A stretch of DNA of 64,000 bases, taken from the NCBI GenBank assembly GCA_011050465.1, contig DRFQ01000009.1, forward strand, positions 128,334 through 192,333, written 5' to 3'. Numbering within the stretch: position 1 is the first letter of the stretch; each line of letters begins with the position of its first letter. The translations under genes were made by a program, and so were the position numbers. The notes under the pieces were generated by a model, which was given only the letters and a program-made list of their open reading frames with translations, searched no databases and had not been told where the DNA came from. The stretch is from Candidatus Nealsonbacteria bacterium (GTDB lineage Bacteria; Patescibacteriota; Minisyncoccia; Minisyncoccales; RBG-13-36-15). Below, one piece after another: positions 1 through 64,000 of the stretch.

Positions 1-84
1 GCGACTGATTATGTAATTCTTTTGTAAATTAAAAAGCACCATAGATTGGTTTCTACGGCGCTAGAAAGATTTATAGGAAGAAGG

Positions 85-357
85 TTATTCTATATCAACA
101 ATTTTAGCAATTTTTTGAGAACTATCAAAGCGTCTGATCCGTTTTGTTCTAAATCGAACAACACCTTCTTTTGAAGCATAGAGAGTGTCATCTCTGCCTC
201 GTCTGACATTTTTACCGGGAATAAATTTGGTGCCTCGCTGACGAATAATTATCATTCCAGGTCTGGCTAATTGTCCATCAGAAAGCTTCACTCCCAGATA
301 TTTTGGCAGAGAATCTCTCCCTAATTTTGTTGCGCCTGCTGATTTAGTCTTTGCCAT
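85..357 (-). CDS. rpmA: 50S ribosomal protein bL27
   Basis: Track ORF 85..438 trimmed to the internal ATG (cat at 355-357). [16 protein letters not shown] and [18 protein letters not shown] match the bL27 signature regions. Confidence 0.9.
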
Positions 358-440
358 ATTTACTGCGTAAATATGGTAACCCCTCGCTAATTTTGCCGTT
401 GTAAATTTAGTGATGGGGTGGCCATACCTTATTCTCATCT

Positions 441-602
441 ATGTTATCAAGTATCCCGCAATTTGTCAAAAACCATCAAGATGATATAATTTTACTAATT
501 GGTGTTATTTTAATATCTTTGCTTTCTTTTGCTGCGGGCTACATATCAGGCGCCTTGCCAGAAAAAGAACTCATTCAATTTGAAGAGACGCAAAATTCAT
601 GA
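441..602 (+). CDS. possible 53-aa single-TM peptide upstream of uppS
   Basis: Below the track cutoff. MLSSIPQFVKNHQDDIILLIGVILISLLSFAAGYISGALPEKELIQFEETQNS has one hydrophobic helix, and its stop overlaps the uppS ATG (ATGA). Against it: no SD, and a TTGTCA-N16-TATAAT promoter-like site (463-490) lies inside it. Confidence 0.2.
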   Translation: MLSSIPQFVKNHQDDIILLIGVILISLLSFAAGYISGALPEKELIQFEETQNS

Positions 603-1288
603 AAGAAATTCCATATCACATTGGCATTATCATTGATGGTAATCGAAGGTGGGCCAAAAATAAAAGTTTGCCCTTTCTTGAGGGACATCGGCGGGGATTA
701 GAAAAAGTAAAAAAGATAGGGAGGTGGTGCAAAAAAAAGGGAATTAAGATTCTTACTCTATTTGCCTTTTCAACCGAAAATTGGAATAGGCCTAAAATTG
801 AAGTTAGCTATTTAATGAAGCTAATAATACAGGCCTTGTCTCAAAAAAATATCAAAGAAATCGATGAAGACGGTATTCGCATTAAAATTATTGGCCAAAA
901 AGAAAGACTATCTTCTCGACTGCAGGAAATAATAAAAAAGGCCGAAGCAACGACCCGAAACAACAGAGAAGGGATTTTAAATATTGCTTTAAATTATGGC
1001 GGGAAAGCCGAAATTGTGGAAGCTGTTAAAAAAATTATTAAAAAAAGAGTTCCATTTCATAAAATTAGCGAAAAATTAATTGAGGCAAACCTTTGGACTT
1101 CGGGCGAGCCTCATCCCGATCTGATTATTAGAACAGGAGGAGAAGAGCGTCTTTCGAATTTTTTAATCTGGCAGACAGCCTATTCCGAACTTTATTTTTC
1201 AAAGAAATATTGGCCGGATTTCACCGAGGAAGATTTAGACGAAATTTTGGAAGATTATTCTCATCGCCAAAGAAGGTTTGGGAAATAG
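599..1288 (+). CDS. uppS: undecaprenyl-diphosphate synthase (cis-isoprenyl transferase)
   Basis: GIIIDGNRRWA, FAFSTENWNRP and RTGGEERLSNFLIWQTAYSE motifs. Confidence 0.92.
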   Translation: MKEIPYHIGIIIDGNRRWAKNKSLPFLEGHRRGLEKVKKIGRWCKKKGIKILTLFAFSTENWNRPKIEVSYLMKLIIQALSQKNIKEIDEDGIRIKIIGQKERLSSRLQEIIKKAEATTRNNREGILNIALNYGGKAEIVEAVKKIIKKRVPFHKISEKLIEANLWTSGEPHPDLIIRTGGEERLSNFLIWQTAYSELYFSKKYWPDFTEEDLDEILEDYSHRQRRFGK

Positions 1289-1398
1289 GATAACGATCAT
1301 AGCCGTAAAGACAGTAGCTAATTAGGAACTACCTTTATGGCTTTTTTGTTTCCGAAATCTTGTCTTAGATAAAACTAAATTAAAATGGAGAAAGATAT

Positions 1399-1698
1399 AT
1401 GAAATTTATTATAGAAAGACCAGAAGAAAATATTGTAAACTTAGCCAGAAAATTAGGGTATATACCAAAAGATATAACAGGGGGAGAGTTTAATCTTGTA
1501 AGACCGCTTCGGGGCAGAGAATATCCAAGATTCCATCTTTATCTAAAGGAAGACAAAGGAAGGGGCGTTCTTTTGTTTAGTCTACACTTAGATCAAAAGA
1601 AGCCATCTTATACCGGTACTCCAGCTCACGGCGGAGAGTATGAAGGAGAAGTGGTTGAAAAAGAAAGAGAAAGAATAAAGGAAATTATTGGAGAATAA
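1399..1698 (+). CDS. hypothetical protein (99 aa)
   Basis: Clean ORF with GGAGAAAG upstream, followed by the hairpin terminator at 1723-1767. Confidence 0.5.
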   Translation: MKFIIERPEENIVNLARKLGYIPKDITGGEFNLVRPLRGREYPRFHLYLKEDKGRGVLLFSLHLDQKKPSYTGTPAHGGEYEGEVVEKERERIKEIIGE

Positions 1699-1722
1699 AT
1701 AACTTTCTCTTGCGGCGGGCTT

Positions 1723-1767
1723 GCCCACCTAAATTTCGAAGAAACTTAGGCGGGCTTGTTTTTTTGA
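1723..1767 (+). terminator. intrinsic terminator; short relative of the hairpin inside the 75-bp inverted repeats
   Basis: GCCCACCTAAATTTCGAAGAAACTTAGGCGGGC followed by a T-run. The flanks GGGCTTGCCC...CTTAGGCGGGCTTG match 41165-41213. Confidence 0.65.
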
Positions 1768-1827
1768 TAGAAATTTTATAAAATAGTTCTAGTATCTTTT
1801 ACAACCAAAGAAGGAGGAAAAGACAAA

Positions 1828-2010
1828 ATGCGGACTAGTCTTGAATGGATAGGTAAAATAATCAAATGGACAATTAAAGCAATTGAGATTTTTCTCGCTG
1901 CCATTGTGGCAATTTTGTTTATCTGTCTGTCTATAAGCGTCATTCCAATCGTAGGAACACTATATTTTGTTTCAACAATCCGTCGTGGATATCATGGAAT
2001 TTGTAAATAA
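1828..2010 (+). CDS. small membrane protein (60 aa)
   Basis: AAGGAGG lies about 8 nt upstream, and the protein has a long hydrophobic segment. Confidence 0.5.
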   Translation: MRTSLEWIGKIIKWTIKAIEIFLAAIVAILFICLSISVIPIVGTLYFVSTIRRGYHGICK

Positions 2011-2053
2011 GAAAAGATAAGTTTTTTGTGTATAGGTAGAAGGTGAGCCAAAC

Positions 2054-2371
2054 ATGGTAGAGGAAATAAATAACCATTTTTATTCTGGTAGAACTCTGAC
2101 GCCCGATGAACTGGAAATAATGAGATTCGTAAGGGATAAAAATCAATTGGAACGATACATATCCCAGCCGGATGGTTCTTATAAATGCCGATGTGGTAAA
2201 ATAATTCTAGCAGTTCACGTTATTTATCCTATTTTAGACGAATTACTCCCAATAATAGGAATAGACAATCATCTCTGTGAAGAAGTCCCATATTGTCCTA
2301 ATTGTGAAGAAAGACCAAAATCTTACGGTCCTCTTATTGATCCAAGGAATCATCCTAAAGGACGCAATTAA
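2054..2371 (+). CDS. zinc-ribbon protein, paralog of 41284..41568
   Basis: YKCRCGKIIL...CEEVPYCPNCEERP aligns with CYTHTCGTEIL...CEYEMVPYCPKCENKP. Confidence 0.6.
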   Translation: MVEEINNHFYSGRTLTPDELEIMRFVRDKNQLERYISQPDGSYKCRCGKIILAVHVIYPILDELLPIIGIDNHLCEEVPYCPNCEERPKSYGPLIDPRNHPKGRN

Positions 2372-2421
2372 TCGAGCGTCCTTTTTTATTTCACTAGAAT
2401 AAAAAAGATATACAAAAAAGC

Positions 2422-2449
2422 TTGACATTCTTTTATGATTTGATATAAT
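2422..2449 (+). promoter_or_regulatory. sigma70-type promoter
   Basis: TTGACA-N16-(TGa)TATAAT, then AAAGGAGGTGG SD and the ATG at 2477. Confidence 0.6.
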
Positions 2450-2476
2450 TTAAGAAGTCGGAAAGGAGGTGGCGAA

Positions 2477-2674
2477 ATGGTTCTGATGAGTACGGAACCA
2501 GTACGGGAGGTACCGGCCGGAAACGGACTTACTTCAACAGAGCAGTTGAAGATTCACATAGGTGAAGCCAATTTACTCGGAATTCATCCGAGGAGACTCG
2601 AAAAGATCTTGGCAATTGAATCAATCCGAGGAAAGATCGTTCGACTCCGACGATGGATCGCTGATAATTGGTGA
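2477..2674 (+). CDS. hypothetical protein (65 aa)
   Basis: Has its own consensus promoter, strong SD and terminator. Confidence 0.55.
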   Translation: MVLMSTEPVREVPAGNGLTSTEQLKIHIGEANLLGIHPRRLEKILAIESIRGKIVRLRRWIADNW

Positions 2675-2693
2675 ATAAGCCATCGCCTCCTAG

Positions 2694-2744
2694 CCCCCAG
2701 AGATCGCATCGCGTTGACGCAATCTCTGGGGGCTCATTTTTTTT
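2694..2744 (+). terminator. intrinsic terminator
   Basis: CCCCCAGAGAT...ATCTCTGGGGG stem followed by CTCATTTTTTTT. Confidence 0.8.
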
Positions 2745-2838
2745 GAGTGATTTACGTCCGTATAAAACTTCATATGGGGCAAGGTTTTTTGTTTACATTG
2801 AATCTGCCTGCAATAAGCTTGTCGAATTTGTCGAATGT

Positions 2839-2861
2839 GCTTGCCCTGAGTTTGTCGAGGG
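2839..2861. repeat. GC-rich mini-repeat copy (CTTGCCCTGAGYTTGTCGARGGG family)
   Basis: GCTTGCCCTGAGTTTGTCGAGGG, intergenic. Confidence 0.7.
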
Positions 2862-2882
2862 AGTAGAATGAGAGGAATATAA

Positions 2883-3162
2883 TACAAAGAAATTCTGAAA
2901 AAACTAAAATCACTCTCTAACAAAAAGGCGGTGGCCGGAATGTCGCGATTCGGGATTAATCCGAAAAATACTTTGGGTATTTCTGTTTATATTATATGAG
3001 GTATCGCAAAGAAAATTGGGAAAAGAAATATAAATTTGAACAGGAAAGCAATTAAGGCAGCCGGAGATTCAGAGAATAGATTCAAAAAGCGCCAAATGGA
3101 TAGCTTCTGATGCAATCAGAGAGTTAACAAGTAAAGCAGTTCAAAAAAGACTGCGTAAATAA
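2883..3162 (+). pseudogene. remnant of a DNA alkylation repair (AlkD-like HEAT-repeat) protein
   Basis: YKEILKKLKSLSNKKAVAGMSRFGINPKNTLGISVYII ends at a stop (2997-2999). In another frame, AKWIASDAIRELTSKAVQKRLRK ends at the trxA ATG. No start codon, and the middle of the gene is missing. Confidence 0.55.
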
Positions 3163-3476
3163 TGTTGGAATTTAATAGTCAAAATTTTGAAGAAGAAGTT
3201 TTAAGAAACGGAAAGCTGGTTTTAGTCAATTTCTGGAGGCCGGGATGTAAACCTTGTTTAGTGATTGAACCTATCATTGAAGAAGTGGCTAAAAAGTTTG
3301 AGGGTAGGGTAGAGGTTGGAAATTTTAATATAATGGAGAATCCTGAAATTGCCCAGAAATATAAAATTCCAGCGACCCCCACTCTTATCATTTTTAAAAA
3401 CGGGAAACCGATAGAAAAAGCAGTCGGCTTACGTCTCAAGCAAGTTTTAATCGATAAGATTAATTCACTATTATAA
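3162..3476 (+). CDS. trxA: thioredoxin
   Basis: FWRPGCKPC active-site CxxC, PTLIIFKNGKP, about 104 aa. Confidence 0.9.
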   Translation: MLEFNSQNFEEEVLRNGKLVLVNFWRPGCKPCLVIEPIIEEVAKKFEGRVEVGNFNIMENPEIAQKYKIPATPTLIIFKNGKPIEKAVGLRLKQVLIDKINSLL

Positions 3477-3552
3477 ATTCTACAAAAGTTCCATTTGGTA
3501 CTAAAATTTATTAACGGTTTTTATTTTTTTATAAACCTGATATAATTAAGCT

Positions 3553-3990
3553 ATGAAACACTATCCTTTAATCAGAACAATTTATCTCTATCTTTTTGCC
3601 TTGCTTGGTTTGGTGCTTTTGATTATCGGCGGAGTTCGCTTTGTTGATATGGGACTTAGGGCCTTTGTTTTTACTAAAGCCGAAGAAGAACAAAGACTTC
3701 TCCGCAAAGAGCCGCCTTATATGCCTTATTCGATTCAAAAAATTGAGGAGCTTCAAGAAAATGAGGAAAGGCTGTCTGAAGAAGAAAAAGCTGCCATTGG
3801 GCAATGGCTGACAGATTACAAAGACTGGCAGGAAAGAAGATCAAAAATTGATTATCTCACATCCAAAAGGCATCGGGATGCTTCTGTTAACTTAGCTTTG
3901 ATTTTAGTTGGTTTGCCCTTATATCTCTATCATTGGAGAATTATTAGGAAGGAGACAAAAAACAGAGAGGAAACCCAAACGGCTGCTTAA
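3553..3990 (+). CDS. membrane protein (2 TM, 145 aa)
   Basis: N- and C-terminal hydrophobic helices flank a charged coiled segment. Confidence 0.6.
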   Translation: MKHYPLIRTIYLYLFALLGLVLLIIGGVRFVDMGLRAFVFTKAEEEQRLLRKEPPYMPYSIQKIEELQENEERLSEEEKAAIGQWLTDYKDWQERRSKIDYLTSKRHRDASVNLALILVGLPLYLYHWRIIRKETKNREETQTAA

Positions 3991-4011
3991 TCGGGAAATT
4001 AAAAAATCAAT

Positions 4012-4923
4012 ATGAAAAGAGGAGTATATAAACGATGTAAGGGAAAATTAGACTCTTGTAAAGGTAAATCAATAAAAATATTGGGTATTTCGAGCGGGAA
4101 AAGAAGCTCACTTGAATGTGCAAGAGAAAATCCCGTAAGTTTGTATTACCTAAACCTTACTTTGAAAGCAGCGAGAAGGAAGGGGGCAGAAACACGGTTA
4201 ATTGATCTGAGAGATTTGAAAATTGGCGCCTGCAAGGAATGTTACAGTACTTGTCCTGCCCAGTGCCGATTTAATGAGAAAACAAATCAGTGCGATTGCT
4301 ATGCTTTCCAGAATGATTATATGTTTATCGATGAAAAAACGGCATTACCAATAGAAGAAGCATATGATAAGGTCAGTAAGAAAGAATTCTTTGAAATTTT
4401 TCGTGACGAAGGAAGATTCGCAGAAAAAGATGATATGTGGCAGGTTTACAAGGCAATGAGAGAGGCTGATGGAATTATTTTTGCGACCTCAACCAATTAT
4501 TATGGCCGGCCAGCTTTGTTGCAGACCATGATTTCAAGGCTTTGCGCTCTTGATGGAGGAGTGGAGGAGCTTTGGGGCGACGGGAAAAATCTGAAGAATT
4601 CCATATCCTATTCAAAAAATCCAAAAGCAAAATATAAACAAAGACTTTATGGCAAATGGACAGCTTTTATTAACTGCAGCAAAGAAGGCGACAGTGTGAC
4701 TCCTAATCTAATGAAAGCTTGTTCTATGATGGGAATGAAAATACTGCAACTAGGAGTTGCCTATAGGGTGAATTGGTATGACGATCCAACCCACAGAACA
4801 GATACCAGAGAATCAAAGAAAGATGAATACACATTGTCATTGGTGAAACATATCGGGGAAGAAATAGTAGAACAGATTAAAAAAAGTTCGAGAACTTACG
4901 GAATTTATTCTAGGATGGTTTAG
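4012..4923 (+). CDS. flavodoxin-fold / iron-sulfur flavoprotein-like reductase
   Basis: ILGISSG..., a Cys cluster CKECYSTCPAQC, and ADGIIFATSTNYYGRPALLQ, typical of NADPH-dependent FMN reductase-like proteins. Confidence 0.55.
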   Translation: MKRGVYKRCKGKLDSCKGKSIKILGISSGKRSSLECARENPVSLYYLNLTLKAARRKGAETRLIDLRDLKIGACKECYSTCPAQCRFNEKTNQCDCYAFQNDYMFIDEKTALPIEEAYDKVSKKEFFEIFRDEGRFAEKDDMWQVYKAMREADGIIFATSTNYYGRPALLQTMISRLCALDGGVEELWGDGKNLKNSISYSKNPKAKYKQRLYGKWTAFINCSKEGDSVTPNLMKACSMMGMKILQLGVAYRVNWYDDPTHRTDTRESKKDEYTLSLVKHIGEEIVEQIKKSSRTYGIYSRMV

Positions 4924-4946
4924 GGTATAATAGTTATGTTATATTG

Positions 4947-5486
4947 ATGAAGAAATTTATTCTCTTTTCGGGAATATTAATAATAGTTCTGGTTGTCGTC
5001 ATTATAGTTTGGAATGGCAAAGAAGCTGAGGAGTCCTTCATTGCCGTGAATAGTTTTGAAGAATGTTTAGCCCGAGGATATCCGGCTTTGGAATCTTATC
5101 CACGCCAGTGTAAAACAGACGGCAGAACATTCGTTGAAGATATAGGCAACGAGTTAGAAAAATTAGATCTCATTTTAATCAACAGTCCCCGGCCAAATGC
5201 CAAAATTAAAAGCCCCCTTGAGATTATGGGGCAGGCCAGGGGATACTGGTTTTTTGAGGGTGATTTCCCGGTGCAATTAGAAGATGGAAATGGCAAAGAA
5301 TTAGCTACAACTACAGCCCAAGCTTTTTCTGAATGGATGACAGATAAGTTTGTGCCATTTGAAGCTACTTTGGAATTTCAGAAACCTACAACAAATAGGG
5401 GAGTGTTAATCTTAGAAAAAGACAACCCTTCTGGTTTGCCGGAAAACGCCGACGAGTTAAGAGTCCCTGTGTACTTTGCTGATTAA
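4947..5486 (+). CDS. Gmad2 immunoglobulin-like domain protein (secreted)
   Basis: Signal anchor. GQARGYWFFEGDFPVQLEDGNG...FVPFEATLEF...ILEKDNPSGLPEN pattern. ATG at 4947 follows the track TTG. Confidence 0.65.
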   Translation: MKKFILFSGILIIVLVVVIIVWNGKEAEESFIAVNSFEECLARGYPALESYPRQCKTDGRTFVEDIGNELEKLDLILINSPRPNAKIKSPLEIMGQARGYWFFEGDFPVQLEDGNGKELATTTAQAFSEWMTDKFVPFEATLEFQKPTTNRGVLILEKDNPSGLPENADELRVPVYFAD

Positions 5487-5488
5487 TA

Positions 5489-5501
5489 TTGTGCGACATT
5501 T
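5489..5501 (+). repeat. TTGTGCGACATTT 13-mer copy
   Basis: The same 13-mer occurs at 25500-25512 and, reverse-complemented, at 36940-36952. Confidence 0.8.
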
Positions 5502-5597
5502 ATAGATTTGCTTTGTTAATTTTATTGTGTTAAAAAAAACATAAAAGGTCGAACGCTATTAAAGGGAAAATATATTATTGAAACAAGATACATAAAA

Positions 5598-6836
5598 ATG
5601 AAAAAAGTTATAGGAATTGGCATTGGCATATTGTTTATACTTAGTATTTTTGTTGTGCCTATTGTGGCAGAAGCAAAAAAGGCAAGCATAGCTGAATTGC
5701 AGGTCTTGATTGAACAATTACAGCAACAGATCGAAGAATTAGAAGCAAAGATAGCGGAATTTCAACAATCAAAAGCAGAAGTGAAAGAAGCAGGAAAGGA
5801 AGTTAAAACAACGCTCAGGTTTATCCGACAACTACAATGGGGTATGACCGGCGAAGACGTGGAATTACTGCAAGAAATATTAAAAACAGACCCTGAAATT
5901 TATCCTGAAGGATTGGTTACGGGATACTTCGGTCCTTTAACTTATAACGCCGTAAAGAAATTTCAAAGAGCAGCGGGTATTGAACAGGCTGGCCGGGTCG
6001 GACCAAAGACGCTGTCTAAAATAAATGAATTACTCATAGAAGGCGTTGGTAGTTCAGGGAAAGTACCGCCAGGATTATTAATTGCACCTGGAATTAGAAA
6101 AAAACTTGGCTATATACCCGCAGTACCATCTGGGCAAGAACTTCCTCCAGGTATAAGTAAAAAATTAGATGAAGAAGAAGAAGAGGAGGAGGAGGAGGAT
6201 GTCACACCACCTCTAATTTCTGGATTATCCGCAATTGAGACGACAACTAATTCGACAATGATTACCTGGGTTACCGATGAAGAAGCAGATAGTAAGGTTT
6301 GGCATAGCGAATCAACTCCGGTTGATACAGAAGGGCCAGATCCGACTGTAAGCGATTCTGAATTGGTATTAGAACACAGCTTGGCGATATTTGATTTAGT
6401 CCCAGACACCACCTACTATTATGTTGTTTCTTCTACTGATGATGCAGATAATGTCACGACTTCAAGTGAATCTTCTTTCATAACTCTAGAGGAAGACACA
6501 ACAGCCCCTGTTGCCGTAACTGATCTTTCTGCTTTAAATGAGACAACTTCGTCAATCGATCTTTCCTGGACCGCTCCCGGAGATGACGGAAACACAGGAA
6601 CTGCTGCAAGTTATGATGTTCGTTACTCAACATCAGAAATTACTTCAGATAATTGGTCCTCTGCGACCCAGGCAACAGAAGAGCCAACCCCATCAGTTGC
6701 TGGTGCAACAGAATCAATGACAATATCAGGATTATCTGCAGAAACCACTTATCACTTTGCACTTAAAACTTCAGATGAAGTCCCCAACGAATCAAGTCTT
6801 TCTAATGTACCAAGTTTGGCGACATCGTCAGAGTAA
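5598..6836 (+). CDS. secreted peptidoglycan-binding protein with FN3-like repeats
   Basis: Signal peptide and coiled coil. PG_binding_1-like GEDVELLQEIL...GYFGPLTYNAVKKFQ. Poly-Glu linker, then two FN3-like modules (IDLSWTAPGDDG). Confidence 0.75.
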   Translation: MKKVIGIGIGILFILSIFVVPIVAEAKKASIAELQVLIEQLQQQIEELEAKIAEFQQSKAEVKEAGKEVKTTLRFIRQLQWGMTGEDVELLQEILKTDPEIYPEGLVTGYFGPLTYNAVKKFQRAAGIEQAGRVGPKTLSKINELLIEGVGSSGKVPPGLLIAPGIRKKLGYIPAVPSGQELPPGISKKLDEEEEEEEEEDVTPPLISGLSAIETTTNSTMITWVTDEEADSKVWHSESTPVDTEGPDPTVSDSELVLEHSLAIFDLVPDTTYYYVVSSTDDADNVTTSSESSFITLEEDTTAPVAVTDLSALNETTSSIDLSWTAPGDDGNTGTAASYDVRYSTSEITSDNWSSATQATEEPTPSVAGATESMTISGLSAETTYHFALKTSDEVPNESSLSNVPSLATSSE

Positions 6837-6914
6837 ATTAGACGAAATAGTGTCATAAAAAAAACCGTTAGGCCCGCTTGCCGGTGAGGCAGGGAATAGA
6901 CCTTAACGGTTTTT

Positions 6915-7871
6915 TTATTCTTTTAGATTTTTGCCGCTGTGAAACTTGCGATGAATATCACGGAGACGTTTATTTGTTACATGGGTATATACTTGGGTTG
7001 TAACAATATTTCTATGGCCCAAAAACTCCTGAATGCTTCTTAAATCAACGCCCTGGCTTAACAGATCTGTAGCGTAAGAATGCCGAAGGGTGTGGGGGGT
7101 AGTAAAAACGGGGACACCGGCCAATACGGCGTATTTTTTTACGATTCTCTCTATGGACCGAGGCGTTAAACGACTCTCTGCATCTTTTCTGGCCCTATAA
7201 TGAATAAATAAGGCCTTTTCTTTGTCTTTTCGGGTATCCAGATATTTTTTAATCCAGGACAGAGCCCTTTCTGAAAAATAGACTGTTCTGGGATGGCTTC
7301 CTTTGCCAATAATACTAAGTTCTAAATCCTTCTTATCTCTTATATTAACAAATTGCTCTTGGTTAAGGGCAACTAATTCAGCTATTCTTAGGCCTGTTGA
7401 GAAAAAGGACTCTAAAATAGCCTTATCCCTTAAGCCAATAGTGTCTTTTAACTTGGGAGTTGTTAAAAGCTTCTCAATTTGCTCCAAATTAAGGAATTTT
7501 ACGGTTTTTTCCTTGCTGGCTGTCTTTGGAAGACCTATTTTATCTGCGGGGAGTGAAGCTATGTCTTTAGCTGTAAAATAGCCCAGAAGGGCTCTCAGGG
7601 CGATTAAATAGTAGTTCTGGGTGACTTTCTTGAGAGACTGGCCCTTATTGCCCTGAAATCTGGAAAGATAAAGTCTATAAGTCCAGATATCGTCAGCAGT
7701 CAATTCATGGGGTCTCAAATCCGCCTTTTTGGCTCCCTTAAGCCACGAAACAAACTTCCCAAGGTAATGCTTATAATTTTCCTGGGTTTTGTCTGCTAAA
7801 CCTTTTTCAACTTCGCAATAATCTAAAAAATCGGGAATATGTTTTAAAATTGGTTTATCTGATTGTTTCAT
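6915..7871 (-). CDS. tyrosine site-specific recombinase (XerC/D-like)
   Basis: C-terminal HTLRHSYATDLL...LGHRNIVTTQVYTHV (R-H-R-Y catalytic pattern) and an N-terminal SAM-like domain. Confidence 0.9.
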   Translation of the reverse strand: MKQSDKPILKHIPDFLDYCEVEKGLADKTQENYKHYLGKFVSWLKGAKKADLRPHELTADDIWTYRLYLSRFQGNKGQSLKKVTQNYYLIALRALLGYFTAKDIASLPADKIGLPKTASKEKTVKFLNLEQIEKLLTTPKLKDTIGLRDKAILESFFSTGLRIAELVALNQEQFVNIRDKKDLELSIIGKGSHPRTVYFSERALSWIKKYLDTRKDKEKALFIHYRARKDAESRLTPRSIERIVKKYAVLAGVPVFTTPHTLRHSYATDLLSQGVDLRSIQEFLGHRNIVTTQVYTHVTNKRLRDIHRKFHSGKNLKE

Positions 7872-8119
7872 ATCGCAATAGATTAACCGGCATTATTAGA
7901 GGAGTTTTTTAAGCCCGTATAATAATGTCGCTTTACCTACATTGTGCGACTATCTCTACCTCTATAATAAACGGGGCAAAAGGCCTTGTCAAGTGCTCCC
8001 CTATAGGTTTATATATAAAGTATTTTAGAAACAAAAAGTCAGCTTAATAAGCTGACCTTGATCCTCCTCTTTTCTTTACGACGTCGAGATATATTTGACA
8101 TTGTTTTTGGGTCCAATCG

Positions 8120-8431
8120 CTAGCGAGAAAAAAAGAAGATGCGCCAGATACAGTCTTCAATTGTAACAAGAAATTCATTTTCACGAGGATAGTCTTTCTT
8201 GAATAAACGCTTTACTCGAATATAATGAACCTCTGTTATTTCATCGTTTCTGAAATGACCCTTTTTTTTGGAATTGATTACTCTTCGTGCTTTTCTTAAT
8301 GCCTTTGCCTTACTGTTTGGAGCCTGGAATTTGCAGTAAATAACTAGTATGGTAGAGATTCGAACTCGACCGTCAGTATATGGCTGGACATAAACGCCAT
8401 TACAAAGAACTTCTGCCTGCCACCATCTCAT
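8120..8431 (-). CDS. hypothetical protein (103 aa), cassette gene
   Basis: AAAGGAGGCAAAG SD; own promoter at 8494-8522; terminator hairpin GTCAGCTTATTAAGCTGAC at about 8038-8056. Confidence 0.5.
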   Translation of the reverse strand: MRWWQAEVLCNGVYVQPYTDGRVRISTILVIYCKFQAPNSKAKALRKARRVINSKKKGHFRNDEITEVHYIRVKRLFKKDYPRENEFLVTIEDCIWRIFFFSR

Positions 8432-8493
8432 GGACTTTGCCTCCTTTTGGGACAGCTTTATTCAATTTTTTAGGTACGGTCCTCCTTTTTGTT

Positions 8494-8522
8494 AAACTAC
8501 CCTTTTATAAGAAAGAAATCAA
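8494..8522 (-). promoter_or_regulatory. promoter (CCTCGGGCTTGA family)
   Basis: Minus strand reads CCTCGGGCTTGATT-N17-TAGTTT. Confidence 0.4.
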
Positions 8523-8588
8523 GCCCGAGGTAATATGTTCTTTAAAAACAAAAAGGCGGTGCGTAGCACCGCTTTGAAAATTGCCTCC

Positions 8589-9056
8589 TTATCCGATTAG
8601 TACTCCTATGTTTTCAAGAGATTGGATAGCTGCCAGGAAAACTTCATACGGCATATAGCTCATAGATGGTGAAAGTATTCTGACCTCGTTGTCTTGAAGT
8701 TCAATGCCAATGAAGTATAGTTCTTGGTCTGGTATTAATACATCTTCGGTCTCTTTTTCTATGCCACTGAATTTATAAAGTATTCGTCCATAATAGGAGA
8801 ATCCATTTCGGGGTACTGTAATCTTTGGCAGGAGTTGATGCCTACCTATAACATCCTTAACCGCAGCCATGTCGGTCGGGTTATCTGTTTTTGGCAGAAG
8901 AATATACAGAATTCCTTTTTCCAATGAATCGACTGGACCCCTTGCGAATGTTTCATCGTATGATATCCTCGCGTCCGAAAGCCCTCTATAATAGAGAACC
9001 CAACCTTTTCCAGTAATAGCCTGGAAGATTTCTTGGGCTTGTTGGTCCATAGCCAA
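8589..9056 (-). CDS. hypothetical protein (155 aa), cassette gene
   Basis: GGAGGTATTGG SD; own promoter at 9112-9139. Confidence 0.55.
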   Translation of the reverse strand: MAMDQQAQEIFQAITGKGWVLYYRGLSDARISYDETFARGPVDSLEKGILYILLPKTDNPTDMAAVKDVIGRHQLLPKITVPRNGFSYYGRILYKFSGIEKETEDVLIPDQELYFIGIELQDNEVRILSPSMSYMPYEVFLAAIQSLENIGVLIG

Positions 9057-9111
9057 TACCTCCTTTTCCAGCTCTAATCTTTCTTTTGAAGGAACTATTC
9101 ATCCTAAAAAT

Positions 9112-9139
9112 AGTCTAATGCTTTCAAATAATAAGTCAA
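9112..9139 (-). promoter_or_regulatory. promoter (CCTCGGRCTTGACTTAT...TAGACTATT family)
   Basis: Minus strand reads CCTCGGACTTGACT-N16-TAGACT. Confidence 0.6.
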
Positions 9140-9224
9140 GTCCGAGGCATCATTTGGAAACAAAAAGGCCCGCTTTTCGGCAGGCATCTAATGATATTCC
9201 TTCATAAAAGAGCAAGCTAATAAA

Positions 9225-9527
9225 TTAATCAAACGACGCAGACGGTCCTCTTTCTGAGTTTATAACAAACTGTACCATGGCTTGAAGGTGGCGAAAGTTA
9301 GTTCTATCATAAACTCCAATGCCAATAGGTCGACCACCAGACCACCAAAATACTTGGTGTCTTCCAATGCCATTAGTCGAACCCTTATATGTCCATGTTC
9401 CCCTTCTTGTATTAATTTCTACTTCCTCTGGCGCCCTTTTTTGTAAACTAATGAAACTATGGTTATTTGGAACAGGCGCAAGAAAAACTAAGTTCCTTCT
9501 CTTGTACTTCACTCTGGGAGTCGACAT
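9225..9527 (-). CDS. hypothetical protein (100 aa), cassette gene
   Basis: AAGGAGGGGAAGG SD; promoter at 9564-9591; terminator at 9160-9190. Confidence 0.5.
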   Translation of the reverse strand: MSTPRVKYKRRNLVFLAPVPNNHSFISLQKRAPEEVEINTRRGTWTYKGSTNGIGRHQVFWWSGGRPIGIGVYDRTNFRHLQAMVQFVINSERGPSASFD

Positions 9528-9563
9528 CCTTCCCCTCCTTGTCTTGGTAATGCTGCTAAGAAT

Positions 9564-9591
9564 AGTCTACAAAATATTCGATATAAGTCAA
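9564..9591 (-). promoter_or_regulatory. promoter (same family as 9112-9139)
   Basis: Minus strand reads CCTCGGGCTTGACT-N16-TAGACT. Confidence 0.6.
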
Positions 9592-9609
9592 GCCCGAGGC
9601 AACCACAAA

Positions 9610-9800
9610 ACAAAAAGCCGAGGACACAATTTGGATTGGATTAACCAGAACTCGGGTTGTCCCCAGCCTTGGAGAATGGCATCGTACTTCGTGGGTTTAC
9701 CACCAGTAAGCTTTACCCCCTCCTTGATGGATGGGGTTGGTTGGCCAGGGTTGACGCGAGGGTTCGGCTCTAATCTTACTGACTTCCCAACCTCATCCGT
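9610..9800 (-). ncRNA. candidate about 190-nt structured transcript (motif X, copy 1)
   Basis: Consensus promoter at 9806-9834 and a hairpin plus T-run at about 9610-9660. No plausible start codon. The 5' end is homologous to the leader at 43876-44023. Confidence 0.35.
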
Positions 9801-9805
9801 CTTCA

Positions 9806-9834
9806 ATTTTAATTTAAACTTAATTTTTTGTCAA
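9806..9834 (-). promoter_or_regulatory. consensus promoter of the motif-X transcript
   Basis: Minus strand reads TTGACA-N17-TAAAAT. Confidence 0.6.
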
Positions 9835-10034
9835 TAAAAAAAATGTTTGGAAAAAATAAAAATTGTTCAGCGATAATTTCTTTTAAAGTTAATAAACAAA
9901 CTATTAGTCCCCTACCCTGTCTCGCCTTGGTTTTGGAACAATTTTCCAATAATTAAACCAATAAGACTATAGTTTTTTCCGCTAACTCTTTAGTCTTACC
10001 TGTCAAAAAAATAGGTACTTTAAAAGAGGTTTAT

Positions 10035-11222
10035 TCAGAAAGAGTTCCTAGCTTCTTCTTCTTTGCCAGCTATTAAAGATAGTTCGTCTATCGTGGGTTT
10101 TTTCAAATATAAATTACCAGCTTCTCTATAGAGATTAGCGGCATTTTGATAGCCATTCCTTTCCAAAAATTTTGCAAATTCCAAACGGCCTACCGCCATT
10201 TCCCCGAGGAAGAAAGAATTCAGAGCTTCTCCTATTTCGAAAGCAGCATTCTCGGATATCTCTCTGTTCCAGGCCATTATCTCTTTTATTGATTTTCTTT
10301 TAGCTTTATCTTTAAGATAAAGCATCCAATAAGGACCAAGCTTGTGGCCCTCCATCTGAGGATTAGCACCATTTTCCCAAGCTTCTAAAAAGTTTTTGTA
10401 TGAAGCTGGCATATTTTTTATGGCTAAATCAGGGTCGTCAGGATCATTAATATAAACATAATTCTCATCATAACCAGTAACGATCATAAAGTGAGAGGCA
10501 TGAAATTTTTCCCATGCCCAGCTAGGAGAAATTTTGGCAAAATCATCGGTAACATAATAAAGATCTAAATGAACCAAAACTGGTTTGTCAGAGGAGATTA
10601 TACTTTTTAAATAGCGGGTAGCTTCTTCCTTATTACTAAAATATTTAACTTCTTTAGCGCTTTCCTTAAAATTAAATTGAGTTGGAGGTTCTGATCCAGC
10701 TGGAGGCGGAGGTGGTGGCGGAGGTGGTGGTGAAGTGCCAGGTGGTGGCGGAGGTGGTGGCGGTGGCAAATGATTGATTGAATCTTTGCCTCCAGACAAA
10801 AGTCCTAGTCCAAAATTATAGCCAAGGTTTTCGGCTCCAGTTATAATAGAATTTCCTTGGAAATCATTCGTTAAGCCAATAAAAGGAACAACATTTTTAG
10901 CTGTTACTCCAATCCCAGAATAGGCAACGATTTCAGTGAAATCTAAATCTGGATCATCAAATAAAGCCAACATCGCAAAAGCTCCAAGATAACATAAACC
11001 CGGCCCCTCTTCGGTTTCTTTTTCTTTTAGAACTTCCCCAGCAAAAACTCTTGAAACATTTAATTGGTAAGCCTGAGGAATAACTTTTTCCTTTTCCTCT
11101 AAAGAAGGTTCTTCTTCTGGGGCTGTCTCTTCTTCGGGAACAGAAATATTTTTCCACACAAAAAACCCTCCTACACCTAAGCCGATTAAAATTATTAAAA
11201 TGATTGAAATTTTGGTTTTCAT
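10035..11222 (-). CDS. secreted C39-like (BtrH/DUF4872-like) cysteine peptidase domain protein with a poly-Pro linker
   Basis: Signal anchor, GLCYLGAFAM (Cys), PPPPPPPPPPGTSPPPPPPPPPP linker, and HFMIVTGYDENYVYINDP (His). Confidence 0.6.
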   Translation of the reverse strand: MKTKISIILIILIGLGVGGFFVWKNISVPEEETAPEEEPSLEEKEKVIPQAYQLNVSRVFAGEVLKEKETEEGPGLCYLGAFAMLALFDDPDLDFTEIVAYSGIGVTAKNVVPFIGLTNDFQGNSIITGAENLGYNFGLGLLSGGKDSINHLPPPPPPPPPGTSPPPPPPPPPPAGSEPPTQFNFKESAKEVKYFSNKEEATRYLKSIISSDKPVLVHLDLYYVTDDFAKISPSWAWEKFHASHFMIVTGYDENYVYINDPDDPDLAIKNMPASYKNFLEAWENGANPQMEGHKLGPYWMLYLKDKAKRKSIKEIMAWNREISENAAFEIGEALNSFFLGEMAVGRLEFAKFLERNGYQNAANLYREAGNLYLKKPTIDELSLIAGKEEEARNSF

Positions 11223-11275
11223 TACCTTATTTTACTAAAAAACCGTCAGTCCCCTACTCCAACAGTTTGAGATAT

Positions 11276-11644
11276 TTAGTAATTTTTATATCTTCGTTCG
11301 TTAGTTTTATAACCGGTATCTGACGACCAAAAAAGAAATAATCTTTTTTTAAATCCACCTTTCTTTTTATTGCTTTCTTTTTGCGCTCTTTTTATCTGTT
11401 GGCTTGTAATTCCTTTAAATCTCTTTATTTCCTGAATAACATCTAAAACATCAGCCAACTCTGAAATTAACTTCTTTTTGGTTTTTGCTGCGAGCAAGCC
11501 ATCTGATTCCTCGCCTACTTTCTTTATAAGCTCTTTTTCAAATTCTTTTACCTTTAATTTTTTTATTTTAAAGTCTCCCCCGCTCTTTTTAATCTTTTCG
11601 GGAATTTTATCGCGAATTAGTTTGTTGTAGTAAATTCTTTTCAT
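11276..11644 (-). CDS. MazG-like / phosphoribosyl-ATP pyrophosphohydrolase-like NTP pyrophosphatase
   Basis: YNKLIRDKIPEKI N-terminus and the EESDGLL...ELADVLDVI helix pattern. Confidence 0.65.
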   Translation of the reverse strand: MKRIYYNKLIRDKIPEKIKKSGGDFKIKKLKVKEFEKELIKKVGEESDGLLAAKTKKKLISELADVLDVIQEIKRFKGITSQQIKRAQKESNKKKGGFKKRLFLFWSSDTGYKTNERRYKNY

Positions 11645-11799
11645 ACCCCATTTTTGTTTTATATTTTTAAATCAATAGGATTTCAAATAACATAATTAAA
11701 GAACCAAAAATAAGAGAAATTAAGATTACCATCCACCATTTTATTTTCTTATTAAGCAAACTCATATTTTTTCACGCTTTCATTAACTCTAAGAAAAGA

Positions 11800-12531
11800 T
11801 TATTCTGGCAGCCGAAGCCTGACAAAAGCCTCAGCAAAACGAAACCCTTCTTTCTTGCCAAACTCACCCGCTCTGTCTTTAATTCTCTTTTCCAAATTTT
11901 TGAAGTTCCCTATCTGGGATTTATGAACCATTAAAGCTTTAATTTTGATATCCATAGTTGCGGTCACGTCAATAAAGTAGTTGGCATCTTCTATTAAAAA
12001 GGTAGTAATAAATAACTCTTTTACTTTATGGGGCTGAAGTCCTGTTTTTTTGTGCTCGGGAAACGAGAGGCTGTCTCTGGCCAAAGGATAAGTAGCATCT
12101 AAAACAGCTTCTCCTATTGCCCGATGATCAGAGTGGTTAATAAAACCATATTCTTTGTAATAATAATGAACGGGGTTCATAGTAAAAACAAAATTTGGTT
12201 TATATCGCCTGATAAAACGAACTACCCTCTCTTTTAGTTCAATGTTGGGAACCAATTCTCCATCGTGATAATCCAGGAAGTGAACCTCTGCCACGCCCAG
12301 AATTTTAGCTGCCTCTATCTGTTCAGCTCTCCTTATCTCTCCCAGCTCCTCCGGGGTAATATTTTCATCGCTACTCCCCCTCTGACCGGAGGTGGCGATT
12401 AAATAGATGACCTTGGATCCTTCTTTTGTCGCTTTGGCAACGGTTGCTCCACAGACGAAATCATTGTCATCAGGATGGGCGCCAACTACCATTATTGTTT
12501 TATTTTTGAAATTAATTTCATTCATATTCAA
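11800..12531 (-). CDS. PIG-L/LmbE family deacetylase
   Basis: VVGAHPDDNDF and HSDH motifs. Confidence 0.85.
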   Translation of the reverse strand: MNMNEINFKNKTIMVVGAHPDDNDFVCGATVAKATKEGSKVIYLIATSGQRGSSDENITPEELGEIRRAEQIEAAKILGVAEVHFLDYHDGELVPNIELKERVVRFIRRYKPNFVFTMNPVHYYYKEYGFINHSDHRAIGEAVLDATYPLARDSLSFPEHKKTGLQPHKVKELFITTFLIEDANYFIDVTATMDIKIKALMVHKSQIGNFKNLEKRIKDRAGEFGKKEGFRFAEAFVRLRLPE

Positions 12532-13723
12532 TTAATAAACCGAGAATATTAAATGTTTTAACTAAGAAAGATTTGGCATCAGCCAAACTCATACTCCTAT
12601 TGGCACTTAAAGTTTTTTTGGCTAACTCCGCCAAAACGCTAATTGCTTTCTTGGTATCAAAATCATTGTTCATTGCTTCAAAAAATCTCTTTTCATAGCT
12701 CTTCACATTAAATGTTCTACCTGTGCCGGAAGATAAAAACCAAACCCTTTTAAATAAATCAGCAAGCCTTTCCGCTTTTTGAAGGTCCTGTTTATAAAAC
12801 TCCCAAACTGAACGATAATGATGAGAAAGAAGCAGAAGCCTTATCGTGTTAGCGCTATATATTTTCCGTAAATCATCAATTAAAATTAAGTTCCCCAAAG
12901 ACTTGCTCATTTTTTTTCTTCGATAGCGCAGCATTCCAGTATGCAGCCAATATCTGACAAATGGCTGGCCGGTTGCTTTCTCCGACTGGGCGATTGAACT
13001 TTCGTGATGAGGAAAAATCAAATCAGACCCTCCCCCATAAATATCAATTGTTTCGCCGAGGTATTTTTGTGACATAGCGCTGCATTCGATATGCCAACCC
13101 GGCCTTCCTTCGCCCCAGGGAGAAGGCCAAAAGGGTTCTTTGGGTTTTTGGGCTTGCCAAAGAACAAAATCAAGGGGATTTTTCTTGTTGGGATCATTTG
13201 GGTTATTGCCCCGTTCATTGGCAATGAGCAGCATTTTCTTTTTCGAGAGTTTGCTCAGCTTTCCGTATTCCTTATCTTTCTTAATTGAAAAGTAAACATT
13301 TCCTTTTCTTTCATAGGCAAAGCCATTCTTCTGAAGCTTTTTAACTATTTCTATCATTTCTTTGATGTGATCAGTAGCTCGAGGATAAAAATCAGGTTGG
13401 AGGTTGTTGAGCCATTTCATTTCTTCCAGAAATTTTTGAGAATTATTTCTAACCACTTCCCTCCAATTCTTCCTCAACTTAGCAGATTCTTTCAGGATAT
13501 CATCATCAATATCTGTCAGATTTTGCACATAGATAACCTTATAACCAAGAAACTTTAAATATCTGATTACCACGTCAAAAAAAACGTAAGTGAAAGCATG
13601 CCCTAAATGGGTAACGTCATAGGGGGTAATGCCGCAAACATAAATGCCTGTTCTTTTATTGGAATTTTGCCGAAAGACTTCTCTTTTTCTTGTTTGCGAA
13701 TTAAAGATTTTCAGTCCTTTCAT
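12518..13723 (-). CDS. cysS: cysteine--tRNA ligase (short form)
   Basis: THLGHAFTY (HIGH-type) and KMSKSLGN motifs. Confidence 0.92.
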
Positions 13724-13739
13724 AACATTAACAAGCTTT

Positions 13740-14027
13740 TTATTTTATTATCTCTTTTTCGTATTCGGGAAAATATTTACTAATCACGTTGAGGTTAAAC
13801 TCTCTAAGGATTGATTCTTTCGGTTCCCTTTCAAGCAAGAATTCAAAAGATTTTCTTACAAGTTCTTCCGGCGTGAGCTGACCGTGTGCTTGCCCTGAGC
13901 TTGTCGAAGGGGTTAATTTTTCCCAATATTCTTTATCAAGCGTTACTGCATATTCAATGTCATCAATCCCAACCAAAAAATTCCATCCACTCTCAATTTG
14001 TTCCTTTTTTTTAATTTCAACATCCAT
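13740..14027 (-). CDS. hypothetical protein (95 aa) carrying an in-frame GC-rich mini-repeat
   Basis: The PSTSSGQAHGQ segment is encoded by repeat copy 13888-13912. TAGAAT-N6-ATG start context. Confidence 0.5.
   Translation of the reverse strand: MDVEIKKKEQIESGWNFLVGIDDIEYAVTLDKEYWEKLTPSTSSGQAHGQLTPEELVRKSFEFLLEREPKESILREFNLNVISKYFPEYEKEIIK
13888..13912. repeat. GC-rich mini-repeat copy
   Basis: GCTTGCCCTGAGCTTGTCGAAGGGG, inside the ORF. Confidence 0.75.
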
Positions 14028-14104
14028 TTTTAAATTCTACCAGAAAACCGCTTTTTTGGCACTGTTAATCCCCCACTCTATCTTGATTAAAAAAACTTTT
14101 CCAC

Positions 14105-14133
14105 TTGACATGCTTTTATGAATTTGTTATTAA
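14105..14133 (+). promoter_or_regulatory. promoter of the orphan small transcript
   Basis: TTGACA-N17-TATTAA. Confidence 0.45.
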
Positions 14134-14139
14134 ATAAGC

Positions 14140-14256
14140 AGTACACTAAGTTAAATAATGAGCCGCATGGCTCACCAAATGGTGGAAGCGTAGAGAAACC
14201 TCTTTCTCTCCTCCCCATCCTCAACAGGGTTTTTTCGGAAACCCTTCTTTTTTTTA
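14140..14256 (+). ncRNA. candidate CU-rich small RNA (about 115 nt)
   Basis: Promoter, GAGCCGCATGGCTC hairpin, CCTCTTTCTCTCCTCCCC tract, then GGGTTT-TTTCGG-AAACCC plus a T-run. No + strand gene lies downstream. Confidence 0.3.
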
Positions 14257-14260
14257 TTAA

Positions 14261-14294
14261 AACAAAGAGGCCAGCTCAGCTGGCCTCTTTGTTT
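14261..14294. terminator. bidirectional hairpin terminator
   Basis: AAACAAAGAGGCCAGCTCAGCTGGCCTCTTTGTTT. Confidence 0.75.
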
Positions 14295-14347
14295 ATGAAT
14301 TAGAAATGTCCTTTCTACGCCTTTTGTGATTCCCTCTTCTATTTTAG

Positions 14348-14785
14348 TTAATAATCTAATTTATTGATCCAATCCGGAACTTCGGCATCGGTGACGGCAT
14401 CATATTGCGGCGTATATGGTTTGATATCAAGAATTGGGGTATCTTTGACAACATCGAGACCTTGTACGGTTACAACATTATCTTTAATGCCGATAATCTT
14501 TACTGTTGAGACGCCAATCGGGTTTGGTCGCTGGGCACAGCGACAGGCAAAAATTCCGACTTCTGGCACCTCGCCCACTTTATCTTGCGGTACATGGCGG
14601 ATATCGCAAGTTTTAACTTCGTGCATCCAATAAATCACGATAAGATGAGAATAATCCTCCAATCCCTTCAAAGCTTTTTGATATTTCTCATCAATAACCA
14701 AATCAGTAGCCACCTTATCCCATGATCCAAAATGTTGCTTTTCCTGGTTTTTAGCAAAGCCAATCGGCTTTAATTTAATTTCCAT
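14348..14785 (-). CDS. trmO: tRNA methyltransferase TrmO/TsaA (YaeB family)
   Basis: RPNPIGVSTVKI and LDIKPY motifs. Confidence 0.85.
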   Translation of the reverse strand: MEIKLKPIGFAKNQEKQHFGSWDKVATDLVIDEKYQKALKGLEDYSHLIVIYWMHEVKTCDIRHVPQDKVGEVPEVGIFACRCAQRPNPIGVSTVKIIGIKDNVVTVQGLDVVKDTPILDIKPYTPQYDAVTDAEVPDWINKLDY

Positions 14786-14800
14786 AAATTTATTCTAACA

Positions 14801-14825
14801 AAAAATCGCCGTTTAGGCGATTTTT
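14801..14825. terminator. AATCGCC-loop-GGCGATT hairpin fused to a downstream -10 box
   Basis: AAAAATCGCCGTTTAGGCGATTTTT lies directly after the stop at 14827, then TGtTAGAAT-N6-ATG of trmO. Confidence 0.7.
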
Positions 14826-14826
14826 A

Positions 14827-15627
14827 TTAAGTTTTTACTGAAATACCAATCTCTATCGCTCTTTTAATTTGCGGTAATTCCCAGGGATCGATATCTTTGA
14901 GCGAATTACCATTAAAACTCTGGATTATTTTTATACCTTCGACATCAATAGCAACTCTGTCAGTTGAAGCTAAAATCAAACCTGGCTCGCGAACCTCACC
15001 CTCGGCAGGTCCTTTAGTAATGAAACACTTTCTTGCGTCCATAATAACCAAATCGGGATTGATTATTTTATTTAGTTCAGCTACTTTTTCCTGGAGATGC
15101 CTTGTGTGAAGACGAATACGCTGGATTGGTTTCATAAAGCCAACAGAAAGCTTTAAACTGCCGGTAAATTCAGCATAAGAATGGGTTTTTAAATTAGGAA
15201 GGAATATTAACTTATCAGCTCGATCTAAAAATTCGGTTACCGAAACGTTTTTTAGATACTTTCCGCCCGGTATCTTTTTATTTACCCACTTCCGTTCTTC
15301 AAAGACATAAATCCGGGGAGGCCGCTTCATCTTTTCCAAATCAAAAATTTTAAGCTTTTCCATTACTTTGCGAGTATTTAAACTCATGGTCGCAGAATCA
15401 CCAATCATTACTATTTTAACCCCACAATCATAAACCAACTCAACCACAGCTTTTATAAATTCCGGATCAGAAGAAGCCGGAAAGGGGTCGGTAGTATTAA
15501 AATTGGGCTTTAATAAAACCACCTCTCCGGGCTTGATAAATCGCTTAAAACCACCAATTGAATTCACCGATTCTAAAATAGACTTTTTTAAATCGTCTCC
15601 AATTTTTACTTTTGATACTTTTTCCAT
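14827..15627 (-). CDS. DUF362 domain protein
   Basis: Overall DUF362-like pattern (KPN...D, HxxxxxTGxLK); assigned from memory of the family. Confidence 0.65.
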   Translation of the reverse strand: MEKVSKVKIGDDLKKSILESVNSIGGFKRFIKPGEVVLLKPNFNTTDPFPASSDPEFIKAVVELVYDCGVKIVMIGDSATMSLNTRKVMEKLKIFDLEKMKRPPRIYVFEERKWVNKKIPGGKYLKNVSVTEFLDRADKLIFLPNLKTHSYAEFTGSLKLSVGFMKPIQRIRLHTRHLQEKVAELNKIINPDLVIMDARKCFITKGPAEGEVREPGLILASTDRVAIDVEGIKIIQSFNGNSLKDIDPWELPQIKRAIEIGISVKT

Positions 15628-15635
15628 ATCTTTAA

Positions 15636-16127
15636 TTAATTAGAATATTGGAAATAAAGCTGGCTGCCATTCCATCCGGAACTATCAGCTTTTAAAACGC
15701 CTGTTCCTCCTCCTGGCGTGGGAACCGTAATCGCTAAAGTTACGGGTTCTGAAGAACTTTCAAGATTTGCGTAAAGGGCACATTTGCCATCTGTTGTCAC
15801 GGTATAAATATATTTTGATTCGGCTTCAGTGCCTGTTTTAGGATCTTTGGGTATATTTGAAAGAAATTTACTATATTGAGGATACTTGGCAAGAATTTCA
15901 TTTACCAGCGGAATAAGGTCGTATTCTCCTTCTCCCCCGTCTGGCAGGTAGCAAGAAAACACTAAGAACTTTCCGAGTTGAGAGATTTCTGCTTTTCGTC
16001 TTACATCCTGAGCTTTCCCTCGTACATTAACAAGGAATACCAACGTAATTGATGCTAAAATTCCGATAATAGCAATAACAACCAATAATTCAATTAAAGA
16101 AAATCCTTGTTTTTTACGACAAATCAT
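15636..16127 (-). CDS. type IV pilin-like protein (prepilin N-terminal methylation motif)
   Basis: [19 protein letters not shown]. Confidence 0.85.
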
Positions 16128-16133
16128 ATCAAT

Positions 16134-16949
16134 TTATTCTATCCTATTAAAGGAAATTGCAGAAAGAGAAACCACGATTAATGTAAATGAAAGAAAAATA
16201 AGAAGACTGATAGAAAAAGTTAGTGATTGTCCGAAAATCGTAGTGGAAAAAGATTGAATAATTTCTTTCGATATATCTTCTCCGCTAAAAATTATATGTC
16301 TTAAAATATTAACTCCATAAGTAAGTGGATTAAATTGTGCAAGTCCAGCAAGCCACGCTGGCACTCCCTGTAGAGGAAATAGAGCTCCGCTAAGAAAAAA
16401 CATCGGCATCATAATAAACTGCATAACCATTGGAAAGCTTTCCGTACTCTTCATTTGCGAAGCTAAAAGTACGCCCAATGAACTCATTCCAAAAGCAATA
16501 AGGAACATTGCTGGAAATAATATAATTATAGTTAAAAAAGATATTTTTATTCCAATTAACGGCGTTAAAAGAAGCATTAAGGAAGCTTGAATAGTGGCAG
16601 TAGTGGCCCCACCAAGAATTTTGCCTATAACTATTGAAGTGCGAGAAATGGGAGCCACAAAAAATTCTTTAGAAAATCCGAATTCCCTATCATAAACAAT
16701 AGTTAGAGCTCCAAATATTGAAGAAAATAAAATAATCATTGCTAAAATTCCCGGAAAAATAAAATTAATGTAGTTAAAGCTTTCTGTTCCTGATGGAGCA
16801 AAGCTTAGCGAAGCAGAAATTCCAGATCCTAAAATCACAAGCCATAAAATCGGCATTATCAGACTAGAAACTGATCTTATCCAATTTCTCCAATATCTTA
16901 TAATCTCCCTTAGCCAAATGATATAAATTGCTTTAAGTTCGTGTTTCAT
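16134..16949 (-). CDS. ABC-2 type transporter permease
   Basis: Six hydrophobic segments; adjacent to the ATPase. Confidence 0.85.
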   Translation of the reverse strand: MKHELKAIYIIWLREIIRYWRNWIRSVSSLIMPILWLVILGSGISASLSFAPSGTESFNYINFIFPGILAMIILFSSIFGALTIVYDREFGFSKEFFVAPISRTSIVIGKILGGATTATIQASLMLLLTPLIGIKISFLTIIILFPAMFLIAFGMSSLGVLLASQMKSTESFPMVMQFIMMPMFFLSGALFPLQGVPAWLAGLAQFNPLTYGVNILRHIIFSGEDISKEIIQSFSTTIFGQSLTFSISLLIFLSFTLIVVSLSAISFNRIE

Positions 16950-16955
16950 ATTAGT

Positions 16956-17750
16956 TTAACGATTCCTAAGTTTTAGATCCTGACGTATTTTTTCTTTAGC
17001 GTCATAAGTTTCTTCATCACGAAAATCCCGACCAGTAATCTTTAAAAACATATCGTTCATCGTTTCTGTTCCAGTCGCTTTTTTAAGTTGTTCTGGAGTA
17101 TCAAGAACTATAATCTTTCCGTGATCAATAATAGCGACTCTGGTGCAATTTTCCGCCTCTTCCATTGAATGAGTGGTTAAAAAGATAGTCATTTTGTGTT
17201 CTTTCTGAATTTTGAAAACATAATCCCAGATATGAGTTCGAGTTTGGGGATCAAGCCCAAGCGTTGGTTCATCAAGAAATAAAATTCTAGGCTCATGAAG
17301 AAGACCCCTGGCAACTTCAAGTCGTCTTTTCATTCCCCCAGAAAACTTTTTCACAATAGTATTTTCCCTGCCTTGAAGCCCAACCATTTCTAAAAGTTCT
17401 TTTGATTTCTTTTTCGTTTTAGGACCAGGAATATTATATAACATAGCGTGAAATTTCAAATTTTCCCAGGCAGTAAGTTCAAGATCTAAAGAAGGATCTT
17501 GAAAAACAATTCCAAAACATCGCCTCGCGTTATTAGGATCTGAAACAACATTAAATCCAGCAAGAATTGCTGTTCCCTTGGTAGGCTTTAGTTGGGTTGT
17601 AAGTATATTAATAGTTGTTGTTTTGCCGGCTCCATTTGGCCCCAAAAAACCAAAAATTTCTCCCTCTTTGACTTCAAAAGAAATATCATTAACCGCCAAA
17701 AAACTATTAAATTTTTTGGTAAGATTTTCAACTTTAATGATTGAATCCAT
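16956..17750 (-). CDS. ABC transporter ATP-binding protein
   Basis: GPNGAGKTT Walker A, FSGGMKRRLEVA signature, LFLDEPT Walker B. Confidence 0.93.
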   Translation of the reverse strand: MDSIIKVENLTKKFNSFLAVNDISFEVKEGEIFGFLGPNGAGKTTTINILTTQLKPTKGTAILAGFNVVSDPNNARRCFGIVFQDPSLDLELTAWENLKFHAMLYNIPGPKTKKKSKELLEMVGLQGRENTIVKKFSGGMKRRLEVARGLLHEPRILFLDEPTLGLDPQTRTHIWDYVFKIQKEHKMTIFLTTHSMEEAENCTRVAIIDHGKIIVLDTPEQLKKATGTETMNDMFLKITGRDFRDEETYDAKEKIRQDLKLRNR

Positions 17751-17769
17751 AGTAATATTTATTCTATCT

Positions 17770-17808
17770 TTAATTACGGAATAATTACAGGGAATGAAAT
17801 GACCGGTT
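17770..17808. repeat. TTAATTACGRARTAATTACAGGGAA...TGACYGGTT element
   Basis: Upstream of the ABC operon. Two more tandem copies sit upstream of pyrB. Confidence 0.75.
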
Positions 17809-17811
17809 TGT

Positions 17812-17836
17812 AAAAATCGCCCTTCAGGCGATTTTT
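17812..17836 (-). terminator. AATCGCC-loop-GGCGATT hairpin terminator
   Basis: AAAATCGCCCTTCAGGCGATTTTT after the stop at 17841. Confidence 0.7.
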
Positions 17837-17840
17837 GGGA

Positions 17841-18125
17841 TCATAACCGGTTGAACGCTTTTCGCAGTTCAACCTTTGCTTGCTCAAGGATTTTTTTCCT
17901 TTTTGACGGCAAATTTTTTCCTGCCCGGTTAATGTAGAAATTAAGCATAGACATTGCTGATTGAAAAGGTTCAGCTTTGCGGCGACAGCTTATTTCCGCC
18001 GACAGTTTTAATGACCTTGCAATACGCTTCGGATTTTTCCAGGTAAATACGTTGCGATCCAAATCTAAAGCATTGCTGTATTTTGTCACATATCCAGACC
18101 AATACTTTTTACTCTTTCTTCTCAT
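17841..18125 (-). CDS. DUF3175 family protein
   Basis: SAMSMLNFYINRAGKNL and RKKILEQAKVELRK pattern. Confidence 0.65.
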   Translation of the reverse strand: MRRKSKKYWSGYVTKYSNALDLDRNVFTWKNPKRIARSLKLSAEISCRRKAEPFQSAMSMLNFYINRAGKNLPSKRKKILEQAKVELRKAFNRL

Positions 18126-18144
18126 AGATTTATTCTATTTTAAC

Positions 18145-18170
18145 AAAAAATCGCCCGAATGGCGATTTTG
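18145..18170 (-). terminator. AATCGCC-loop-GGCGATT hairpin terminator
   Basis: AAAAAATCGCCCGAATGGCGATTTT, then TAGAAT-N6-ATG of the DUF3175 gene. Confidence 0.7.
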
Positions 18171-18220
18171 TGGTTGTAGCTAAATCCTCCTTTTTTAGAC
18201 GGGACGTAGGAATACTCTAA

Positions 18221-18337
18221 TTATTTCGGCTTTTTGCCGTGTCTTTGTTTTGGTGAAATCTTTTTCCTGTGCCTTTTTAGAAATCTGCGGCGTCTCGTCC
18301 GGTTTCGATTTCTATTTGGGTTGTGCGAATTTTTCAT
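18221..18337 (-). CDS. possible 38-aa highly basic peptide
   Basis: Below the track cutoff. MKNSHNPNRNRNRTRRRRFLKRHRKKISPKQRHGKKPK. No SD; family not recognised. Confidence 0.25.
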   Translation of the reverse strand: MKNSHNPNRNRNRTRRRRFLKRHRKKISPKQRHGKKPK

Positions 18338-18363
18338 ATTTTTTACAGATTAATAAATTAATA

Positions 18364-18867
18364 TTATGGGATTTCTAATTGGTTAGTTATCCAGCTAATA
18401 CATTTCGGAATATAAATGTCTCTAATATGTTTTTCTAATTTTCCTCCTGAGCAAAAAAAGATATTGTCAATTTTAAAAAATTCAGGATACTTTTTGCATG
18501 TCTCTTCTTTGATTTTCATTTCTTCCTGGACTGCCTTTGTTCCACTCTCCTTCAACCTCCTTTCCCACTCTTCTTCTAATTTATTATACTTTTCATCACA
18601 CCACGATTGAAATGGCGACCTATAATCCATCAGGCCTCCTTCTATTATTTCTTGCATTAATTCCTCAGCATTCTTCAATTTTTCTTGAAGCTCAGCCATT
18701 CTCTGAGATTCTTCTTTTGTAATAGTTCTTGGTTTTTGAAAAACATCAGAGATACTGGCCGTAGAAGAAGTAAATATGTCCAGCTGGTACACAATAATCC
18801 CTAAAAGTATAATGGTAGCTAAAGTTGCTATTATGAATGGAATTTTAGTAAAATTTCGTTGTTCCAT
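18364..18867 (-). CDS. membrane-anchored hypothetical protein (167 aa)
   Basis: N-terminal TM helix and a charged coiled region. Confidence 0.55.
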   Translation of the reverse strand: MEQRNFTKIPFIIATLATIILLGIIVYQLDIFTSSTASISDVFQKPRTITKEESQRMAELQEKLKNAEELMQEIIEGGLMDYRSPFQSWCDEKYNKLEEEWERRLKESGTKAVQEEMKIKEETCKKYPEFFKIDNIFFCSGGKLEKHIRDIYIPKCISWITNQLEIP

Positions 18868-19102
18868 TTCATTTTATGTTTTTTTATTATCCTCTACTCC
18901 CTCGGGCATAGTCCCATGGGACTCACGACGGTTTTTATACCTTTTGAAACCCTTAATAGAGTTTAGATCGTCTTTATCTATTATCTTCCCCTCGAGATTC
19001 TTAACACAACAGGGTATCCTAACGCCATGCGGGGCTTGGACGACGTTAGAACCTGGTATTTGGAGAATTGTGAGGGAGGTAAGGGTGTCGGTTTTAACTC
19101 CT

Positions 19103-19717
19103 TTAGCTATCTAATCTTAGGAAAGGGAGCATCTTTTCGATTCGTAAAACCAATTCATCTTTAGTAAATTGCGTAATGTCAATGACGTGATGGGCATATT
19201 GTTTCGTTGGCTCAAGGTATTGATTATACATAGGACGGAGTATTTTTTCAATGTATTCCTCATAATGCTCATCTCGTAGTTTTGTTCTTCGTTGGTTACG
19301 AATCTCCTCTGGAGCGTCACAATAGAGCATAAGGTCGAGGAATTCTCTAACTTCTGGTTTATAGAACGTTAAATATCCTTCAAGTATAATAACAGCTTTT
19401 GGCTGAATCTCCATTGGCACTCTTTTCTTTTTATGTGCGTAGTCTGGGTTTAGTCTTTCGTCGCACCACGTAAACACCGTAATCGTCTCACCATTTTTTA
19501 GTGTATTGAGGTCGTGTATTAATTCCTCAAAATCAATTGCTTCAGGATGGTCCCAGTTTTCAAACCCGTGGAGTATGGGGATTTCTCCACTCTTTTTCTG
19601 ATAATCATCAAAGTGAAGAACGCTGATTTGTTTAGGATATTTATCCATAAGTGCGAATGCGAGCGTTGATTTTCCAGTTCCTGAACCCCCAGCTATGCCT
19701 AGAAAAAATGAAGTCAT
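19103..19717 (-). CDS. uridine kinase-like P-loop kinase
   Basis: GIAGGSGTGKSTLA Walker A and overall Udk/PRK-like length. Confidence 0.7.
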   Translation of the reverse strand: MTSFFLGIAGGSGTGKSTLAFALMDKYPKQISVLHFDDYQKKSGEIPILHGFENWDHPEAIDFEELIHDLNTLKNGETITVFTWCDERLNPDYAHKKKRVPMEIQPKAVIILEGYLTFYKPEVREFLDLMLYCDAPEEIRNQRRTKLRDEHYEEYIEKILRPMYNQYLEPTKQYAHHVIDITQFTKDELVLRIEKMLPFLRLDS

Positions 19718-19738
19718 AGTGTCATTTTATTAAAGAGT

Positions 19739-20296
19739 TTACCATTTTTCCCAATGAATGTTGTTTTCTTTGAATTTGTCTTTTGGCGGTTGGTTTTTTT
19801 TAACCGGCACGCCAATCGGAATAACATTTAAAGGAATAACATATTCAGGAACTCCTAGAATTTTCTGAACATTTTTAACTAATGCCTCGGCGGGAAAAAT
19901 CGCAGTCCAAACCGCGCCATAGCCCAAAGCATGCGCGGCTAATAAAATATTTTCTGAGGCGGCTGAGCAGTCCTGAACCCAAAAATCTTTGAGTAACGAC
20001 TTTATCACCACTTTAAGCACAAGATTTAAAAGCTTTGATTTGTCGGGTAAACCGCAAACCACAATGGCCGCGCCGGCTTTTGAAAGCATTTTGGCGTAAG
20101 GCAGCTTTTCACAAAGTGCGTCTAAAGTTTCCCGCTTAGTCACAACGACAAATGACCAGGGCTGTTGATTAACGGCCGATGGCGCCGACATCGCTGCTTT
20201 TAATATCGTCAACAAATCCTCTTTTTTAACTTCATTCCCCGTGAATTCCCGGATGCTATGGCGAGTAAGAATATTTTTTAGAGCTTCGTTTTCCAT
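19739..20296 (-). CDS. nitroreductase family protein
   Basis: RHSIREF, APSAVNQQPW and GAVW pattern. Confidence 0.85.
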   Translation of the reverse strand: MENEALKNILTRHSIREFTGNEVKKEDLLTILKAAMSAPSAVNQQPWSFVVVTKRETLDALCEKLPYAKMLSKAGAAIVVCGLPDKSKLLNLVLKVVIKSLLKDFWVQDCSAASENILLAAHALGYGAVWTAIFPAEALVKNVQKILGVPEYVIPLNVIPIGVPVKKNQPPKDKFKENNIHWEKW

Positions 20297-20517
20297 AAAA
20301 TATTAAACGTGATTATTTAATTTTTATCACATTTTTTAATTTTTTCTTTCATAAATTTTCTTTACCCATATACCTATTTTGGGTAGTGGTTGGCTCAACT
20401 TCCCTTGTCCGTCCGAAGCCCAAAGGGCGAAGAAGGAGGCCTGCCCTGAATCGACTGATTCCGGAGCCTAAATTCCTGCCCCGTAGTTCTGCCTCAGGCG
20501 GATACTGCTGGGGTTAG

Positions 20518-21144
20518 TTATTTATTTTTACCGTCAATGACAATTAAAGCATGGAAATCTTGATATAATCGAAAATCTTTTCTTAGTTTCTGTTCGAATA
20601 GTTTTTGCAAAAATGCGTAGGATAAATCCTTGGCCAGGCTTCGTTTTTGAACTAAGCGTCGAGTATACTCATCGATGACAAAAACTGGTTTATCTAAAGC
20701 ATAAAGTAAAATGCTGTCAGATGTTTCCGGACCAATGCCTTTTAATGTTAATAATTGTTCCCTCAACTCCTTAAGTTTTGCTTTTTTCATTCTTTCCGAA
20801 TCACTATAATTATTAAGAATAAATTCTGCCAGATAAAAAAGATAATCTCCTTTGACCTGGTAAAATCCCGATGGTTTGATTAAAGGTGCTAGCTTTTTAG
20901 CACCTAATTTATAAATATTTTTTAAAGAATTTATCTTCGTTCTCTTTAAATTATTTAAAGCTAATTCTACATTTTTCCAGTTCGTTCTTTGGGTTAAAAT
21001 CGCGCCAATCATCACTTCTTCTCTTTCTTTTCTGGTTTTAGGTCTTTTACACCAAAGAACCCATTGTCCTTTAGGTAACCCGTATTTTCTTTTCAACTCT
21101 TTGTATAATTTCTCAAAAGCATTCATTCTCAATTTTAAGTTCAA
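20518..21144 (-). CDS. HhH-GPD (endonuclease III-like) DNA glycosylase domain protein
   Basis: LLTLKGIGPETSDSILLYALDKPVFVIDEYTRR. An alternative start at 21126 (MNAFEKL) is possible. Confidence 0.8.
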   Translation of the reverse strand: MNLKLRMNAFEKLYKELKRKYGLPKGQWVLWCKRPKTRKEREEVMIGAILTQRTNWKNVELALNNLKRTKINSLKNIYKLGAKKLAPLIKPSGFYQVKGDYLFYLAEFILNNYSDSERMKKAKLKELREQLLTLKGIGPETSDSILLYALDKPVFVIDEYTRRLVQKRSLAKDLSYAFLQKLFEQKLRKDFRLYQDFHALIVIDGKNK

Positions 21145-21182
21145 CTTCGGCTTTTTCGTCCGTAGCCTTGGCGTAGGATGAG

Positions 21183-21416
21183 CTAAATTCTAGACTTGGG
21201 ATCCTTGCCGACTTCGCAGTAGTACTGATTTTTAAAACGGTTAATTTTCCAAACTATACATTTTGAACAAATACAGCCTCGTTTATCTGTCGGGTATTCA
21301 CTTTTTCCGTATTCGCAATAAACTTTTGGATCTTTTTTGCCGGGGTAGCTCGGGCATCTGCTGCAAATACAAAAAGGCGAAGTTGTATTCCGAATAAGTT
21401 TTTTGAATAAATTCAT
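21183..21416 (-). CDS. Cys-rich small protein (DUF2769-like)
   Basis: CICSRCPSY...CEYG...CICSKC pattern. Confidence 0.5.
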   Translation of the reverse strand: MNLFKKLIRNTTSPFCICSRCPSYPGKKDPKVYCEYGKSEYPTDKRGCICSKCIVWKINRFKNQYYCEVGKDPKSRI

Positions 21417-21423
21417 TTTATTA

Positions 21424-21451
21424 ACATTCTCATATTCTCAAGAATGTTGGA
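21424..21451. promoter_or_regulatory. candidate ArsR operator copy A
   Basis: ACATTCTCATATTCTCAAGAATGTTGGA with inverted repeat ATATTC-TCAA-GAATGT. Spans the ArsR stop and the gap before the ATG at 21416. Confidence 0.4.
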
Positions 21452-21743
21452 AGGTTATAATAAAATTGCAGAACACTTTACCATAAGGCGACAGTGTATG
21501 AATAACCATACGACCCTGATATTTTTTATTTAGAAGCCCAGCTTGGACTAACCGACGAGTATGTTCGGAAATTGTTTTAATATTGCACTCAAGCGCTTCA
21601 GCAATTCCTTCAAGAGTAATCCCCTCTGACTCGCCGACTAAAATAAGGATGGCTATTCTCCGATGGTTAGCCACGCCCTTAAAATGCCTTTCCAATTGCT
21701 TTGCTGTTTTTGCTATTTTTGCTGTTTTTGTCGTTTTTGCCAT
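21438..21743 (-). CDS. ArsR-family winged-helix transcriptional regulator
   Basis: ANHRRIAILILV...ISEHTRRLVQAGLL. Start moved to ATG 21743 (TATAAT-N7-ATG). Confidence 0.8.
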   Translation of the reverse strand: MAKTTKTAKIAKTAKQLERHFKGVANHRRIAILILVGESEGITLEGIAEALECNIKTISEHTRRLVQAGLLNKKYQGRMVIHTLSPYGKVFCNFIITFQHS

Positions 21744-21772
21744 AATCTTCATTATATTAACACGATATCATG

Positions 21773-21800
21773 ACATTCTTATATTCTCAAGAATATTGGA
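21773..21800. promoter_or_regulatory. candidate ArsR operator copy B
   Basis: ACATTCTTATATTCTCAAGAATATTGGA with a perfect ATATTC-TCAA-GAATAT inverted repeat, just upstream of the ArsR promoter. Confidence 0.45.
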
Positions 21801-21821
21801 ATAATTTAACTTATTTGGTGG

Positions 21822-22388
21822 TTATTTTTTTAATTTAATATCATAGATAATATTTTCTAACTTCCTTAAATTTCTTTCTGTTTCATCATATTTTTGCCTC
21901 AGTTTGCCCTGAAAACCAACCTTGGTAAGTTCTTGGACAATATTCTCCACTGTTCTTTGATATGAAATTAATTCTTTAAGATTTTTAGGGCTGGCTATAG
22001 TTATTGCTCTCCTTACTAGCTCGCCGGTAAAATCGCAAATTCCCGAAATAAATTCTTTAGGTTCTACTTTGATAAACTTAGAAGTTTTTTTCTTGGATTT
22101 GGTTAGAAAATTATAGAAAGTTATCGCCTCGATGTATTCTTCCACTGCTTCTTTATAGAAATTTTGATTTAATAAATCTTTGTGCTGCTCAACGACTTCA
22201 TTAATTAATTGAAATCGGTCCTCTATATTTTTAAACGTCTTTTCACTCTCTTTAATATTTTCTCTACGCAATAAAGCAATTACTTTTTTAGAATTTGCCC
22301 TAATTTCATTAGAAAGTTTTTGGATTCCATATAATAAATCCTGATTTTCTTGATACTCTTTGATTAATTTCCTTAATATATTATTCAT
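21822..22388 (-). CDS. translin-like family protein
   Basis: Helical protein with GICDFTGELVRRAI (the D..GEL.R pattern of translin-like proteins). Confidence 0.45.
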   Translation of the reverse strand: MNNILRKLIKEYQENQDLLYGIQKLSNEIRANSKKVIALLRRENIKESEKTFKNIEDRFQLINEVVEQHKDLLNQNFYKEAVEEYIEAITFYNFLTKSKKKTSKFIKVEPKEFISGICDFTGELVRRAITIASPKNLKELISYQRTVENIVQELTKVGFQGKLRQKYDETERNLRKLENIIYDIKLKK

Positions 22389-22551
22389 AATTCTCTTTCT
22401 TACCCCAGCACCAGAACGAAGTTCGGTGCTGGGGTAAATGTTTTATGTTTTAAGTGATGTTTCCTTTCTATATTCTACCAAAAAAACCATCAGTTCCCTA
22501 CTTTGTCCTTTCGAGGGACGGACGATATTAGGACCTGTTTGATAAGAAAAT

Positions 22552-22893
22552 TTATTTAAATCTTACTGCGATTAATCCAAATTTCTTAATTTTTTCTTGA
22601 TAACCCGGAAAACAATAATAAACAGCTTTCATTTCTTTTAAAGAAGAAATTTGAGGCATTACTTTCTTAATATCTAAGTTTTTTGCCATATTATCAATGC
22701 TTTTAAAATGTTTTACTTCTATCACCTCTTTATTGAACTTTTCTTTATCGCACAAAAAAACTAAAGTATCTCCCTTTTTTATATTGCGGAATTTAATTGT
22801 AGCTGCACGAGTTTCTATGGTTTTTAATCCCTTTTTAATGTCATCAAAAATTCCCTTATCTATTTTTCTGAATCTTAGTATATGTTTTTTCAT
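22552..22893 (-). CDS. ASCH domain protein
   Basis: FDDIKKGLKTIETRAAT...IKKGDTLVF pattern. Confidence 0.6.
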   Translation of the reverse strand: MKKHILRFRKIDKGIFDDIKKGLKTIETRAATIKFRNIKKGDTLVFLCDKEKFNKEVIEVKHFKSIDNMAKNLDIKKVMPQISSLKEMKAVYYCFPGYQEKIKKFGLIAVRFK

Positions 22894-22931
22894 ACTTCAA
22901 CTCTACTAAAAAACCGCCTTTTATACGATTT

Positions 22932-23717
22932 TTAATTATGGGTTGCTATTCCTCGAACTTCAATATTCTCTGAAGAGATAATATTCTTGCATTCCTGAAT
23001 GAATTTTAGAAATTTCTTCCTATCTTTTAAAATATTATAACTTTTAGGAAATTTTTCTTTTAATATGTCCATGAATTCTTTTCCGGCCCCTCTTACGTTA
23101 ATCATTTCAAAAAAATAATAATCAACGAATTTTTTCGTTTTCTCAATTACATCTTTTAAGTTTATTAAACCTGGAATTATAGGGCTGACAAAGGCATAGG
23201 TTTTAAATCCCTCTTCTTTAAGATTCTTTAAAGTATTAATTCTCCTTTCATTTGAGGTCGAAAATGGCTCAAAGATGCGTTTTGTCTCGCCATCAAAACT
23301 ATTTATCGTTAAGCCAATTTCAATATTTTTAAATTTTTTGAAGATATCTATATCTCGTAAAACTAAATCTGATTTTGTTTGAATAGAAAGCTTTATTTTT
23401 TTGTCTAAATTCTCCAAAATTCTCTTGGTTAGTTTCAAGTCTTTCTCAATTGGTTGATAGGGGTCAGTAATAGAACTCATATAGACCCAACCGTCTACAT
23501 ACTTCCCTTTTACTAATTCTGGAGCGTTTATCTTTATTTCAATCCAAGTCCCCCACTTTCCGTAATTGGGCGGCCGCCATTTAGATATAAATTTGGCATA
23601 GCAATAAAGGCAGGCATGTTGGCATCCAACATATTGATTGATTGCCCACTTTACTCCCGGCAGTTTGCTTCTAGTAAAAATTGATTTCGCTTTTACCTTA
23701 ATTAATTTAATTTTCAT
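22932..23717 (-). CDS. radical SAM protein (SplB-like DNA repair photolyase family)
   Basis: Canonical VGCQHACLYCYA (Cx3Cx2C). Confidence 0.8.
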   Translation of the reverse strand: MKIKLIKVKAKSIFTRSKLPGVKWAINQYVGCQHACLYCYAKFISKWRPPNYGKWGTWIEIKINAPELVKGKYVDGWVYMSSITDPYQPIEKDLKLTKRILENLDKKIKLSIQTKSDLVLRDIDIFKKFKNIEIGLTINSFDGETKRIFEPFSTSNERRINTLKNLKEEGFKTYAFVSPIIPGLINLKDVIEKTKKFVDYYFFEMINVRGAGKEFMDILKEKFPKSYNILKDRKKFLKFIQECKNIISSENIEVRGIATHN

Positions 23718-23799
23718 ATTTCTACTCTATCAAAAAATCGCCCTCGGCCATAGCTCTACGGGCAAGGCCTTCTTGGCGACTTCTTATTTCCCTACCCTG

Positions 23800-24729
23800 C
23801 TATTCACTATTAAAAATCAACCGTAAAAGAGCCATTCTAATATATAACCCATTTTGGGCTTGCCTGAAATATACAGCTCTTTTATCATTATCTACCTCGG
23901 GAGAAATTTCGTTTACTCTTGGTAATGGATGCATTATTATTGTATTTTCTTTAAGTTGATTTACAATTTTTTTATCAATTATATAAGCGTCTTTTGCCTG
24001 TTCATACTCTTGTTTAGACTTAAATCGCTCTTTCTGAATTCTTGTAATATATAAGACGTCTATTTTATCTAAAACTTCATTTAAATTTGTTAATTCTTCA
24101 AATTCTATTTCCTTTTGTGTTAAATAGTCCTTATCCTTTTCAGGAAGTTTTAATTGAGTCGGCGAAATGAGATAAACCTTCACTCCTCTATACAGAGCAA
24201 GCAGATAAATTAAAGAATGTATTGTTCTGCCATATAATAAATCACCAATCAAAGCTATTTTTAGATTATCAATTTTCCCGAACTCCTTTTGGATCGTGTA
24301 TAGGTCTAATAATGCTTGGGTGGGGTGTTCTCCAATTCCATCTCCTGCGTTTATTATAGGCACAGATGAAATTCCTGAAGCAATTTTCGCTGAACCTTCT
24401 TCATAATGCCTTAGGACGATTGCATCAACATATCCACTTATTACTTTAATCGTATCCTGAAGCGTTTCTCCTTTTGTAACCGACGAGAAATGAGAGGCAC
24501 TTTCTGTGGTTATCACATCTCCACCAAGTTTATGCATTGCGGATTCAAAAGAAAATCTTGTTCTTGTGCTTGGTTCATAGAATACTGTCGCTAAAATCTT
24601 CCCTTTTAAAGAATCTTGTAACTTATTTGCCTTATCGTTTTTTTTCATTTCATCTGCAAGCTGAAAAATCTTATCTAAAATGTTCGTATCTAAAAATTGT
24701 TTCACGCTAATTATATGCTTGAACCGCAT
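23800..24729 (-). CDS. pyrB: aspartate carbamoyltransferase catalytic subunit
   Basis: STRTRFSFE, HPTQALLD and HPLPR motifs. Confidence 0.93.
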   Translation of the reverse strand: MRFKHIISVKQFLDTNILDKIFQLADEMKKNDKANKLQDSLKGKILATVFYEPSTRTRFSFESAMHKLGGDVITTESASHFSSVTKGETLQDTIKVISGYVDAIVLRHYEEGSAKIASGISSVPIINAGDGIGEHPTQALLDLYTIQKEFGKIDNLKIALIGDLLYGRTIHSLIYLLALYRGVKVYLISPTQLKLPEKDKDYLTQKEIEFEELTNLNEVLDKIDVLYITRIQKERFKSKQEYEQAKDAYIIDKKIVNQLKENTIIMHPLPRVNEISPEVDNDKRAVYFRQAQNGLYIRMALLRLIFNSE

Positions 24730-24744
24730 ATTTTTATTCTATCG

Positions 24745-24831
24745 TTAATTACGAAATAATTACAGGGAAGAGCGAAGCGATGACTGGTTTACTTAATTAC
24801 GAAGTAATTACAGGGAACGCAGTGACCGGTT
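24745..24831. repeat. two tandem TTAATTACGAARTAATTACAGGGAA...TGACYGGTT elements
   Basis: Copies at 24745-24789 and 24793-24831, upstream of the pyrB TAGAAT-N6-ATG. Confidence 0.8.
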
Positions 24832-24869
24832 CGAAAAAATCGCTGTTTAGGCGATTAAATTTTCTTTAT

Positions 24870-24888
24870 CCTGAGCTTGTCGAACGGG
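24870..24888. repeat. GC-rich mini-repeat (partial copy)
   Basis: CCTGAGCTTGTCGAACGGG. Confidence 0.6.
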
Positions 24889-24907
24889 CTCCTCTGGCTG
24901 GACGTAT

Positions 24908-25462
24908 TTACAATCCAAGATCTTTATTAATTTTTTGCATTGCTTGAAGTCCAGTTTTAACAAATTCCTCTAACTTTATATCAAGTAATCCTTCGGATTG
25001 CTTAATAATTTCCCTATTTATCCCCCTGGCAAAAGCCTTCTCTTTAAAACGGTTTAAAACATTTTCTACAGTTAAATCTGTTATTTTTTTTGATGGTAAA
25101 ACTAATGTTGCCGCGACAATCAAACCAGTTAAAGGATCAATCGTAAAAAGGGCCTTGTCCATTGGAGCTTCTGGCTGAATCCCGTGAATTTCATTATGAA
25201 CCTTTACTGCCTGGCAAATTTCTTTACTTAATCCTGCCTCTTCAAGCATTTGAGCTCCAACTAAAGAATGCTTATTTGGATCATCTTTAGTTTTTTCATA
25301 ATCAATGTCGTGTAATAATCCGGCTATCCCCCATTGATCCTCATTTTCTCCAAGTTGGCGAGCCAAAGCCCGCATTACAGCTTCTACTGCCAAGCAATGC
25401 TTAATTAAATTTTGATTATCAAGATTTTGTTTTAATAATTCTAAAGCTTGATCTCTGTTCAT
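24908..25462 (-). CDS. HD-domain phosphohydrolase
   Basis: HCLAVE...LLHDIDYE. Confidence 0.85.
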   Translation of the reverse strand: MNRDQALELLKQNLDNQNLIKHCLAVEAVMRALARQLGENEDQWGIAGLLHDIDYEKTKDDPNKHSLVGAQMLEEAGLSKEICQAVKVHNEIHGIQPEAPMDKALFTIDPLTGLIVAATLVLPSKKITDLTVENVLNRFKEKAFARGINREIIKQSEGLLDIKLEEFVKTGLQAMQKINKDLGL

Positions 25463-25498
25463 GTTTTACTCTTAACGGCTCCACGACGCTTTTTATAC

Positions 25499-25512
25499 CT
25501 TGTGCGACATTT
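25499..25512 (+). repeat. left copy of the 14-bp inverted repeat CTTGTGCGACATTT
   Basis: Its exact reverse complement lies at 36940-36953. Confidence 0.85.
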
Positions 25513-25560
25513 GGTTTTAAACAAAATCTTCCTGGCCACATGGGATTATGCTAGAACATT

Positions 25561-27534
25561 TTATTCTAAATAGTCCTTGATCCATTCGATAAGAGTGGGG
25601 GGATCTTTCTTTTGGCTATAAATATATAGTTTTTTCTTTACTCGCGTGATAGACACTATAAATTGGCACAAAAGTTCATTTGTCACCTTGTCTTCATTAA
25701 AATTTACGAGAAAAACATAATCCGCACTAAGCCCTTTTGATCCCAGCGGATTAACAATCTTAATAGAAATATCTTTGTGACCCTCTTTACGAACGTTACT
25801 TCCCTTTATTTCCTTTTTTAATTTATTAAAAGCAATTTCAGAAGGATTATAACTAAACTGATTGAGGATAAATTTTCTTTCCTCATCGTTTATTTTTATG
25901 TTGTCATTAATCTTCTTTAATATTTTTAATACTTTCTTAATCTCACTTTGAATAGTTTTGGGTAATAGACTTCTAAAAACATCTTGTTCTGATTTGCTCT
26001 TCACGATGATTCTTTTAAATTCGGCTGATTTCATCTTGTCCTTAGACAGGATTCTCCAACCAAGATTGCGATCACTGTCCTTTAAAAGAAGCTCGTACCC
26101 CTCCATTTTGATATCATCTTTTCTTTTATTCTGAATATTCCTAAAACCTTTCTCGCGAAGATAATTTTCCATTTCATCTTTTTGCTTAGGAGATCCATGT
26201 GCACAAATTATTAATACAGAAAAATTTCTATCTCGTTCAAAAATCTCCTTAATATCCTTATCAATAAAGAAATCTACCCTCTGTACTTCTCCCCTATAAG
26301 AGATGTTTTGGTATTTTTTAGATATTGCATCTTTTTCTTCTGAACAAAAATACTCAAATCTTTTAGGAATCCTTTTTTTTAGAAATCCCCCTTTCTCGGC
26401 CTTAGATATGAGAGTATTAACAGAATCTATTATTACTTTTGGACAACGAGAACAAAAAGGAAGGGAACGATAAAAATAATTACTTTTAAAATTAAGGCAT
26501 CTAGAACGTATTTCTTCTGGATAAGCGTTTTTAAAATCATAAAGTGATTGATCGTCATCACCAACTATCAGAATCGGGCTTTCATCAGCTAATAAATCTA
26601 ACAATTTTATTTCTAACTTATTAAAATCTTGGAATTCGTCGATTAATATTTGAGAATATTGAGGTATTTCTTTTTTGTCTTTTTCGAAATGCTTTATTAA
26701 ATCGTAGACAGCACAACTCGGACCAATACAGTCATAGTATTTTCTTCTTTTAAAATAAAAAGCTAAAGCTTTAGAATTATTTCTATCCAATAAGTCATTA
26801 AAAATATCCTTAAAGGAAATCTTTCTCCCCTCGATAATATTAAAGTCCTCGCTTATAACATCCGCTATTTGCATAAAAACTTCGGGTTTCTCTGTGGAGC
26901 CTGGGAATAATTCATTCATAACAAAGCTATGCAATGTCCTTACATCGGCCAACTGTCCTAACCCAAACTTTAAATCATTCACTAATTCATTAATGAAGGT
27001 CATGATAAGGTTGTTATCATTTTCTTTCTTTTTACAAACCTTCTCAAACAAGAAAGTTTTTCCTGTTCCGGGCCCGGCCGCAACAACTATTTTAGGTTTA
27101 CTTGATATAATTATTTCATCGGTATGTATTTTTCTTTCTGCTTGATATAAAATTCTTCTCGAAACTTCAGGAGTAAGCCTACTTATAGTTTCTTTAAAAG
27201 TAAACCAATTTCCTTTCTTCTCTACTTTCTGTTCTTTTATTTTTTCACTTTCTGGCACTTCAGATAAATAGAAAAGAAAAAAGTGTATTGTCCTTGAAAT
27301 AGCAGAATCATCTTGATCTACTCTACCAATTTCTCCTTTGCATTCTATGTGGGCATAACCTGTTTTGTGCCTAATACTCTTTATGGCAGTTCCTTCTATG
27401 TTTATCAGATCGGTGTCGCATTTGACTCTGTCACCAATGAGTGACCACTCGTTATTACTTTTTCTCTGAATCAAATAATATTTTCCGTCACTAGGAGACC
27501 AAAGAACACTGACTATAAAAAACTCTTTCTTCAT
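25561..27534 (-). CDS. Nudix-like N-terminal domain fused to a UvrD/PcrA-type SF1 helicase
   Basis: First about 130 aa: Nudix-fold-like with a degenerate box (GDRVKCDTDLINIEGTAIKSIRHKTGY). Then AAGPGTGKTF (motif I), ILIDEFQDFN (II) and IVGDDDQSLY (III). Confidence 0.8.
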   Translation of the reverse strand: MKKEFFIVSVLWSPSDGKYYLIQRKSNNEWSLIGDRVKCDTDLINIEGTAIKSIRHKTGYAHIECKGEIGRVDQDDSAISRTIHFFLFYLSEVPESEKIKEQKVEKKGNWFTFKETISRLTPEVSRRILYQAERKIHTDEIIISSKPKIVVAAGPGTGKTFLFEKVCKKKENDNNLIMTFINELVNDLKFGLGQLADVRTLHSFVMNELFPGSTEKPEVFMQIADVISEDFNIIEGRKISFKDIFNDLLDRNNSKALAFYFKRRKYYDCIGPSCAVYDLIKHFEKDKKEIPQYSQILIDEFQDFNKLEIKLLDLLADESPILIVGDDDQSLYDFKNAYPEEIRSRCLNFKSNYFYRSLPFCSRCPKVIIDSVNTLISKAEKGGFLKKRIPKRFEYFCSEEKDAISKKYQNISYRGEVQRVDFFIDKDIKEIFERDRNFSVLIICAHGSPKQKDEMENYLREKGFRNIQNKRKDDIKMEGYELLLKDSDRNLGWRILSKDKMKSAEFKRIIVKSKSEQDVFRSLLPKTIQSEIKKVLKILKKINDNIKINDEERKFILNQFSYNPSEIAFNKLKKEIKGSNVRKEGHKDISIKIVNPLGSKGLSADYVFLVNFNEDKVTNELLCQFIVSITRVKKKLYIYSQKKDPPTLIEWIKDYLE

Positions 27535-27539
27535 ATGTT

Positions 27540-28193
27540 TTAATTACGAGATTTTCCTGTACGGGTTCTATAATAACACCACTTACAGTTGTTTGGGTCT
27601 TCTTTCGGAGTAGATCCATTTAGAAGTGCAGAAACCGCTGATATAAAAGAATAAAACCCCTTCATATCTTCCTTTATTTCAAACCAATGTGGCTTTGTCT
27701 TAAAAATAACATCATCTCCAGGAAATAAAATTTCCTCTGGACTTATAGCAACAACACCCATTTTACTCACCTTCCTTGGAGAACCAATTTCTGGATTTTC
27801 TAAAGAAAATTTGTATGCGTGTAATTGAGGAAAAAACTTGTTAAGTTTATCTTCACCAGGATTGGTTATCTTAAAGTCAATAACCGCATGCGTTCCATCC
27901 TCTAAACGAGAAACTATATCAAACCTACCGCTAATATAACAATCATCTGTAGGAGGTATGGGTTTTGATTTCAGAAATCCTTCCTTTACTTCAATTTTTC
28001 CTGCTGGCAATCCAGAATTAATCTCTCTTAAATCCATCCCAATAATCGCGTTTTGCAACAACGAATTCATTTTTGTAAAAACTCCTGGCATTCCTATCGA
28101 TGGAAGAGATACGCCATATTTTATCTTTTGGTAATAACAATACTTACAATCCTCGTAAAGATACTTAAAGTCAGATGGACTTAATTTAAACAT
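27540..28193 (-). CDS. Cas4/RecB-like PD-(D/E)xK nuclease with four Cys
   Basis: CKYC near the N-terminus, GRFD, VIDFK, QLHAYKF and C-terminal CKWC. Confidence 0.8.
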   Translation of the reverse strand: MFKLSPSDFKYLYEDCKYCYYQKIKYGVSLPSIGMPGVFTKMNSLLQNAIIGMDLREINSGLPAGKIEVKEGFLKSKPIPPTDDCYISGRFDIVSRLEDGTHAVIDFKITNPGEDKLNKFFPQLHAYKFSLENPEIGSPRKVSKMGVVAISPEEILFPGDDVIFKTKPHWFEIKEDMKGFYSFISAVSALLNGSTPKEDPNNCKWCYYRTRTGKSRN

Positions 28194-28225
28194 AATTTTA
28201 TTTCTTAATTAATTCTTTAACTTTG

Positions 28226-28504
28226 TTATTCTCCAAATCCAGCGCGCTTCATTTTCTCATTAATCGTTCTTTTCTCGCCCGGCAACCGCACCTTCACTAC
28301 TGGACGACCATATGATTTTCCTATCTCCTGAATATAAACCTGCTCTTCCTCTATCATTTCCCTTAATATCTCTTTCGCTTTCTTATAACCTCTTTGACCT
28401 TTTTCTGGCGCATATACTTCAGCAAGGCGATAAAATTGTCCTCTCGGGCCCTGAAAAGTATCTCCATCGCGAACTTTTTTAACGGTGATTTTTTTCATAG
28501 CCAA
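28226..28504 (-). CDS. miniature SNase (thermonuclease)-like protein
   Basis: KVRDGDTF...YRLAEVYAPE resembles the DGDT...RL.GIDTPE core, but the protein is only 92 aa and the catalytic set is incomplete. Confidence 0.4.
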   Translation of the reverse strand: MAMKKITVKKVRDGDTFQGPRGQFYRLAEVYAPEKGQRGYKKAKEILREMIEEEQVYIQEIGKSYGRPVVKVRLPGEKRTINEKMKRAGFGE

Positions 28505-28620
28505 TTATTAACTTTGGTTAATTATATCTTCGACCTTATATTTTATACCAAACAAAAAAAGGGGTCAAACCCTTTCTTAAGTTAAATTTCCCTCGACTTT
28601 GAGCTAAATTTTAGTTATTT

Positions 28621-29001
28621 TTACTCTCGGCTATACCATTCGTCTTCCTCGGATATTTTTGAAGGATAAAAATCGAGTTGTTCTGCCGGAATACTTAATT
28701 TAAACGCACCGAAGGCACGTGCTTCCTGCCAGGTGGATTTGTTATTAGGATCGATATTAAAAACTTTATCTTTAAAAATCACAATTAAATCTTTTCCCTC
28801 ATCATAAATGTGAAAATAATCAGGTCTATCCCCTATCATTGCATTCTGAATTTCTTTTATAGCGTCTTCTACCGGTTCTGTAATTTCAACGATATGCAAA
28901 TGCCAATTCTGCCTTTCTGAGAACTTCGTTCTAAGAATTCTATAATTCTCTAAAATTCTTGGATTTTCTAAGCTTTCCTCAATGATTATAGAGTGATACA
29001 T
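28621..29001 (-). CDS. hypothetical protein (126 aa)
   Basis: GAGGGA SD; sits in an operon with Dam. Confidence 0.5.
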   Translation of the reverse strand: MYHSIIIEESLENPRILENYRILRTKFSERQNWHLHIVEITEPVEDAIKEIQNAMIGDRPDYFHIYDEGKDLIVIFKDKVFNIDPNNKSTWQEARAFGAFKLSIPAEQLDFYPSKISEEDEWYSRE

Positions 29002-29041
29002 AAATTTCCCTCAATTTCGGGCTAAATTTTGATTAAAATAA

Positions 29042-29887
29042 CTATCGAGCTGCAGTTTTCGCTCTTGAGATTGAATCAGAAAAAATCATCAACTCGCGAG
29101 CCTTTCTAATCTTGCAAGAATCATAGACACTATACTTCAAACTAAGGCGTTTTCTCATCCTGTCGGGATAAAATTCTCTGATTTTTTTTACTTCATCGTA
29201 AGTCAATACCCAATTATAGTTAGTATTTGTATTTAATAAATCGGCGAGTTTCTTGTGATCATCCTCTTTATAGTGATTGAGATATAACATTGCACCCTTT
29301 TTAAAATATGGGGGATCTAAGTAAATAAAAGTGTTATTTCTATTTAAATATCTTCTCGTAAGTTGTATTCCATCTTTATTTAATACTGAAATACGGTCTT
29401 GAAATTTCCCAATCTTGCGAACCCGTAAAGCCAGTTTTTTCTTATTGTATCGCATATTTATTTTGTACGGACCGTCTTGATTCTTTCCCCCAATCGGCCC
29501 CGCATTCATTACGCCAGATCTATTAGTTCGATTAAGGAAAAAAGTGGCGAACCCTTTTTCAAAAATATTGGCATTCTTATTTAAATAAATTTGCTTTTGT
29601 TTTTTCCATTCAGTAATAGTCACTGGAGTCGTTATAATTTTCTGCGCAAATCGTTCTGAATTCTGGGTTACTGATTTCCAAAATGCATAAATCGTTTTGT
29701 CTAGATCATTTATGACTATTTGCCTGACCCTATTGTCAAACAACAAAGTTAAGGCTACCCCTGCGCCACCCGCATAAGGTTCGACGTAGGTCGGTTTATC
29801 CAAACCAATGGCAACCAAAATTCTTTTAAGCTCGTCTGCTAAAAATGTTTTACCTCCGGGATATCTTAATGGAGAATAAAATTCCAT
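29042..29887 (-). CDS. Dam-family (D12 class) N6-adenine DNA methyltransferase
   Basis: RYPGGK N-terminal motif and IYLDPPY catalytic motif. Confidence 0.9.
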   Translation of the reverse strand: MEFYSPLRYPGGKTFLADELKRILVAIGLDKPTYVEPYAGGAGVALTLLFDNRVRQIVINDLDKTIYAFWKSVTQNSERFAQKIITTPVTITEWKKQKQIYLNKNANIFEKGFATFFLNRTNRSGVMNAGPIGGKNQDGPYKINMRYNKKKLALRVRKIGKFQDRISVLNKDGIQLTRRYLNRNNTFIYLDPPYFKKGAMLYLNHYKEDDHKKLADLLNTNTNYNWVLTYDEVKKIREFYPDRMRKRLSLKYSVYDSCKIRKARELMIFSDSISRAKTAAR

Positions 29888-29894
29888 ATATAAA

Positions 29895-31331
29895 TCACCC
29901 TCTATTAATAATAAGAGATACTTTGATGTTCTTCAGTCTATCGTGGGTAAATGCTCTTTCTAGGGTAGAGTGTTTTTTAATCTTTTTTTCAGGATCATAG
30001 ATAAAGAAATAGATTCTTTTACAATCCGGACGTCTACTGTACTTAACTAAATCATCGTTCAATTCTTTCTCGATATTTTTTCTTATGCTTTTGTCGCCAC
30101 CTTTTCTTTTAAGAGTTGTTTTTACTTCAATAATAGTGCCGTTATCAAGAAGCAAGAAATCGCCTCTTGATGGCGAAGCTCCGTCTGAAGGATTCCATAC
30201 TTCATTCTCTACATCATCAAAAAACATAGTTAAAAGTGCGTGTAATAAATCTTGTACGTCATATTCATCGCCCATATTCAATGTTTCTCTATTCTTATAT
30301 CTATCTTTCAATTGTTCAGCAACAGCATCAAAATGGATTAAAACATGATCGACTATCTCTACCGCCTCTTGGAGTGGATACTTAACTGAGTTCCGTCGTC
30401 TTCTCAGTTTTAGACTTGGAATATTAGGACTTCTTCTTTTGCTTTTCTTTTTTTTCCGTAGCTTCGTTTTAGGAAACTTGATAGGATCTATTTTAGAAAA
30501 TACATTATCTAATAAATAATCTTTTGTAGCTTGTGCGGGTATCTTTTTCTCTCCAACAATATATGGGAGTAATTTCTTCAGATTACTTTCAGCATTTTTT
30601 CTATTTTTAAAGATGATATTCCCTTTATCGTCGATTAAATAATCAATTAGTTTTTTACCGTTTGCGCTTATAATTAACCTTTCAATTGTATTAAATCCTG
30701 TTTTGAGTAACTCCTCTTCTTTTTTTGCGCCCTCAACCTGGTCTAAAATGTATTCGTAGAAATATAATTTGCCTAACTCGTCTTTAAACTTTGCAGTAGT
30801 AGTCCCATATTCCTTAGAGGCGGAATCAACAGTATATTCACCCCCGTCTATCAAATTTCTGTACATTCTTAATCTCTGTAGAACTTGCCACGGTTTTAAG
30901 AGTTGGTTTACGTGAATATCCCAAATTTCCTTTTCTGCTTCTTTACGCGAGGGCGCAATAGTAATCTTTACACTTTTAAGTTGTCTTTTATTAAGAATCT
31001 TACCTAAACCTTCTAATTCCTTTTTGTTCCGTGCACCAGGGGCGAGTTTAGGATTTAATAGCAACTGACAAGCAGCTAATCTCCTATTTCCATCTAATAC
31101 AATTGATTCCCCATTTTCTTCACAAATAATAGCCACAGCGCTCCTGTGGTAACCATTATTAGCAATACTTCTAGCTATCATCATTACACCTTCTTTTTCT
31201 AAAAGATAATTACGTACTTGATTGACATCTTTTAATTCTTTTACGTGTTTTGGCACCCGAGGATTTTGCAAATCCAAGCTTAGTTCACTTATAGATACTT
31301 TTTTATCACGCCATTGTTTTTTTGCATCCAT
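29895..31331 (-). CDS. ParB/Srx-like N-terminal domain fused to a C-terminal PD-(D/E)xK-like nuclease domain
   Basis: IVLDGNRRLAA (ParB-N). C-terminus has DEYDVQD...RGDFLLLDNGTIIEVK (D...ExK). Confidence 0.65.
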   Translation of the reverse strand: MDAKKQWRDKKVSISELSLDLQNPRVPKHVKELKDVNQVRNYLLEKEGVMMIARSIANNGYHRSAVAIICEENGESIVLDGNRRLAACQLLLNPKLAPGARNKKELEGLGKILNKRQLKSVKITIAPSRKEAEKEIWDIHVNQLLKPWQVLQRLRMYRNLIDGGEYTVDSASKEYGTTTAKFKDELGKLYFYEYILDQVEGAKKEEELLKTGFNTIERLIISANGKKLIDYLIDDKGNIIFKNRKNAESNLKKLLPYIVGEKKIPAQATKDYLLDNVFSKIDPIKFPKTKLRKKKKSKRRSPNIPSLKLRRRRNSVKYPLQEAVEIVDHVLIHFDAVAEQLKDRYKNRETLNMGDEYDVQDLLHALLTMFFDDVENEVWNPSDGASPSRGDFLLLDNGTIIEVKTTLKRKGGDKSIRKNIEKELNDDLVKYSRRPDCKRIYFFIYDPEKKIKKHSTLERAFTHDRLKNIKVSLIINRG

Positions 31332-31359
31332 ATAATTATATTTTAATTTTATCTATCAA

Positions 31360-31530
31360 TTAACTCTTCAAGTTTTTACGATTCATGTGATAACGCATTT
31401 GTTCTCTGGTTCTCATGGTTTTTTCATCGGCAATATCAACCTTACCACATTTTGGGCATTTTTCCTTACAAACAGGACAATAAAACTCTCCGCACTTCTT
31501 ACATTTTATTTGCATAAATTGATGTGGCAT
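31360..31530 (-). CDS. 56-aa zinc-ribbon protein (below the track cutoff)
   Basis: MPHQFMQIKCKKCGEFYCPVCKEKCPKCGKVD... has three CxxC pairs. It lies 28 nt upstream of the ParB-fusion gene. No clear SD. Confidence 0.4.
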   Translation of the reverse strand: MPHQFMQIKCKKCGEFYCPVCKEKCPKCGKVDIADEKTMRTREQMRYHMNRKNLKS

Positions 31531-31592
31531 ATTGAGCTGAATTTGTCGCTTTTTGTGCCTTGCGCGACGTTTTTAGGCTAAATTTTAGTTAT

Positions 31593-31883
31593 TTATACAC
31601 TCAAACCAGCTTCTTTTCTAAAGGCTGGACGACTACATGCTAAAGAAGGGCTATATTTATAGGCCTTCAGGTGATGTTCAATGACTTCTTCTTTATTTTT
31701 TTCAAACCCGCCATATCCCAATAGCTTTTTAACAGCCAATTCTTCTAAAGATGAAGCAATTTTCCTTTGTATGGTCCAATTTACATTGTATTTTTTCCAA
31801 AGACTGACATCCTTCCATTTAAAAAATTCAAATTCTTCTTTTGTAAGCCGCGGGAATTTGTAGTTATACTTAGCAATTTTCAT
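31593..31883 (-). CDS. hypothetical protein (96 aa)
   Basis: 14-nt gap after the upstream gene. Confidence 0.5.
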   Translation of the reverse strand: MKIAKYNYKFPRLTKEEFEFFKWKDVSLWKKYNVNWTIQRKIASSLEELAVKKLLGYGGFEKNKEEVIEHHLKAYKYSPSLACSRPAFRKEAGLSV

Positions 31884-31897
31884 AAATTTGAGTTATT

Positions 31898-32842
31898 TTA
31901 GCCTAAACGTCGAATATACTCTTTGAAAGCTCTCTCTAAACGAATCATTGCATCAATCATTTTGTCTTGTAATTTCTCCCAATTTTCTTTATCGTTCAAT
32001 CCTTTCCCCTTAAATTTAATAGAAATTCGGGACGCACGAGCATTATCTAATCTTTCCCAATTTAGTCTTCCCTTAAACTTTTTTTCAATTTGATTCTTAT
32101 GTTTATATAATTTATCGAAACGAATTTTATTAATATTTGGCTTTATATAATCCTTACCTTTATCAAAATATATTTCACAACCACCGTATTTTTTTGTTAT
32201 TACGTAGCTGTAAATTATCCCTTGTTTGCCAGCACCGGTCCCAATCCAAGAATAAATACCGGGAGTAATATTTGAATGTAAAGATGTCTTTCCTTTAGCT
32301 TTTTCTAAAAGTGCTGTCCAAAATTCTTTTCTTAAAATGTGTCTTTTAGCATATTCCTTTTTCTTTTTACCAATAGTCTCAGACCCTTCTGATGGCCCGG
32401 CGATAATGGAAAATTTGGCAGCCGGATTGGAATTTCCTATTTTGTATGCTTCTATTTGTACTAAATAAAAAGCTGTCTCTGGGCCAAATTCATTCAACCA
32501 GTCAATTGCTCTTTCGTGCTCCTGCCTAGGGTTACTTGATATCCAGATAGCAATTTTTGCATCTAAATTTGCTAGATAAGTTAAAATTTTACCCAAATGT
32601 TCATGGTTTGTTTTCTCTAATTGATTTTCTATAACTACTTTCTGTCCGTTTTCGTCTTCTGCAATGATATCCACAGAAAAAGAACCCGCGTCACCTTCTC
32701 TGTCAATGGCTGTTAAATCCATATCTAATTCTTCTCCCAAAATTTCAATGTTATCGAAAAGCCAAGAGGTGAAATCTCTAGCTTCATTCTTCCAAACTTC
32801 CCTTAAAGGAACTTTTTTTATTCTTTCTATATGCTTTTTCAT
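31898..32842 (-). CDS. DUF4268-type protein with an N-terminal PD-(D/E)xK-like module
   Basis: FSVDIIAEDENGQKVVIENQLEKTNHEHLGKILTY pattern. Confidence 0.65.
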   Translation of the reverse strand: MKKHIERIKKVPLREVWKNEARDFTSWLFDNIEILGEELDMDLTAIDREGDAGSFSVDIIAEDENGQKVVIENQLEKTNHEHLGKILTYLANLDAKIAIWISSNPRQEHERAIDWLNEFGPETAFYLVQIEAYKIGNSNPAAKFSIIAGPSEGSETIGKKKKEYAKRHILRKEFWTALLEKAKGKTSLHSNITPGIYSWIGTGAGKQGIIYSYVITKKYGGCEIYFDKGKDYIKPNINKIRFDKLYKHKNQIEKKFKGRLNWERLDNARASRISIKFKGKGLNDKENWEKLQDKMIDAMIRLERAFKEYIRRLG

Positions 32843-32878
32843 GATTTTATTTCTAAATTAATTCTTCGATTTTTTCTT

Positions 32879-33736
32879 CTAAGCCGGGCAGTAATTTGAA
32901 AGCACTTTCTTATAACTATTCGTGTAGTTTTCGCTCTTTCTGAAATATTTTCTATCAACTGTCCCTTCTTTTATGTGATATTCTATCCCTTTCTCCTCGC
33001 AGAATTTTATAACTCTGTAGGCGCAATCATTGTAGAATGTTTTGTAACTATCAAAATAAGTAGTCAAGGCATTATAATTCCATCTACCGAAAACTATTTT
33101 ATCGACAAAAGCTATTTTTTCCAATATTTTGGTTAGATCCTGTTCAATAAGGTTAGGCGTAGGATAAGGTTCCATACTTACCCAAGTTTTCAAACCTTTA
33201 TTATGTAAGAACTTAAGGGTTTTTACTCTTTTTTCTATCGACACAGCGAATGGCTCTTTACTTCTTCTGAATTTTTCAGACAAAGTGATTATAGTCGAAC
33301 CGTATTCATTATCCCTGCCGTAAATATTTTTTTTAGTCAAAATTTTAGGATATATACCTTTACTTATAGTTACCACTTTTATATTGTCTTCATTCAATCT
33401 TTTGATAATTTCTAAGCTAAGATCTACTACTTCTTTTTGTTTATACATAAAAGGGTCTGTCGAAAAACACAAGTAGACATATTTTATATCTTTTTTATAT
33501 TTCGGAATTTCTAGATCTAATAATTCTAAGGCGTTGCTAACAATTTTAGGTCTTATCCATTCTTTGTAATTTTTAATGATCCCACACCTTTTTTTCATCA
33601 GCATTGCATAGCAAGGATAAGTACACCCATGAGAACATCCCTCAACGTGATTAATGCAATAATCAGCGTATTCTACCCCGCTTTTATATAAAAGAGATTT
33701 TCTAATGATTCTCTGCATACTATTATTATATATCAA
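32879..33736 (-). CDS. radical-SAM-like protein with a non-canonical Cx3Cx3C motif
   Basis: INHVEGCSHGCTYPCYAM, versus the canonical Cx3Cx2C in the paralog 22932..23717. Overlaps the upstream gene by 11 nt. Confidence 0.65.
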   Translation of the reverse strand: MIYNNSMQRIIRKSLLYKSGVEYADYCINHVEGCSHGCTYPCYAMLMKKRCGIIKNYKEWIRPKIVSNALELLDLEIPKYKKDIKYVYLCFSTDPFMYKQKEVVDLSLEIIKRLNEDNIKVVTISKGIYPKILTKKNIYGRDNEYGSTIITLSEKFRRSKEPFAVSIEKRVKTLKFLHNKGLKTWVSMEPYPTPNLIEQDLTKILEKIAFVDKIVFGRWNYNALTTYFDSYKTFYNDCAYRVIKFCEEKGIEYHIKEGTVDRKYFRKSENYTNSYKKVLSNYCPA

Positions 33737-34616
33737 AAAGAGCCTTCTGTGGATTTCTCGCCCTGAAGACTTTGGTTTTTTTCTCCCAGAATTCGATCCC
33801 CCTTTCGTGTTTACTGAATAAAATTAAATAATATAAGGAGGTGTTTTTAATATTTTTAAATATGACCAGTGACGGACTCGAGAAATAACCCAAACCTTTT
33901 ATCATATCGATATAATTCTTACATAAATTTCTGATATTTATTTCTTTACTATTTCCCCAGGTTTTTTTATTAGCAATGTCTTTCCATCCAGGATGGAACT
34001 TATCTAATTTCTTAGAATTTAATTTTCTAATTAAGGCAGCAGAAACCGCTCTTTCAACAGAAGCTATTGGGTAATTCACTATTAAGTCTATCTTCCTTTT
34101 TGCTAATTGTTTGTAAGAACTGAAATGAAATTGCAAACTGTCGGGATCTATAACGGCTAAACTTAAAGAATTATCAGAAATAGATTTTTTTATAATGTTT
34201 CCTATAGCCAAATTACAGTCTTCGTTATAATATTCTACACTGTTTTTTTCTTTTGCTCTTTGTTTTAAGCTGTTTATACAGACTGGATTTTTGTCTATTA
34301 AAAAATATTTTGTAAATTTATTCTTTAAATTTATTGCCTCTAGGCAGGTTCCATCTATTTCTTTTAATCCCTCTCTAATAATACACTTTCCTGGGCCCGA
34401 AAATAAATCTATATAATAAAGTTTTGGCCATTTCTTTTTCATCGCCCCCGAAAAAATATCAATGAAATATTTCAAATGTTCAATTTTATCCTTTGACCAA
34501 TAACCGGAACAACGCAAAGCCAACCCGTCATTTTTAGATTTATATTTTTGACATATTCCATCGTTATTATTTACGCAATTACCGTTTTTATAAAACTTAC
34601 ATTTTTTCATAATCAA
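33726..34616 (-). CDS. TcmP-like (three-Cys-motif partner protein) candidate
   Basis: YWSKDKIEHLKYFIDIF...KLYYIDLFSGPGKC fits the remembered W.x.K...L..Y...Y(I/V)D.F(A/S)G.G pattern. Has an extra Cys-rich N-terminus. Confidence 0.55.
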   Translation of the reverse strand: MIMKKCKFYKNGNCVNNNDGICQKYKSKNDGLALRCSGYWSKDKIEHLKYFIDIFSGAMKKKWPKLYYIDLFSGPGKCIIREGLKEIDGTCLEAINLKNKFTKYFLIDKNPVCINSLKQRAKEKNSVEYYNEDCNLAIGNIIKKSISDNSLSLAVIDPDSLQFHFSSYKQLAKRKIDLIVNYPIASVERAVSAALIRKLNSKKLDKFHPGWKDIANKKTWGNSKEINIRNLCKNYIDMIKGLGYFSSPSLVIFKNIKNTSLYYLILFSKHERGIEFWEKKTKVFRARNPQKALFDI

Positions 34617-34688
34617 AAAACCGTCCTAATGAGTGACCTCTACTCTGTTCAATTTTCTGTAATTTAATTTTCTTCATTTTCCATAATT

Positions 34689-35777
34689 TTATTTTCCAGA
34701 TTTAGTTCGATTGTCTTGTTTACACAACATCTGGCAATTCTCTGAAATAGTTTTTCCACCTTCATGCCAAGGCTTTATGTGGTCAGCTTCCATTTCTTCT
34801 ATTTCGAAATACTTCTTGCATTTTGTGCAGACACCTTTTTGTCTCTCATACGCCTCTCGTTTCATTTTGTCAGTAAACGCGCGTATTGAGAGATATTTTT
34901 CTTGTCTAGTCAATACATAAGGGTAAATGCCTGGTTTTTTCGTTACGTCTTCATCTTGCATTAATTCAGCAATCTCGGTTTCTAGTTTATCGACACTTAG
35001 TTTTTTGTCTTTGAATTGATTGTATGGTTCACCCCATTGCACGCTCTTCATCTCTCTGCGATAATTCGTGAAAGTCTTCCTCACCCACGCTATTACATTT
35101 TGGAAATAGTCCCACAGCTCGTCGGCATTCATGTATTGTTGGTGTTTGGCCATGTAATCTTCAATTTTTCCATAGTTGATCCACGAAAGAACAGTTTCCA
35201 AATATTCTTGTCGGATTGGTTTACCGCTGACTAATTGCCCACCGTCATTTGCCAGCAGATACGCAGCGCAGTTTGTTTTGCTAAATTTTAATTTAGCGTC
35301 GGAGAGCCATGGTCCAGTGTAAACTGCATTCCTCAGTTCTTGGTCGGTCAGTTTTTCACCGGCGATATTGATAATTCTAAACCAATCAAGGCGTTCTTTG
35401 TCTGTGCCCTCGCAGATGTAAATCATGAGCTTATAATCCAAAATCTGTTTTTTTTCTTCGCCAGTTAAGTTGTGGAAATAGAGATTATCCAGTGAAAAAT
35501 CTCCGTTCACATATTGCCCAATGCTAATGGTGCGCTGTTGACCATCAAGCATCTCAAAACAATTTTTGTTTTTCAACCAATACATTACATTGAGTGGAAA
35601 ATTCTTGCGTATGGATTCGATAACTTCTTTGCGTTGTTTATCGTTATAGATAAATTCACGTTGATATTTTGGGCGAATATCGAGTTTATCACCATAAGCC
35701 ACAACACCTTCTTCGGCACTGTCTTTGTAGTCCTCGATCACTTCGCGTATTGAAATTTGGTGTAGTTTAATTTTCAT
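34689..35777 (-). CDS. DUF262 (GmrSD N-terminal, ParB-like) domain fused to an HNH endonuclease
   Basis: IRPKYQREF and LDGQQRT (DUF262). C-terminal CTKCKK...ADHIKPWHEGGKT...NCQMLCKQDNRTK (HNH). Confidence 0.85.
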   Translation of the reverse strand: MKIKLHQISIREVIEDYKDSAEEGVVAYGDKLDIRPKYQREFIYNDKQRKEVIESIRKNFPLNVMYWLKNKNCFEMLDGQQRTISIGQYVNGDFSLDNLYFHNLTGEEKKQILDYKLMIYICEGTDKERLDWFRIINIAGEKLTDQELRNAVYTGPWLSDAKLKFSKTNCAAYLLANDGGQLVSGKPIRQEYLETVLSWINYGKIEDYMAKHQQYMNADELWDYFQNVIAWVRKTFTNYRREMKSVQWGEPYNQFKDKKLSVDKLETEIAELMQDEDVTKKPGIYPYVLTRQEKYLSIRAFTDKMKREAYERQKGVCTKCKKYFEIEEMEADHIKPWHEGGKTISENCQMLCKQDNRTKSGK

Positions 35778-35786
35778 ACTAATTCT

Positions 35787-36830
35787 TTATTTTTTATTTT
35801 TAATTAAAATGCGCGCGTAGATTTCTTTGCCGTCTATCGTAAACCTTTTTCCGTAATTTGGATTGTCTTCGACATACCTGTCTATGCCGATAATCTCAAA
35901 CTGCTTGGGATTATATTTATCAACAAATGTAATTGGAACACCCATTACACCTTTGTAGTCCATTGGAATATCAACATACCGATTTATATTGATAGCATCA
36001 TAGTCGTCATACTTGGGATATTCTTCTGAGCTGTACTTTTTATACAAAGTAAGTTCTTCGTGACGTTTTGTTGTATCAAGATTTGTAAACCACGCGATAT
36101 TGCCCATGCTAAAATATTTCACACCATCTTCAATTTTTATTCTCGACTCAGTTTGTATGTCATAGTTCTCGGGAACTTGAAACCACTTTGTGCCGCCATT
36201 GTCATATCCAAGCCATAACCTATTTTCTTTAATTAGTTTGAAAATTTCTTTGTACGTAATGGCGTTTTGATTACCAAGGATCAAAAACTTTCTGTTGTAT
36301 TCCATAAGTTGCTCAACGTATTCACGAAATAGTGAAAACGGGGGGTTTGTTACCACTATATCAGCTCGTTTGAGCAGTTCTGTGCACTCATCGCTTCGAA
36401 AATCACCTTCTCTATTTAAGGGGGTTGCGGTGTTTTTGTCGTGCTTTAGTAAATACTTTACATCGTCGAGGTTTACCGCACCATCGCCGTCGATATCCGA
36501 CACTTCTTTGATTTCGATTTTGAACGGCTCCTTGCCCGTCGGCTTTAGTCCTTCCACCTCAAACAGTGGCAATTGCCCGCCGGCAATCGGCGATTTAACA
36601 TAACTCGTAGTGATGAGTTTTGTTAACCCCAGCGCGTTGAAATTAGCAGCAAAATACTTAAAGAAGTTGCTCTCGAACGGATCATCGCAGTTACAGTACA
36701 CAACTTTACCACGGAATTGGTCCTTGTAGTGCTTCGCCTCTTTTTCAATATCAGAAAGCTGCGTATAAAACTCGTCTTTCTTTGCTTTGTTTGCTCTAAG
36801 GAAAGATGTATTTAAAGATTTAGTTTTCAT
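35787..36830 (-). CDS. EcoRI-methylase-like N6-adenine DNA methyltransferase
   Basis: DEFYTQLSDIEKE...YCNCDDPFESNFFKYF and DIVVTNPPFSLFREY. Confidence 0.8.
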   Translation of the reverse strand: MKTKSLNTSFLRANKAKKDEFYTQLSDIEKEAKHYKDQFRGKVVYCNCDDPFESNFFKYFAANFNALGLTKLITTSYVKSPIAGGQLPLFEVEGLKPTGKEPFKIEIKEVSDIDGDGAVNLDDVKYLLKHDKNTATPLNREGDFRSDECTELLKRADIVVTNPPFSLFREYVEQLMEYNRKFLILGNQNAITYKEIFKLIKENRLWLGYDNGGTKWFQVPENYDIQTESRIKIEDGVKYFSMGNIAWFTNLDTTKRHEELTLYKKYSSEEYPKYDDYDAININRYVDIPMDYKGVMGVPITFVDKYNPKQFEIIGIDRYVEDNPNYGKRFTIDGKEIYARILIKNKK

Positions 36831-36905
36831 AAGGTTATTTTAATTAATCTACCTTAATTTTGCCACTTTTGGATTATTTTGTCTATTTATCAAAGATCTA
36901 AATAC

Positions 36906-36935
36906 TCGACATTTGTCGACATTTGTCGACATTTT
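36906..36935. repeat. three 10-bp-phased TGTCGACA palindromes (iteron/operator-like)
   Basis: TCGACATTTGTCGACATTTGTCGACATTTT, 76-105 bp upstream of the methylase ATG. Confidence 0.8.
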
Positions 36936-36939
36936 CTTG

Positions 36940-36953
36940 AAATGTCGCACAAG
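36940..36953 (-). repeat. right copy of the 14-bp inverted repeat
   Basis: Plus strand reads AAATGTCGCACAAG, the reverse complement of 25499-25512. Confidence 0.85.
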
Positions 36954-36994
36954 ATGCGTTATGCGACGCACATCATGATTATACGTATCAGGGA

Positions 36995-37027
36995 AACAAA
37001 AAAGGCCTCTGGCTGGTGCCTGAGGCT
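36995..37027 (-). terminator. T1-family terminator (cassette a)
   Basis: Minus strand reads GCCTCAGGCACCAGCCAGAGGCC plus a T-run. The 30 nt at 36999-37028 are identical to 37464-37493. Confidence 0.8.
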
Positions 37028-37040
37028 AAGGAATTCTTGA

Positions 37041-37388
37041 TTAGAGGGCTGCGAAAAGTTCTTTTAGTGCAGGAAGCTCCTCTTTGCAAATAGTAAGGTG
37101 TCGAGATGGCCATCCGCCAAAACTCATTTTTGATTTATTCCCTATCAATAGTCTGTAATAGTATTCTTCTTCTACTAATCGTGCTACCCTTGGTGCTTTT
37201 TCTGTTGCTATGGAGCCTCTAAGCCGAACTTCTCCTACGATTCTTGTTTTATTTCCCCTTTCCTTTTCCATTTTTGGGTCTACTCTACGAATAGTCTCAA
37301 CGAAAGCTGAAATCGAGTGTGTTCCGCTTCTTCTTCTGGCAGAACGACGAGCACTTAGAACTATTGCACTTGTTGTTCTTTTTGCCAT
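37041..37388 (-). CDS. hypothetical protein (115 aa), cassette a
   Basis: Track ORF trimmed: the -10 box sits at 37432-37437, and GGAGGTGAAAACAATG gives MAKRTTSAIV... Confidence 0.55.
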   Translation of the reverse strand: MAKRTTSAIVLSARRSARRRSGTHSISAFVETIRRVDPKMEKERGNKTRIVGEVRLRGSIATEKAPRVARLVEEEYYYRLLIGNKSKMSFGGWPSRHLTICKEELPALKELFAAL

Positions 37389-37431
37389 TGTTTTCACCTC
37401 CACAGGTTGTATAAGAGCTATTTGATACTTC

Positions 37432-37460
37432 ACCCTATTACATCCTTAGTTTTTTGTCAA
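37432..37460 (-). promoter_or_regulatory. P1-family promoter (cassette a)
   Basis: Minus strand reads TTGACAAAAAACTAAGGATGTAATAGGGT. Confidence 0.65.
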
Positions 37461-37462
37461 AA

Positions 37463-37491
37463 CAAAAAGGCCTCTGGCTGGTGCCTGAGGC
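37463..37491 (-). terminator. T1-family terminator (cassette b)
   Basis: Identical hairpin to cassette a. Its T-run runs straight into the -35 of promoter a. Confidence 0.8.
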
Positions 37492-37534
37492 TATGGAAAG
37501 AACAAAAAAACCTTGTATTGTATGTGAAGGTTCT

Positions 37535-37777
37535 TTAATACCCCGTCGTAAAAATTGTAATCGTTATAAAAAACGATAATAATACATATAGTAAAATGAA
37601 GGTTCTCTTGCCTTCTTGCAACCAAAAGGTGAACGAGGCTATCCACATACTAACTGCCATAATAAAATGCAAGAAAATGGAACCAAAAAAGATATTTAAC
37701 ATACTCATAACAACCACAAAAAAAATAATTCTTAGGGCGATACTTCTCTTCTCTATACTTTGATCCATTGTCCTCAT
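37535..37777 (-). CDS. small membrane protein (80 aa, 3 TM), cassette b
   Basis: Hydrophobic throughout; own promoter and terminator. Confidence 0.55.
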   Translation of the reverse strand: MRTMDQSIEKRSIALRIIFFVVVMSMLNIFFGSIFLHFIMAVSMWIASFTFWLQEGKRTFILLYVLLSFFITITIFTTGY

Positions 37778-37813
37778 TTCCTAGTTTGGAACGAACTAAC
37801 GAAGAACTGCTTA

Positions 37814-37842
37814 ACTCTATTACAACCTTAGTTATTTGTCAA
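37814..37842 (-). promoter_or_regulatory. P1-family promoter (cassette b)
   Basis: Minus strand reads TTGACAAATAACTAAGGTTGTAATAGAGT. Confidence 0.65.
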
Positions 37843-37843
37843 A

Positions 37844-37867
37844 CCCTTCGATAAACTCAGGGTAAAC
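37844..37867. repeat. GC-rich mini-repeat copy (inverted orientation)
   Basis: CCCTTCGATAAACTCAGGGTAAAC, wedged between terminator c and promoter b. Confidence 0.6.
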
Positions 37868-37900
37868 AAAAAGGCCTCGATGCTCTGCTGAGCCGAGGCT
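37866..37900 (-). terminator. terminator (cassette c)
   Basis: Minus strand reads GCCTCGGCTCAGCAGAGCATCGAGGCC plus TTTTTGTTT. Confidence 0.7.
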
Positions 37901-37917
37901 TGTACAGAATATGTCTC

Positions 37918-38235
37918 TTAGTTCAAAAGTTTTTGAAGATCTTCTCCTTGTAGAACTTGCCGTTGACCTTCTGTTGGCTCAAAAGTTAGCTGTTCTGAAA
38001 CCCAGATAAATAGGGATCCTCTTTGAAGAAATCTTTCTCTTTGAAGAAAAATAAATCTTCCCTTTGGAGTTACGATCGAGACCTCACGGTTACAAAGATC
38101 GCTTGGTATTCCAAAGGGATCGCCGAACGTTACAACTTGAAGATCAGAAAGACTCAAAGCAATATTGTTGGTTGCTGCCAGTTTTTCTGCGGCTTTCATC
38201 TCTTCTGAAATTTCGGTTAGGTCGATTCTGTCCAC
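37918..38235 (-). CDS. hypothetical protein (105 aa), cassette c
   Basis: GTG start 6 nt after AAGGAGG. Confidence 0.55.
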   Translation of the reverse strand: MDRIDLTEISEEMKAAEKLAATNNIALSLSDLQVVTFGDPFGIPSDLCNREVSIVTPKGRFIFLQRERFLQRGSLFIWVSEQLTFEPTEGQRQVLQGEDLQKLLN

Positions 38236-38282
38236 GTTTCCCCTCCTTATTTAGGAATGAATGAACTAATTAACGATTTTTA

Positions 38283-38311
38283 ATTATATTACATCCTTAG
38301 TTATTTGTCAA
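38283..38311 (-). promoter_or_regulatory. P1-family promoter (cassette c)
   Basis: Minus strand reads TTGACAAATAACTAAGGATGTAATATAAT. Confidence 0.7.
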
Positions 38312-38451
38312 CTCAAAATAGCCCTATTTTTGGAAAAAATCAAATTCCTTCCCCACCCCGCCTATCGATATCTGTCTACCGACAAATCCACAAAAAATAC
38401 CATAGCGGGAACAAGCTAAAAAATTATTAGGGCTTTAACGACGTGCAACCG

Positions 38452-38480
38452 TTGACAAATCACTAAAAATATAATATGGT
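38452..38480 (+). promoter_or_regulatory. P1-family promoter (cassette d)
   Basis: TTGACAAATCACTAAAAATATAATATGGT. The 5'UTR (CTTATACAACGGAGGTAAAAACAATG) is homologous to that of cassette a. Confidence 0.65.
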
Positions 38481-38522
38481 TAGATATCAATAGATAGCCC
38501 TTATACAACGGAGGTAAAAACA

Positions 38523-38717
38523 ATGAAAGGAAGCGAAGTAGTAGGAAAGTGCCCACACTGTGGAGGAGACATTATTGACCGAAAAAAGCTCGTGGGTATA
38601 GTTGCCATTTTGATGCAAAGTCCGACACCAGAACTGGCTGTTGAAAAAATAACAGAGAATGAAAAGCCATATTTCTGCGGCGATTGTAGTGAGGAATTCG
38701 ACACTGTTCCGTCGTAA
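38523..38717 (+). CDS. zinc-ribbon protein (64 aa), cassette d
   Basis: CPHCGG...CGDC. Confidence 0.6.
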   Translation: MKGSEVVGKCPHCGGDIIDRKKLVGIVAILMQSPTPELAVEKITENEKPYFCGDCSEEFDTVPS

Positions 38718-38742
38718 CCGATTAGAGAGCTTTCGTTCATAT

Positions 38743-38776
38743 CCTCAGGCGCAAGCCAGAGGCCTTTTTTGTTTTT
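38743..38776 (+). terminator. T1-family terminator (cassette d)
   Basis: CCTCAGGCGCAAGCCAGAGGCC plus TTTTTTGTTTTT. Confidence 0.8.
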
Positions 38777-38847
38777 CTCTTGATCCCCTACCACTTTTTA
38801 TCTTTTATGTTTACATTCTATCTCAAACCTAAAAAAGTGGTGGGGGG

Positions 38848-38875
38848 TTGACTAAAGCTGTAGAAGAATTATCAT
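38848..38875 (+). promoter_or_regulatory. promoter of structured element copy 1
   Basis: GGTGGGGGGTTGACT-N16-TATCAT, about 85% identical to 44487-44520 on the minus strand. Confidence 0.6.
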
Positions 38876-38881
38876 TAACTC

Positions 38882-39079
38882 AGGAGAGAGGAGGTGGTCG
38901 CTTTTACCTTCGCGAACAACCCAGGCTGGGGCGGCCTGGGACGAATGACCTCCCTCTGGTCATTGGTCACTTTCTCTCTCCTATCAACTCTTTACAGTTC
39001 TTTCTACGACAAGCTCTTTGGGACGTATGTCCCACATCGCAGGGCCACCACCAACAACAACATCGGTGGCCTTTTTTTT
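38882..39079 (+). ncRNA. structured non-coding element, copy 1 (about 200 nt)
   Basis: 15-bp closing helix GGAGAGAGGAGGTGG / CCACTTTCTCTCTCC. Inner hairpins CCCAGGC/GCCTGGG and AATGACC/GGTCATT. 3' hairpin TGGGAC-GTAT-GTCCCA, then terminator GGCCACC...GGTGGCC plus T8. Confidence 0.5.
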
Positions 39080-39106
39080 GACAAATCATTAAGGATGTAA
39101 TATGGT
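39078..39106 (+). promoter_or_regulatory. P1-family promoter
   Basis: TTGACAAATCATTAAGGATGTAATATGGT; its -35 overlaps the preceding T-run. Confidence 0.65.
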
Positions 39107-39151
39107 TAAGTAGCAATAAACAGCACATTCCCAAGAAGAAGGGAATCAAAG

Positions 39152-39550
39152 ATGGCTCAAAGCCCATCGGAAATAGAAAAGAAAACCCGCCTTAAAGAAT
39201 TATGGATGTTACTATTTGGTAACCCAATCAATCTAACTGACCCCGAGATTGAAAGATTACTTGAGTCTGAAAAAGAACTTAGAACAATTTTGCATTTTAC
39301 CTACAGTGGATTTCCCCATCAGATAGAAAGAGTAAAAAAACATCATGCCAAAAAGAAAGAGCTATCTGAACTGCCTACAGAGAAGTTGGTGGAAATGAAA
39401 TGTGCGATAGAAGAAAATAGACTGGCTGTTCTTAGGTCAACCAACGAGGAAGAACTTTCAGATTCATTCTTTGAGGCTCCTCCCATTGACTCCAATGAAC
39501 ACATCCTGAATGAGATTCTAAAAGAACGGGGTGTTGACTGGCGAAAATAG
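39152..39550 (+). CDS. hypothetical protein (132 aa), cassette e
   Basis: Own P1 promoter and terminator. Confidence 0.55.
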   Translation: MAQSPSEIEKKTRLKELWMLLFGNPINLTDPEIERLLESEKELRTILHFTYSGFPHQIERVKKHHAKKKELSELPTEKLVEMKCAIEENRLAVLRSTNEEELSDSFFEAPPIDSNEHILNEILKERGVDWRK

Positions 39551-39588
39551 AAAGATTCTTAAACAGGCAATCCCGATTCGATATATAA

Positions 39589-39622
39589 GCCTCTGGCTCA
39601 CGCTAAGAGGCCTTTTTGTTTT
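39589..39622 (+). terminator. T1-like terminator (cassette e)
   Basis: GCCTCTGGCTCACGCTAAGAGGCC plus TTTTTGTTTT. Confidence 0.75.
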
Positions 39623-39720
39623 CCGGCTTGCCTCGGGCTTGAATTCTTTTATTTAACATGATAGGCTAAAAATCCAAACATAGCACCTTTACAGCTTAGA
39701 CCGAAAAGGGGGTAAGAAAA

Positions 39721-40293
39721 GTGAAATACCTCTTGTTGCTTTATCTAATCCAGCCCTACATAGATGTTTTCATTGGCGAAGAACCGCCCGACGTAAAGAA
39801 AAAATTTGCTGCCCTCTATAAAAAGATTGTGCGAGAAAGATATCCAGGGTTCCAAGTAGTTTGTGTATTTTTTTCTAAACCAAGCGAAAAAAAAGAACCT
39901 GACCTTTCTCAGAAGTGGGATATTTTTTCACTTGAAGAAAGCTATACTATAGAGGCCTGTGGAGTAACATTCGCTGATCATTGTGATAATCAAACATATC
40001 CCAAAGAAAACGACATTCTTGAATTATGTCCTGGCCCAATTGATGAATTGATTGTTAGCGGATTCCATTTTTCTGATTGCGTAGAAAAAATTGCCAAGTT
40101 TGCCCACAAGCAAGGCATTCAAGTTTTTGTAGATGAAGATCTAACAGAATTATTCTTTTATGGAATAAAAATGGGAGTTCCAATTTCTCGTGAAGCAAGC
40201 ATAAGAAGAACAAAAAAGTTGTTCAGAGAAAGTTTGCTTCTGGATTTTGTGCGCGAAAACCGTAAAGGGAGACCATGGCTGGTCCAGCTTTAA
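39721..40293 (+). CDS. hypothetical protein (190 aa), weak isochorismatase/cysteine-hydrolase-like C-terminal pattern
   Basis: GTG start after AAGGGGG. LIVSGFHFSDCVEKIAKFAHKQGIQVFVDEDL resembles the isochorismatase-fold core. Promoter CCTCGGGCTTGAAT at about 39633-39670. Confidence 0.5.
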   Translation: MKYLLLLYLIQPYIDVFIGEEPPDVKKKFAALYKKIVRERYPGFQVVCVFFSKPSEKKEPDLSQKWDIFSLEESYTIEACGVTFADHCDNQTYPKENDILELCPGPIDELIVSGFHFSDCVEKIAKFAHKQGIQVFVDEDLTELFFYGIKMGVPISREASIRRTKKLFRESLLLDFVRENRKGRPWLVQL

Positions 40294-40493
40294 GCTGAGT
40301 CACCAATACGACTTGGCTTTTTTTGTTCTTAATGACCAATAGTAGCTCGCCGTTTGTAACCTAAGAAGCCATGGATAATGGTCTGCTAATCTCTCGACTC
40401 CGCTCAGGGTGGTAAGCCTATCGAACCATTGGCTTAAGTTTGAGATGGAGGCAAGGATTTAATGCCCGAGAGTTGTTGCCCCTCGTGAAAAAC

Positions 40494-40522
40494 TTGACAA
40501 ATTCAAAGTATGGGAGTATAAT
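40494..40522 (+). promoter_or_regulatory. consensus promoter of structured element copy 2
   Basis: TTGACA-N17-TATAAT. Confidence 0.65.
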
Positions 40523-40528
40523 GCTATT

Positions 40529-40797
40529 ATTGACTGATATTCGTTCTTTTTGAAAAAATGTTGTCAGCTATTCAGCAAATTGTTCATCTGAAAAGGTGGT
40601 CAGCTTGCTGGACAGATGAAAGGAGACGTTCGCCAATAGCCCAAGATGGTGGAGCTGTCGCAGGCGCCGGCCAGCTTGGGCGCACTAGATCAACCAGATC
40701 ATCCGCGCGTATACCTGCCATCTGTTCGGCACAGCACTTTTCGAGGACTTATGTCCTCACCTATAGGGTCACCCATAACAACAACGGTGGCCCTTTT
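40529..40797 (+). ncRNA. candidate non-coding transcript sharing the 3' module of copy 1
   Basis: GAGGAC-TTAT-GTCCTC hairpin plus GGGTCACC..AACAACAAC..GGTGGCCC terminator. There are two compensatory changes relative to 39019-39071. Confidence 0.35.
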
Positions 40798-40829
40798 ACT
40801 TTCTACCTATCTTTTAGATGGGTTTTTGT

Positions 40830-40858
40830 TTGACAAATAACTAGAAATGTAATAATAT
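40830..40858 (+). promoter_or_regulatory. P1-family promoter
   Basis: TTGACAAATAACTAGAAATGTAATAATAT. Confidence 0.6.
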
Positions 40859-40903
40859 CGAATTAAATAGTACATTTGTCGCCATAACGACAAGGAGGTA
40901 GTA

Positions 40904-41083
40904 ATGGCGAACGAGATTTTATTATGCGGCGGCGCAGTTTTACAAGGCGTCGAGAGAGCGGTTGATGAGGGGGGTGAGGATCTTGTTGTCACCCTAGAAA
41001 ATGTAGGGACAGTTCTTGTTCCTAAAGGGAATATAGCAAAGATTGACATACTAATAGAAACCGAAGAAGAACCCGACGAATAA
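40904..41083 (+). CDS. hypothetical acidic protein (59 aa, below the track cutoff), cassette f
   Basis: AAGGAGGTAGTAATG. MANEILLCGGAVLQGVERAVDEGGEDLVVTLENVGTVLVPKGNIAKIDILIETEEEPDE. Terminator at 41124-41151. Confidence 0.55.
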   Translation: MANEILLCGGAVLQGVERAVDEGGEDLVVTLENVGTVLVPKGNIAKIDILIETEEEPDE

Positions 41084-41123
41084 ATAATTTCTAGTTCTTT
41101 ACTTACTATTCAATCCTTCTTCA

Positions 41124-41151
41124 AGGTCTCGCTCAGAGACCTTTTTGTTTT
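41124..41151 (+). terminator. intrinsic terminator (cassette f)
   Basis: AGGTCTC-GCTCA-GAGACCT plus TTTTGTTTT. Confidence 0.75.
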
Positions 41152-41171
41152 CAAAAGGAGTTATTGGGCTT

Positions 41172-41246
41172 GCCCTCCCAAATTCGCCGCAGAGGCGAAC
41201 TTAGGCGGGCTTGACTTATTTATTGAGGTTGTTATGATATAAAATC
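41172..41246 (+). repeat. 75-bp inverted repeat, left arm (hairpin plus promoter)
   Basis: GCCCTCCCAAATTCGCCGCAGAGGCGAACTTAGGCGGGCTTGACTTATTTATTGAGGTTGTTATGATATAAAATC. 74/75 identical to the reverse complement of 45285-45359. Confidence 0.9.
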
Positions 41247-41283
41247 GTAGAGGAAGGACAGCACTTTCAAGGAGGTTAAAAAG

Positions 41284-41568
41284 GTGGCAGAGACAACCGA
41301 AAACAAACGGCAAAGTGGACAAGTCAAAGATGGAAAATGGTTGGTGCTAACCGAGAGTACTAGAAAGCCAGACAAGTGCTATACACATACCTGTGGCACA
41401 GAAATTTTAGGCGAAAAAATAGCTCATCCTGTTTGGGATGGTCCGACTCCACTTTCTGGACACGGTCAGTGCGAATATGAAATGGTTCCTTATTGTCCAA
41501 AATGCGAAAATAAACCAAACCCTCAAGGGGTGCCGATAACTCCCAAGGGTAGCCATCGTAATCTTTGA
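41284..41568 (+). CDS. zinc-ribbon protein, paralog of 2054..2371
   Basis: GTG start 8 nt after AAGGAGG; shared C..CG..IL...VPYCP.CE..P pattern. Confidence 0.6.
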   Translation: MAETTENKRQSGQVKDGKWLVLTESTRKPDKCYTHTCGTEILGEKIAHPVWDGPTPLSGHGQCEYEMVPYCPKCENKPNPQGVPITPKGSHRNL

Positions 41569-41752
41569 CCTAATTACTTTATAGGTTCTTGGTAGAAGTT
41601 CTTTTAATTAATCCGATATAAACCGCAATCCGGCTCAAGGTCCTCCCGACACTCGTCAGGAGGCTTTTTTATTTCCCCGATACGCTCACAGGACAGAAAC
41701 TAAAAAAAACGGCACGAAATTATCGTACCGACCAAAACAGCAACACGTATTT

Positions 41753-42724
41753 TTAATGTACCTGCTTTTGCCTGATTATTTCCCGCAATACTCCCTCAAC
41801 TAATTTCAGGCTTTTTTCGTCTATTATAGAGACAGCCAGCACTTCTTTTCCTGTTTTTTTGAGGAGGGCCATTTTCTTTTTAATGTCTTTTTCGGGCAGT
41901 AAGTCGGTTTTGGTCAGAAAAACGTATTCCGGCTTTAATAAAAGCTCCTTATTGTAAACCTCAAGTTCATTCCTGATGGTTTTGTAGTCTGCCAAAGGAT
42001 CTTGGGATTCAGACGAAATAAAATGGAAAAGGATTTTTGTTCTTTCAATGTGCCGAAGGAATTTAATGCCTAAACCCTTGCCTAAAGAAGCTCCCTCAAT
42101 AAGGCCCGGGACGTCAGCCAAAACGAGCCCGTAATAAACTCCCAAGTTGGGATTCAGGGTCGTAAAAAGATAATTAGCCACTTTACTTTTAGCCTTGGTC
42201 AGCTCGTTTAATAAACTGGATTTACCGACATTCGGCAAGCCGACAAACCCAACATCAGCTATCATCTTCAATTCCAATCTCAATTCGTATTCCTGCCCCA
42301 AAGAACCTTCTTCAAATTCCCTGGGAGTCGTATTAATAGATGATCTAAATTTAAAGTTGCCCCGCCCTCCTTTGCCGCCTTCAGCCATCAATGAACGCTG
42401 CCCTACAAAAACAATTTCTGAATCCTGTTTCAAGAACAAATTATGAATGACCGTACCCACGGGTACCTTTAAGAAAAGGTCTTTACCGTCTGCGCCGTCG
42501 TTGAATCCCTTTTTGCCGTTTTCCCCATTTTCAGCTGACAGTTCTTTTTTGTAGCGAAATTGATTCAAAACACTTAGATCAGAAACCCCTTCAAGATAAA
42601 CACTGCCTCCCCGACCGCCGTCCCCACCGGTAGGCCCGAGAGTCATTTTAACCTTACTGAAAGCCACGGCCCCCCTGCCGCCGTCACCAGCTTTCACCCT
42701 AATTTTGACGTCGTCAATCAGCAT
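41753..42724 (-). CDS. obg: GTPase Obg
   Basis: Gly-rich Obg fold (GGDGGRGG, GGKGGRGN) and GLPNVGKSS G1 motif. Confidence 0.93.
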   Translation of the reverse strand: MLIDDVKIRVKAGDGGRGAVAFSKVKMTLGPTGGDGGRGGSVYLEGVSDLSVLNQFRYKKELSAENGENGKKGFNDGADGKDLFLKVPVGTVIHNLFLKQDSEIVFVGQRSLMAEGGKGGRGNFKFRSSINTTPREFEEGSLGQEYELRLELKMIADVGFVGLPNVGKSSLLNELTKAKSKVANYLFTTLNPNLGVYYGLVLADVPGLIEGASLGKGLGIKFLRHIERTKILFHFISSESQDPLADYKTIRNELEVYNKELLLKPEYVFLTKTDLLPEKDIKKKMALLKKTGKEVLAVSIIDEKSLKLVEGVLREIIRQKQVH

Positions 42725-42898
42725 ATTATTTAATTATTTTGCGCGTGGACTATAAAGCAACCTTATAATATCATATAATCCATAGATGCTAGAAGCCCAT
42801 ACATCTGGCATAGATTGTACGCTTTTTCATATAGCCTTATCCTGGATTTTTACTTGCTTTTTTATATATTTTTCCTATAATTAAAACGGAAGACAAAA

Positions 42899-43117
42899 AT
42901 GACAATAGAAACTATTTTTGATATTATAGGTTCCATCTCTTTCTTGATTATCGCAATATTTATCTGTGTCACATTTTACTATTTAATTAAAATCCTTAGA
43001 GATATTTCAAAAATAACCTACCGATTTCGCGAAAAAAGTGAGCAATTTGCAGGTTTAATTACAGCTCTAATAGCAATGCTTAAAAAGACAATAATCGGCA
43101 GAAAAAAAAGAAAATAA
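42899..43117 (+). CDS. small membrane protein (72 aa)
   Basis: One TM helix followed by an amphipathic helix. Confidence 0.5.
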   Translation: MTIETIFDIIGSISFLIIAIFICVTFYYLIKILRDISKITYRFREKSEQFAGLITALIAMLKKTIIGRKKRK

Positions 43118-43137
43118 TAAATATAAATATTAACAAT

Positions 43138-43470
43138 ATGACAGTCCAAAAAACCACAAAAAAAGGAACAGGCAAAAAAATATTGGCAGCCGCGATTTTG
43201 GGTGTGCTTGCCGGAATGCTGTTAGCTCCCAAGGCTGGCAAAAAACTAAGGAAGGATCTGAAAAATATTGCCCAAAAGATGGAGAAGGAGATAATTCGAC
43301 AGGCCGGAAGAACCAAGAAGCTAACTCAAGGAAAATATGAAGATATTGTGGAAACGATGGTCAATTCTTATACCAAGGCGAAAAAGATTAAAAAAGAGGA
43401 TGTGAAAGCGATAACCAGGAACCTCAAAAAAATCTGGATTGACTTGGTAAAGAAGATAAAATCGAGATAA
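43138..43470 (+). CDS. YtxH-like protein
   Basis: ILGVLAGMLLAPKAGKKLRKDLK. Confidence 0.7.
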   Translation: MTVQKTTKKGTGKKILAAAILGVLAGMLLAPKAGKKLRKDLKNIAQKMEKEIIRQAGRTKKLTQGKYEDIVETMVNSYTKAKKIKKEDVKAITRNLKKIWIDLVKKIKSR

Positions 43471-43510
43471 GCTTCGTGCAATTAATGGTTGATTTTTTAC
43501 CCCAGCGTGC

Positions 43511-43538
43511 GTCACGCTGGGTTTTTTCTTGCTCTTCT
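43511..43538 (+). terminator. intrinsic terminator
   Basis: CCCAGCGTG-CGT-CACGCTGGG plus TTTTTTC. Confidence 0.8.
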
Positions 43539-43632
43539 CCTATTTTTAGAAAAAGACGAATTTGTTCAATGGGACAAAAAAAAGCTCGCCGGAATGGCGA
43601 GTTTTAAAACGCAAAATTAACTAAGGTACTAT

Positions 43633-43875
43633 TCATAGACAAAAATAGCTGCCCAGACCATTACTCCAAGGGATGTAAATACTGTACTTTATCTTTCCTA
43701 ATCCATCGCAATACACACATTGGCTAAAGATACATTCAGGACAATTATCAGGCACGCCGCTGCGTTCGCAGCTTACATTTAATCTACCTGTACCGTTACA
43801 CATTATGCAAGGTTTTCCGCGCCAGTTCTTTAAAAACGTTGTAATAGCCTTCAATATATTCCTTATTGCCGTCAT
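43633..43875 (-). CDS. DnaJ-type CxxCxGxG zinc-finger protein (80 aa)
   Basis: CIMCNGTGRL and CVYCDGLGKI. Start moved to the ATG 8 nt after GGAGG. Confidence 0.6.
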   Translation of the reverse strand: MTAIRNILKAITTFLKNWRGKPCIMCNGTGRLNVSCERSGVPDNCPECIFSQCVYCDGLGKIKYSIYIPWSNGLGSYFCL

Positions 43876-44023
43876 ATTCTCCACCTCCAAGTTGGGAATG
43901 TACTGATTTCCTTGTCCCGTAGTAGAGAAAAATCTCGTTCAGGGGTTTGAAAGGATGAAGTTGGTTGGTCGCCACGGATAAACCTTACTGCCTATTCGAT
44001 TCCTTGACCTTCCAACCCCATCC
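43876..44023 (-). ncRNA. structured 5' leader (motif X, copy 2)
   Basis: GCGGATGGGGTTGGAAGGTCA...GCGACCAACCAACTTCATCC is homologous to 9700-9800 on the minus strand. Confidence 0.4.
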
Positions 44024-44029
44024 GCATTC

Positions 44030-44058
44030 AATTTATCTTTAATCTGGACGATTGTCAA
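44030..44058 (-). promoter_or_regulatory. consensus promoter
   Basis: Minus strand reads TTGACA-N17-TAAATT. Confidence 0.6.
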
Positions 44059-44135
44059 TATAAAAAGCCCGAAAAACATTTTATGTGGAGGCAAAACATT
44101 TCTTTGGAAACAAAAAACCCGCGTTAGAGACGGAG

Positions 44136-44171
44136 CAAAAATAGTAAGAGCTCATCTTATGATGAGCTCTT
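44136..44171 (-). terminator. intrinsic terminator
   Basis: AAGAGCTCATC-ATAA-GATGAGCTCTT plus ACTATTTTT on the minus strand. Confidence 0.8.
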
Positions 44172-44307
44172 GAGCAATGTGCCCTTGTGCGTCTTCCGGC
44201 TGTTCTCCAACCGGAGCTTCTGCATAAAGAGTTGCAAGCAAAGGAAGGTGAAGAAGACATGGATCCTTCCTAATCAGTTCTATGATTTTCTTGAAAACAT
44301 TTATCAA
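44152..44307 (-). CDS. possible 51-aa protein downstream of structured element copy 3
   Basis: TTG start 9 nt after AGGAGG. (M)INVFKKIIELIRKDPCLLHLPLLATLYAEAPVGEQPEDAQGHIAQELIIR. The stop lies inside the terminator stem. Confidence 0.3.
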   Translation of the reverse strand: MINVFKKIIELIRKDPCLLHLPLLATLYAEAPVGEQPEDAQGHIAQELIIR

Positions 44308-44351
44308 TTCGGTTTACCTCCTTTCCTGCAATCATTCTTAAAAGAACTAGT

Positions 44352-44480
44352 AGGAGAGAGAAAGTGGCAGGGTTATGGGGGGAACACAGCAGGTCACGTG
44401 CGTTCCCGTGGCACCTTGGGTGAAGGTGATAGCTCTCTCTCCGCGTGAAGAGGGAGGTCAAGAACCACCTTCTCTCTCCC
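44352..44480 (-). ncRNA. structured non-coding element, copy 3 (acts as a 5' leader)
   Basis: 15-bp helix GGAGAGAGAAGGTGG / CCACTTTCTCTCTCC encloses a divergent 97-nt core with GGGAAC/GTTCCC and CACCTT/AAGGTG hairpins. Confidence 0.45.
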
Positions 44481-44486
44481 AAGTTA

Positions 44487-44514
44487 ATTATAGCTCTTCT
44501 ACATTTTTAGTCAA
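44487..44514 (-). promoter_or_regulatory. promoter of structured element copy 3
   Basis: Minus strand reads GGTGGGGTTGACT-N16-TATAAT. Confidence 0.65.
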
Positions 44515-44688
44515 CCCCACCACCAATCCTAGGTTAGTCTATTGAACTTACAACGACTTAAGCCGATAGGCGGCTTCGCCTTATGGCTTTTTTAAATTCA
44601 TCATGCCTTGGCTGGGACTGGTGGGGGGCCAAGAAACAAACAAAAAGGCCTCTTGGCATAAGCCAGAGGCTATAAAAAGATTGGTTTT

Positions 44689-45207
44689 TCAATGATTCAC
44701 CGCTCTTAACGTTTCCTCTTCTAATCTAGAGATAAGATCTTGATTAGCGTTAAAAAAGTAGCGATGTGTCCTTCCTTCTTTTTCTATGCGAATCAAATTT
44801 GCTCTCCGAAGATTACCCACCATTCCCCAAACAGACCTTCTGGTTAAGTATCTTGCTTCGGCAATATCTTTTATGGTACAGCCAGGGTTTTTTATAATAT
44901 AAAGCAGAGTGAAACCTTCTGTGGTGAAAAATTGGCGTTCGGGAGAATTATTGTCTGCATTTTGTATAATATCTAAAGGGTTACGGCTGGCAGAGTGATA
45001 GTGTTTTCTACCTATTTTTTCAAAAGATATATATTCCCCTTGAATTAAGAGACATGTATGGTCAAAAAATCCCCAGACAGTTCGTCTGGTCAAACCCAAG
45101 GCATCGCCAATCTGAGAAACTGTTGGTTCTTCTCCTTTTTGATTTTTTTGTCTAATAAAAAAGTAAACCGAACCAACGGTTGACAGAAGCCGAATATCTT
45201 CTCCCAT
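44689..45207 (-). CDS. tandem winged-helix (HTH) DNA-binding protein
   Basis: Two repeats: VSQIGDALGLTRRTVWGFF and IKDIAEARYLTRRSVWGMVGNL. Confidence 0.7.
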   Translation of the reverse strand: MGEDIRLLSTVGSVYFFIRQKNQKGEEPTVSQIGDALGLTRRTVWGFFDHTCLLIQGEYISFEKIGRKHYHSASRNPLDIIQNADNNSPERQFFTTEGFTLLYIIKNPGCTIKDIAEARYLTRRSVWGMVGNLRRANLIRIEKEGRTHRYFFNANQDLISRLEEETLRAVNH

Positions 45208-45284
45208 CGTTCTCTCCTTTCCTTGTTCGCCTTTTTCGCAGCTACTCTCTATTCAATTAGGAAGGTACAGACCCTCCTGCCTAT

Positions 45285-45359
45285 GATTTTATATCTTAAC
45301 AACCTCAATAAATAAGTCAAGCCCGCCTAAGTTCGCCTCTGCGGCGAATTTGGGAGGGC
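45285..45359 (-). repeat. 75-bp inverted repeat, right arm
   Basis: Reverse complement of 41172-41246 with one mismatch in the -10 box (TAAGAT versus TATGAT). Confidence 0.9.
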
Positions 45360-45375
45360 AAATTTAAGAAACCCT

Positions 45376-45831
45376 TTATTTCCTTATCCAGCCTTTTAGT
45401 CTTTCCCAGAAGTTTTTGCCGGCTTTGGAAACTTCTTCTTTTATTTCCTGCTTTTCTTTTTCTAACTCCCTGGGTATTGCTTCTTTTCTTTTTTCCACTT
45501 CTTTATTAAAAATACCAAAAATCTTTTGCCATATCCAATCAACCTTGGGCCAGATTTTAGAATCCCAGATGTCTATGAACCAATTCGCCATTCTTTGCCA
45601 AATCTCTACAGCTTGCTGCCAAACTCCCTTTACGGCCCTTGGTAAAGGTTCAATGATTTTTTTAACAAAAGACCAAACTTCCTCAAAAGTCTCTGGCACC
45701 TTCGGCGACTGCTTTACGTCTTGAGCCAAAGCGAAACTTGGCAGGAGTAAACTAAAAACAAAAAACAAAAAACAAAAAACAAGGAACGGGGAGCGAGACT
45801 CATTATTGATTATTCTTTGTTCTTTATTCAT
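45376..45831 (-). CDS. secreted/membrane-anchored hypothetical protein (151 aa)
   Basis: N-terminal hydrophobic segment; Trp-rich helical body. Confidence 0.55.
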   Translation of the reverse strand: MNKEQRIINNESRSPFLVFCFLFFVFSLLLPSFALAQDVKQSPKVPETFEEVWSFVKKIIEPLPRAVKGVWQQAVEIWQRMANWFIDIWDSKIWPKVDWIWQKIFGIFNKEVEKRKEAIPRELEKEKQEIKEEVSKAGKNFWERLKGWIRK

Positions 45832-45910
45832 TATTTTCTATTTATTAATTTTTTTGCTTCTTCCAAAGCACCAAGCACATAAAATGTTAGTTATGTGCTT
45901 CGGCGCTCGG

Positions 45911-47464
45911 TCAAGCACATAATATATTATGTGCTCTGATTATTCTTTTTAGAGTTTTTTCTTTTCCTAAAACCTCGGCAATCTCAAAGGGAGACGCCGA
46001 AGCCTCTTTACCGGTTAAAGCTACTCTGAAAGGCCAGAGCATGTATCCCCTGTCCCCCGCCTTCTCTGCTTCCGGCATAATTTGCTTTTCTAAATTTTCT
46101 TTATCCCAGTCTTCTGTTTTAATTTTAGATATTATCTTCTCTAATTTATCAAGGGATTTTCTTATTTCTTTATCCGATGCTTCTTTCCACCTTAAAAGAC
46201 CTTTTTGATATTCTAATTTATCTTTAAAGAAAAAGCTAGTAAAATCTACAATTTCTGATATTTTTTTCAGTCTTTCTTGATAAATAGCAATAATTTTTTC
46301 CAGATAATTTAACTCAATAATCTCTCCTGTCTCTTTAATTTTATATTTTGGTTTTTTTTCTTCAAAAAGTTTTAATTTTTCCGGATTATCCGGACTGCCC
46401 GGATTACCAGGATTATTTTTTAGTGCCTTAATAAACCCAGCCTCAATTAAATAAGGCAGGCAGATTTTAGTTAATCTTTCAATAGATTTTTGGCGGATAT
46501 AAAATCCATTTAGAAAATCCAATCTTTTGATATTAAAAATTGCCCCTCCTTTTTGACATTTCTCAAGCGAAAATTCTTTAATCAGAGACTGCATTGAATA
46601 AATTTCTCTCTCAATTCCCGGATTCCAACCCAAGAAAGCCATAAAATTAACCAGGGTTTCGGGCAGATACCCTTCTTTTCTATATTCTGTAACAGCCACT
46701 GCTCCATGTCTCTTGCTTAATTTAGCTCTGTCGGGCCCAAGAATTAATGGTAAATGAACATATTTTGGCTGAGAAAAATTTAAAGCCCCTTGAAGCAGAA
46801 TCTGTTTTGGTGTGTTGGGCAGAAGATCTTCACCTCTAATGATATAAGTTATTTTCATTTCGTAGTCATCAACCACTACAACAAAATTATACAAAGGGTG
46901 AGATAAATCTTTTGCGATAATAAAATCTCCAATTAAACCAGAATCAAATTCTATCTGCCCGCGGATAAGATCTTGAAAGACAATTTTCTTAACCGGCACT
47001 TTAAACCGAATAACAGATTTTTTGCCTTCGGCTAAATACTTCTTTGTTTCTTTTCCAGTCAATTGACGGCATTTTCCATCGTATAGTGGGGGCTGGCCAA
47101 TCGACATTCGATATTGCCTTTGAGCCTCTAACTCTTCTTCCGAACAGAAACAATGGTAAGCTTTTTCTTCTTTTAAAAGTTCCTCTAAGTATTTGGCATA
47201 AATGTCCAGCCTTTCTGACTGGCGGTAGGGTCCCTCTGACCATTCAATGCCCAACCATTTCAAACTGTCCAAAATCTCTTTTTCAAATCTGGGATTTGAT
47301 TTTGCGAAATCTGTATCTTCAATCCTTAGAATAAAACTGCCTTTATTCTTTTTCGCAAAAAGATAATTAAAAAGAGCGGTTTTAGCTCCCCCAATATGTA
47401 AAAATCCTGTGGGAGCCGGAGCGAATCTTACCCGGATTTCATTTTCTAAACTTTTTTCAGGCAT
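45911..47464 (-). CDS. gltX: glutamate--tRNA ligase
   Basis: RFAPAPTGFLHIGGAKTA (HIGH) and KLSKRHG (KMSKS). Start trimmed to MPEKS at 47464, so it no longer overlaps murG. Confidence 0.93.
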   Translation of the reverse strand: MPEKSLENEIRVRFAPAPTGFLHIGGAKTALFNYLFAKKNKGSFILRIEDTDFAKSNPRFEKEILDSLKWLGIEWSEGPYRQSERLDIYAKYLEELLKEEKAYHCFCSEEELEAQRQYRMSIGQPPLYDGKCRQLTGKETKKYLAEGKKSVIRFKVPVKKIVFQDLIRGQIEFDSGLIGDFIIAKDLSHPLYNFVVVVDDYEMKITYIIRGEDLLPNTPKQILLQGALNFSQPKYVHLPLILGPDRAKLSKRHGAVAVTEYRKEGYLPETLVNFMAFLGWNPGIEREIYSMQSLIKEFSLEKCQKGGAIFNIKRLDFLNGFYIRQKSIERLTKICLPYLIEAGFIKALKNNPGNPGSPDNPEKLKLFEEKKPKYKIKETGEIIELNYLEKIIAIYQERLKKISEIVDFTSFFFKDKLEYQKGLLRWKEASDKEIRKSLDKLEKIISKIKTEDWDKENLEKQIMPEAEKAGDRGYMLWPFRVALTGKEASASPFEIAEVLGKEKTLKRIIRAHNILCA

Positions 47465-47474
47465 AGTTTCATTT

Positions 47475-48623
47475 TCAACCCAATAAATAACTAACGATAC
47501 TTTGAGCAATTTTTTTTGCAGCTTCTGGCCGAGAAAATCTTATCGCTTCTTCTTTCATTTTTTCTAAATTTTCTGGATGAGAGAATAAAGAATTTAATCT
47601 ATCAAGAAAAAAATGGGGAGTTAAATTGGCCTCTTCGATTATTAAAGTTGCTCCTGTTTTGGCATAGACTTGAGCGTTCTTGGCCTGATGATTCTGGGCA
47701 GCTTCTGGTAAAGGAACTAAGATACTGGGTTTTCCGAAGGCCGATATCTCAAAGATACTACTTGACCCTGATCTGCAGATTACCAAATCACAGGCTTTGT
47801 AAGCATGTTTTATTTCTCCTTCTCTTAAGAAAGGATAGAGATGATAATATTCTTGTTGTTCTTTTTTTATCACAATATTAGCTTCAGCCCGAACCTGTTT
47901 GAAATTTTTGTCGCCGCATTGATGAATAATTTCAAAATCATTTAGAAGTTGAGGCAAAATATTCAAAACCAAATCATTAATTCGCCGGGCTCCCTGGCTT
48001 CCACCCAAAATTAAAATTAAAGGCCTGTTTTTTTCTGCCCTTAGTTTAAAAACTTTTTTAGCTTCATTTACAGAACCATCTAAAAGTTCTCTTCTTATCG
48101 GATTGCTTACTAAGGCTGTTTTTGAAAGCGGGAAATACTCGGTTTTCGGGAAAGAAACGAAAATTAATGAGGAAAACCGGCTTAAAATCCTATTAGAGAG
48201 ACCGGGAATTACGTCTGATTCGTGAAGAAAAATTGGGACTCCTAGAATCCAACTCGTCAAAACAGGGGGCAAAGATCCATAGCCGCCTTTACTGAAAATA
48301 AGGTCTGGAGATAAAAAGAAAATATAGAAAAAAGACTGAAAGATGCCTATTGGAATTTTAAAGAAAATATCTATAAAGTTTTGGACCAAAGCATCTGCAT
48401 CAAGATATCTTCTAAATTTTCCAGCATAGATTGATTTTATCTTAATTCCTTCTTGAGAAAGGAAAATTTCCCCAAAAGGGTCTCTTGGGCCAATATAAAA
48501 TAATTTTAGTTTTGTTTTAGATTGTTCGGGAGCGGAGATCTGAAGTTTTTTTATTTCTCGGGCAACAGCTATTATTGGAAAAATATGGCCACCAGTCCCG
48601 CCCCCGGTAAAAAGTATCTTCAT
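47475..48623 (-). CDS. murG: UDP-GlcNAc:lipid I N-acetylglucosamine transferase
   Basis: TGGGTGGHIFP and a GGSQGA-type motif (LGGSQGARRIN). Confidence 0.92.
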   Translation of the reverse strand: MKILFTGGGTGGHIFPIIAVAREIKKLQISAPEQSKTKLKLFYIGPRDPFGEIFLSQEGIKIKSIYAGKFRRYLDADALVQNFIDIFFKIPIGIFQSFFYIFFLSPDLIFSKGGYGSLPPVLTSWILGVPIFLHESDVIPGLSNRILSRFSSLIFVSFPKTEYFPLSKTALVSNPIRRELLDGSVNEAKKVFKLRAEKNRPLILILGGSQGARRINDLVLNILPQLLNDFEIIHQCGDKNFKQVRAEANIVIKKEQQEYYHLYPFLREGEIKHAYKACDLVICRSGSSSIFEISAFGKPSILVPLPEAAQNHQAKNAQVYAKTGATLIIEEANLTPHFFLDRLNSLFSHPENLEKMKEEAIRFSRPEAAKKIAQSIVSYLLG

Positions 48624-48705
48624 AAATTCCTACGAATTACGCTGTCGCATTGAGCGACTCCCCGGAGGGTTAATTAATACGAATATACGAATAGAGGATG
48701 AACGA

Positions 48706-48831
48706 GGCAACAAGTTCTCAAAGTAGCTTTTATTACTCCAAAATTGCTTCGCAATTTTGGAGGCCTCGTGTGGTCTCCAAATCGCGAAAGCGATTTGGAG
48801 TTGTAGTTCGGTACTTTGAGACTTCGTTGCC
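48706..48831. other. three-way-junction-forming intergenic element between ftsW and murG
   Basis: Outer helix GGCAACAAGTTCTCAAAGTA / TACTTTGAGACTTCGTTGCC encloses hairpins CTCCAAAATTGC-TTC-GCAATTTTGGAG and CTCCAAATCGC-GAAA-GCGATTTGGAG. Confidence 0.5.
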
Positions 48832-48837
48832 GAGTAA

Positions 48838-49950
48838 TCATGTGTTTTTCGAAATATTTAACAATATCCCTACTCCAATTAATTCAGCTATTAAGTGTGA
48901 ACCACCATAACTGACAAACGGCAAAGGAATGCCGGTTAAGGGCAGAATGCCTATCATTGCTCCCATGTTCACGAAAGCCTGAATACTAATCCAAGAAACA
49001 ATACCTAAGGCGGCTAGTTGAGAAAATTTATCTGGAGCTTTTTTTAAAATCTTAAATCCTCGCCAGACAAAAAACAGAAAAAGAGAAATCAAAATGATGA
49101 CCCCGATAAATCCCCCCTCTTCAGCAAATATGGCAAAGATTGAATCTCCAATTGATTGAGGTAAAAAACCAAATTTCTGACGGGAAAGACCCAACCCTAG
49201 ACCGAAAATTCCTCCTGATCCTATTGCGATCAGCGCTTGTTTTATCTGATAACCTTTTCCTAAAGGATCAATTTCTGGGTTAACAAAGACCAAAAAGCGC
49301 GACAATCTATAGGGGGCGATTTTTATTAAGGCAAAAAGTAATCCTATGCCCATTGAGATTATAAGAGCTGTATGCCAAAGGGGGGTCCCTGCGGCAAAAT
49401 ACATCAAGAGAGCAACCGCAAAGATTATTCCTAAAGTTCCAATATTGGGCTGAAAAATTAAAAATATGCTTAGAATTCCGATTATAACCAGAAAAGCTCC
49501 CAATATTATATTAAATTCTTTTTGTTTTCTTTGTCGAAAAGCGGAAGGATTAGCTATGCTGGAGAACCAAGCAGCTAAATAAAGAATAAAGCTAACTTTC
49601 AAAAATTCAGCCGGTTGAAGAGAAAGAGGCCCTAGATTAATCCAGCGAGATGCTCCTCCCGCCTGAAGACCAATTTTAGGAGCAAAAACCAATCCCAGAA
49701 TTATTAAATTTATTATGAATAGAGTAAAAGCCCATTTTTTAAGAAAAGATAGTGGGATTTTAAAAGCTAAAAAAGCCAAAATTAATCCTGGGATTAAACC
49801 ATAACTTATCTGATGAAACCAATAATAGGTCGGGTAATCAAACTTTTCTTGAGAAAGAACAGCCGAAACACTAACTAAAATTAGAACGCCCAGACTTATT
49901 AAAATGGCTAGTGTGCCGATTAAAGGATAGTCGGGTGGATGAGTTTTCAT
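48838..49950 (-). CDS. ftsW: SEDS-family peptidoglycan glycosyltransferase FtsW/RodA
   Basis: About 10 TM segments, GASRWINLG, LPFVSYGGS, and dcw context. Confidence 0.9.
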   Translation of the reverse strand: MKTHPPDYPLIGTLAILISLGVLILVSVSAVLSQEKFDYPTYYWFHQISYGLIPGLILAFLAFKIPLSFLKKWAFTLFIINLIILGLVFAPKIGLQAGGASRWINLGPLSLQPAEFLKVSFILYLAAWFSSIANPSAFRQRKQKEFNIILGAFLVIIGILSIFLIFQPNIGTLGIIFAVALLMYFAAGTPLWHTALIISMGIGLLFALIKIAPYRLSRFLVFVNPEIDPLGKGYQIKQALIAIGSGGIFGLGLGLSRQKFGFLPQSIGDSIFAIFAEEGGFIGVIILISLFLFFVWRGFKILKKAPDKFSQLAALGIVSWISIQAFVNMGAMIGILPLTGIPLPFVSYGGSHLIAELIGVGILLNISKNT

Positions 49951-51302
49951 AATTTTCTTACGGCTTTATTGAATTGTTCTCCCCGGTCAAATTCGTTATT
50001 AAAAAAATTAAAACTGGCTGCAGCAGGTGACAAAAGTATTATGTCTCCCCTATCGGCTGTCTTCGAAGCTGTCTTTACTGCTTTTTTCATCGAGTCGACT
50101 TTTGGAGTAATTGATAACGAAGATTTCTTCGCTGTTTCTAAAGCCTTAAGTTCTTTTTTAATTTTAAAAGAAGCTGTTCCGGGAAGAAGAATTAAATGAT
50201 CTACTCTTTTTAAAATTTCTTTAGCTAAGTTTTTATAGTTCAGTTTTTTATCCTGACCGCCGGCAATCAAGATAATTTTTGATTTAGGAAATCTTTCGGA
50301 GAGCATTCTAAGCGTTAAAACTACGGCCTCTGGTATGGTGGCTGTGGTATCGTTGAAATATCTTACTCCTTGAACCCGGGCAATAAATTCCTCTCTGCCT
50401 GAAATTCCTTTGAAACTTTTTAATACTTTTTTGATATTCTTTAAGGGAATTTTATATATTTTAGCTACCGACAAGGCAGCTAAAATATTGGAAATATTAT
50501 GTTCTCCTTTGATATTTAAATTTCCAATAGTTTTTTTTAAATCTTTAGATATTTTTCTTTTTGAGAAATAATCAACTTTTGATTTCGCCAATTTAGAAAA
50601 TTTCCTAACAGTTAAATTATCATAATTCAAAAGAAGAATATCTTTTGGCTTTTGAAAAAGGAAAATTATTTTTTTTGAATTGATATAATTTTCAAAGCTC
50701 TTATGCCGATTCAAATGATCAGGATAAATATTGGTAATTAAGGCTACTTTCGGGCTTTTTCTGTGTTTTTTTAGCCCTTCTAACTGCCAACTTGAAAGCT
50801 CAAGAACTACCTTGCTTTTATTAGTTATCTTTTCTAAAGACTCAAGGGGTGAAGTCCCGATATTGCCAGCCAAAATAATATTTGGATATTTACTCTTTAG
50901 AAGTCGGTAGATTAAAGTAACAACTGTCGATTTGCCTTTGGTGCCGGTAACCCCAATAATGGGAGCCGAACAAAGTTTAAAAAAGATGCCAATATCAGTT
51001 TCTATTGGAATGTTATTTTTTTTGGCAATTTTGAGATAAGGGGAATCGTCTGGTACACCCGGATTTTTGATGATTAAGTCAACTTCGACAAAGTCTCTGG
51101 GTCTGTGTTTCCCTAAAACCAATTTTGCAGGCAACCCTTTTATTTTTTTTAAAGAGCTTTCCAGCTCTTTTCTTGTCTTTAAATCAGTAACCAGAACCTT
51201 GGCTTCGGCCTTCACTAAGAATTTCACCGTTCCCACTCCTCCGCCAATAATTCCTAATCCCATCACTGTCGCTTTTTTTCCTTTGAAATCACTTAGCTTC
51301 AT
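49947..51302 (-). CDS. murD: UDP-N-acetylmuramoylalanine--D-glutamate ligase
   Basis: VMGLGIIGGG and GVTGTKGKST. Confidence 0.92.
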   Translation of the reverse strand: MKLSDFKGKKATVMGLGIIGGGVGTVKFLVKAEAKVLVTDLKTRKELESSLKKIKGLPAKLVLGKHRPRDFVEVDLIIKNPGVPDDSPYLKIAKKNNIPIETDIGIFFKLCSAPIIGVTGTKGKSTVVTLIYRLLKSKYPNIILAGNIGTSPLESLEKITNKSKVVLELSSWQLEGLKKHRKSPKVALITNIYPDHLNRHKSFENYINSKKIIFLFQKPKDILLLNYDNLTVRKFSKLAKSKVDYFSKRKISKDLKKTIGNLNIKGEHNISNILAALSVAKIYKIPLKNIKKVLKSFKGISGREEFIARVQGVRYFNDTTATIPEAVVLTLRMLSERFPKSKIILIAGGQDKKLNYKNLAKEILKRVDHLILLPGTASFKIKKELKALETAKKSSLSITPKVDSMKKAVKTASKTADRGDIILLSPAAASFNFFNNEFDRGEQFNKAVRKL

Positions 51303-51473
51303 TCTAATTACAAGATAACATAAATTTTCAACAAAAAATAGGTTTTAAAAACGAAAAGAGCCCTGCTGGTGTAGTACCTTGCCGGGACTCTTGCGTATCC
51401 TTTTAAACCTGCCCTGCCGTGGATCAGGTGAGACATCCGTCCGTTGAACGAATTGTCCGGGATATTTGAGGAG

Positions 51474-52550
51474 CTAACCGAGCAAACGAACAGTAACTCC
51501 CATAATAGCCAGAACTACCCCAATAATCCAAAACCGCATTGTTACTTTATAAGGAGGCCAGCCCTTGGCTTCAAAGTGATGATGAATTGGAGTGCAAAGC
51601 CAGATTTTTTTCTTCCGAAATTTCTTAGATAAAAGCTGTAAAATTACAGAGCCAGATTCTAAAACTAAAAGTCCTCCAATGATCGGTAAAACAAGCACCG
51701 AATCTGTTAAGAAGGCCACCACAGCCAAGGTAGTAGTTAACCCCAACATTCCGGTTTCTCCCATATAAAATCTGGCAGGAGGGATATTGAACCACAAAAA
51801 AGCAAAAATAGCGCCCGCGATTACTGCCGAGAAAGCAGCTAAATCGAATTTCCCTTGAGCAAAAGCAATAAGCGAAAAAGCACCGAAAATTGAAGCAAAA
51901 ACTCCTCCAGCCAAACCATCTAAGCCATCAATCACTCCGCCAGACCAGGAAGCCAATATAACAATAATAAAAAGAGGAATGTACCAGAGTCCGATAGTAA
52001 TATCTCCTACAAAAGGAATATGAAGAGTGTCCCAACCAAGTTTAAAGTAAAACCACCAAGCCCCTATCAAGCCAATAAAGATAACCAGCAAGAGCCGTTT
52101 AGTAAAAGTGATCCCTCCAGCGACATATTTTCCCTTGCCAAAAACTTGAAAAATATCATCAAAGAAACCCAGAATAGAGGCCGTAACCAAGGTAAACAGA
52201 GGCAGCCAGGTTTCGGGACGAGATAAGAAATTCAACTTCTGAGCCCAAAAATTGTCAAAAAATCTGGAAATTGCAAAAAATGAAACTGCCATTAAAAGAC
52301 AGGTTACCCAGATTAAAAGCCCTCCAAGCCGAGGAACTTTTGTTTCTCGTTCTTTATGAAGTTTTAAAAAGACAGGAGCTTCTTCGCCGGTAATTGTTTT
52401 TTCTCTTGCTTCTTTGCGCCAGAGCTTATATTTATATAAAAAATGGGTTAGAAGGGGGGTTAAGGCCATAGCTATTACAAAAGCTGTGGCCGTCAATACA
52501 AAAATCTTAACTATATTTAAGAGTAAAAAAATATCTTGATTAAAAAGCAT
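51474..52550 (-). CDS. mraY: phospho-N-acetylmuramoyl-pentapeptide transferase
   Basis: 10 TM, DGLDGLAGG and HHHFE motifs. Confidence 0.93.
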   Translation of the reverse strand: MLFNQDIFLLLNIVKIFVLTATAFVIAMALTPLLTHFLYKYKLWRKEAREKTITGEEAPVFLKLHKERETKVPRLGGLLIWVTCLLMAVSFFAISRFFDNFWAQKLNFLSRPETWLPLFTLVTASILGFFDDIFQVFGKGKYVAGGITFTKRLLLVIFIGLIGAWWFYFKLGWDTLHIPFVGDITIGLWYIPLFIIVILASWSGGVIDGLDGLAGGVFASIFGAFSLIAFAQGKFDLAAFSAVIAGAIFAFLWFNIPPARFYMGETGMLGLTTTLAVVAFLTDSVLVLPIIGGLLVLESGSVILQLLSKKFRKKKIWLCTPIHHHFEAKGWPPYKVTMRFWIIGVVLAIMGVTVRLLG

Positions 52551-52558
52551 AATATTTC

Positions 52559-53467
52559 CTACCGGACATAATTTATCAGTTTCTTCATATCTTCAAAACG
52601 ATTATCTGATCTTAAAATAACATTTATAAAAATATTTTCTGTTCTTTTATCTTTAAGAACCAAAATTAAGCAGCCTTTTGCTTCTAGAGTATAACCTGTT
52701 TTACCACCAATTATTTCCGGGAATTCGTTGATGATTTCATTAGTAGTTAGAAGTTGATGATGAAAAACACCATCCAGATCATAAAGTTCAAACTCCGGAT
52801 TTACGGTAATCTCCCAGATTTCTGGTCTTTTATCCAGTAAATACCTGGCAAACTTTACTAAGTCTTGAACGGTTGAGTGATTTTCAGAATCGTAGCCTGC
52901 AGGATCTGTAAAATAAGTATTTTTTAAACCCAGATATTCAGCTTCGATATTCATTAAATCCACAAAAGCTTCTTTGCTCATTAATTCTGAAAGCGCATAA
53001 GCTGAATCATTGCTCGATTCAATGAGTGTAATGTATAGAAGGTTTTCTACTGATAATCTTTCCCCTACTTTGAGTTGGCCGAAATCTTCCGGTTGGGCGA
53101 CAGCTTCCTTGCTAATTCTTGCCATTTCAGAAGAATCATAATATTCCAGAGCAACAAAAGCTGTCATCAATTTAGTTAAAGAGGCAATCGGCAAAATTTC
53201 ATCAGAATTTTTCTCAAAAATAATCTTTTCATTACCTTGTTTGTCAATCTTAACCGAAATAACAGATTTAGCCTCAATCTCTGGGGTTTCTTTGTCCAGA
53301 TTCCTGGAAACTTGAAGATTGATTTGGGCCAATAATGGTTGGGAAGACAAACGATAAACTTCAGAAAATAAAAAATCTTCAAGATTGTCAGTCAAAATAT
53401 TCATGCCTGCCCAAATAAATATACTAGCCGAAAAAGCTATGAAAAAAAACTTTAAATTTCTACTCAT
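52559..53467 (-). CDS. serine-type D-Ala-D-Ala carboxypeptidase (PBP5 family)
   Basis: SLTKLMT (SxxK), SSND (SxN) and KTGYT (KTG). Confidence 0.87.
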   Translation of the reverse strand: MSRNLKFFFIAFSASIFIWAGMNILTDNLEDFLFSEVYRLSSQPLLAQINLQVSRNLDKETPEIEAKSVISVKIDKQGNEKIIFEKNSDEILPIASLTKLMTAFVALEYYDSSEMARISKEAVAQPEDFGQLKVGERLSVENLLYITLIESSNDSAYALSELMSKEAFVDLMNIEAEYLGLKNTYFTDPAGYDSENHSTVQDLVKFARYLLDKRPEIWEITVNPEFELYDLDGVFHHQLLTTNEIINEFPEIIGGKTGYTLEAKGCLILVLKDKRTENIFINVILRSDNRFEDMKKLINYVR

Positions 53468-53490
53468 AGAATATTCCCTCCTTTGCGATA

Positions 53491-54939
53491 TTATTTCTTC
53501 TTTCTTATTTCGATATGCAACTCTCTTAATTGTTCTTTTTCAACCTCTGACGGTACTCCCATCATTGGGTCTCTGGAGTCTCCTGTCTTTGGAAATGCCA
53601 TCGTTTCCCGAATATTCTTTTCATTTCTTAAAATCATCAATAATCTTTCCAATCCCAGGGCTATACCGCCGTGAGGAGGTACCCCATACTCAAAAGCTCT
53701 AAGTAGATGGCCAAATTTCTCTTTTATTTCTGGTTTTTTGTGACCCATTACTTCAAAAATTACTTCAAGTATTTCTGGTCGGTAAGATCTTAAGCTTCCC
53801 CCGCCAATTTCAGCGCCATTCAAAACAAAATCATACTGAAAAGCCAAAACTTTTTCGGGGTCTGCTTTAATTTTCCTGATATCATTTTCTTTAGGACGGG
53901 TAAATGGATGGTGACAAGCTACCCACCTTTTATCGTTCTTTGACCATTCAAACATCGGAAAGTCATAAACTATGACAAAAGCCAGTTCCTCTGAATTTTT
54001 TTTATTTTTTCTTAAATCTGGCCTGTCGGTCTTGTATTTTTTTATTACTTCTTTATAAGTTAATTTTGGGAAGGGAATTTTTAGAATTCTCTTTTCTGGA
54101 AAAGTTTTTCTAACTATATGAATATAAAGATTCTCAATCAATTTTAAAATATCCTTTTGTTCAATAAACGACATCTCAATATCTATCTGGGTAAATTCTG
54201 CCTGGCGGTCGGCCCGAGGGTCTTCATCTCTAAAACATCTGGCTATTTGAAAATATTTTTCAATTCCGCCAACTATTAAAAGCTGCTTGTATTGCTGAGG
54301 GCTTTGAGGCAAGGCATAGAATCTCCCGGGCTGTAATCTCGAAGGAACTAGAAAATCTCTTGCCCCTTCTGGGGTAGATTTGGTTAAAATCGGCGTTTCA
54401 ACTTCAATAAAATCTTCATTAAATAGAAATTCCCTCGTTGCCTGAATTACTCTTTGTCGAGAGATTAAATTCTCTTTCATTCTTTCTCTTCTTAAATCTA
54501 AATAACGGTATTTTAATCTTTTTTCTTCTGAAATTTCGTAACCGGAAGTTTCAATAGAAAAAGGTAAGGTTTTAGCTTTTGAAAAAACTTCTAACCTTTC
54601 GGGTTTGAATTCAACCTGGCCGGTTTCAATTTTGGGATTTACCATTCCAGGTGGCCTCTTTTGAACTTTACCCTCTATACCAATCACCCACTCTGATCTC
54701 AAGCTTTTTGCCAGCTCATAGAGATTCTCTTGTCTGGGGTCTTGCCCTGAGCCATTCGGTACTGAGCTCATGGCCGAAGTGCTTGTCGAAGGGGTAAAAA
54801 TTACTTGTAAAAAACCCGACCTGTCTCTTAGATCAACAAAAATGATTTTACCGTGAGATCTCACGGTATTAATCCAACCTGCAACTTTTACCTTTTTCCC
54901 TAAGTATTTTGGAGTTTCTTTGTTAAGAATTCTTTTCAT
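53491..54939 (-). CDS. aspS: aspartate--tRNA ligase (compact type) with an in-frame repeat-encoded insertion
   Basis: FRDEDPRADRQAEFTQIDIEMSF (motif 2) and GGIALGLERL (motif 3). Start at ATG 54939 (TATAAT-N6-ATG). Confidence 0.92.
   Translation of the reverse strand: MKRILNKETPKYLGKKVKVAGWINTVRSHGKIIFVDLRDRSGFLQVIFTPSTSTSAMSSVPNGSGQDPRQENLYELAKSLRSEWVIGIEGKVQKRPPGMVNPKIETGQVEFKPERLEVFSKAKTLPFSIETSGYEISEEKRLKYRYLDLRRERMKENLISRQRVIQATREFLFNEDFIEVETPILTKSTPEGARDFLVPSRLQPGRFYALPQSPQQYKQLLIVGGIEKYFQIARCFRDEDPRADRQAEFTQIDIEMSFIEQKDILKLIENLYIHIVRKTFPEKRILKIPFPKLTYKEVIKKYKTDRPDLRKNKKNSEELAFVIVYDFPMFEWSKNDKRWVACHHPFTRPKENDIRKIKADPEKVLAFQYDFVLNGAEIGGGSLRSYRPEILEVIFEVMGHKKPEIKEKFGHLLRAFEYGVPPHGGIALGLERLLMILRNEKNIRETMAFPKTGDSRDPMMGVPSEVEKEQLRELHIEIRKKK
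54741..54794. repeat. GC-rich mini-repeat, split copy with a nested 29-nt insert, inside aspS
   Basis: CTTGCCCTGAG-[CCATTCGGTACTGAGCTCATGGCCGAAGT]-GCTTGTCGAAGGGG encodes PSTSTSAMSSVPNGSGQ on the coding strand. Confidence 0.75.
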
Positions 54940-55054
54940 TGGCTCATTATAACGCAAGATTTTTGGGATATCAAGCATGATTTACCGGTAAAAAGAGCGC
55001 CTTTTGACGCTCTTTTTTGTTTATTTTATATAAAAACTAAGGCTCAGGTAAAGT

Positions 55055-55513
55055 CTATAGGAATTTCTTTCTTTTTGAATAATCTTCTTCCCCTTTTATG
55101 CCGAGTTCTCTGGCAACCTTTGGATCGATATTGGTTGTAAAGAGTTTTTTAATTTCTTCTGGTTGGACCCATTTAATTTCGGCTACCTCGTGGGGTTCTG
55201 AAGGCTTGGCAATGGATTTTGGTTTAATTAACCTGCAGTAATGATACACAATAAAAACATCAAAGTGAGGATGAGATCTTAAAGATATTTCTTTAATCGA
55301 TTCAACGTCATAGCCGGTCTCGGCCAATATCTCTCTTTTAACGCATTCTGTTCTGGTCTCTTTTAGTTTTTGTCTGCCCCCGGGAAAAGCCCAGGTTAAA
55401 ATCGAACCGTCGTTGCCGGTTTCTTGTATAACTCGGCGGATTATCAAAACCTCTTTCCTGTTATTAGCAACTACTCCCAAATTAATAAAATCTTCAATTT
55501 CTAAATCTTCCAT
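55055..55513 (-). CDS. Nudix hydrolase
   Basis: GGRQKLKETRTECVKREILAETGY (Nudix box). Confidence 0.87.
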   Translation of the reverse strand: MEDLEIEDFINLGVVANNRKEVLIIRRVIQETGNDGSILTWAFPGGRQKLKETRTECVKREILAETGYDVESIKEISLRSHPHFDVFIVYHYCRLIKPKSIAKPSEPHEVAEIKWVQPEEIKKLFTTNIDPKVARELGIKGEEDYSKRKKFL

Positions 55514-55556
55514 AATTTAGTTTACCCCGTACTTTTACAAGCAAAAAGTGCGGGGT

Positions 55557-57107
55557 CTATTTTTCTCTTTCTAAAATAAAGTCTGCCAGTTTTTTCAAGG
55601 TAGTATTCCATTCGTTCTTCGGCAGAATATCCAAAGAATCTTTTGCTTTTTGAACAAATTTCTTGCCCAACCGATAAGCTTTCTGCCTGCTATTTGTTTC
55701 TCTGATTAATTGTATTGCTTTTTTAACATCCTTTTTATTAATTCTATTTTTTTTTATTATTTTAAAAAGTTTATTTTTACCGGCCGTATTCAGTTCTTTT
55801 AGGGATAAAAGAATAACGATATTCCCTCCCTTTCTTTCTTCAATGTCTTTACCTACCTTTTTGCCAAAAGATTTTTCTTTTCCAAAGATATCTAAAATAT
55901 CGTCTTGAATTTGAAAAGCCATCCCAAAGTTAAAACCATATTTCTTTAAGGCCTCTGTCTCTTTCTTTTTAGCTCCAGCTACTATTCCTCCCAATTCACA
56001 GCAAGTCCGGAACAAAGAGGCTGTTTTTTCACCGATCATCTTAAAATAATCTTTTTCAGTAATTTTTCGATAACGATTCTTTACAACATAAAGCTCGTTT
56101 TCTCTGCCTGATTTTTCAAATAAAATATCTAATATCTCTCCCCCCATAACAATCTTTAAGGTTTTAGCTAAAAGCTCAGATATCAGAGCTGATTTTTTGG
56201 ATTTACCTGTTGTCTGGAAAATAGCAGCTGAATAATTTACTCCTATACATTCGGCAATAGATTTTCCAAATTTTGCCCAAGTGGTTGGCTTTCCCCGTCT
56301 TAAATTACTGTTATCAATTATATCGTCAACAATTAAAGTCATATTGTGTAAAATTTCCAGGCTGGCGGCAGGATATAAAACATCTTTTAATTTTCCGCCA
56401 AGCATCTTACAGGAAATTATAGCCAAGGCCGGTCTTAGTCTTTTTCCGCCAGTTGAAATCTGATAACTGACAATTTTTTTAAATTTTTTATCAACATTAG
56501 AAACCAAAACTCTTTCAATGGCAGGATTAACAGTCTTTGTGAGTTTAATTAGAATCGAATTCAACTTTTTTTTATCTATTTTTTCACCTAAAATATTCTT
56601 CTTTTTCAAATATATTCTGAAACCAATCTTTAGCCAGGGAGTATATTTTCTAGGACTATTTTCAATATCTTTTTGAAGCCCGGGAACATCCAACCATTTC
56701 CAATCAGCAATCTCTTCGGGATTAGGTTTAATCTTTTTTTTGTTATATTCTCCCACTAACAAAGCGCATACTTCGTTTTCTGATCCTGTATTCTTATATT
56801 GAGCCTGATATTGGAATTTATCTATTAGTCTAAGAGGGCAAGTCAATCTTAACTCTTTTTTAAGCCTCTTCTCTCCCGTCCTCTCATAATTCTCATCCTT
56901 GAAAGGATGGCTGCTGCAGGCATTATCCCAGAATAAAGGCCAAAGTCTTTTAAATTTACTTCTTCTGGAAAGTAAAATTTGCCCTTTGTTATTAAAAATT
57001 AAAATGGAAAAACCCCGATGCAAGATCCCATTATTGTCATGACATTTTTCTTTGTCCTCGGTTCCTATAATCTCGTCTCTTTTGTTTACAATTAATATTT
57101 TTGCCAT
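55557..57107 (-). CDS. fusion of type-1 isopentenyl-diphosphate isomerase and polyprenyl diphosphate synthase
   Basis: N-terminus: LHRGFSILIFN...WDNACSSHP (IDI-1). C-terminus: LIVDDIIDN (FARM) and FQIQDDILD (SARM). Confidence 0.85.
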   Translation of the reverse strand: MAKILIVNKRDEIIGTEDKEKCHDNNGILHRGFSILIFNNKGQILLSRRSKFKRLWPLFWDNACSSHPFKDENYERTGEKRLKKELRLTCPLRLIDKFQYQAQYKNTGSENEVCALLVGEYNKKKIKPNPEEIADWKWLDVPGLQKDIENSPRKYTPWLKIGFRIYLKKKNILGEKIDKKKLNSILIKLTKTVNPAIERVLVSNVDKKFKKIVSYQISTGGKRLRPALAIISCKMLGGKLKDVLYPAASLEILHNMTLIVDDIIDNSNLRRGKPTTWAKFGKSIAECIGVNYSAAIFQTTGKSKKSALISELLAKTLKIVMGGEILDILFEKSGRENELYVVKNRYRKITEKDYFKMIGEKTASLFRTCCELGGIVAGAKKKETEALKKYGFNFGMAFQIQDDILDIFGKEKSFGKKVGKDIEERKGGNIVILLSLKELNTAGKNKLFKIIKKNRINKKDVKKAIQLIRETNSRQKAYRLGKKFVQKAKDSLDILPKNEWNTTLKKLADFILEREK

Positions 57108-57244
57108 AAAGCTGTTGTCTAATTTATCTTAGCAATTTACCGCGTATTTTGAAAGCCAAAGTGCGGAATTGGTTGGAAAAATAAAAAGAGGACCTCAGGG
57201 TCCTCTTTAGCCAAAACGCGCAATTATTTTCTTCTCCTTTTTTG

Positions 57245-57379
57245 TTAAAGGATTTTCTTTGGTTTTTCTTGCTTATTGTGATTTCCTACAAATAAAAGAC
57301 ACAAGAAATATCCTCCAAGGAAACCTATTACTATTCCGATCCAAAAATTACTATGGTCTTTTTTCGGCTTCGAGTTCAA
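57245..57379 (-). CDS. possible 44-aa single-TM peptide
   Basis: TTG start 5 nt after AAAGGAGGG. (M)NSKPKKDHSNFWIGIVIGFLGGYFLCLLFVGNHNKQEKPKKIL. Confidence 0.3.
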   Translation of the reverse strand: MNSKPKKDHSNFWIGIVIGFLGGYFLCLLFVGNHNKQEKPKKIL

Positions 57380-57447
57380 TTTAGCCCTCCTTTCCTTTTG
57401 TCCGTTGTCCTCCCTAATGAGCTATTTCAACCATCCTTAAAAGAAAG

Positions 57448-57523
57448 TTGACCCCGTAGAAAAATTTTGACTAATTGTTTGCTTTGCTGTTCCGCAGCAG
57501 TCAAAATTTCTCTACGGGGTCAA
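57448..57523. repeat. 25-bp-arm inverted repeat with a 26-nt loop
   Basis: TTGACCCCGTAGAAAAATTTTGACT ... AGTCAAAATTTCTCTACGGGGTCAA (24/25), followed by a C9 run. Confidence 0.85.
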
Positions 57524-57553
57524 TCCCCCCCCCACACTGATAAAACGCAATAC

Positions 57554-57676
57554 TTATTCTTTTTCCTCTCCTGCTTTATTCTCAATACCGGCTTTAACTC
57601 CTTTTTGGCGATACCGCCAGTAACCGAGCGAAACAACGATAACTACTAAAACAAAAATAATTAATGGCAAATCCAT
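57554..57676 (-). CDS. possible 40-aa single-TM peptide
   Basis: MDLPLIIFVLVVIVVSLGYWRYRQKGVKAGIENKAGEEKE. Confidence 0.35.
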   Translation of the reverse strand: MDLPLIIFVLVVIVVSLGYWRYRQKGVKAGIENKAGEEKE

Positions 57677-57704
57677 AAAATTCGTTTATTTATTAATCTA
57701 TTTT

Positions 57705-57854
57705 TTAAATTGTTGGAGGCTCTGAAGGCTGCTGAGGAAATTCTGGGCCCTTAGGCGTTCTCCCTTTTCTCTTGACTATCAGAAAATAAACCACTATTGC
57801 AATTATGACCAACGCTATGATTATTCCAATAATAGGAGTAATAAGTTCTACCAT
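57705..57854 (-). CDS. small single-TM protein (49 aa)
   Basis: Track ORF trimmed from its TTG to ATG 57854. MVELITPIIGIIIALVIIAIVVYFLIVKRKGR... Confidence 0.4.
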   Translation of the reverse strand: MVELITPIIGIIIALVIIAIVVYFLIVKRKGRTPKGPEFPQQPSEPPTI

Positions 57855-58019
57855 GTTTAACGTTTTACCCAAATTTTTGCTTTCAGATAAAAACTTGGAC
57901 TTAATTGACAAAATAAATCAACCTTTATTCTATTCTCTCTTTATTATTAGAGGCTGTCAACTCCTTTAAAGTAACTACAGCTCTGTTTTTTTGAACTTTA
58001 TTGTCTGGAGAAAAAGTTC

Positions 58020-59393
58020 TTAGAATTTATTAACTAATGTATAAATATCGCCTGCGCCCATTATTAAAATAATATCTTCCGGTTTTACTTTTTTTCTTAA
58101 AAATTGAGGTATTTTCCGGAAATTTTCAATAAAGTGGGCACTCTCCCCTCTTTTTTTAAGGGAACTGGCTAATTTTTTTATGCTCACTTTTTTTGAAATT
58201 TTTTTTGTCTCACGACCGGCTACATCATAGACTGCGGTTAAAATAATTTCATCTGCTAAATCGAAAGCTTTAACAAATTCATTAAAAAAATAATAAGTCC
58301 TTTGATATTGGTGAGGCTGAAAAATAACCCAGATTTTCCGCTTTCTAAACTTTTCTCTGGCAGCTTTCAGAGTGGCTCTAATCTCTGTTGGATGATGAGC
58401 GTAATCCGAAATGATTGTTAATTTCCGTCCGTCAAAATCTGTTTGTATAACCTCGAAACGTCGCCAGGCCCCATTATATTCTGACAACGCTTCGTAAGCA
58501 ATCTTATCTGAGACTTTCAGCACCCTGGCAACGGCCAAGGCAGCTAAAGCGTTAGAGACGTTATGGTCTCCGAAAACTTTCAGAGTCTTTTTCATTTTTT
58601 TTGCTTCTTTTTGTTTAAGCGAATAGAAAATATTTGGCTTCCTGTTCTTTGTCGCTAATCGATAAACATTCTCATCATTTCTGTTGGATACCAAGATTCC
58701 ATCTTCTGGCAAACGACTGATATATTTTTTGTAAGTTCTAAGGATATGGGTTAGATTTTTGAAATAATCAAGATGTTCTCTTTCAATGTTGGTTAAAACA
58801 ATAATTTTGGGAAAATAATTTAAAAAAGAAGCCTGCCATTCATCGGCTTCAATGACTAAATATTTATCTATCTGGCGAGAAACCGACCTGCCCCGTAGCT
58901 CGCCGGAGGCGATGGTATGGGGAGGTTTTCCTCCGGGGAATTGGCCCATTCTAAAATTACTGTTGCCAAATTCTTTCAACTTTGTTCCTAAAATTACGGT
59001 AGGATTTAAACCTGCTTTAATTAAAATTAAAGCAATCATTGCTACGGTTGTGCTTTTGCCGTGGGTGCCGGAAACAGCTATTGTAAAATATCCTTTCGTA
59101 ATCTCGCCTAGGGCTCGAGGATAAGACTTAGTTTTTAATTTATAGCTCTTGGCTTTTAGTAATTCTGGATTATTCGAGCTCACAGCCGGGCTATAAATTA
59201 CCAAATCAATATCTTTTGAAATATTTGTTTCTTTGTGCTTGCCGATGTAAATTTTAACCCTCTGTTTTCTCAAAAAGTCTGTAATTTCTGAAGAAACCAA
59301 ATCAGAGCCGGTAACTGTGTCTCCTTTTTTCAGGAAATATTGAGCCAACGCCGAAACACCGATACCCCCAATGCCAATAAAATGAACTTTCAT
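58020..59393 (-). CDS. murC: UDP-N-acetylmuramate--L-alanine ligase
   Basis: HFIGIGGIGVSALA and VSGTHGKSTT. Confidence 0.92.
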   Translation of the reverse strand: MKVHFIGIGGIGVSALAQYFLKKGDTVTGSDLVSSEITDFLRKQRVKIYIGKHKETNISKDIDLVIYSPAVSSNNPELLKAKSYKLKTKSYPRALGEITKGYFTIAVSGTHGKSTTVAMIALILIKAGLNPTVILGTKLKEFGNSNFRMGQFPGGKPPHTIASGELRGRSVSRQIDKYLVIEADEWQASFLNYFPKIIVLTNIEREHLDYFKNLTHILRTYKKYISRLPEDGILVSNRNDENVYRLATKNRKPNIFYSLKQKEAKKMKKTLKVFGDHNVSNALAALAVARVLKVSDKIAYEALSEYNGAWRRFEVIQTDFDGRKLTIISDYAHHPTEIRATLKAAREKFRKRKIWVIFQPHQYQRTYYFFNEFVKAFDLADEIILTAVYDVAGRETKKISKKVSIKKLASSLKKRGESAHFIENFRKIPQFLRKKVKPEDIILIMGAGDIYTLVNKF

Positions 59394-59410
59394 AGGTTAT
59401 AAGTTAAAAA

Positions 59411-59983
59411 TCATGATTTTAGCGGACAGGCTTCTAAGATAATATATTCTGCCCCTCCCCTCTTTAATCGGCTTTCCATTACTTCAATCGACCTAACTTC
59501 AAAGCTTAAGGAAAGTTCTTCTTCTACCGTTATTCTCTCTTCTGGCTCAATCTGACACCATTCCCATTGCCTTATTCTTCCTAAAGTAATATGAGGTGAA
59601 AATGCCCGAATGTCTGTTTTAAGATGATTTAGATTAGGCATTGTTAATAGCTCTTTTTCTAAATTATCTTTCAGCTTGGCTAATTCTAAAGATTTTTCGC
59701 CTAAAATCCAGACCATTCGCGGTGGAGTTTTTCCCGGAGGACCATAACAAACTTCTTTTAATTTTATTGAAAAAGGAGCAGTTCTTTGAACTATTTCTTT
59801 AGTAGTTTTGCATACTTCTGCTATTTCTTCGTCTTTAAGGTGACCAAGAAAAATTAAAGTAATGTGTAAATTGTCCTTCTTCACCCAACGGATTGGCAAA
59901 TTTCCCAATCTTTTCTGCTGGGCTAAGAATTGTTCTTTAATGTCTTTTGGCAGGTTGACTGCTATGAAAATTCGATGGATCAT
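59411..59983 (-). CDS. thpR: RNA 2',3'-cyclic phosphodiesterase (2H family, LigT/ThpR)
   Basis: Two HxT motifs: HITLIFLG and HITLGR. Confidence 0.87.
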   Translation of the reverse strand: MIHRIFIAVNLPKDIKEQFLAQQKRLGNLPIRWVKKDNLHITLIFLGHLKDEEIAEVCKTTKEIVQRTAPFSIKLKEVCYGPPGKTPPRMVWILGEKSLELAKLKDNLEKELLTMPNLNHLKTDIRAFSPHITLGRIRQWEWCQIEPEERITVEEELSLSFEVRSIEVMESRLKRGGAEYIILEACPLKS

Positions 59984-60204
59984 GTCTTTATATCTTTATT
60001 TTTACCTTTAAATTATACCTTATCTATGTTAAAATTAAAATAGTTAGAGCAGAAAGACCATGGATTATGGAGGAAGATCTATTATATAAAAACCTAAGTA
60101 AAAAAAATGGTTCAGAAGAGAAAATTATCTTAAAACTACTCAAGGTCGTAAATTTTTAAAATTATTGGAATAGAAAAATTCTATTCGAAATTCCTCTACT
60201 GGGT

Positions 60205-60873
60205 ATGGCCAATAAAGAGCTTGTTAAAATATTCAATGAAATCGCCAAGCTTTTGGAAGTAAAAGGGACGGCTTTTAAACCGGCGGCTTATCGTCGAGCG
60301 GCCAAAGCCCTGGAAAATTTGGAAAAAGATATTTCTTTGATTTATAAGGAAAAAGGTATTAAAGGTATTAAGAAAATAACCAGGATTGGAGAAAGTACTG
60401 CCAAGAAAATTGAAGAATACTTGAAAAAGGGGAAAATTAGATATTTTGAAGAGTTAAAAGAGGAAACTGCTATTCGGCAGATTATTACTCATTATTTCGA
60501 AACTAAAGGTCTTTCTTTGAAGGAACTTAAAAAAAACGCCAAAAAGAAAAAAATAATTTACTCAAGATTTACCAGACCGGCCAAACAACTCTTGGAATTG
60601 GCAGGTTCTGTAAAAAAAGCAAAAGAAGCTATTAGTAAAGTCGCTCAATGGGCAACATCAAGAAATTTAGATTATGCCATTGAAACCGTTTTTAAAAAAT
60701 GGCTGGAATTGGACAAATTAAAACCAAAAGAAATAGTCAAGAAGCCCTATTTCCAAGAAAACCCTATGGTTTGGTCAGAGACCAAAAGGAAATGGTATGT
60801 CATTGATGAAGGCGGGAATTGGTTAGAATTTGCCGGGAAAGAATCGGAAGTTGAGTGGCGAATTGTAAAATAA
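60205..60873 (+). CDS. helix-hairpin-helix protein resembling the PolX N-terminal (8-kDa/fingers) region
   Basis: NKELVKIFNEIAKLLEVKG..FKPAAYRRAAKALE...ITRIGESTAKKIEEYL. No polymerase palm domain. Confidence 0.55.
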   Translation: MANKELVKIFNEIAKLLEVKGTAFKPAAYRRAAKALENLEKDISLIYKEKGIKGIKKITRIGESTAKKIEEYLKKGKIRYFEELKEETAIRQIITHYFETKGLSLKELKKNAKKKKIIYSRFTRPAKQLLELAGSVKKAKEAISKVAQWATSRNLDYAIETVFKKWLELDKLKPKEIVKKPYFQENPMVWSETKRKWYVIDEGGNWLEFAGKESEVEWRIVK

Positions 60874-60899
60874 CCTCCTAATTAGTGATAATGTTTAGT

Positions 60900-61859
60900 A
60901 TGACCAGTAAACCAAAAATTATTTTTATTGGAACTCCTAAGTTTGGGGCAATTATTTTGGATGGATTGATTCAAGATAATCTTAAACCTGTTTTAGTGGT
61001 AACGGCTCCCGACAAACCGGTTGGCCGGAAACAGATTTTAACTCCTTCGCCAGTAAAAGTTCTGGCAGAAAAATATGAAATTTCAGTTTTACAGCCAAAA
61101 AAGCTATTAACGGTCGCAAGGGAACTATCGGCAGTAAATCCCGATCTAATCATTGTTGCGGCTTACGGACAGATTCTTTCAAAAGAAATTTTAGAAATAC
61201 CAAAATATGGCTCTCTAAATCTTCACCCTTCCCTACTCCCTCGCTGGCGAGGAGCTTCTCCTGTTCAATCTACAATTCTGGCCGGAGATAAAGAAACGGG
61301 AACAACAATAATACTAATGAATAACAAAATGGACCATGGGCCAATTATAGCCGGCGGAAAATTAAGAATAAAAAACGAGAAATGGACTTATAGAAAACTG
61401 GAGGAAGAATTAGCTAATTTAGGGGCAGAACTATTGATAAAAACTATTCCAAAATGGATAAAAGAAGAAATAAAGCCCGCCGTCCAAAATGAAGCTGATG
61501 CAACTTATACTAAAATTATAAGAAAAGAGGACGGAAGAATTGATTGGAAAAAACCAGCTCAAGAAATTGAGAGGCAGATTAGAGCTTTCGAAAAATGGCC
61601 GGGAAGTTTCTGTTTCTGGCCAAAAAATGGTCAAAACATAAGATTTAAAATCCTAAAAGCTGAAACTCTGATACAGAGCTCTCATGGTCCATTTGGCGCC
61701 TTGGGAAAAACTTTTCAGGCTTCTAATAATAAAATTGCCGTTCAAACTGGTAAAGATTTTCTGATTATTGAAGAACTGCAGCCCGAAAGTAAAAAACCTC
61801 AAAGATCGGAAGATTTTTTAAGAGGTCATCCTGATTTTGTCGGAATAATATTAGAATAA
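60900..61859 (+). CDS. fmt: methionyl-tRNA formyltransferase
   Basis: IIFIGTPKFG and NLHPSLLPRWRGASPV. The track ORF begins at GTG 60885; ATG 60900 fits the family N-terminus. Confidence 0.92.
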   Translation: MTSKPKIIFIGTPKFGAIILDGLIQDNLKPVLVVTAPDKPVGRKQILTPSPVKVLAEKYEISVLQPKKLLTVARELSAVNPDLIIVAAYGQILSKEILEIPKYGSLNLHPSLLPRWRGASPVQSTILAGDKETGTTIILMNNKMDHGPIIAGGKLRIKNEKWTYRKLEEELANLGAELLIKTIPKWIKEEIKPAVQNEADATYTKIIRKEDGRIDWKKPAQEIERQIRAFEKWPGSFCFWPKNGQNIRFKILKAETLIQSSHGPFGALGKTFQASNNKIAVQTGKDFLIIEELQPESKKPQRSEDFLRGHPDFVGIILE

Positions 61860-61861
61860 TT

Positions 61862-62521
61862 ATGTTAACATACGCTGATTTAAAAAAAGGAGTGAAAATT
61901 ATTCTTCAAGGAGAGCCTTATGAAATTTTGGAAGCTCAGCCTCTAAAGAAAGCTCAGCGAAGAGTGATAATCCAAACTAGAATTAAAAATCTTATTACCG
62001 GCAATGTTATTTCCAGAAACTTTCATCAAAACGAAACTGCCGAAGAAGCCAATCTTTCAAAAACTGAAGTAAAGTTCTTATTTTCGAAAGAAGAGAGAAA
62101 ACAAGGTTCTGGCAAAGACAGGTTCTTATTTTCGAAAGAAGAGAGAAAACAAGGTTCTGGCACTTCGTCTTCCGAGAAGGTGAATCGCCATCGATATTTC
62201 TTTTGCGAGAAAGATAATCCTGCCAAACGTTTTGATTTAACTAAAACACAAATAGGCCCACAGGCTCAGTTCTTAAAACCGAACCAAGTTGTCAGCACAA
62301 TAATTTTCGAGGACAAAGTCATTAGTGTTTCCTTACCGATAAAAATTCAACTAAAAATTATTGAAGCTCCGCCGGGTATAAAAGGCAATAGATCACAGCC
62401 AGGAACCAAAATAGCAACCATAGAAACTGGGGCTAAAATAAATGTTCCTCTTTTTATTAAAGAAGGTGATATTATTGAAATAAATACAGAAACCGGAGAA
62501 TATGTGAAAAGAATTAATTAA
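61862..62521 (+). CDS. efp: elongation factor P with an internal duplication-derived insertion
   Basis: YADLKKG..I..GEPYEILEA N-terminus and C-terminal VPLFIKEGDIIEINTETGEYVKR. 219 aa versus about 185 typical. Confidence 0.9.
   Translation: MLTYADLKKGVKIILQGEPYEILEAQPLKKAQRRVIIQTRIKNLITGNVISRNFHQNETAEEANLSKTEVKFLFSKEERKQGSGKDRFLFSKEERKQGSGTSSSEKVNRHRYFFCEKDNPAKRFDLTKTQIGPQAQFLKPNQVVSTIIFEDKVISVSLPIKIQLKIIEAPPGIKGNRSQPGTKIATIETGAKINVPLFIKEGDIIEINTETGEYVKRIN
62074..62162 (+). repeat. 48-bp tandem duplication inside efp
   Basis: GTTCTTATTTTCGAAAGAAGAGAGAAAACAAGGTTCTGGCA occurs at 62074 and again at 62122 (41 nt identical). It encodes FLFSKEERKQGSG twice. Confidence 0.95.
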
Positions 62522-62581
62522 AAAATATTTTCTTTCTCGTATAAAACAAAAAGTGGTCCAGATATGGACCACTTTAATAAT

Positions 62582-63583
62582 TTAGTAACAAATTCCTTCC
62601 AATTGTTCCTTGGGAAGTATGCCCCCGGCGACAATGGTATCTGCGCCGCCGTAGTAGACATAGATGTCATCTCCCCCGGTATCTACCGCTGCGCAACAGA
62701 AGCATACGTTGGGCACGCATCCAGTAGTTTCGTATTCTTCGGTGGGCCACAAAATGGGCTCAGGATGAATATAGTTTACCTTGGTTGGATCGTGTAGATC
62801 CAAAACCGCGAATCCGAGGCTGTATACCACCCTCTCCACATCATAACGACTCTCTTTGCTAGAAGTATTAATTAGCAATAACCACCCCTTTGGAGTTTTG
62901 ATTGGTGGAGAGGCAATGCTAATTTTCCAGGGCTTAATTTCGTTGCGTGGATTTGGATATAATTCTTCTGATTTAATAAGAATCTGACCATCCGGCCAGT
63001 TGTTATTAAGGTTGAGGTCTTCATTCCTTGAAATCCAGATATGTGGATACGTTCTGTGAAGCAAAAATGCGCAATTCCCTATTGGTTCAGGGAAGACCAC
63101 AGTATTCCTGTCTACTCGATTAAAAGAAAAACCTACCCATTCATATTCAAAGAAGTCTCTTGTTCTGAAAATTCCCACTCGCACATTGTCAGATTTGGCA
63201 GTGGCAGATTTGACGGCGGTAAAGATATAATACCATCCGTCGACCCATTGAATGATTCTCGGATCTTCAATTCCCCGTGCACAGTATTGATTAAAGCCAC
63301 TTCTTAATACCGGCTCATCATGGATAGACCAGTTTTTTCCGTCCTCACTCAAGGCCAGCCCAATATCAGAATATTGGTGGTCCTTGCGAGAAGTGGCTCT
63401 AAATAACATTTTATAAAAACCATCTTTATCATCTTTGATTACGCCGCAATTAAATACGGCGACTTTCATCCAGGAACTATTTGGATCAGGAACTATCAGG
63501 GGATTGTGAGAAAACCTCTTAATCTGAATTTTTTTGGTGTATGTCCCGCTTCTTTTTGGACGAGAAACCTCAGGAGTTACCAT
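62582..63583 (-). CDS. GH130-like glycoside phosphorylase/hydrolase (DUF377-type beta-propeller)
   Basis: NPLIVP..., AVFNCGVI, GIEDPRI and YYGGADT pattern. Confidence 0.7.
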   Translation of the reverse strand: MVTPEVSRPKRSGTYTKKIQIKRFSHNPLIVPDPNSSWMKVAVFNCGVIKDDKDGFYKMLFRATSRKDHQYSDIGLALSEDGKNWSIHDEPVLRSGFNQYCARGIEDPRIIQWVDGWYYIFTAVKSATAKSDNVRVGIFRTRDFFEYEWVGFSFNRVDRNTVVFPEPIGNCAFLLHRTYPHIWISRNEDLNLNNNWPDGQILIKSEELYPNPRNEIKPWKISIASPPIKTPKGWLLLINTSSKESRYDVERVVYSLGFAVLDLHDPTKVNYIHPEPILWPTEEYETTGCVPNVCFCCAAVDTGGDDIYVYYGGADTIVAGGILPKEQLEGICY

Positions 63584-63785
63584 GTTCCATTCCTTTCCTC
63601 ACTGTTGTTTCTTGCGTTTCGTGCAGAATATTCAATTATTAACGAACACTCCCCCTTTAGTATGATGACGCAGGGAAATTCACCTTATTACACTTACGAC
63701 ATAACATATTTTAAAAAATATGTCAATATTAAAATTGTCTTTTCAAATAAAAATCGCCAATTTGGCACTAACCCCGCAGGGAAAC

Positions 63786-64000
63786 TTATTTTTCCTTTAG
63801 CCACACCACCGCCTTTTTTTTGGAATTAAAGAATCCCGTCCTTGGCAATTTGCCGGACAGTTTTACTATCAAATACGCCACCGTTCTGTAGAAAGGATTC
63901 AGTCCAATACAAGCAATCTTATTTACTTGTTGTTTGGCTATCATCTTTATATAACGTTCCTGCTCTCTGGGTGACATGGGTTTAAACTTTTTAATACGAG
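63786..64000 (-). CDS. STAS/SpoIIAA-like protein, 5'-truncated by the window edge
   Basis: The reading frame stays open to position 64000. The C-terminal FFNSKKKAVVWLKE pattern is typical of DUF3478/STAS proteins. Confidence 0.35.
   Translation of the reverse strand, partial: RIKKFKPMSPREQERYIKMIAKQQVNKIACIGLNPFYRTVAYLIVKLSGKLPRTGFFNSKKKAVVWLKEK

Follow-up and report, generated by a model that had tools for sequence, protein, structure and literature searches.

Morons, classically built as promoter-ORF-terminator units, are autonomous insertions in lambdoid phages that stand between genes adjacent in related genomes. Single-recombinase Xer/dif systems in which dif is linked to xer have been described as XerS/difSL, XerH/difH, and archaeal XerA (PMC5357621, PMC2731167). 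Besides, the pdif/dif modules and IMEX elements of Acinetobacter are small accessory modules close to Xer sites (PMC6449649, PMC12907356). Our search of the Xer/dif literature found nothing on Patescibacteria. Here we analyzed a 64,000-nucleotide stretch of a Candidatus Nealsonbacteria chromosome (the window), in which three small ORFs lie upstream of, and co-directional with, an XerC/D-like recombinase gene, as an earlier note on this DNA had claimed (Table 1).

The units resemble phage morons: in the window, every single ORF comes with a promoter, a Shine-Dalgarno sequence (SD), and an intrinsic terminator of its own; the ORF103 unit exactly separates ORF153 from xer, its neighbor in relatives; ORF100 lies within an insert that breaks the ORF153 leader; and the cargo is patchily distributed. 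Unlike morons, however, the units are found in a CPR bacterial chromosome, in a housekeeping context with no phage genes or viral homologues, and they reuse a few promoter and terminator "linkers," which are apparent exchange points.

Table 1. Features of the xer-dif region and the second island (positions in the window)
Feature	Position	Strand	Remarks
Half-dif ATGTCGCACAATATTA	5484-5499	-	1.4 kb 3' of Xer stop; only perfect copy in window
Xer-type tyrosine recombinase gene	6915-7871	-	318 aa; core gene of lineage
dif-like site TAGTCGCACAA-TGTAGG-TAAAGCGACAT	7925-7952	-	28-bp palindrome, inverted arms, 6-nt center
Xer promoter TTGACA-17-TATTAT	7964-7992	-	11/12 match; position conserved across species
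Direct-repeat copy 2 CTTTTTGTTTCTAAA	8024-8038	-	ORF103 terminator tail; ORF103-unit junction
ORF103 unit	8039-8540	-	Promoter (motif 8517-8530), SD, ORF 8120-8431, terminator 8035-8059
ORF103	8120-8431	-	103 aa
Direct-repeat copy 1 CTTTTTGTTTTTAAA	8541-8555	-	ORF153 terminator tail
ORF153 with terminator hairpin 8556-8572	8556-9050	-	ORF 8589-9050, ATG start
ORF153	8589-9056	-	155 aa from TTG; 153 aa from SD-served ATG at 9050
617-bp insert	9100-9716	-	Relative to L013, L014, L015; interrupts ORF153 leader
ORF100 unit	9158-9617	-	Bounded at both ends by CTTTTTGTTT tails; ORF 9225-9527, hairpin 9168-9185
ORF100	9225-9527	-	100 aa
Ancestral ORF153 promoter and 5' leader	9717-9843	-	Promoter TTGACA-17-TAAAAT 9806-9834
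Second dif-like palindrome ATGTCGCACAA-GATGCG-TTATGCGACGC	36942-36969	+	PWM 21.0 bits; left edge of second island
Fourth promoter-motif copy CCTCGGGCTTGAAT	39631-39644	+	1 mismatch to CCTCGGRCTTGAYT; drives 190-aa gene 39721-40293

The recombinase and its dif-like site

The catalytic domain of the recombinase matched PF00589 (E = 3e-37), N-terminal SAM-like domains were also present, and the catalytic R..HxxR..H..Y set could be read directly from the sequence (GLRIAEL, HTLRHSYAT, and LGH...VYTH). NCBIfam models for XerD, XerC, and XerA matched at 187 to 217 bits, each under its equivalog cutoff (XerD, 216.1 versus 329.6; XerC, 212.8 versus 335.2; XerA, 187.1 versus 220), and XerS scored 109.7 versus 267 bits. 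By these scores, the protein is Xer-like but of a distinct subfamily. Orthologues with 61 to 83% amino acid identity were found at the loci of at least 80 species; the downstream order Xer-UppS-L27 was conserved in the 80 species compared, the upstream flanks were not, and no Xer paralogue was found within the 64-kb window. By sequence comparison, the recombinase is the core, single chromosomal Xer of this CPR lineage.

The dif-like palindrome, a cognate-type site conserved through the lineage, falls between the Xer -10 and the Xer ATG. A matching site was present 5' of Xer in 73 of the 76 species loci searched, about 70 of them being convincing, and a PWM built from 61 of the convincing sites gave the window site 42.8 bits, the shuffle maximum being 13.1. 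Its left arm and center, TCGCA(C/T)AATGTA, resemble the canonical dif (E. coli GCGCATAATGTATA). In L087 and L091 the site is inverted relative to xer, which fits a site acting as DNA and not an RNA element. Searching with the canonical pattern ATAATRTAYATTATGTNAA gave chance-level matches only, and the actual site emerged through conservation upstream of Xer. Another candidate dif, the AT-rich palindrome ATACTTTATATATAAACCTAT at 8003-8023, was dropped; it is conserved among close relatives only and looks like promoter-upstream DNA.

In the window, the cumulative G-C curve has its peak at 7 kb, close to the point at 6.87 kb where genes converge, and the GC skew switch coincides with Xer in 46 of 48 species loci. 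The skew of the window and of the species loci thus places the xer-dif module at the probable replication terminus. Like the XerS/difSL, XerH/difH, and XerA systems, this module combines one Xer gene with a palindromic 11-6-11-type site directly upstream, stands at a skew switch, and is conserved through the lineage, whereas its protein scores under the curated XerC, XerD, XerA, and XerS cutoffs, its site lies inside the xer 5' leader, and extra inverted half-sites flank the gene. In many species, variable intervals of one gene each around xer are enclosed by half-dif sites.

Three promoter-ORF-terminator units

A promoter motif shared by the three ORFs, as claimed in the earlier note, was found as CCTCGGRCTTGAYT at 8517-8530, 9134-9147, and 9586-9599, all on the minus strand without mismatch, and its recurrence near 39633-39650 was borne out by the fourth copy listed in Table 1. 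The four matches in the window compare with 0.04 expected, and none of 100 shuffles reached four. Promoters of the ORF100 and ORF153 units were scored as TTGACT-16-TAGACT, and that of ORF103 is weaker (TTGATT...TAGTTT). Two numerical claims needed correction: the promoters at 9112-9150 and 9564-9602, put at about 75% identity, agree at 25 of 39 positions (64%), with identity confined to 19 nt including the -35 and to the -10 and with unrelated spacers; and the "75-bp" inverted repeats measure 97 nt (41154-41250 and 45281-45377) and contain GGCGGGCTTGACTTAT but not the full CCTCGG motif.

The strong SDs (AAGGAGG for ORF100 and AAAGGAGG for ORF153 and ORF103) stand 5 to 8 nt ahead of each ATG. 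Hairpin terminators lie at 8035-8059, 8556-8572, and 9168-9185; (C)TTTTTGTTT comes after each hairpin, and all the terminators end in CTTTTTGTTT. Strong SDs and hairpin terminators had likewise been anticipated in the earlier note. By consensus matches, each single ORF is therefore enclosed by a promoter and a terminator of its own. About 9 of the 13 CTTTTTGTTT tails in the window are concentrated in two islands, and the tail could itself belong to an unrecognized recombination site. Rfam gave nothing meaningful, whether at gathering thresholds over the whole window or in E-value mode over 7800-10100; its best match, which resembles a Trp leader, is simply the terminator of ORF103. No tRNA or tmRNA was found as an integration target.

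Pfam, PHROG, NCBIfam, and PADLOC matched no family to ORF103, ORF153, or ORF100, in agreement with the earlier note. Among 1.84 billion proteins, 48 representatives belong to the ORF153 family, and a profile from 37 members found no Pfam or PDB-sequence match; a metagenome scan with a narrow ORF153 alignment returned one locus. Homologues of the three proteins are very few and occur in other contexts under other promoters. The three ORFs are coding, as indicated by dN/dS values of 0.14 for ORF103 (versus homologues), 0.2 to 0.46 for ORF153, and 0.6 for ORF100. ORF103 is frameshifted in a T7 run and is without the C-terminal tail of about 20 aa of its 121-aa homologues. Structure prediction, suggested in the earlier note along with remote homology, was of no help: AlphaFold gave models of poor or marginal quality (pLDDT 52 and 72), with which Foldseek returned no match. 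We conclude that the three proteins are real, soluble, and lineage-restricted, two being strongly basic and one acidic; that they are strain-specific factors for host or phage interaction is a guess to which we attach low confidence.

The moron-like layout of the units, and the fact that PHROG integrase families match the recombinase, might suggest a prophage or integrative-element remnant, that is, a phage-type integrase with its morons. This is very improbable: the recombinase is a core orthologue in conserved synteny with UppS and L27, the flanks are housekeeping genes, and the three ORFs have neither a PHROG match nor a viral homologue in IMG/VR. Besides, our check for att-like direct repeats, which the earlier note had advised, found none enclosing the whole region.

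An integron-like platform, in which the recombinase would capture cassettes into an array at attC-like hairpins taken here for terminators, is hardly credible either and can be regarded as largely refuted. As in integrons, a tyrosine recombinase has beside it an array of single-ORF units that all point the same way and terminate in a hairpin plus a conserved tail. The recombinase is not IntI, however: integrase models scored far below their cutoffs (TIGR02249, 90 versus 265 bits; NF011946, 52.9 versus 435), and Xer models fit better over the full length. In 46 species or more, this core dimer-resolution gene is located where the skew switches, and it lies downstream and co-directional rather than divergent, which is the wrong orientation. 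The cassettes carry their own promoters, their hairpins are plain terminators with short, perfect, GC-rich stems and T-tracts, attC and attI are lacking, no GTTRRRY core can be made out at the unit boundaries, and none of the 80 other species has the array.

Presence, absence, and relocation among relatives

The synteny comparison proposed earlier was informative. The ORF103 unit and the segment 9100-9716 are both absent from three close relatives (L013, L014, and L015), which are short contigs of 1 to 1.7 kb from read-level assemblies, with the same junctions in three runs. The ORF103 unit forms a clean indel, ORF153 and xer being adjacent in these relatives. Its junction sits inside a 15-nt terminator-tail repeat, CTTTTTGTTTYTAAA, and positions 596-610 of L013 align to both 8541-8555 and 8024-8038. 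Such a repeat would permit deletion in the relatives just as well as insertion in the window.

The 617-bp insert consists of a 99-nt piece (9618-9716), the ORF100 unit, and an outward-facing ORF153 promoter (9112-9147), and its junctions (9717/9099) are identical in three independent contigs. The 99-nt piece is a foreign 3' fragment with a terminator; neither it nor the ORF153 promoter piece matched elsewhere among the sequences compared. In the window the insert separates ORF153 from its ancestral promoter and leader; the leader, which has no Rfam match (9717-9843), holds a long conserved hairpin at about 9725-9795 and is 85 to 90% identical in L013, L015, and L019. The ORF100 unit, with its promoter at 9564-9591 (TTGACT-16-TAGACT), is 91% identical to positions 245-700 of L019, in which the unit is found some 300 nt farther upstream and not within the leader; with terminator tails at both edges, it thus occupies a different place in L019 plus L015. 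The ORF100 protein homologue shows 86% identity.

ORF153 is retained beside Xer in the closest relatives only, and its dS of 0.28, where the neighboring Xer has 0.07 between the same two genomes, indicates mosaic recombination. A homologue with 61% identity lies in an island of units that join CTTTTTGTTT to TTGACA, with no Xer or dif within 5 kb. Homologues of ORF103 adjoin a tRNA and ComEC (L016) or DUF218 (L018); of these two, one has a GGCTTGACTTAT promoter and the other a TTGACAAAAAACTAAGGACATAATA promoter. In L051, the terminator type and the Xer-promoter flank are kept and the intervening genes are different. Conservation of the three genes at this position across Nealsonbacteria species was tested and not found: within 6 kb of Xer, the three families are absent in 80 related species, except for a remote ORF100-like match in L029. 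Same-strain contigs terminate within the region, at 9148, 8587, and 8720, which may reflect co-existing variants.

These comparisons characterize the three small genes as strain-variable and accessory. It is quite unlikely that nothing here is mobile and that the genes are ordinary lineage-specific orphans whose promoter likeness is the housekeeping sigma-factor consensus. Such a reading is true in part for the motifs, in that a G-rich block before CTTGAC also occurs in many species' Xer promoters (GGGGAG..CTTGACA) and T5-6GTT terminator tails also follow housekeeping genes (D1 family), but it is contradicted by the indels, that is, by precise presence/absence and relocation among close relatives. 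Moreover, the full CCTCGGRCTTGA motif is absent from 839 kb of related loci, and GGCTTGACTTAT occurs there only 5 times, every time in a Xer-adjacent unit. The earlier note had spoken of accessory cargo associated with the recombinase: the accessory part stands, with two of the three units being clean indels, and the recombinase mechanism is not supported, no dif-like site being present at the junctions. It had also set this idea against a conserved Xer accompanied by core genes; Xer proved to be conserved and chromosomal, with the dif-like site directly upstream, but the genes are not core.

Origin of the units and the role of Xer

Copies of ATGTCGCACAATATTA are sharply positioned around Xer in 80 species loci, with 59 copies in plus orientation 0 to 1,000 nt past the Xer stop, 27 in minus orientation 200 to 1,500 nt upstream, and about 6 elsewhere within 6 kb on either side. 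The intervals they delimit hold one small gene apiece, of many different families, and L090 has a promoter-bearing unit between two copies of a block that comprises the Xer 3' end, a terminator, and a half-site. In the window, an FN3/PG-binding gene (5598-6836) lies between the Xer stop and the half-site, and the dif-like palindrome at 36942-36969 marks the edge of a second island of small units; a homologous site precedes an ORF103-homologue unit in L016 and L017, and in L030, L044, and L056, homologues (similarity by eye) of the 190-aa gene of this island occupy the interval from Xer to the downstream half-site. All this would accord with the lineage's Xer inserting and excising single-gene modules near xer-dif, in the manner of dif modules or IMEX elements, the cassettes being older insertions at dif or half-dif sites that have since decayed. 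Small accessory modules close to Xer sites, and single genes of related species bracketed by partly inverted dif-like half-sites, likewise recall the Acinetobacter modules.

The three cassettes, however, unlike the Acinetobacter modules, have no Xer site at their edges: no full or half dif site was found at or near the junctions 8038, 8541, 9100, 9716, and 9843 or anywhere in 7960-10100 (best PWM, -7.8 bits versus 42.8 for dif). Modules flanked by Xer sites occur only elsewhere, as the FN3 gene and the intervals in other species. The cassettes are also chromosomal, at the terminus, and half-sites of the lineage have one good arm only. The junctions are of three mutually different kinds (terminator-tail repeat, microhomology, and T-run). 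Between L066 and L072, the extra DNA adjoins the half-site repeat, but the homology break is not at the site itself, and an inner insertion is located at a terminator-tail/promoter boundary; furthermore, homologues of ORF153 and ORF103 exist with no Xer or dif nearby. Because the cassettes are within 90 bp to 1.9 kb of dif and half-dif-bracketed single genes occur in the lineage, a Xer-dependent route with eroded sites is conceivable, though we think it unlikely.

We consider it probable that the three ORFs are accessory moron-like units exchanged by general recombination and not driven by Xer. Unit edges coincide with terminator tails, and different genomes combine ORFs, promoters, and terminators differently. 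Such units, in which a G-rich block abuts the -35 of a sigma-70-type promoter and a strong SD, a small ORF, and an intrinsic terminator with a final CTTTTTGTTT follow, would have built up in the variable DNA upstream of the chromosomal xer-dif module. Uptake of DNA from relatives would probably come first, and general recombination of the cell, through homology or short homology, would then bring in, remove, and shuffle the units by acting on the reused terminator-tail and promoter linkers, with the neighboring Xer not serving as the mobilizing agent. At its end, the 617-bp insert bears an outward-facing promoter, which would restore the transcription of ORF153 after the separation of this gene from its original promoter.

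A wider and rather doubtful reading is that the single chromosomal Xer serves for gene capture in Nealsonbacteria and perhaps in other CPR. On this reading, inverted ATGTCGCACAATATTA half-sites would bracket xer-dif at the terminus, and promoter-bearing single-gene modules would be inserted, stacked, and exchanged there; further dif-like sites, such as that at 36942-36969, would mark secondary islands, and the three cassettes would come from the same module pool.

CPR/Patescibacteria have tiny genomes with few recognizable mobile elements, so that little is understood of how they acquire strain-specific genes. Here the addition, removal, and re-linking to other promoters of small self-expressing genes can be followed to the base pair between close relatives, next to a xer-dif module that is very well conserved yet previously undescribed. 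The dif-like site can serve as a dif/terminus marker when Nealsonbacteria genomes are closed and oriented, and the promoters and terminators of the units are candidate strong parts for organisms without genetics. Whether gene flux at the terminus proceeds via Xer or via general recombination at reused linkers is now a testable question; gene capture by Xer, if true, would be a chromosomal counterpart, in ultra-small symbionts, of the Acinetobacter dif modules or the integron.

Recombinase and its dif-like site

The window's 362-kb parent contig, from a marine sediment Candidatus Nealsonbacteria bacterium (CPR/Patescibacteria), carries a tyrosine recombinase gene with three small genes, ORF103, ORF153, and ORF100, upstream of it. 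Along its full length, the recombinase matched the XerD, XerC, and XerA models with scores under their curated cut-offs, and its scores with integron-integrase models were far below. With one genome taken per species, orthologues of 61 to 83% identity were recovered at 80 loci from Nealsonbacteria and neighboring Paceibacteria-type lineages, which share a conserved downstream backbone (Xer, UppS, and L27) with 0 to 5 kb of variable DNA separating Xer from UppS; upstream of Xer, none of the 80 loci showed conservation with the window.

An alignment of the 200-nt regions preceding the orthologues showed a very strongly conserved dif-like palindrome between the Xer −10 element and the ATG, with the consensus ATGTCGCACAATGTAGGTAAAGCGACAT and present in approximately 70 of 76 species loci. 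The copy in the window scores 42.8 bits with a weight matrix of 61 sites (shuffle maximum, 13.1), shares the 11-6-11 layout of dif, and resembles canonical dif in its left arm and center. Its inverted orientation relative to xer in two species argues for a DNA site, since an RNA element could not invert. Besides, the cumulative G−C of the window has its maximum at 7 kb, genes converge at 6.87 kb, and the skew changes sign at Xer in 46 of the 48 species loci whose flanks were long enough. The conservation of the orthologues, the palindrome, and the skew switch together imply that recombinase and palindrome are the chromosomal xer–dif module of the lineage, located at the probable replication terminus. 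The site is linked to the xer gene, as in the XerS/difSL and XerH/difH systems (PMC5357621, PMC2731167), and our literature search found no paper describing such a module in Patescibacteria.

Features of the xer flank and the second island
Feature	Position	Strand	Remark
Perfect half-site	5484-5499	minus	one in the window; FN3 gene between half-site and Xer
Tyrosine recombinase gene	6915-7871	minus	318 aa
Dif-like site	7925-7952	minus	TAGTCGCACAA-TGTAGG-TAAAGCGACAT
CTTTTTGTTT tail copies	8029-8038, 8546-8555, 9158-9167, 9608-9617		others at 37.4-44.7 kb
Extra segment 1	8039-8540	minus	exactly ORF103 promoter, ORF, and terminator
ORF103	8120-8431	minus	upstream of recombinase gene
ORF153	8589-9050	minus	ATG with SD; alternative TTG start at 9056 gives 155 aa
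Extra segment 2	9100-9716	minus	617-bp insert in ORF153 leader
ORF100	9225-9527	minus	
172-aa ORF, probably spurious	9319-9837	plus	pipeline-annotated; antisense over ORF100 and ORF153 leader
ORF153 leader	9717-9805	minus	long hairpin
CysS segment	9844-14088		4.2 kb
Conserved non-coding element	14086-14260	minus	three hairpins
Dif-like palindrome	25483-25510	minus	20.7 bits
Dif-like palindrome	31543-31570	minus	13.4 bits
Second island	36900-45400		small self-contained units
Dif-like palindrome	36942-36969	plus	21.0 bits; left edge of second island
GC-rich, apparently non-coding stretches	~38848-39075, 40480-40815, 44240-44520		in second island
97-nt inverted repeats	41154-41250, 45281-45377		in second island

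The three units and their proteins

The sequence features of the three units are real and non-random. The promoter motif described in the earlier note, CCTCGGRCTTGAYT, which overlaps the −35 element, occurs three times within 8.5 to 9.6 kb and once, with 1 mismatch, at 39631 (4 matches versus 0.04 expected). ORF100 and ORF153 each have a TTGACT-16-TAGACT promoter, and that of ORF103 is weaker; the AAGGAGG-type SD reported before all three ORFs is present, as are the hairpin terminators, which are GC-rich and end in (C)TTTTTGTTT. The 75% identity claimed for the two best promoters was too high: we measured 25/39, and their likeness is confined to a block around −35 plus the −10. As the start of ORF153, the SD-served ATG is preferred, and the TTG is less likely. 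Gene callers overlooked ORF100 and called the opposite-strand ORF in its place; the latter is probably spurious because it is not kept in L019, a contig of a relative, whereas ORF100 is. An ORF100 homologue of 86% identity is annotated as a gene elsewhere.

No family had been recognised for the three proteins, and we likewise obtained no match in Pfam, PHROGs, NCBIfam, or PADLOC; the viral contigs searched contained no relatives of them. The ORF153 family comprises five 90%-identity clusters among 5.8 billion proteins, and a profile search yielded 48 representatives at 50% identity; two homologues were found for ORF103 and one for ORF100. The substitution patterns, with dN/dS values of 0.14 (ORF103), 0.2 to 0.46 (ORF153), and 0.6 (ORF100), indicate real coding sequences. 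In the window's ORF103, a frameshift in a T7 run (8120-8160, minus strand) has cost the C-terminal tail of the 121-aa homologues; the tail (CRRYIAA..) can still be read in the +1 frame, and its survival there suggests that the truncation or decay was recent. Two of the proteins, ORF100 and ORF103, are strongly basic, whereas ORF153 is acidic; no hydrophobic segments occur in any of the three, and structure prediction with fold search gave no usable result.

Variation among relatives

Two of the close relatives (L013 and L014) have an Xer 95% identical in DNA to that of the window, and in these and L015 the locus is simpler, consisting of a leader promoter and hairpin leader, ORF153, a terminator, and Xer. 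The window has two extra segments. The junction of the first falls within a 15-nt direct repeat, CTTTTTGTTTYTAAA, built from the ORF153 and ORF103 terminator tails. The second combines three pieces, namely a foreign 3' fragment of 99 nt that carries a terminator, the ORF100 unit, and another promoter reading out into ORF153, and its junction shows AGGA-type microhomology only. The ORF100 unit also occurs in L019, which overlaps L015; it is 91% identical over the whole stretch between two successive CTTTTTGTTT tails and lies approximately 300 nt further upstream than in the window, outside the leader. In both L015 and L019, the ORF153 leader promoter directly abuts the conserved non-coding element, so that the CysS segment (CysS and four other genes, including PIG-L and a C39-like peptidase) is placed differently there, with its junction in a T-run.

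Relatives retain the ORF153 leader hairpin although bases in its stem have changed, and it has no Rfam match. In the window, transcription from the TTGACA promoter (9806-9834) would now be expected to stop at the terminator near 9618 and yield an orphan RNA roughly 200 nt long (9600-9805). The non-coding element is 89% identical in relatives (fold z=−5.6). Independent assemblies from one strain, the window's own, break inside the cassette region (L002 ends at 9148, L005 at 8587, and L006 at 8720), one of them at precisely the base with which the CCTCGG motif begins, and it is possible that structural variants co-exist in the population.

The distant homologues of ORF103 lie beside a tRNA and ComEC (L016) and beside DUF218 (L018), one with the promoter GGCTTGACTTAT and the other with TTGACAAAAAACTAAGGACATAATA. 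A 61%-identical ORF153 homologue retains a CGGGCTTGACTTAT promoter and belongs to an island whose units are linked as CTTTTTGTTT|TTGACA; neither Xer nor dif lies within 5 kb of it. In another species locus (L051), the terminator type and the Xer-promoter flank are as in the window and the genes between them differ. Furthermore, within a single genome pair, ORF153 has diverged four times as much at synonymous sites as the Xer gene beside it. Together, the relatives' junctions, the relocations, the homologue contexts, and this divergence show modular units that appear to recombine at terminator and promoter linkers.

The CTTTTTGTTT tail has 13 copies in the window versus 1.4 expected, about nine of them within the two islands; its density is approximately four times lower in 839 kb of related loci, and in relatives it often overlaps the following −35 (TTTTTGTTTGACA).

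Role of the recombinase in unit turnover

The earlier note proposed accessory cargo associated with the recombinase. The indels against close relatives bear out the accessory part, whereas the recombinase as agent lacks sites at the junctions. We found no support for it as the mover of the three units because 7960-10100 contains neither a dif-like site nor a half-site, each of the three junctions is of a different kind (terminator-tail repeat, microhomology, and T-run), and homologues of the small genes travel without Xer. An integron reading was rejected on integrase, orientation, cassette promoters, and attC, and a prophage reading because the recombinase is a core gene and there is no phage signal.

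The second island has a promoter family (TTGACAAAWAACTAAGGATGTAATA) and a terminator family (GGCCTCTGGC...GCCAGAGGCCTTTTTGTTT) of its own, also shares the promoter and terminator families of the three units, and contains the fourth CCTCGGGCTTGA promoter; each of its inverted repeats consists of a promoter with its 5'UTR and SD, and the two copies face inward. The three further dif-like palindromes in the window, all intergenic and with common GTCGCRCAAG left arms (shuffle maximum, 13.1 bits), are possibly pseudo-dif sites or operators. A homologue of the one at the island edge precedes the ORF103-homologue unit in L016.

Xer could nevertheless have captured units through half-sites. The half-site ATGTCGCACAATATTA, the dif left arm with a different center, has sharply defined positions around Xer across the 80 species loci: immediately past the Xer terminator it points one way, and 0.2 to 1.5 kb upstream it points the other; where half-sites are displaced or repeated, each interval holds one small gene, whose family varies. 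In L090, a duplicated block made up of the Xer 3' end, terminator, and half-site flanks a unit that carries a promoter. The window itself has a perfect half-site and a palindrome at the second-island edge, and homologues of the gene under the fourth promoter occupy the Xer-proximal interval in three species loci (L030, L044, and L056). However, comparison of L066 with L072 places the extra DNA beside the half-site repeat and shows no break of homology at the half-site itself, and the inner insertion is again at a terminator-tail/promoter boundary; we therefore consider Xer-driven capture unlikely. Within 1.5 kb of Xer in the 80 species loci, the half-dif flanks xer in inverted orientation, within repeats of about 70 nt that also contain a terminator, and tandem copies occur in 8 loci.

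The earlier note had set against its own proposal a conserved chromosomal XerC/D with a dif site elsewhere and three core genes. Judged by sequence, the recombinase is such a conserved chromosomal Xer, but its dif site is adjacent, and the three genes are not core; they are genuinely accessory units of a moron-like kind, located in the variable flank beside the xer–dif module. General recombination at terminator and promoter linkers that are used repeatedly is the best explanation of their turnover.

Follow-up and report, generated by a model that had tools for sequence, protein, structure and literature searches.

The window (the whole 64-kb stretch of DNA analysed here) carries two related promoter-plus-hairpin units on its minus strand, copy A at 9729-9834 and copy B at 43953-44058. 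The surroundings of copy A contain the following features:

9806..9843, minus strand: promoter of copy A, with a T-run (9835-9843), the -35 hexamer TTGACA (9829-9834), a 17-nt spacer and the -10 hexamer TAAAAT (9806-9811)
9729..9798, minus strand: 70-nt hairpin of copy A (fold -27.8 kcal/mol, z -4.25; 89.6 bits against covariance model R1)
9669..9728, minus strand: middle segment of copy A, with the G-rich tract AAGGAGGGGG at 9716-9725 (fold z -1.25)
9606..9668, minus strand: terminator-like hairpin and UUUUUGUUUU, the first part of a stereotyped cassette junction (z -2.4)
9564..9599, minus strand: junction promoter of the 100-aa cassette, CCTCGGGC, with TTGACT, a 16-nt spacer and TAGACT
9225..9527, minus strand: 100-aa ORFan cassette, now separating copy A from its probable former gene
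9051..9147, minus strand: second junction promoter and leader of the 153-aa gene, CCTCGGAC, with TTGACT, a 16-nt spacer and TAGACT (hexamers within 9112-9139)
8589..9050, minus strand: 153-aa ORFan gene (ATG at 9048-9050)

The preliminary description had credited copy A with a perfect TTGACA-N17-TAAAAT promoter on the minus strand. The -35 hexamer and the 17-nt spacing are indeed perfect, but the -10 hexamer matches the consensus at five of six positions (11/12 overall). From promoter geometry, the predicted start site lies at about 9799-9801, and that of copy B at about 44023-44025. The G+C-richer region of about 190 nt reported downstream was recovered: the G+C content is 0.57 in the hairpin and 0.48 in the next 121 nt, whereas the window has 0.365 and the upstream spacer 0.28. 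Positions 9645-9794 rank among the top five 150-nt stretches of the window in G+C content. The region ends in a predicted terminator with an 11-bp stem (9658-9668 paired with 9616-9626) followed by UUUUUGUUUU, which a simple terminator scan missed because its loop is 31 nt long. As described, no ATG, GTG or TTG stands at the correct spacing after the AAGGAGG in AAGGAGGGGG. The 3' part of copy A (about 120-128 nt) has no homologue among the sequences searched, and its last 120 nt or so show no significant structure compared with shuffles besides the terminator. Copy A is identical in every strain-level contig of the window population.

Copy B stands in front of a small zinc-finger gene:

44030..44065, minus strand: promoter of copy B, with TTTTATA, TTGACA (44053-44058), a 17-nt spacer and TAAATT (44030-44035)
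43953..44023, minus strand: 71-nt hairpin of copy B (fold -28.9 kcal/mol, z -3.81; 96 bits against R1)
43876..43952, minus strand: linker with the ribosome-binding site GGAGGUGGAG (fold z -0.3; -0.9 in the related L088)
43633-43875, minus strand: coding sequence of an 80-aa protein with two CxxCxGxG zinc-finger repeats
43585..43875, minus strand: the same zinc-finger gene with its terminator (43585-43601)

The homology between copy A and the leader of 43633..43875 that had been noticed earlier is confirmed. CGGATGRGGTTGGNAGGTCA and CCAACCAACYYCATCC are confined to the two copies (chance expectation 0.00 and 0.05 matches), and the homology takes in the promoter as well (TTTTnTATTGACAA ... AAATTGAA). 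The covariance model R1, built from four sequences, was run on the 64-kb window and matched copies A and B only, the next best hit having an E-value of 0.046. In both copies the GGATGnGGTTGG strand pairs with CCAACnnCATCC, as the preliminary description had proposed, forming a 12-bp basal stem (P1). P1 joins 9787-9798 to 9729-9740 in copy A, with one A.C mismatch, and 44012-44023 to 43953-43964 in copy B, with two G.U pairs. It is followed by an internal loop (GAA/CAA in copy A, AA/AA in copy B), a second stem P2 (GUCAG/CUGGC, 9779-9783 with 9744-9748, in copy A; GGUC/GACC in copy B) and a variable apical hairpin, whose sequences in the two copies are unrelated. Conservation between copies A and B covers the -35 and -10/start regions, the two strands of P1, the small internal loop and the lower end of P2, whereas the promoter spacer and the hairpin interior have diverged past recognition.

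The hairpin fold is conserved in two further populations, one represented by L088 and the other by L089, L104 and L105. The source sediments are those of the marine projects SRR1555743/4, JGI 3300005253 and JGI 3300005663, with samples ERR10503177-199 for the L104/L105 population. Against shuffled sequences, the four distinct hairpins from these three closely related populations gave z-scores of -4.25, -4.71, -3.81 and -3.69, and none of 200 shuffles folded as well. The hairpins are 70-76 nt long and have 22-27 predicted pairs each, with a P1 of 12-14 bp, a small A-rich internal loop, a P2 of 4-7 bp and a variable apex. In P1 and P2, 98% of the cells are paired; sliding the partner strand lowers this share to 52% or less. 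The substitutions in these stems change G-C to G-U, or U-G to C-G or U-A. One pair is altered on both sides, but a shuffle control gave 388/500, so this covariation has no statistical support. In three of the four copies, both the G.U counts (6, 4 and 4 versus 1, 2 and 1) and the fold energies are in favour of the promoter-sense strand, whereas the palindrome of window copy A folds better on the opposite strand.

The A-type promoter is also found in L089, L104 and L105. In L105, the A-type promoter and hairpin form the 5' leader of a homologue of the window gene at 8589-9050, in the order hairpin, G9, AATAGTTCC..., AAGGAGG and ATG of the 153-aa homologue. In a three-way alignment, the L105 leader corresponds to window copy A in its 5' half and to the window 153-aa leader in its 3' half: the latter leader (GAATAGTTCCTTCAAAAG...) is, from GAATAGTTCC on, homologous to the post-hairpin part of the L105 leader. 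The 153-aa gene has different promoters in the two populations, a junction promoter in the window and the A-type promoter with hairpin in L105. The 100-aa cassette has also changed place, lying upstream of the A-type module in L105 but between copy A and the 153-aa gene in the window, where copy A meets the terminator ahead of this cassette 60 nt past the hairpin. This terminator is a generic element of the repeated junctions, which heads the next cassette. The promoter at 9564..9599 is predicted to drive the 100-aa ORF without copy A, and it is conserved ahead of the 100-aa homologue in L089, L104 and L105, with no hairpin upstream there. Because the A-type promoter and hairpin of L105 lead the 153-aa homologue, window copy A is most likely a leader severed from its gene by cassette reshuffling and not a dedicated sRNA. 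Either the window or L105 could represent the ancestral order. The orphan copy A has the weakest fold (-27.8 kcal/mol, versus -36.1 kcal/mol for the gene-linked hairpin of L105), and its A.C mismatch in P1 is derived; both features are compatible with relaxed constraint.

The G-rich tract AAGGAGGGGG of copy A aligns with GGGGGGGGG of the intact L105 leader. Since the intact leader likewise carries a G-rich tract behind its hairpin, we rejected the idea that the AAGGAGG of copy A is a decayed ribosome-binding site. Two further candidates for the origin of the copy A tail were discarded, namely a decayed zinc-finger gene (tblastn and blastn against the copy B gene gave nothing) and a 3' remnant of the L105 gene preceding the 100-aa cassette (no protein-level or convincing DNA similarity). 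The preliminary description had offered three possibilities: a leader-derived sRNA that stands on its own, a conserved fold with a cis-regulatory role, or a decayed cassette. What stands is a leader-derived, non-coding sequence with no gene attached and a fold conserved in relatives; neither a dedicated trans-acting sRNA nor a riboswitch-like fold is supported.

Searches beyond these populations gave little. In L090-L093, reached through Obg as a synteny anchor (about 70 kb; Obg 88-93% identical), the hairpin, the zinc-finger gene, the junction motif and the A-type promoter are absent. The pattern GGATG[R/N]GGTTGG-N30-60-CCAACCAAC matched 86 loci in GTDB species representatives, JGI metagenome contigs and IMG/VR, all attributable to chance, and a looser pattern had 0 matches in IMG/VR. 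These collections did not return the source contigs of the window itself, of which JGI and NCBI copies exist, and the exact pattern would miss the L089-type variant (TCAATCAAC); therefore, absence in the pattern scans says little. A blastn search against phage records gave only noise, and the 153-aa and zinc-finger proteins had no relatives in viral contigs. ARAGORN found no tRNA or tmRNA in the window.

We propose, with a probability of roughly 45%, that the unit is a portable start module with a 5'-protective hairpin, which was uncoupled from its gene at copy A by reshuffling. Such a module would combine a near-consensus sigma-70-type promoter with a transcript that opens within 0-3 nt with a stable three-tier hairpin, and would head different small ORFan genes in a mosaic, cassette-like chromosomal region of a Candidatus Nealsonbacteria (Minisyncoccales, CPR) population, the 80-aa zinc-finger gene at copy B and the 153-aa gene behind the A-type copy of the related population. 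Reshuffling at terminator/promoter junctions would have set the 100-aa cassette between the A-type module of the window and the 153-aa gene, and the non-coding RNA of about 190 nt that copy A would yield would be a by-product. The analysis shows the sequence, the promoter match, the fold, the absence of coding, the association with genes in relatives and the rearrangement; transcription, the exact start site and an effect on stability we infer as follows. The hairpin would lock the triphosphate 5' end into a helix, and this helix would block RppH-type pyrophosphate removal and subsequent entry of RNase J or RNase E/Y. Protection from 5'-end-dependent decay would then raise the expression of whichever gene is fused behind. 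According to section 7 of PMC3997798, B. subtilis RppH requires at least two unpaired 5' nucleotides; work on ompA and aprE appears there as refs 92-95 and 109.

Several observations are consistent with this proposal. The stem begins 7 nt after the -10 hexamer in copy A, 6 nt in copy B and 5 nt in L105, where it is 14 bp long. The hairpin thus sets in 0-3 nt past the predicted start site, and the stem lies within about 0-4 nt of the predicted 5' end, as in a 5'-terminal stabilising stem-loop. The module fronts the zinc-finger gene, the 153-aa gene (in L105) and a non-coding tail, and these downstream parts are unrelated, as expected of a portable element. The post-hairpin sequences have nothing in common from one context to the next and show no significant structure (z -0.1 to -1.25); therefore, the hairpin would act independently of a downstream platform. 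On the other side, a purely structural 5' stabiliser would need no conserved 12-bp stem sequence. Preservation of this stem while the spacer and the interior diverged points to sequence-specific recognition or gene conversion. Since conservation of the basal stem extends to its sequence and is not confined to pairing, the stem may also be where a double-strand-specific factor docks. We regard 5'-end protection or factor docking as the likeliest role of this hairpin.

Alternatively, the hairpin could be a cis-regulatory leader, which binds a protein or ligand or acts as a temperature-sensitive fold and thereby switches the downstream gene. We consider this unlikely, although more than pairing has been kept: the basal stem, the A-rich internal loop and the lower end of P2 also retain their sequence. 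A local hairpin could mask the copy B ribosome-binding site, and a U-to-C change in L088 keeps its pairing, but this hairpin folds no better than shuffles. Likewise, the 3' strand of P1 could alternatively pair with downstream GGAGG-like tracts in copies A and B; anti-Shine-Dalgarno switching of this kind is not possible in L105, and hence is not shared. A common expression platform is missing, since in L105 the linker lacks structure and leaves the ribosome-binding site free (z -0.1), the copy B linkers have z-scores of -0.3 and -0.9, and a terminator follows the orphan copy only. In the interior, which would hold the ligand pocket, the A and B types have no sequence in common. No regulator gene accompanies the module, and the upstream neighbour of copy B is MarR-like in the window but LiaF-TM in L088. 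An Rfam search, suggested earlier as a check, found nothing in the whole window at the gathering score, and around both copies, at E-values up to 10, only noise with E above 3. A riboswitch is unlikely because both a conserved core and a conserved expression platform are lacking. Inspection of the conserved loop and the G-rich strand revealed none of the GA/AG or four-tract patterns of a kink-turn, loop E or G-quadruplex.

A free-standing trans-acting sRNA, in which the copy A transcript of about 190 nt is functional as a decoy or by base-pairing with targets, appears quite unlikely. Copy A, alone among the copies, is a non-coding unit bounded by its own near-consensus promoter and a terminator (both predicted), as an sRNA gene would be. 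It is G+C-rich in an A+T-rich genome and invariant among strain contigs, and since copy B leads with the same hairpin, it could compete for the same factor. Against a dedicated sRNA, in the one related population available the module leads into a gene instead of standing alone, and the terminator belongs to the junction of the next cassette. Moreover, no homologue of the 3' 120 nt was found among the sequences searched, the middle part shows no significant structure, and the orphan hairpin is the weakest of the four and carries the derived mismatch.

We give little credit to an RNase III-type processing signal, in which a long imperfect duplex is cut to generate a defined 5' end, on the pattern of the early mRNAs of phage T7 or of Correia elements. 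P1, P2 and the apical stem would stack into about 20 bp or more of coaxial duplex with a small internal loop, which is long enough for this enzyme, and the conserved stem sequence is what would be expected of nuclease determinants. However, removal of a 5'-terminal hairpin leaves a monophosphate end, which usually destabilises mRNA, and the module is not repeated at many sites like the T7 R sites or Correia elements. It is similarly improbable that the basal stem and the A-rich loop are recognised by a dedicated RNA-binding regulator, or else by RNA polymerase or the ribosome itself, with an abundant transcript of the orphan copy A as a decoy. Were this so, the regulator would coordinate a small regulon of ORFan cassettes in the hypervariable islands of ultra-small CPR bacteria, and copy A, a product of cassette shuffling, would serve as a sponge RNA of leader origin that titrates the factor.

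A DNA-level element, such as an operator, an attC-like recombination site or a miniature mobile element with an incidental RNA fold, is very unlikely. The unit does lie at synteny break points, in what reads as a mosaic of ORFan cassettes joined by stereotyped junctions of terminators and promoters. The palindrome can fold on the opposite strand as well, and a tyrosine recombinase gene (6915-7871) lies 1.9 kb away. However, this recombinase is Xer-like (about 217 bits for XerD/C, but 90 bits against a cutoff of 265 for the integron integrase TIGR02249), and its gene is located between housekeeping genes and is identical in 13 contigs. The cassette proteins had no family assignment in Pfam, NCBIfam, PADLOC or PHROG, and the idea of an integron or mobile island was rejected. 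The element and its promoter are found at the 5' end of cassettes and not at the 3' end of promoterless ones, and GTTGGGA and GTTGGAA lack the pyrimidine that ends the attC core (RYYYAAC/GTTRRRY). The arms are 46-47 bp apart, unlike those of operators, and the G.U asymmetry favours the transcribed strand in most copies. There are two copies in 64 kb and none in the 70 kb or so of relatives, with diverged interiors and no flanking duplication seen, in place of the many near-identical copies and target duplications of miniature mobile or REP-like elements.

Finally, hardly any credence can be given to the reading that the hairpin is translated, as an N-terminal extension or as a leader peptide (DGVG...NPIH), or that the 172-aa antisense ORF (9319-9837, plus strand) is real. 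The hairpin-start ATG of L105 is in frame with the 153-aa gene and the two are called as one gene, but stop codons interrupt this frame in both window copies, and in both populations a perfect AAGGAGG precedes the true start codon of the 153-aa gene at the correct spacing. One-base indels inside the hairpin distinguish window A from L105 and window B from L088, and the reading frames through it are inconsistent between copies, with ATGs in different frames; therefore, a shared coding sequence, which the preliminary description had named as the finding that would overturn it, is excluded. The 72-aa sense ORF gave only weak matches to long repetitive proteins among 1.84 billion representatives. 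The 172-aa ORF is annotated in public assemblies, but it ends in L089 exactly at the homology limit and has neither a ribosome-binding site nor a family match; this annotation, opposite the copy A RNA and part of the 100-aa gene, is probably spurious.

Patescibacteria (CPR) cannot be grown alone, and to our knowledge almost nothing is known about their transcript architecture and post-transcriptional control. The locus would illustrate concretely how a modular start cassette, made of a strong promoter and a 5'-terminal hairpin, moves between ORFan genes. It also suggests that rearrangement can convert a leader into an abundant non-coding RNA, one plausible route of sRNA birth. With a scope of three closely related populations and a function deduced from sequence, its importance would be modest unless the hairpin is a specific regulatory site.

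Several known systems resemble the module in part. Like the Correia elements (CREE) of Neisseria, it is a repeated palindrome associated with predicted promoter activity, which would be co-transcribed with its neighbours and form an RNA hairpin. However, Correia elements are high-copy and mobile, with 26-bp terminal inverted repeats and TA duplications, whereas the module has two diverged copies, no duplication and a promoter outside the palindrome. The P4 CI RNA and the P1/P7 C4 RNA (Rfam RF01695) are also small RNAs from the 5' leader of an operon, but the module has no Rfam match, no complementary target boxes were found, processing is not evident, and the orphan copy A most likely arose by rearrangement instead. 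As in the put RNAs of phage HK022, two related structured RNAs stand just past promoters and, at copy A, ahead of terminators. The put RNAs consist of two stem-loops and act on long operons with terminators, whereas the copy B and L105 leaders have no terminator to override and the downstream cassettes have their own promoters. The RNase III hairpins of phage T7 early mRNA (R1.1 type) are close in architecture, with about 60-70 nt, a lower stem, a small internal loop, an upper stem and several related copies per genome with conserved stem sequence. These sites lie between the genes of a polycistronic RNA, in contrast to the module, which is located at the very 5' end behind each promoter. The 5' hairpins of E. 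coli ompA and papA and the leader stem-loop of B. subtilis aprE are 5'-terminal stabilisers. Like the module, they begin a few nucleotides from the 5' end, are portable before unrelated genes and need no downstream platform. They are short (about 5-10 bp) and conserved in structure and not in sequence, whereas the module is a three-tier hairpin of about 70 nt with a sequence-conserved basal stem of 12 bp and a proposed stabilising effect.

The free-standing unit near 9.7 kb (copy A) and the leader of the 80-aa zinc-finger gene at 43633-43875 (copy B) each consist of a promoter leading into a hairpin:

9829-9834 and 9806-9811 (-): copy A promoter, a T-run, then TTGACA (9829-9834), 17 nt and TAAAAT (9806-9811)
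9729-9798 (-): copy A hairpin, 70 nt
9606-9668 (-): copy A terminator-like element, made up of an 11-bp stem, its large loop and UUUUUGUUUU behind it
43953-44058 (-): copy B, TTGACA, 17 nt, TAAATT, six nt, then GGATGGGGTTGG ... CCAACTTCATCC

In copy A, GGATGAGGTTGG starts seven nt past the TAAAAT -10 hexamer on the minus strand and pairs with CCAACCCCATCC (9729-9740), closing a basal stem (P1) of 12 bp that includes one A.C mismatch. Above it lie an internal loop (GAA/CAA), an upper stem (P2, GUCAG/CUGGC) and an apical hairpin, and on the 3' side follow AUC, AAGGAGGGGG and a 60-nt segment without a usable start codon. Thus, the promoter, the G+C-richer region (hairpin 0.57, tail 0.48, vs 0.365 for the window) and the terminal hairpin of the preliminary description were confirmed in every detail, as was the lack of a properly placed start codon; the terminator is present but atypical because of its large loop. 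In copy B, GGATGGGGTTGG ... CCAACTTCATCC form a 71-nt hairpin, so that the proposed strand pairing holds in both copies, and a 77-nt linker separates it from the 80-aa gene, which encodes two CxxCxGxG repeats. The leader homology is real, with two diagnostic strands that occur in the window only in copies A and B (chance expectation 0.00 and 0.05). A search of the 64 kb for further copies with a covariance model (four sequences, filters off) returned these two alone. Pattern scans of large collections yielded chance matches only and also missed the window's own source contigs, and the module was absent from the ~70 kb examined from relatives at 88-93% Obg identity. All additional contigs from the window population were identical, and the comparison covered four distinct sequences, drawn from three close populations.

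Between copies A and B, the T-run/-35 region, the -10/start region, both P1 strands, a small A-rich loop and the P2 base are kept, whereas the promoter spacer and the entire hairpin interior show no sequence relation. The diverged interiors nonetheless form coaxial apical hairpins that are alike in size. All four types (window A, A-type L105/L089, window B and B-type L088) fold with z-scores of -3.7 to -4.7, unequalled by any of 200 dinucleotide shuffles. Pairing was retained (98% of P1/P2 cells, at most 52% after sliding the partner strand), with changes of G-C to G-U, A.C to G-C, and U-G to C-G or U-A, but covariation was formally not significant with four sequences, both sides having changed in only one pair, and a shuffle control did not discriminate. 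Taken by itself, a transcribed non-coding leader module that has become uncoupled in the window is a distinctly probable reading.

The window is chromosomal, carrying aminoacyl-tRNA synthetases, Mur ligases and a restriction/defence block at ~25-37 kb, and its Obg (41753-42724) is 100% identical to that of a Candidatus Nealsonbacteria MAG from marine sediment, with Minisyncoccales as nearest relatives. The small ORFan genes around both hairpins have no assignment in Pfam, NCBIfam, PADLOC or PHROG, and each is served by a strong promoter and a terminator of its own. Their stereotyped junctions run from a terminator hairpin through CTTTTTGTTT and a short spacer to CCTCGGRCTTGAYTT (-35), which is abutted by a CCTCGGRC box. 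A second promoter type, TTGACAAA[A/T]AA[C/T]TAAGG[A/T]TGTAATA..., occurs in near-identical copies ahead of different small ORFs:

9620-9575, 9170-9123 and 8558-8506 (-): stereotyped junctions
39600-39645 and about 41130-41225 (+): stereotyped junctions
L104:945-990 and L105:695-750: stereotyped junctions in relatives
9819-9834, 37445-37460, 37827-37842 and 38296-38311 (-): second-type promoters
about 40830 (+): second-type promoter

Within the second type, only the 9819 copy leads into the 5' hairpin. Since this hairpin is found in only two of these units, the promoter similarity of A and B is partly a genome-wide style, and the specific feature common to both is the hairpin. Related populations order their cassettes differently, suggesting that recombination takes place at the junctions. 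At 6915-7871 lies a tyrosine recombinase of Xer-like rather than integron-integrase type.

Two related populations were found through protein-anchored look-ups. Locus L088 encodes a 91% identical zinc-finger protein behind a B-type module with few changes and retained pairing; its upstream neighbour is unlike that of the window. L089, L104 and L105 carry an 86% identical homologue of the window's 100-aa ORFan (9225-9527, -), which keeps the junction promoter seen in the window and is not preceded by a hairpin; the A-type promoter and hairpin come after it. In L105, the hairpin is followed by G9, AATAGTTCCTTCAAAAAAAGGGTTAAAAAAGGAGGCGTTGATT and then ATGGACCAAGCCCAAGAA, the start of a homologue of the 153-aa gene (8589-9050, -). 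A three-way alignment resolves the L105 leader into two parts: its promoter, hairpin and G-tract correspond to window copy A, and the remainder, from GAATAGTTCC on, to the leader of the window 153-aa gene, which is itself driven instead by a predicted junction promoter (hexamers 9112-9139). The related order is X, 100-aa, [PA-hairpin]-153-aa (PA, A-type promoter), and that of the window [PA-hairpin]-tail-terminator, 100-aa, 153-aa. This difference accounts for the missing gene of copy A, for its AAGGAGG, which corresponds to the G-run after the hairpin in the intact leader and not to a ribosome-binding site, and for its terminator, a generic junction element ahead of the 100-aa cassette. As judged from these alignments, the orphan is most probably a leader separated from its gene through cassette reshuffling.

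The 100-aa ORF and its homologue differ by 7, 10 and 8 substitutions by codon position, without third-position bias (5 synonymous vs 14 non-synonymous codons), and its putative coding status rests on ribosome-binding site, promoter and terminator, not on the substitution pattern. In the 153-aa leader, AGAAAGATTAGAGC (9071-9084, -) is similar to AGTAAGATTAGAGC within the copy A hairpin (9767-9780, -), which could be a rearrangement scar or a chance match.

In all copies the stem begins 0-3 nt from the predicted transcription start. Decay that depends on the 5' end requires unpaired 5' nucleotides, and B. subtilis RppH needs at least two, preferring three or more (PMC3997798, section 7). Given this stem position, we chose 5'-end protection as the single most likely function: the hairpin would protect the 5' end of the transcript and, as the stem sequence is conserved, a double-strand-specific factor may additionally dock on it. 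Protection, perhaps with docking, together with the proposed origin of the orphan has a probability of about 0.45; pure stabilisation is somewhat doubtful.

The leader could instead respond to a protein or ligand through its conserved stem. Sequences 3' of the hairpin have nothing in common from one context to the next, and none shows significant structure (z -0.1 in L105, -0.3 and -0.9 in the B type, -1.25 in the copy A tail), and the L105 ribosome-binding site is predicted to be free. There is thus no common expression platform, which, with the lack of a conserved interior, argues against a riboswitch or thermometer on the shared hairpin. Copy A, with its own promoter and terminator-like end, could be a decoy or trans-acting sRNA; its fold is the weakest (-27.8 kcal/mol vs -36.1 for the gene-linked L105 copy) and its A.C mismatch is derived, a single observation compatible with relaxed constraint. 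The paired stem might also be an RNase III site. The two kept P1 strands could form a DNA-level site; in all copies but orphan copy A, three of the four, the promoter-sense strand is favoured by both G.U pairs and fold energy. Coding sequence with a shared N-terminus was rejected: the frame that in L105 runs open through the hairpin, in phase with the following gene, is interrupted by stops in both window copies, the ATGs differ in frame, and each close pair (window A/L105; window B/L088) has a 1-nt indel inside the hairpin.

A search of 1.84 billion representative proteins gave no credible homologue for a 72-aa ORF over copy A. Public pipelines call a 172-aa ORF at 9319-9837 (+) (e.g. L094:4035-4553), on the strand opposite the 100-aa gene with its promoter, the terminator and the complete copy A RNA; it ends in L089 exactly at the limit of homology, neither a ribosome-binding site nor a family match was found, and the call, made in a G+C-rich stretch, is probably spurious.

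Several other features were observed in this A+T-rich genome. A perfect TTGACA-N17-TATAAT promoter (about 40496-40524, +) precedes ~300 nt (to 40835) that lack a convincing ORF, have the window's highest G+C (0.58) and end in GGGUUUUUGUUU immediately ahead of the next promoter. The fold of 40530-40832 reaches -112.8 kcal/mol vs -81.6 for shuffles (z -6.0), with no Rfam match or tmRNA call for the unit; on this fold model it is an unknown structured RNA candidate, much stronger than the A/B module. Other local G+C peaks (0.54-0.56) lie at 38921-39070, 44350-44499 and 20365-20514, some without a convincing ORF. A 395-aa protein (10035-11222, -) combines a peptidase C39-like/BtrH_N domain with a signal or membrane anchor and with two long proline runs (PPPPPPPPPP); the DNA concerned is among the G+C-richest stretches. 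The defence-type block (about 25500-36830, -) directly adjoins the 37-45 kb ORFan cassette array and includes:

25561-27534 (-): UvrD-like helicase
29895-31331 (-): DpnII/MboI-type endonuclease
34689-35777 (-): GmrSD-HNH
35787-36830 (-): EcoRI-like adenine methylase

The shared unit is a lineage-restricted promoter and 5'-hairpin leader module in a CPR bacterium, and its importance would grow if specific regulation were to act through the hairpin, or if the orphan functioned as a decoy. It belongs to a known kind, the 5'-UTR terminal stem-loop, and has no Rfam family. Work on ompA, papA and aprE is cited in PMC3997798 (its refs 92-95 and 109), and the window hairpins match 5'-terminal protective stem-loops in geometry, with the stem at the predicted 5' end.

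What the first reader, a model, noticed from the sequence alone, without database searches (positions are those of the whole stretch)
25499..36953. 11.4-kb co-directional helicase/nuclease/methylase island bracketed by a 14-bp inverted repeat
Fourteen ORFs between the HD-domain gene and the cassette array (25561-36830) all lie on the minus strand, and most carry nucleic-acid-targeting domains:
- a UvrD helicase fusion
- a Cas4-like nuclease and a mini-SNase
- a Dam methylase and a ParB-N/PD-ExK fusion
- a DUF4268-like nuclease
- a Cx3Cx3C radical-SAM-like protein with a TcmP-like partner
- DUF262-HNH and an EcoRI-M-like methylase

CTTGTGCGACATTT sits at 25499-25512, and its exact reverse complement sits at 36940-36953, just outside the first and last genes. 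The 13-mer core recurs at 5489-5501. A near copy (ATTGTGCGAC, 7940-7949) lies in the promoter region of the tyrosine recombinase.

This layout fits a defence or mobile island with terminal inverted repeats. Alternatively, the motif is an operator: at 25499 it lies in the spacer next to the TATAAA box of the HD gene.
Basis: partly seen in the sequence, partly recalled or inferred. Interest (0 to 1): 0.8.

Follow-up and report, generated by a model that had tools for sequence, protein, structure and literature searches.

The report
Defence island flanked by dif-like half-sites
An 11.4-kb cluster of anti-phage defence genes in an uncultured Nealsonbacteria (CPR) genome is bordered by partial copies of a conserved 28-bp site that sits beside the chromosome's Xer recombinase gene. 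This suggests, but does not prove, that the cell's own chromosome-resolving recombinase helped assemble the island.

Summary
The 14-bp inverted repeat is exact (25499-25512 / 36940-36953) and non-random. It encloses 12 co-directional ORFs of at least 60 aa plus one 56-aa ORF, not 14.

HMMs identify these systems:
- a Type II R-M pair
- PD-Lambda-5 (A+B)
- PDC-S11
- PDC-M41 (TcmP plus a 3-Cys partner)
- a GajB-like helicase / PD-(D/E)XK / SNase group

The repeat is not a transposon end. Its invariant 12-mer AATGTCGCACAA is the core of a 28-bp site, ..AATGT|CGCACA|ATATTAA.., with 6-8 of 11 inverted arm positions. That site lies at 5479-5506, next to a conserved XerC/D-like gene, where gene orientation and GC skew switch. 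The same site holds the same position and orientation in two other Nealsonbacteria genomes and occurs in three phage contigs, so it is a candidate dif.

The island copies keep one arm plus the central region, with that arm facing inward. A 22/26 direct repeat (25487-25512 / 31547-31572) splits the island. A 99.7%-identical strain diverges exactly at the motif. In another genome, inverted copies bracket xer plus the PDC-M11 pair.

Best reading: a mosaic defence island whose module boundaries are Xer/dif-like sites, resembling dif modules or IMEX. An operator role remains possible.

The parts
25499..25512 (+). Site B. A half-site: inner arm ACATTT plus central TGTGCG (read on the other strand, AAATGT|CGCACA|AG). 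The conserved arm faces the island. It lies in the spacer next to the TATAAA box of the HD gene.
   Evidence: A strain with a 99.7%-identical HD gene (L005) loses homology to the window at 25501.
25487..25512 (+). Direct repeat DR1: site B plus 13 nt of the HD-promoter side.
   Evidence: 22/26 identical to 31547-31572. None of 500 shuffles reached 22.
31547..31572 (+). Direct repeat DR2. It contains a degenerate motif copy (CTTGCGCGACGTTT, 2 mismatches) in the 260-nt gap inside the island. It divides the island into module 1 (25513-31546) and module 2 (31573-36939).
36940..36953 (-). Site C. A half-site in inverted orientation to B, with the conserved arm facing the island. Its 11-nt arm TCTTGAAATGT matches that of the full site at 9 of 11 positions.
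36907..36936 (+). Three tandem 10-bp units CGACATTTGT (arm-like units). They lie just upstream of the promoter-like hexamers of the R-M genes.
36961..36973 (-). A further degenerate unit (ATGTGCGTCGCAT on the minus strand), outside site C.
   Evidence: Read directly.
5479..5506 (-). Full 28-bp site (candidate dif): TCTATAAATGT|CGCACA|ATATTAATCAG, with 6 of 11 inverted arm positions.
   Evidence: A 20-mer is identical in L166 and differs at 1 of 20 in L165. The site lies at the GC-skew and gene-orientation switch.
6915..7871 (-). XerC/D-like tyrosine recombinase. It is a conserved core gene of Nealsonbacteria.
   Evidence: Pfam Phage_integrase 3e-37. NCBIfam XerD 216 bits and XerC 213 bits, both below cut-off. 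All 120 listed homologues are 73-100% identical, and most are 318 aa.
7924..7950 (-). Conserved element in the xer leader: GTCGCACAATGTAGGTAAAGCGACATT, a GTCGC-N14-GCGAC inverted repeat. It lies downstream of a TTGACA-17-TATTAT promoter.
   Evidence: Conserved upstream of xer in the window, L165 and L166.
35787..36830 (-). EcoRI-family N6-adenine methyltransferase (Type II R-M, M subunit).
   Evidence: Pfam 4.6e-136. PADLOC MTase_II 5.5e-125. 75-89% identical homologues occur across phyla.
34689..35777 (-). Type II restriction endonuclease (DUF262/GmrSD_N plus HNH).
   Evidence: PADLOC REase_II 1.5e-130 over the full length. The M+R pair is conserved as a 2.1-kb unit, 75-78% nucleotide identity, in L163 and L164.
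33726..34616 (-). TcmP, the three-Cys-motif partner protein (PDC-M41A).
   Evidence: NCBIfam TIGR04474 4.7e-32, above cut-off. PADLOC PDC-M41A 4e-18.
32879..33736 (-). Radical-SAM-like / DUF5131-like partner (weak PDC-M41B).
   Evidence: Pfam hits are below cut-off. PADLOC PDC-M41B 7.6e-6.
31898..32842 (-). PDC-S11 candidate single-gene defence protein (DUF4268).
   Evidence: PADLOC 5.9e-125 over the full length. Pfam DUF4268 3.9e-30.
31593..31883 (-). 96-aa protein of unknown function.
   Evidence: No significant family match.
31360..31530 (-). 56-aa zinc-ribbon ORF, called as a gene in the JGI record.
   Evidence: Only sub-threshold zinc-ribbon hits.
29895..31331 (-). PD-Lambda-5_A-like protein with a C-terminal DpnII/MboI-type nuclease domain.
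   Evidence: PADLOC PD-Lambda-5_A 7.9e-27 over residues 6-267. Pfam DpnII-MboI 5.5e-39 over residues 326-474.
29042..29887 (-). PD-Lambda-5_B, a D12-class (Dam-family) adenine methyltransferase.
   Evidence: PADLOC 1.6e-106. Pfam MethyltransfD12 6e-21.
28621..29001 (-). 126-aa protein of unknown function. It is followed by a terminator-like hairpin and a promoter-like site (28540-28580).
25561..28504 (-). A group of three genes: SNase-like (28226-28504), PD-(D/E)XK nuclease (27540-28193) and UvrD/GajB-like helicase (25561-27534).
   Evidence: No GajA partner is present, so this is not Gabija.

Best explanation
The region is a mosaic anti-phage defence island in the chromosome of an uncultured Candidatus Nealsonbacteria (Patescibacteria/CPR).

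**Content.** It holds a Type II R-M pair, the PDC-M41 pair, PDC-S11, PD-Lambda-5 and a helicase/nuclease group. These were acquired as separate modules.

**What the repeat is.** The flanking 14-bp inverted repeat is not a transposon end. It is half (one arm plus the 6-bp central region) of a conserved 28-bp site, ..AATGT|CGCACA|ATATTAA... The full copy lies next to the xer gene at the apparent replication terminus. I take that full copy to be the lineage's dif site.

**Inferred mechanism.** The host Xer recombinase, or an earlier Xer-dependent element, used such dif-like sites to insert or exchange DNA next to the HD gene.
- Module 1 (25513-31546) is flanked by a 26-nt direct repeat containing the motif. 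This is the geometry of an integrated element that uses the host recombinase.
- The whole island is bounded by inverted half-sites with the conserved arm facing inward. The same geometry appears around xer plus a PDC-M11 defence pair in another Nealsonbacteria genome.

**Shown.**
- The gene content.
- The repeats and their statistics.
- Conservation and position of the full site.
- The strain breakpoint.
- The phage copies.

**Inferred.**
- That the 28-bp site is dif.
- That Xer acts on the half-sites.
- That this is how the island was built.
For: 1. **Defence content.** Full-length or strong HMM matches. The R-M pair is a 2.1-kb unit, 75-78% identical in unrelated contexts.
2. **Island absent elsewhere.** No island gene lies next to HD in the 132 related loci compared by tblastn. 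Contig L005 has a 99.7%-identical HD gene but diverges from the window at 25501, inside the motif, with recQ upstream.
3. **The 12-mer AATGTCGCACAA is xer-linked.** It occurs 3 times in the window, twice in L165 and once in L166 (both xer loci; Xer 82-83% identical). It occurs 0 times in about 1.33 Mb of HD-centred loci of relatives.
4. **Position of the full site.** It lies at the + to - switch of GC skew and gene orientation in all three genomes. The AATGT arm faces xer each time.
5. **No promoter to regulate.** In L165 and L166 the full site lies between convergent genes.
6. **Site architecture.** With central CGCACA, the 11-nt arms are 6, 8 and 7 of 11 inverted, against a random mean of 3. 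Sites B, C and L005 score 3, 3 and 2, so they are half-sites (alignment).
7. **Direct repeat.** 22/26 identity between 25487-25512 and 31547-31572, with 0 of 500 shuffles reaching 22.
8. **Parallel case.** In L165, inverted near-full copies bracket xer plus PDC-M11A/B (2e-115 and 8.5e-37), with AATGT arms inward, as for B and C.
9. **Phage copies.** The 18-mer is exact in 3 phage contigs. One phi29-like contig carries a tandem array.
10. **Precedents in the literature.**
   - xerS lies adjacent to difSL (PMC5357621).
   - CTX-type attP shares only one side of dif (same paper).
   - dif modules are flanked by inversely oriented Xer sites, including on chromosomes (PMC6449649, PMC12907356).
Against: - B and C lack the second arm (3 of 11, which is random). 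They are therefore not complete Xer sites and may be inactive relics.
- B and C are inverted, so recombination between them would invert the island, not excise it.
- The island lies 20-31 kb from the candidate dif, with housekeeping genes in between.
- The island occurs in only one genomic context across all contigs recovered. Contigs cross both B and C without a break, so there is no sign of ongoing rearrangement.
- B, DR2 and C all sit just upstream of genes. DR1 and DR2 include a -10-like box, which fits a shared promoter/operator module equally well.
- Composition does not mark the boundaries. GC is 0.346 versus 0.375 (p = 0.02), and GC3 is no different.
- The terminus assignment rests on local skew, which is confounded with gene strand.
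- Uniqueness of the full site in a whole genome could not be checked.
- Relative to L005, the window also differs by a roughly 90-nt indel on the HD side of the motif. The breakpoint is therefore not a clean single crossover.
Confidence: 0.5

Rival explanations
1. The motif is an operator, or part of a reused promoter module. A DNA-binding protein recognises AATGTCGCACAA (core TGT-N3-ACA) and co-regulates HD, the zinc-ribbon/PD-Lambda-5 genes, the R-M genes and xer. Under this reading, the bracket around the island is a by-product of two regulated promoters.
For: - B overlaps the spacer next to the TATAAA box of HD.
- DR2 repeats 26 nt of that promoter region 17 nt upstream of the zinc-ribbon ORF.
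- C, with its 10-bp-phased repeats, lies directly upstream of promoter-like hexamers of the R-M genes.
- A conserved inverted repeat lies in the xer leader.
- All copies are intergenic.
Against: - The full site in L165 and L166 lies between convergent genes and terminators, with nothing to regulate.
- Its orientation relative to transcription varies.
- Its 18-20 nt are identical across species with Xer about 82% identical, which is more than usual for an operator.
- The motif is absent upstream of HD in 53 other species.
- The motif is absent upstream of the same R-M module in L163 and L164. In L163 a C-protein gene occupies that position instead.
- No regulator gene is evident in the island.
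Confidence: 0.25
2. B, C and DR2 are inert relics. They are scars of old rearrangements or insertions near the terminus that happened to copy part of the dif region, and they have no present function in either recombination or regulation.
For: - They are half-sites with random second arms.
- DR2 is degenerate, with 4 differences in 26 nt.
- No structural heterogeneity was found in the source population.
- Synteny in this lineage is very fluid.
Against: - B and C are exact over 14 nt and share a derived G not present in the full site. This implies recent common origin or selection.
- L005 keeps the 12-mer at the same junction although both sides have changed.
- The inward-arm geometry recurs in L165.
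Confidence: 0.2
3. The 14-bp repeats are the terminal inverted repeats of a transposon-like element that moved the whole 11.4-kb island.
For: The repeats form an exact 14-bp inverted pair just outside the first and last genes.
Against: - The island has no transposase or integrase.
- There is no target-site duplication.
- The motif remains beside HD in the strain lacking the island.
- The same sequence is a conserved chromosomal site in other species.
- The island was never found in a second context.
- There was no hit in phage records.
Confidence: 0.03

Closest known systems
Acinetobacter dif modules (pdif / chromosomal dif-like sites flanking accessory gene modules)
   Same: - Accessory gene modules with no recombinase of their own.
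- Bounded by inversely oriented copies of the host Xer site.
- Several modules can be strung together into an island.
- Extra dif-like sites occur on the chromosome away from the main dif (PMC6449649, PMC12907356).
   Different: - In Acinetobacter the flanking sites are complete 28-bp XerC/XerD sites, and identical modules are seen in many plasmids.
- Here the island copies are half-sites.
- The cargo is defence rather than resistance genes.
- The host appears to have one Xer-type gene nearby.
- No second context of the module was found.
IMEX (integrative mobile elements exploiting Xer, such as CTX-phi, TLC-phi and the gonococcal genetic island)
   Same: - No integrase of their own.
- Flanked by direct repeats of dif-like sequence.
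- attP may share only one arm plus the overlap region with dif (PMC5357621).
- Module 1 here is flanked by a 22/26 direct repeat containing arm plus centre.
- Phage contigs carry the same site.
   Different: - IMEX integrate at the main dif. This island is 20-31 kb from it.
- The outer pair of sites is inverted.
- No phage or replication genes are present in the island.
Single-recombinase Xer systems with a linked site (XerS/difSL, XerH/difH)
   Same: The recombinase gene and its site form one neighbourhood at the terminus. In the review's words, xerS is 'immediately adjacent' to difSL (PMC5357621; PMC2731167).
   Different: - The sequence of the site is unrelated.
- The spacing is 0.3-2 kb and can hold cargo genes.
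- Whether this lineage has a second Xer is unknown.
Defence islands of R-M and newer systems, including genomic islands with R-M in Patescibacteria
   Same: - Clustering of R-M, PD-Lambda-5 and PADLOC candidate systems.
- Genomic islands carrying R-M systems have been described in Patescibacteria (PMC12455944).
- PD-Lambda-5 is a validated compact R-M plus Abi-like system (PMC9519451).
   Different: What is new here is the link between the island's boundaries and a conserved xer-linked site.

Membership tests
dif site (chromosome dimer resolution site) | About 28 bp: two imperfectly inverted 11-bp arms around a 6-8 bp central region. | tested here: met
   With central CGCACA, the arms are 6, 8 and 7 of 11 inverted in the window, L165 and L166, against a random mean of 3. 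The register was chosen after seeing the sequences.
dif site (chromosome dimer resolution site) | Located at the replication terminus (GC-skew switch). | tested here: inconclusive
   A local + to - switch of skew and of gene orientation occurs at the site in three genomes. Skew is confounded with gene strand, and no whole-genome skew could be computed.
dif site (chromosome dimer resolution site) | Conserved among related species. | tested here: met
   The 20-mer is identical in L166 and differs at 1 of 20 in L165 (Xer 82-83% identical), while the flanks are not alignable.
dif site (chromosome dimer resolution site) | One functional copy per chromosome. | not testable with these tools
   Only 74 kb of this genome and 9 kb of each relative were available. 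L165 has a second near-full copy.
dif site (chromosome dimer resolution site) | Bound and recombined by Xer, dependent on FtsK. | not testable with these tools
   This needs biochemistry or genetics.
dif module (Acinetobacter type) | Module bounded by two complete Xer sites in inverse orientation. | tested here: not met
   B and C are inverted but have only one arm plus the centre; the second arm is 3 of 11. In L165 one of the two sites is complete (8 of 11) and the other is not (3 of 11).
dif module (Acinetobacter type) | The same module is found in different contexts. | tested here: not met
   The island and its parts were recovered only in one context. Only the R-M pair recurs elsewhere, and it does so without the sites.
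IMEX | No own recombinase; flanked by direct dif-like repeats. | tested here: met
   Module 1 is flanked by the 22/26 direct repeat 25487-25512 / 31547-31572. The island has no recombinase.
IMEX | Integrated at the chromosomal dif. | tested here: not met
   The island is 20-31 kb from the candidate dif at 5479-5506.
Transposon / IS with terminal inverted repeats | A transposase gene and a target-site duplication outside the repeats. | tested here: not met
   No transposase is present. The flanks TTTATAC and ATGCGTT are unrelated.
Integron | An IntI-type integrase with attI and attC-bounded cassettes. | tested here: not met
   The recombinase scores best as XerD/XerC. The integron-integrase model gives 90 bits against a cut-off of 265. 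The recombinase is a conserved core gene. No attC-like repeats occur in the island.
Type II restriction-modification system | Adjacent methyltransferase and endonuclease genes. | tested here: met
   MTase_II 5.5e-125 and REase_II 1.5e-130. The pair is conserved in L163 and L164.
PD-Lambda-5 | Both A and B proteins present and adjacent. | tested here: met
   A 7.9e-27 (N-terminal 267 aa) and B 1.6e-106. The C-terminal DpnII-MboI nuclease domain of A differs from part of the profile.
PDC-M41 (TcmP plus three-Cys partner) | Both A and B proteins. | tested here: inconclusive
   A is strong (TIGR04474 4.7e-32). B is weak (7.6e-6).
Gabija | GajA (OLD-family ATPase/TOPRIM) together with GajB. | tested here: not met
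   Only the helicase matches GajB (9e-20). No GajA is present.

The most novel reading that the evidence does not exclude
Nealsonbacteria, and perhaps other CPR bacteria with tiny genomes and no mobile-element integrases of their own, use the housekeeping Xer recombinase and dif-like sites as a general docking system for accessory DNA. Under this reading:
- defence modules are captured, stacked and exchanged at the main dif (as PDC-M11 next to xer in L165) and at secondary half-sites (as this island);
- their phages carry the same site to exploit the same enzyme.
Probability: 0.3. Interest if true: 0.75.

Novelty: new variant of a known kind. Interest (0 to 1): 0.58.

Why it matters
- **A candidate dif for CPR bacteria.** My literature searches found no paper holding both 'Patescibacteria' and the Xer/dif terms among the top results. 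If the reading is right, it supplies the first candidate dif site for this group, together with a linked xer gene.
- **A new setting for a known mechanism.** It would extend the 'dif module' / IMEX way of moving genes, so far seen mainly in Acinetobacter, Vibrio, Neisseria and Legionellales. The new setting is anti-phage defence genes in an ultra-small, uncultured lineage.
- **Possible phage-host links.** It would connect three phage contigs to likely Nealsonbacteria-type hosts through a shared site.
- **If the operator reading is right instead.** The finding reduces to an ordinary defence island with a shared regulatory motif.

Tried and rejected
- **Phage or prophage origin of the island.** No nucleotide match in 50,697 phage records.
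- **Structured RNA or tRNA at the boundaries.** No Rfam or ARAGORN hit in the window or in L005, L145, L147 or L151. A tRNA-like GTTCGAATCC next to the motif in L005 remains unexplained.
- **Empty-site comparison in relatives.** The 53 genome loci and 80 metagenome loci around HD homologues are at most 76% identical and share almost no synteny. Precise boundaries could not be compared.
- **Alternative contexts for island proteins.** All exact-match contigs show the same arrangement.
- **Motif as part of the R-M module.** Rejected: the module recurs in L163 and L164 without it.
- **Site C or the xer-leader element as a canonical dif.** Rejected: the arms are back-to-back or out of register.
- **A single inversion between A and B to explain Gmad2-HD adjacency in L011 and L084.** Rejected because A and B are in direct orientation.
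- **Other known sites (from my own knowledge of their consensus sequences).** E. coli/B. subtilis dif, Ter, matS, parS, DnaA box, CRP and LexA boxes showed no convincing match.
- **14-mer scan of viral contigs.** It returned only chance-level hits.
- **20-mer tandem-repeat scan of viral contigs.** It found nothing.
- **Xer homologue scan of viral contigs.** It found only a 26%-identical relative.
- **A 2-mismatch copy at 18321.** It lies in a small basic ORF and is taken as chance.
- **Composition.** GC and GC3 do not delimit the island.

Full report
**1. The observation**

The 14-mer CTTGTGCGACATTT is exact at 25499-25512 (+) and 36940-36953 (-). A 13/14 copy lies at 5488-5501, and the core TGTGCGAC recurs at 7943-7950. 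None of 100 shuffles of the window gave four matches. An exact inverted match of 14 nt between the two intergenic regions flanking the island was never approached in 2000 shuffles, where the maximum was 12.

Between the repeats, all ORFs lie on the minus strand. There are twelve of at least 60 aa plus a 56-aa zinc-ribbon ORF that the JGI annotation also calls. The count is therefore 13, not 14.

Three tandem 10-bp CGACATTTGT units (36907-36936) abut the inverted copy. Another degenerate unit lies just outside it, at 36961-36973.

**2. What the genes are**

Pfam, NCBIfam and PADLOC give the following.

| Coordinates | Assignment | Evidence |
|---|---|---|
| 35787-36830 | EcoRI-family MTase | Pfam 4.6e-136; PADLOC MTase_II 5.5e-125 |
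| 34689-35777 | DUF262+HNH Type II REase | PADLOC REase_II 1.5e-130, full length |
| 33726-34616 | TcmP | TIGR04474 4.7e-32; PDC-M41A |
| 32879-33736 | Radical-SAM-like partner | Weak; PDC-M41B 7.6e-6 |
| 31898-32842 | PDC-S11 / DUF4268 | 5.9e-125 |
| 29895-31331 | PD-Lambda-5_A-like N-terminus plus DpnII/MboI nuclease | See parts list |
| 29042-29887 | PD-Lambda-5_B, Dam-family MTase | 1.6e-106 |
| 25561-28504 | GajB-like UvrD helicase, weak Cas4-like PD-(D/E)XK nuclease, short SNase-like protein | No GajA present |

PD-Lambda-5 is an experimentally validated system, described by its authors as a compact R-M plus Abi system (PMC9519451).

The island is not one operon. A terminator-like hairpin and a promoter-like site lie at 28540-28580, and a 260-nt gap lies at 31332-31592.

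The M+R pair recurs as a 2.1-kb unit, 75-78% nucleotide identity, in two unrelated contigs with different neighbours. Its MTase has 75-89% identical homologues in Dehalococcoides, Omnitrophota, Elusimicrobiota and several CPR groups. The island is therefore a mosaic of separately acquired modules.

**3. Organism and population**

Source annotations name the host Candidatus Nealsonbacteria. The HD protein next to the island is at most 76% identical to homologues in other Parcubacteria MAGs.

Every contig carrying exact copies of island or flank proteins shows the same arrangement. These come from marine-sediment samples, a 258.7-kb JGI contig and GCA_011049515.1. Contigs cross both repeat copies without a break, so the source population shows no sign of ongoing rearrangement.

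No island gene lies next to HD in the 132 related loci compared by tblastn. Synteny there is too weak to define an empty site.

GC is slightly lower in the island (0.346 versus 0.375, p = 0.02). GC3 is not different, and the left flank is equally AT-rich.

**4. A strain-level breakpoint**

Contig L005 comes from another sample. Its HD gene and proximal promoter are 99.7% identical to the window, but homology stops at window position 25501, inside the motif.

Upstream of that point L005 has a recQ gene. The 12-mer AATGTCGCACAA is retained, about 90 nt further from the HD -10 box.

Seven recQ contigs from other samples all branch about 30 nt before the motif. The motif therefore stays with the junction while both the distal DNA and part of the proximal DNA differ. 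That argues against transposon ends.

**5. The key result: the motif belongs to the xer locus**

The recombinase at 6915-7871 scores equally as XerD and XerC (216 and 213 bits, both below cut-off). All 120 listed homologues are 73-100% identical, and most are 318 aa, so it is a core gene of this lineage.

I fetched two other xer loci: L165, and L166 from the 639.5-kb genome CP179888.1. Their Xer proteins are 82-83% identical to the window's. Both contain the motif.

- **The full site.** TAAATGTCGCACAATATTAA is identical in the window (5483-5502) and L166, and differs at 1 of 20 in L165. In each genome it lies beyond the 3' end of xer.
- **The leader element.** GTCGCRCAATGTAGGTAAAGCGACAYT lies 45-75 nt upstream of the xer start codon in all three.
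- **Distribution of the 12-mer.** It occurs three times in the window, once in L005, twice in L165 and once in L166. It is absent from about 1.33 Mb of HD-centred loci of relatives.
- **Position.** In all three genomes the full site sits where GC skew and gene orientation switch from + to -, the signature of a terminus. The AATGT arm faces xer each time.
- **No promoter nearby.** In L165 and L166 the site lies between convergent genes and terminators, so there is no promoter for it to regulate.
- **Architecture.** Read as 11-6-11 with central CGCACA, the arms are 6, 8 and 7 of 11 inverted, against a random mean of 3.

These are the defining properties of a dif site. A recombinase gene linked to its site is known from XerS/difSL (PMC5357621). 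I rate 'candidate dif' at about 0.65. Whole-genome position, uniqueness and Xer activity are untested.

**6. What the island copies are**

In alignment A1, all eleven sites share the invariant 12-mer. Seven 'full' sites share AATGTCGCACAATATTAA. Sites B, C and the L005 site keep only AATGTCGCACAA followed by G or A, and their second arm is random at 3, 3 and 2 of 11. They are half-sites: one arm plus the central region.

- B and C share a G where the full site has T, so they are closer to each other than to the full site.
- In both, the conserved arm faces into the island.
- A degenerate copy lies inside the island at 31559-31572.
- Together with 13 nt of adjoining sequence, that copy forms a 22/26 direct repeat with the B region (25487-25512 / 31547-31572). 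None of 500 shuffles reached 22.

Module 1 (helicase/nuclease group plus PD-Lambda-5) is therefore flanked by direct repeats. That is the geometry of an element integrated by a host recombinase. The island as a whole is flanked by inverted half-sites.

**7. The same pattern elsewhere**

In L165, a second near-full copy lies upstream of xer in inverse orientation, with about 25 of 28 nt shared by hand count. The pair brackets xer plus two genes that match the PADLOC candidate system PDC-M11A/B at 2e-115 and 8.5e-37. Again the AATGT arms face inward.

The 18-mer occurs exactly in three IMG/VR contigs with phage structural or replication genes:

- **L169, a phi29-like contig.** It has two tandem copies 21 nt apart plus an inverted CGACATT.
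- **L167.** The copy lies between an HNH endonuclease gene and the terminase genes.
- **L168.** The copy lies between a stop codon and a terminator.

Two or three chance hits to an 18-mer are conceivable in that collection by my rough estimate. The tandem array is not.

**8. Interpretation**

The defence-island reading is solid. The bracket is best explained as partial copies of the lineage's Xer site marking module boundaries.

The closest known systems are the Acinetobacter dif modules, including chromosomal 'dif module islands' (PMC6449649, PMC12907356), and IMEX. For IMEX, one arm plus the overlap region is enough for integration (PMC5357621).

Membership in either family fails on defining points:

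- the island sites are half-sites;
- the island is 20-31 kb from the candidate dif;
- no second context was found.

I therefore call it a new variant, not a member.

The main rival is a shared promoter/operator module, at about 0.25. It is favoured by the promoter-proximal positions of B, DR2 and C. It is disfavoured by the behaviour of the full site and by the motif's absence upstream of HD and of the same R-M module in other organisms. Inert relics (about 0.2) and transposon ends (about 0.03) are the other rivals.

**9. Limits**

- The 11-6-11 register was chosen after seeing the sequences.
- Local skew is confounded with gene strand.
- The L005 junction comes from one short contig.

Noticed in passing
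window 5479-8120 and L152 1-9402: Apparent replication terminus. Genes run on the + strand for at least 17 kb to the left, then almost all on the - strand to the right. A bidirectional terminator lies at 6858-6916 between the PG-binding gene and xer. GC skew flips at about 6-7 kb.
   Followed up: partly
window 36990-45400: A 'cassette array' of small ORFs on both strands. It has a repeated consensus promoter (TTGACAAATAACTAAGGATGTAATAT at 37436, 37818, 38287, 39078 and 40823) and a repeated terminator (AAACAAAAAGGCCTCTGGC..). Nested long inverted repeats (41154-41250 / 45281-45377, 97 nt, 91%; 38844-38898 / 44464-44518) surround obg.
   Followed up: no
window 17755-17835 and 24730-24858: An 80-100 nt repeated leader lies upstream of pyrB and upstream of the ABC-transporter genes. 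It contains TTAATTACGRARTAATTACAGGGAA (two copies before pyrB) followed by a terminator-like hairpin. It may be an attenuator or RNA-binding element. There was no Rfam match.
   Followed up: no
window 18924-18978 and 25470-25498; L005 1679-1785: A shared promoter-like module, CTATTAAGGG..CAAAAGGTATAAAAA(G/C)CGTCGTG, lies upstream of HD and of the gene at 18364-18867. It is tandemly duplicated in strain L005.
   Followed up: partly
window 28583-28629, 29001-29047, 31557-31603; and 28191-28224, 31342-31375, 32840-32873: Two families of repeated junction sequences lie inside the island. One follows stop codons and ends in GAGGGAAATTTA+ATG. The other is a shared 5' leader before three different defence genes.
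   Followed up: partly
L005 1640-1680; L147/L151 upstream of recQ: tRNA-3'-end-like strings (GTTCGAATCCTAGCCCCA next to the motif; GGTTCGAGTCTTAATGGGGGAGC upstream of recQ) flank recQ in the variant strain. ARAGORN and Rfam find nothing. The best named relatives of recQ are Omnitrophota, at about 70% identity.
   Followed up: partly
window 1723-1749; L153 11125-11226: A 99.7%-identical strain (ERZ23486227) has roughly 75 extra bases here, next to the repeated element AACTTAGGCGGGCTTG (also at 41198 and 45320). Several assemblies break at this point.
   Followed up: no
window 30734, 31273-31292, 31768: Contigs of three independent assemblies end within or near the start of the PD-Lambda-5_A gene and the internal gap. 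This hints at strain heterogeneity or repeats near the internal motif copy.
   Followed up: no
L163 97-294: The closest R-M module homologue (87% MTase identity) carries an HTH_3 controller-type gene directly upstream of the MTase. The window has the motif array in that position and no such gene.
   Followed up: partly
L169 75-150; L167 1443-1460; L168 5475-5492: Three IMG/VR phage contigs carry the exact 18-mer of the candidate dif. They are a phi29-like contig, an HNH/terminase contig and a 47%-GC contig with a Dda-like helicase. They could give a phage-host link for Nealsonbacteria.
   Followed up: partly
window 18219-18335 (-): A small, very basic ORF (MKNSHNPNRNRNRTRRRRFLKRHRKK.., about 38 aa) lies in an otherwise 'intergenic' stretch.
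   Followed up: no
L011 8995-10552; L084 8238-10552: In other Nealsonbacteria, the homologue of the Gmad2-domain gene (window 4944-5486, which ends at the candidate dif) lies directly upstream of HD. In the window, HD starts at site B. The two motif-bearing junctions are therefore neighbours in relatives.
   Followed up: partly
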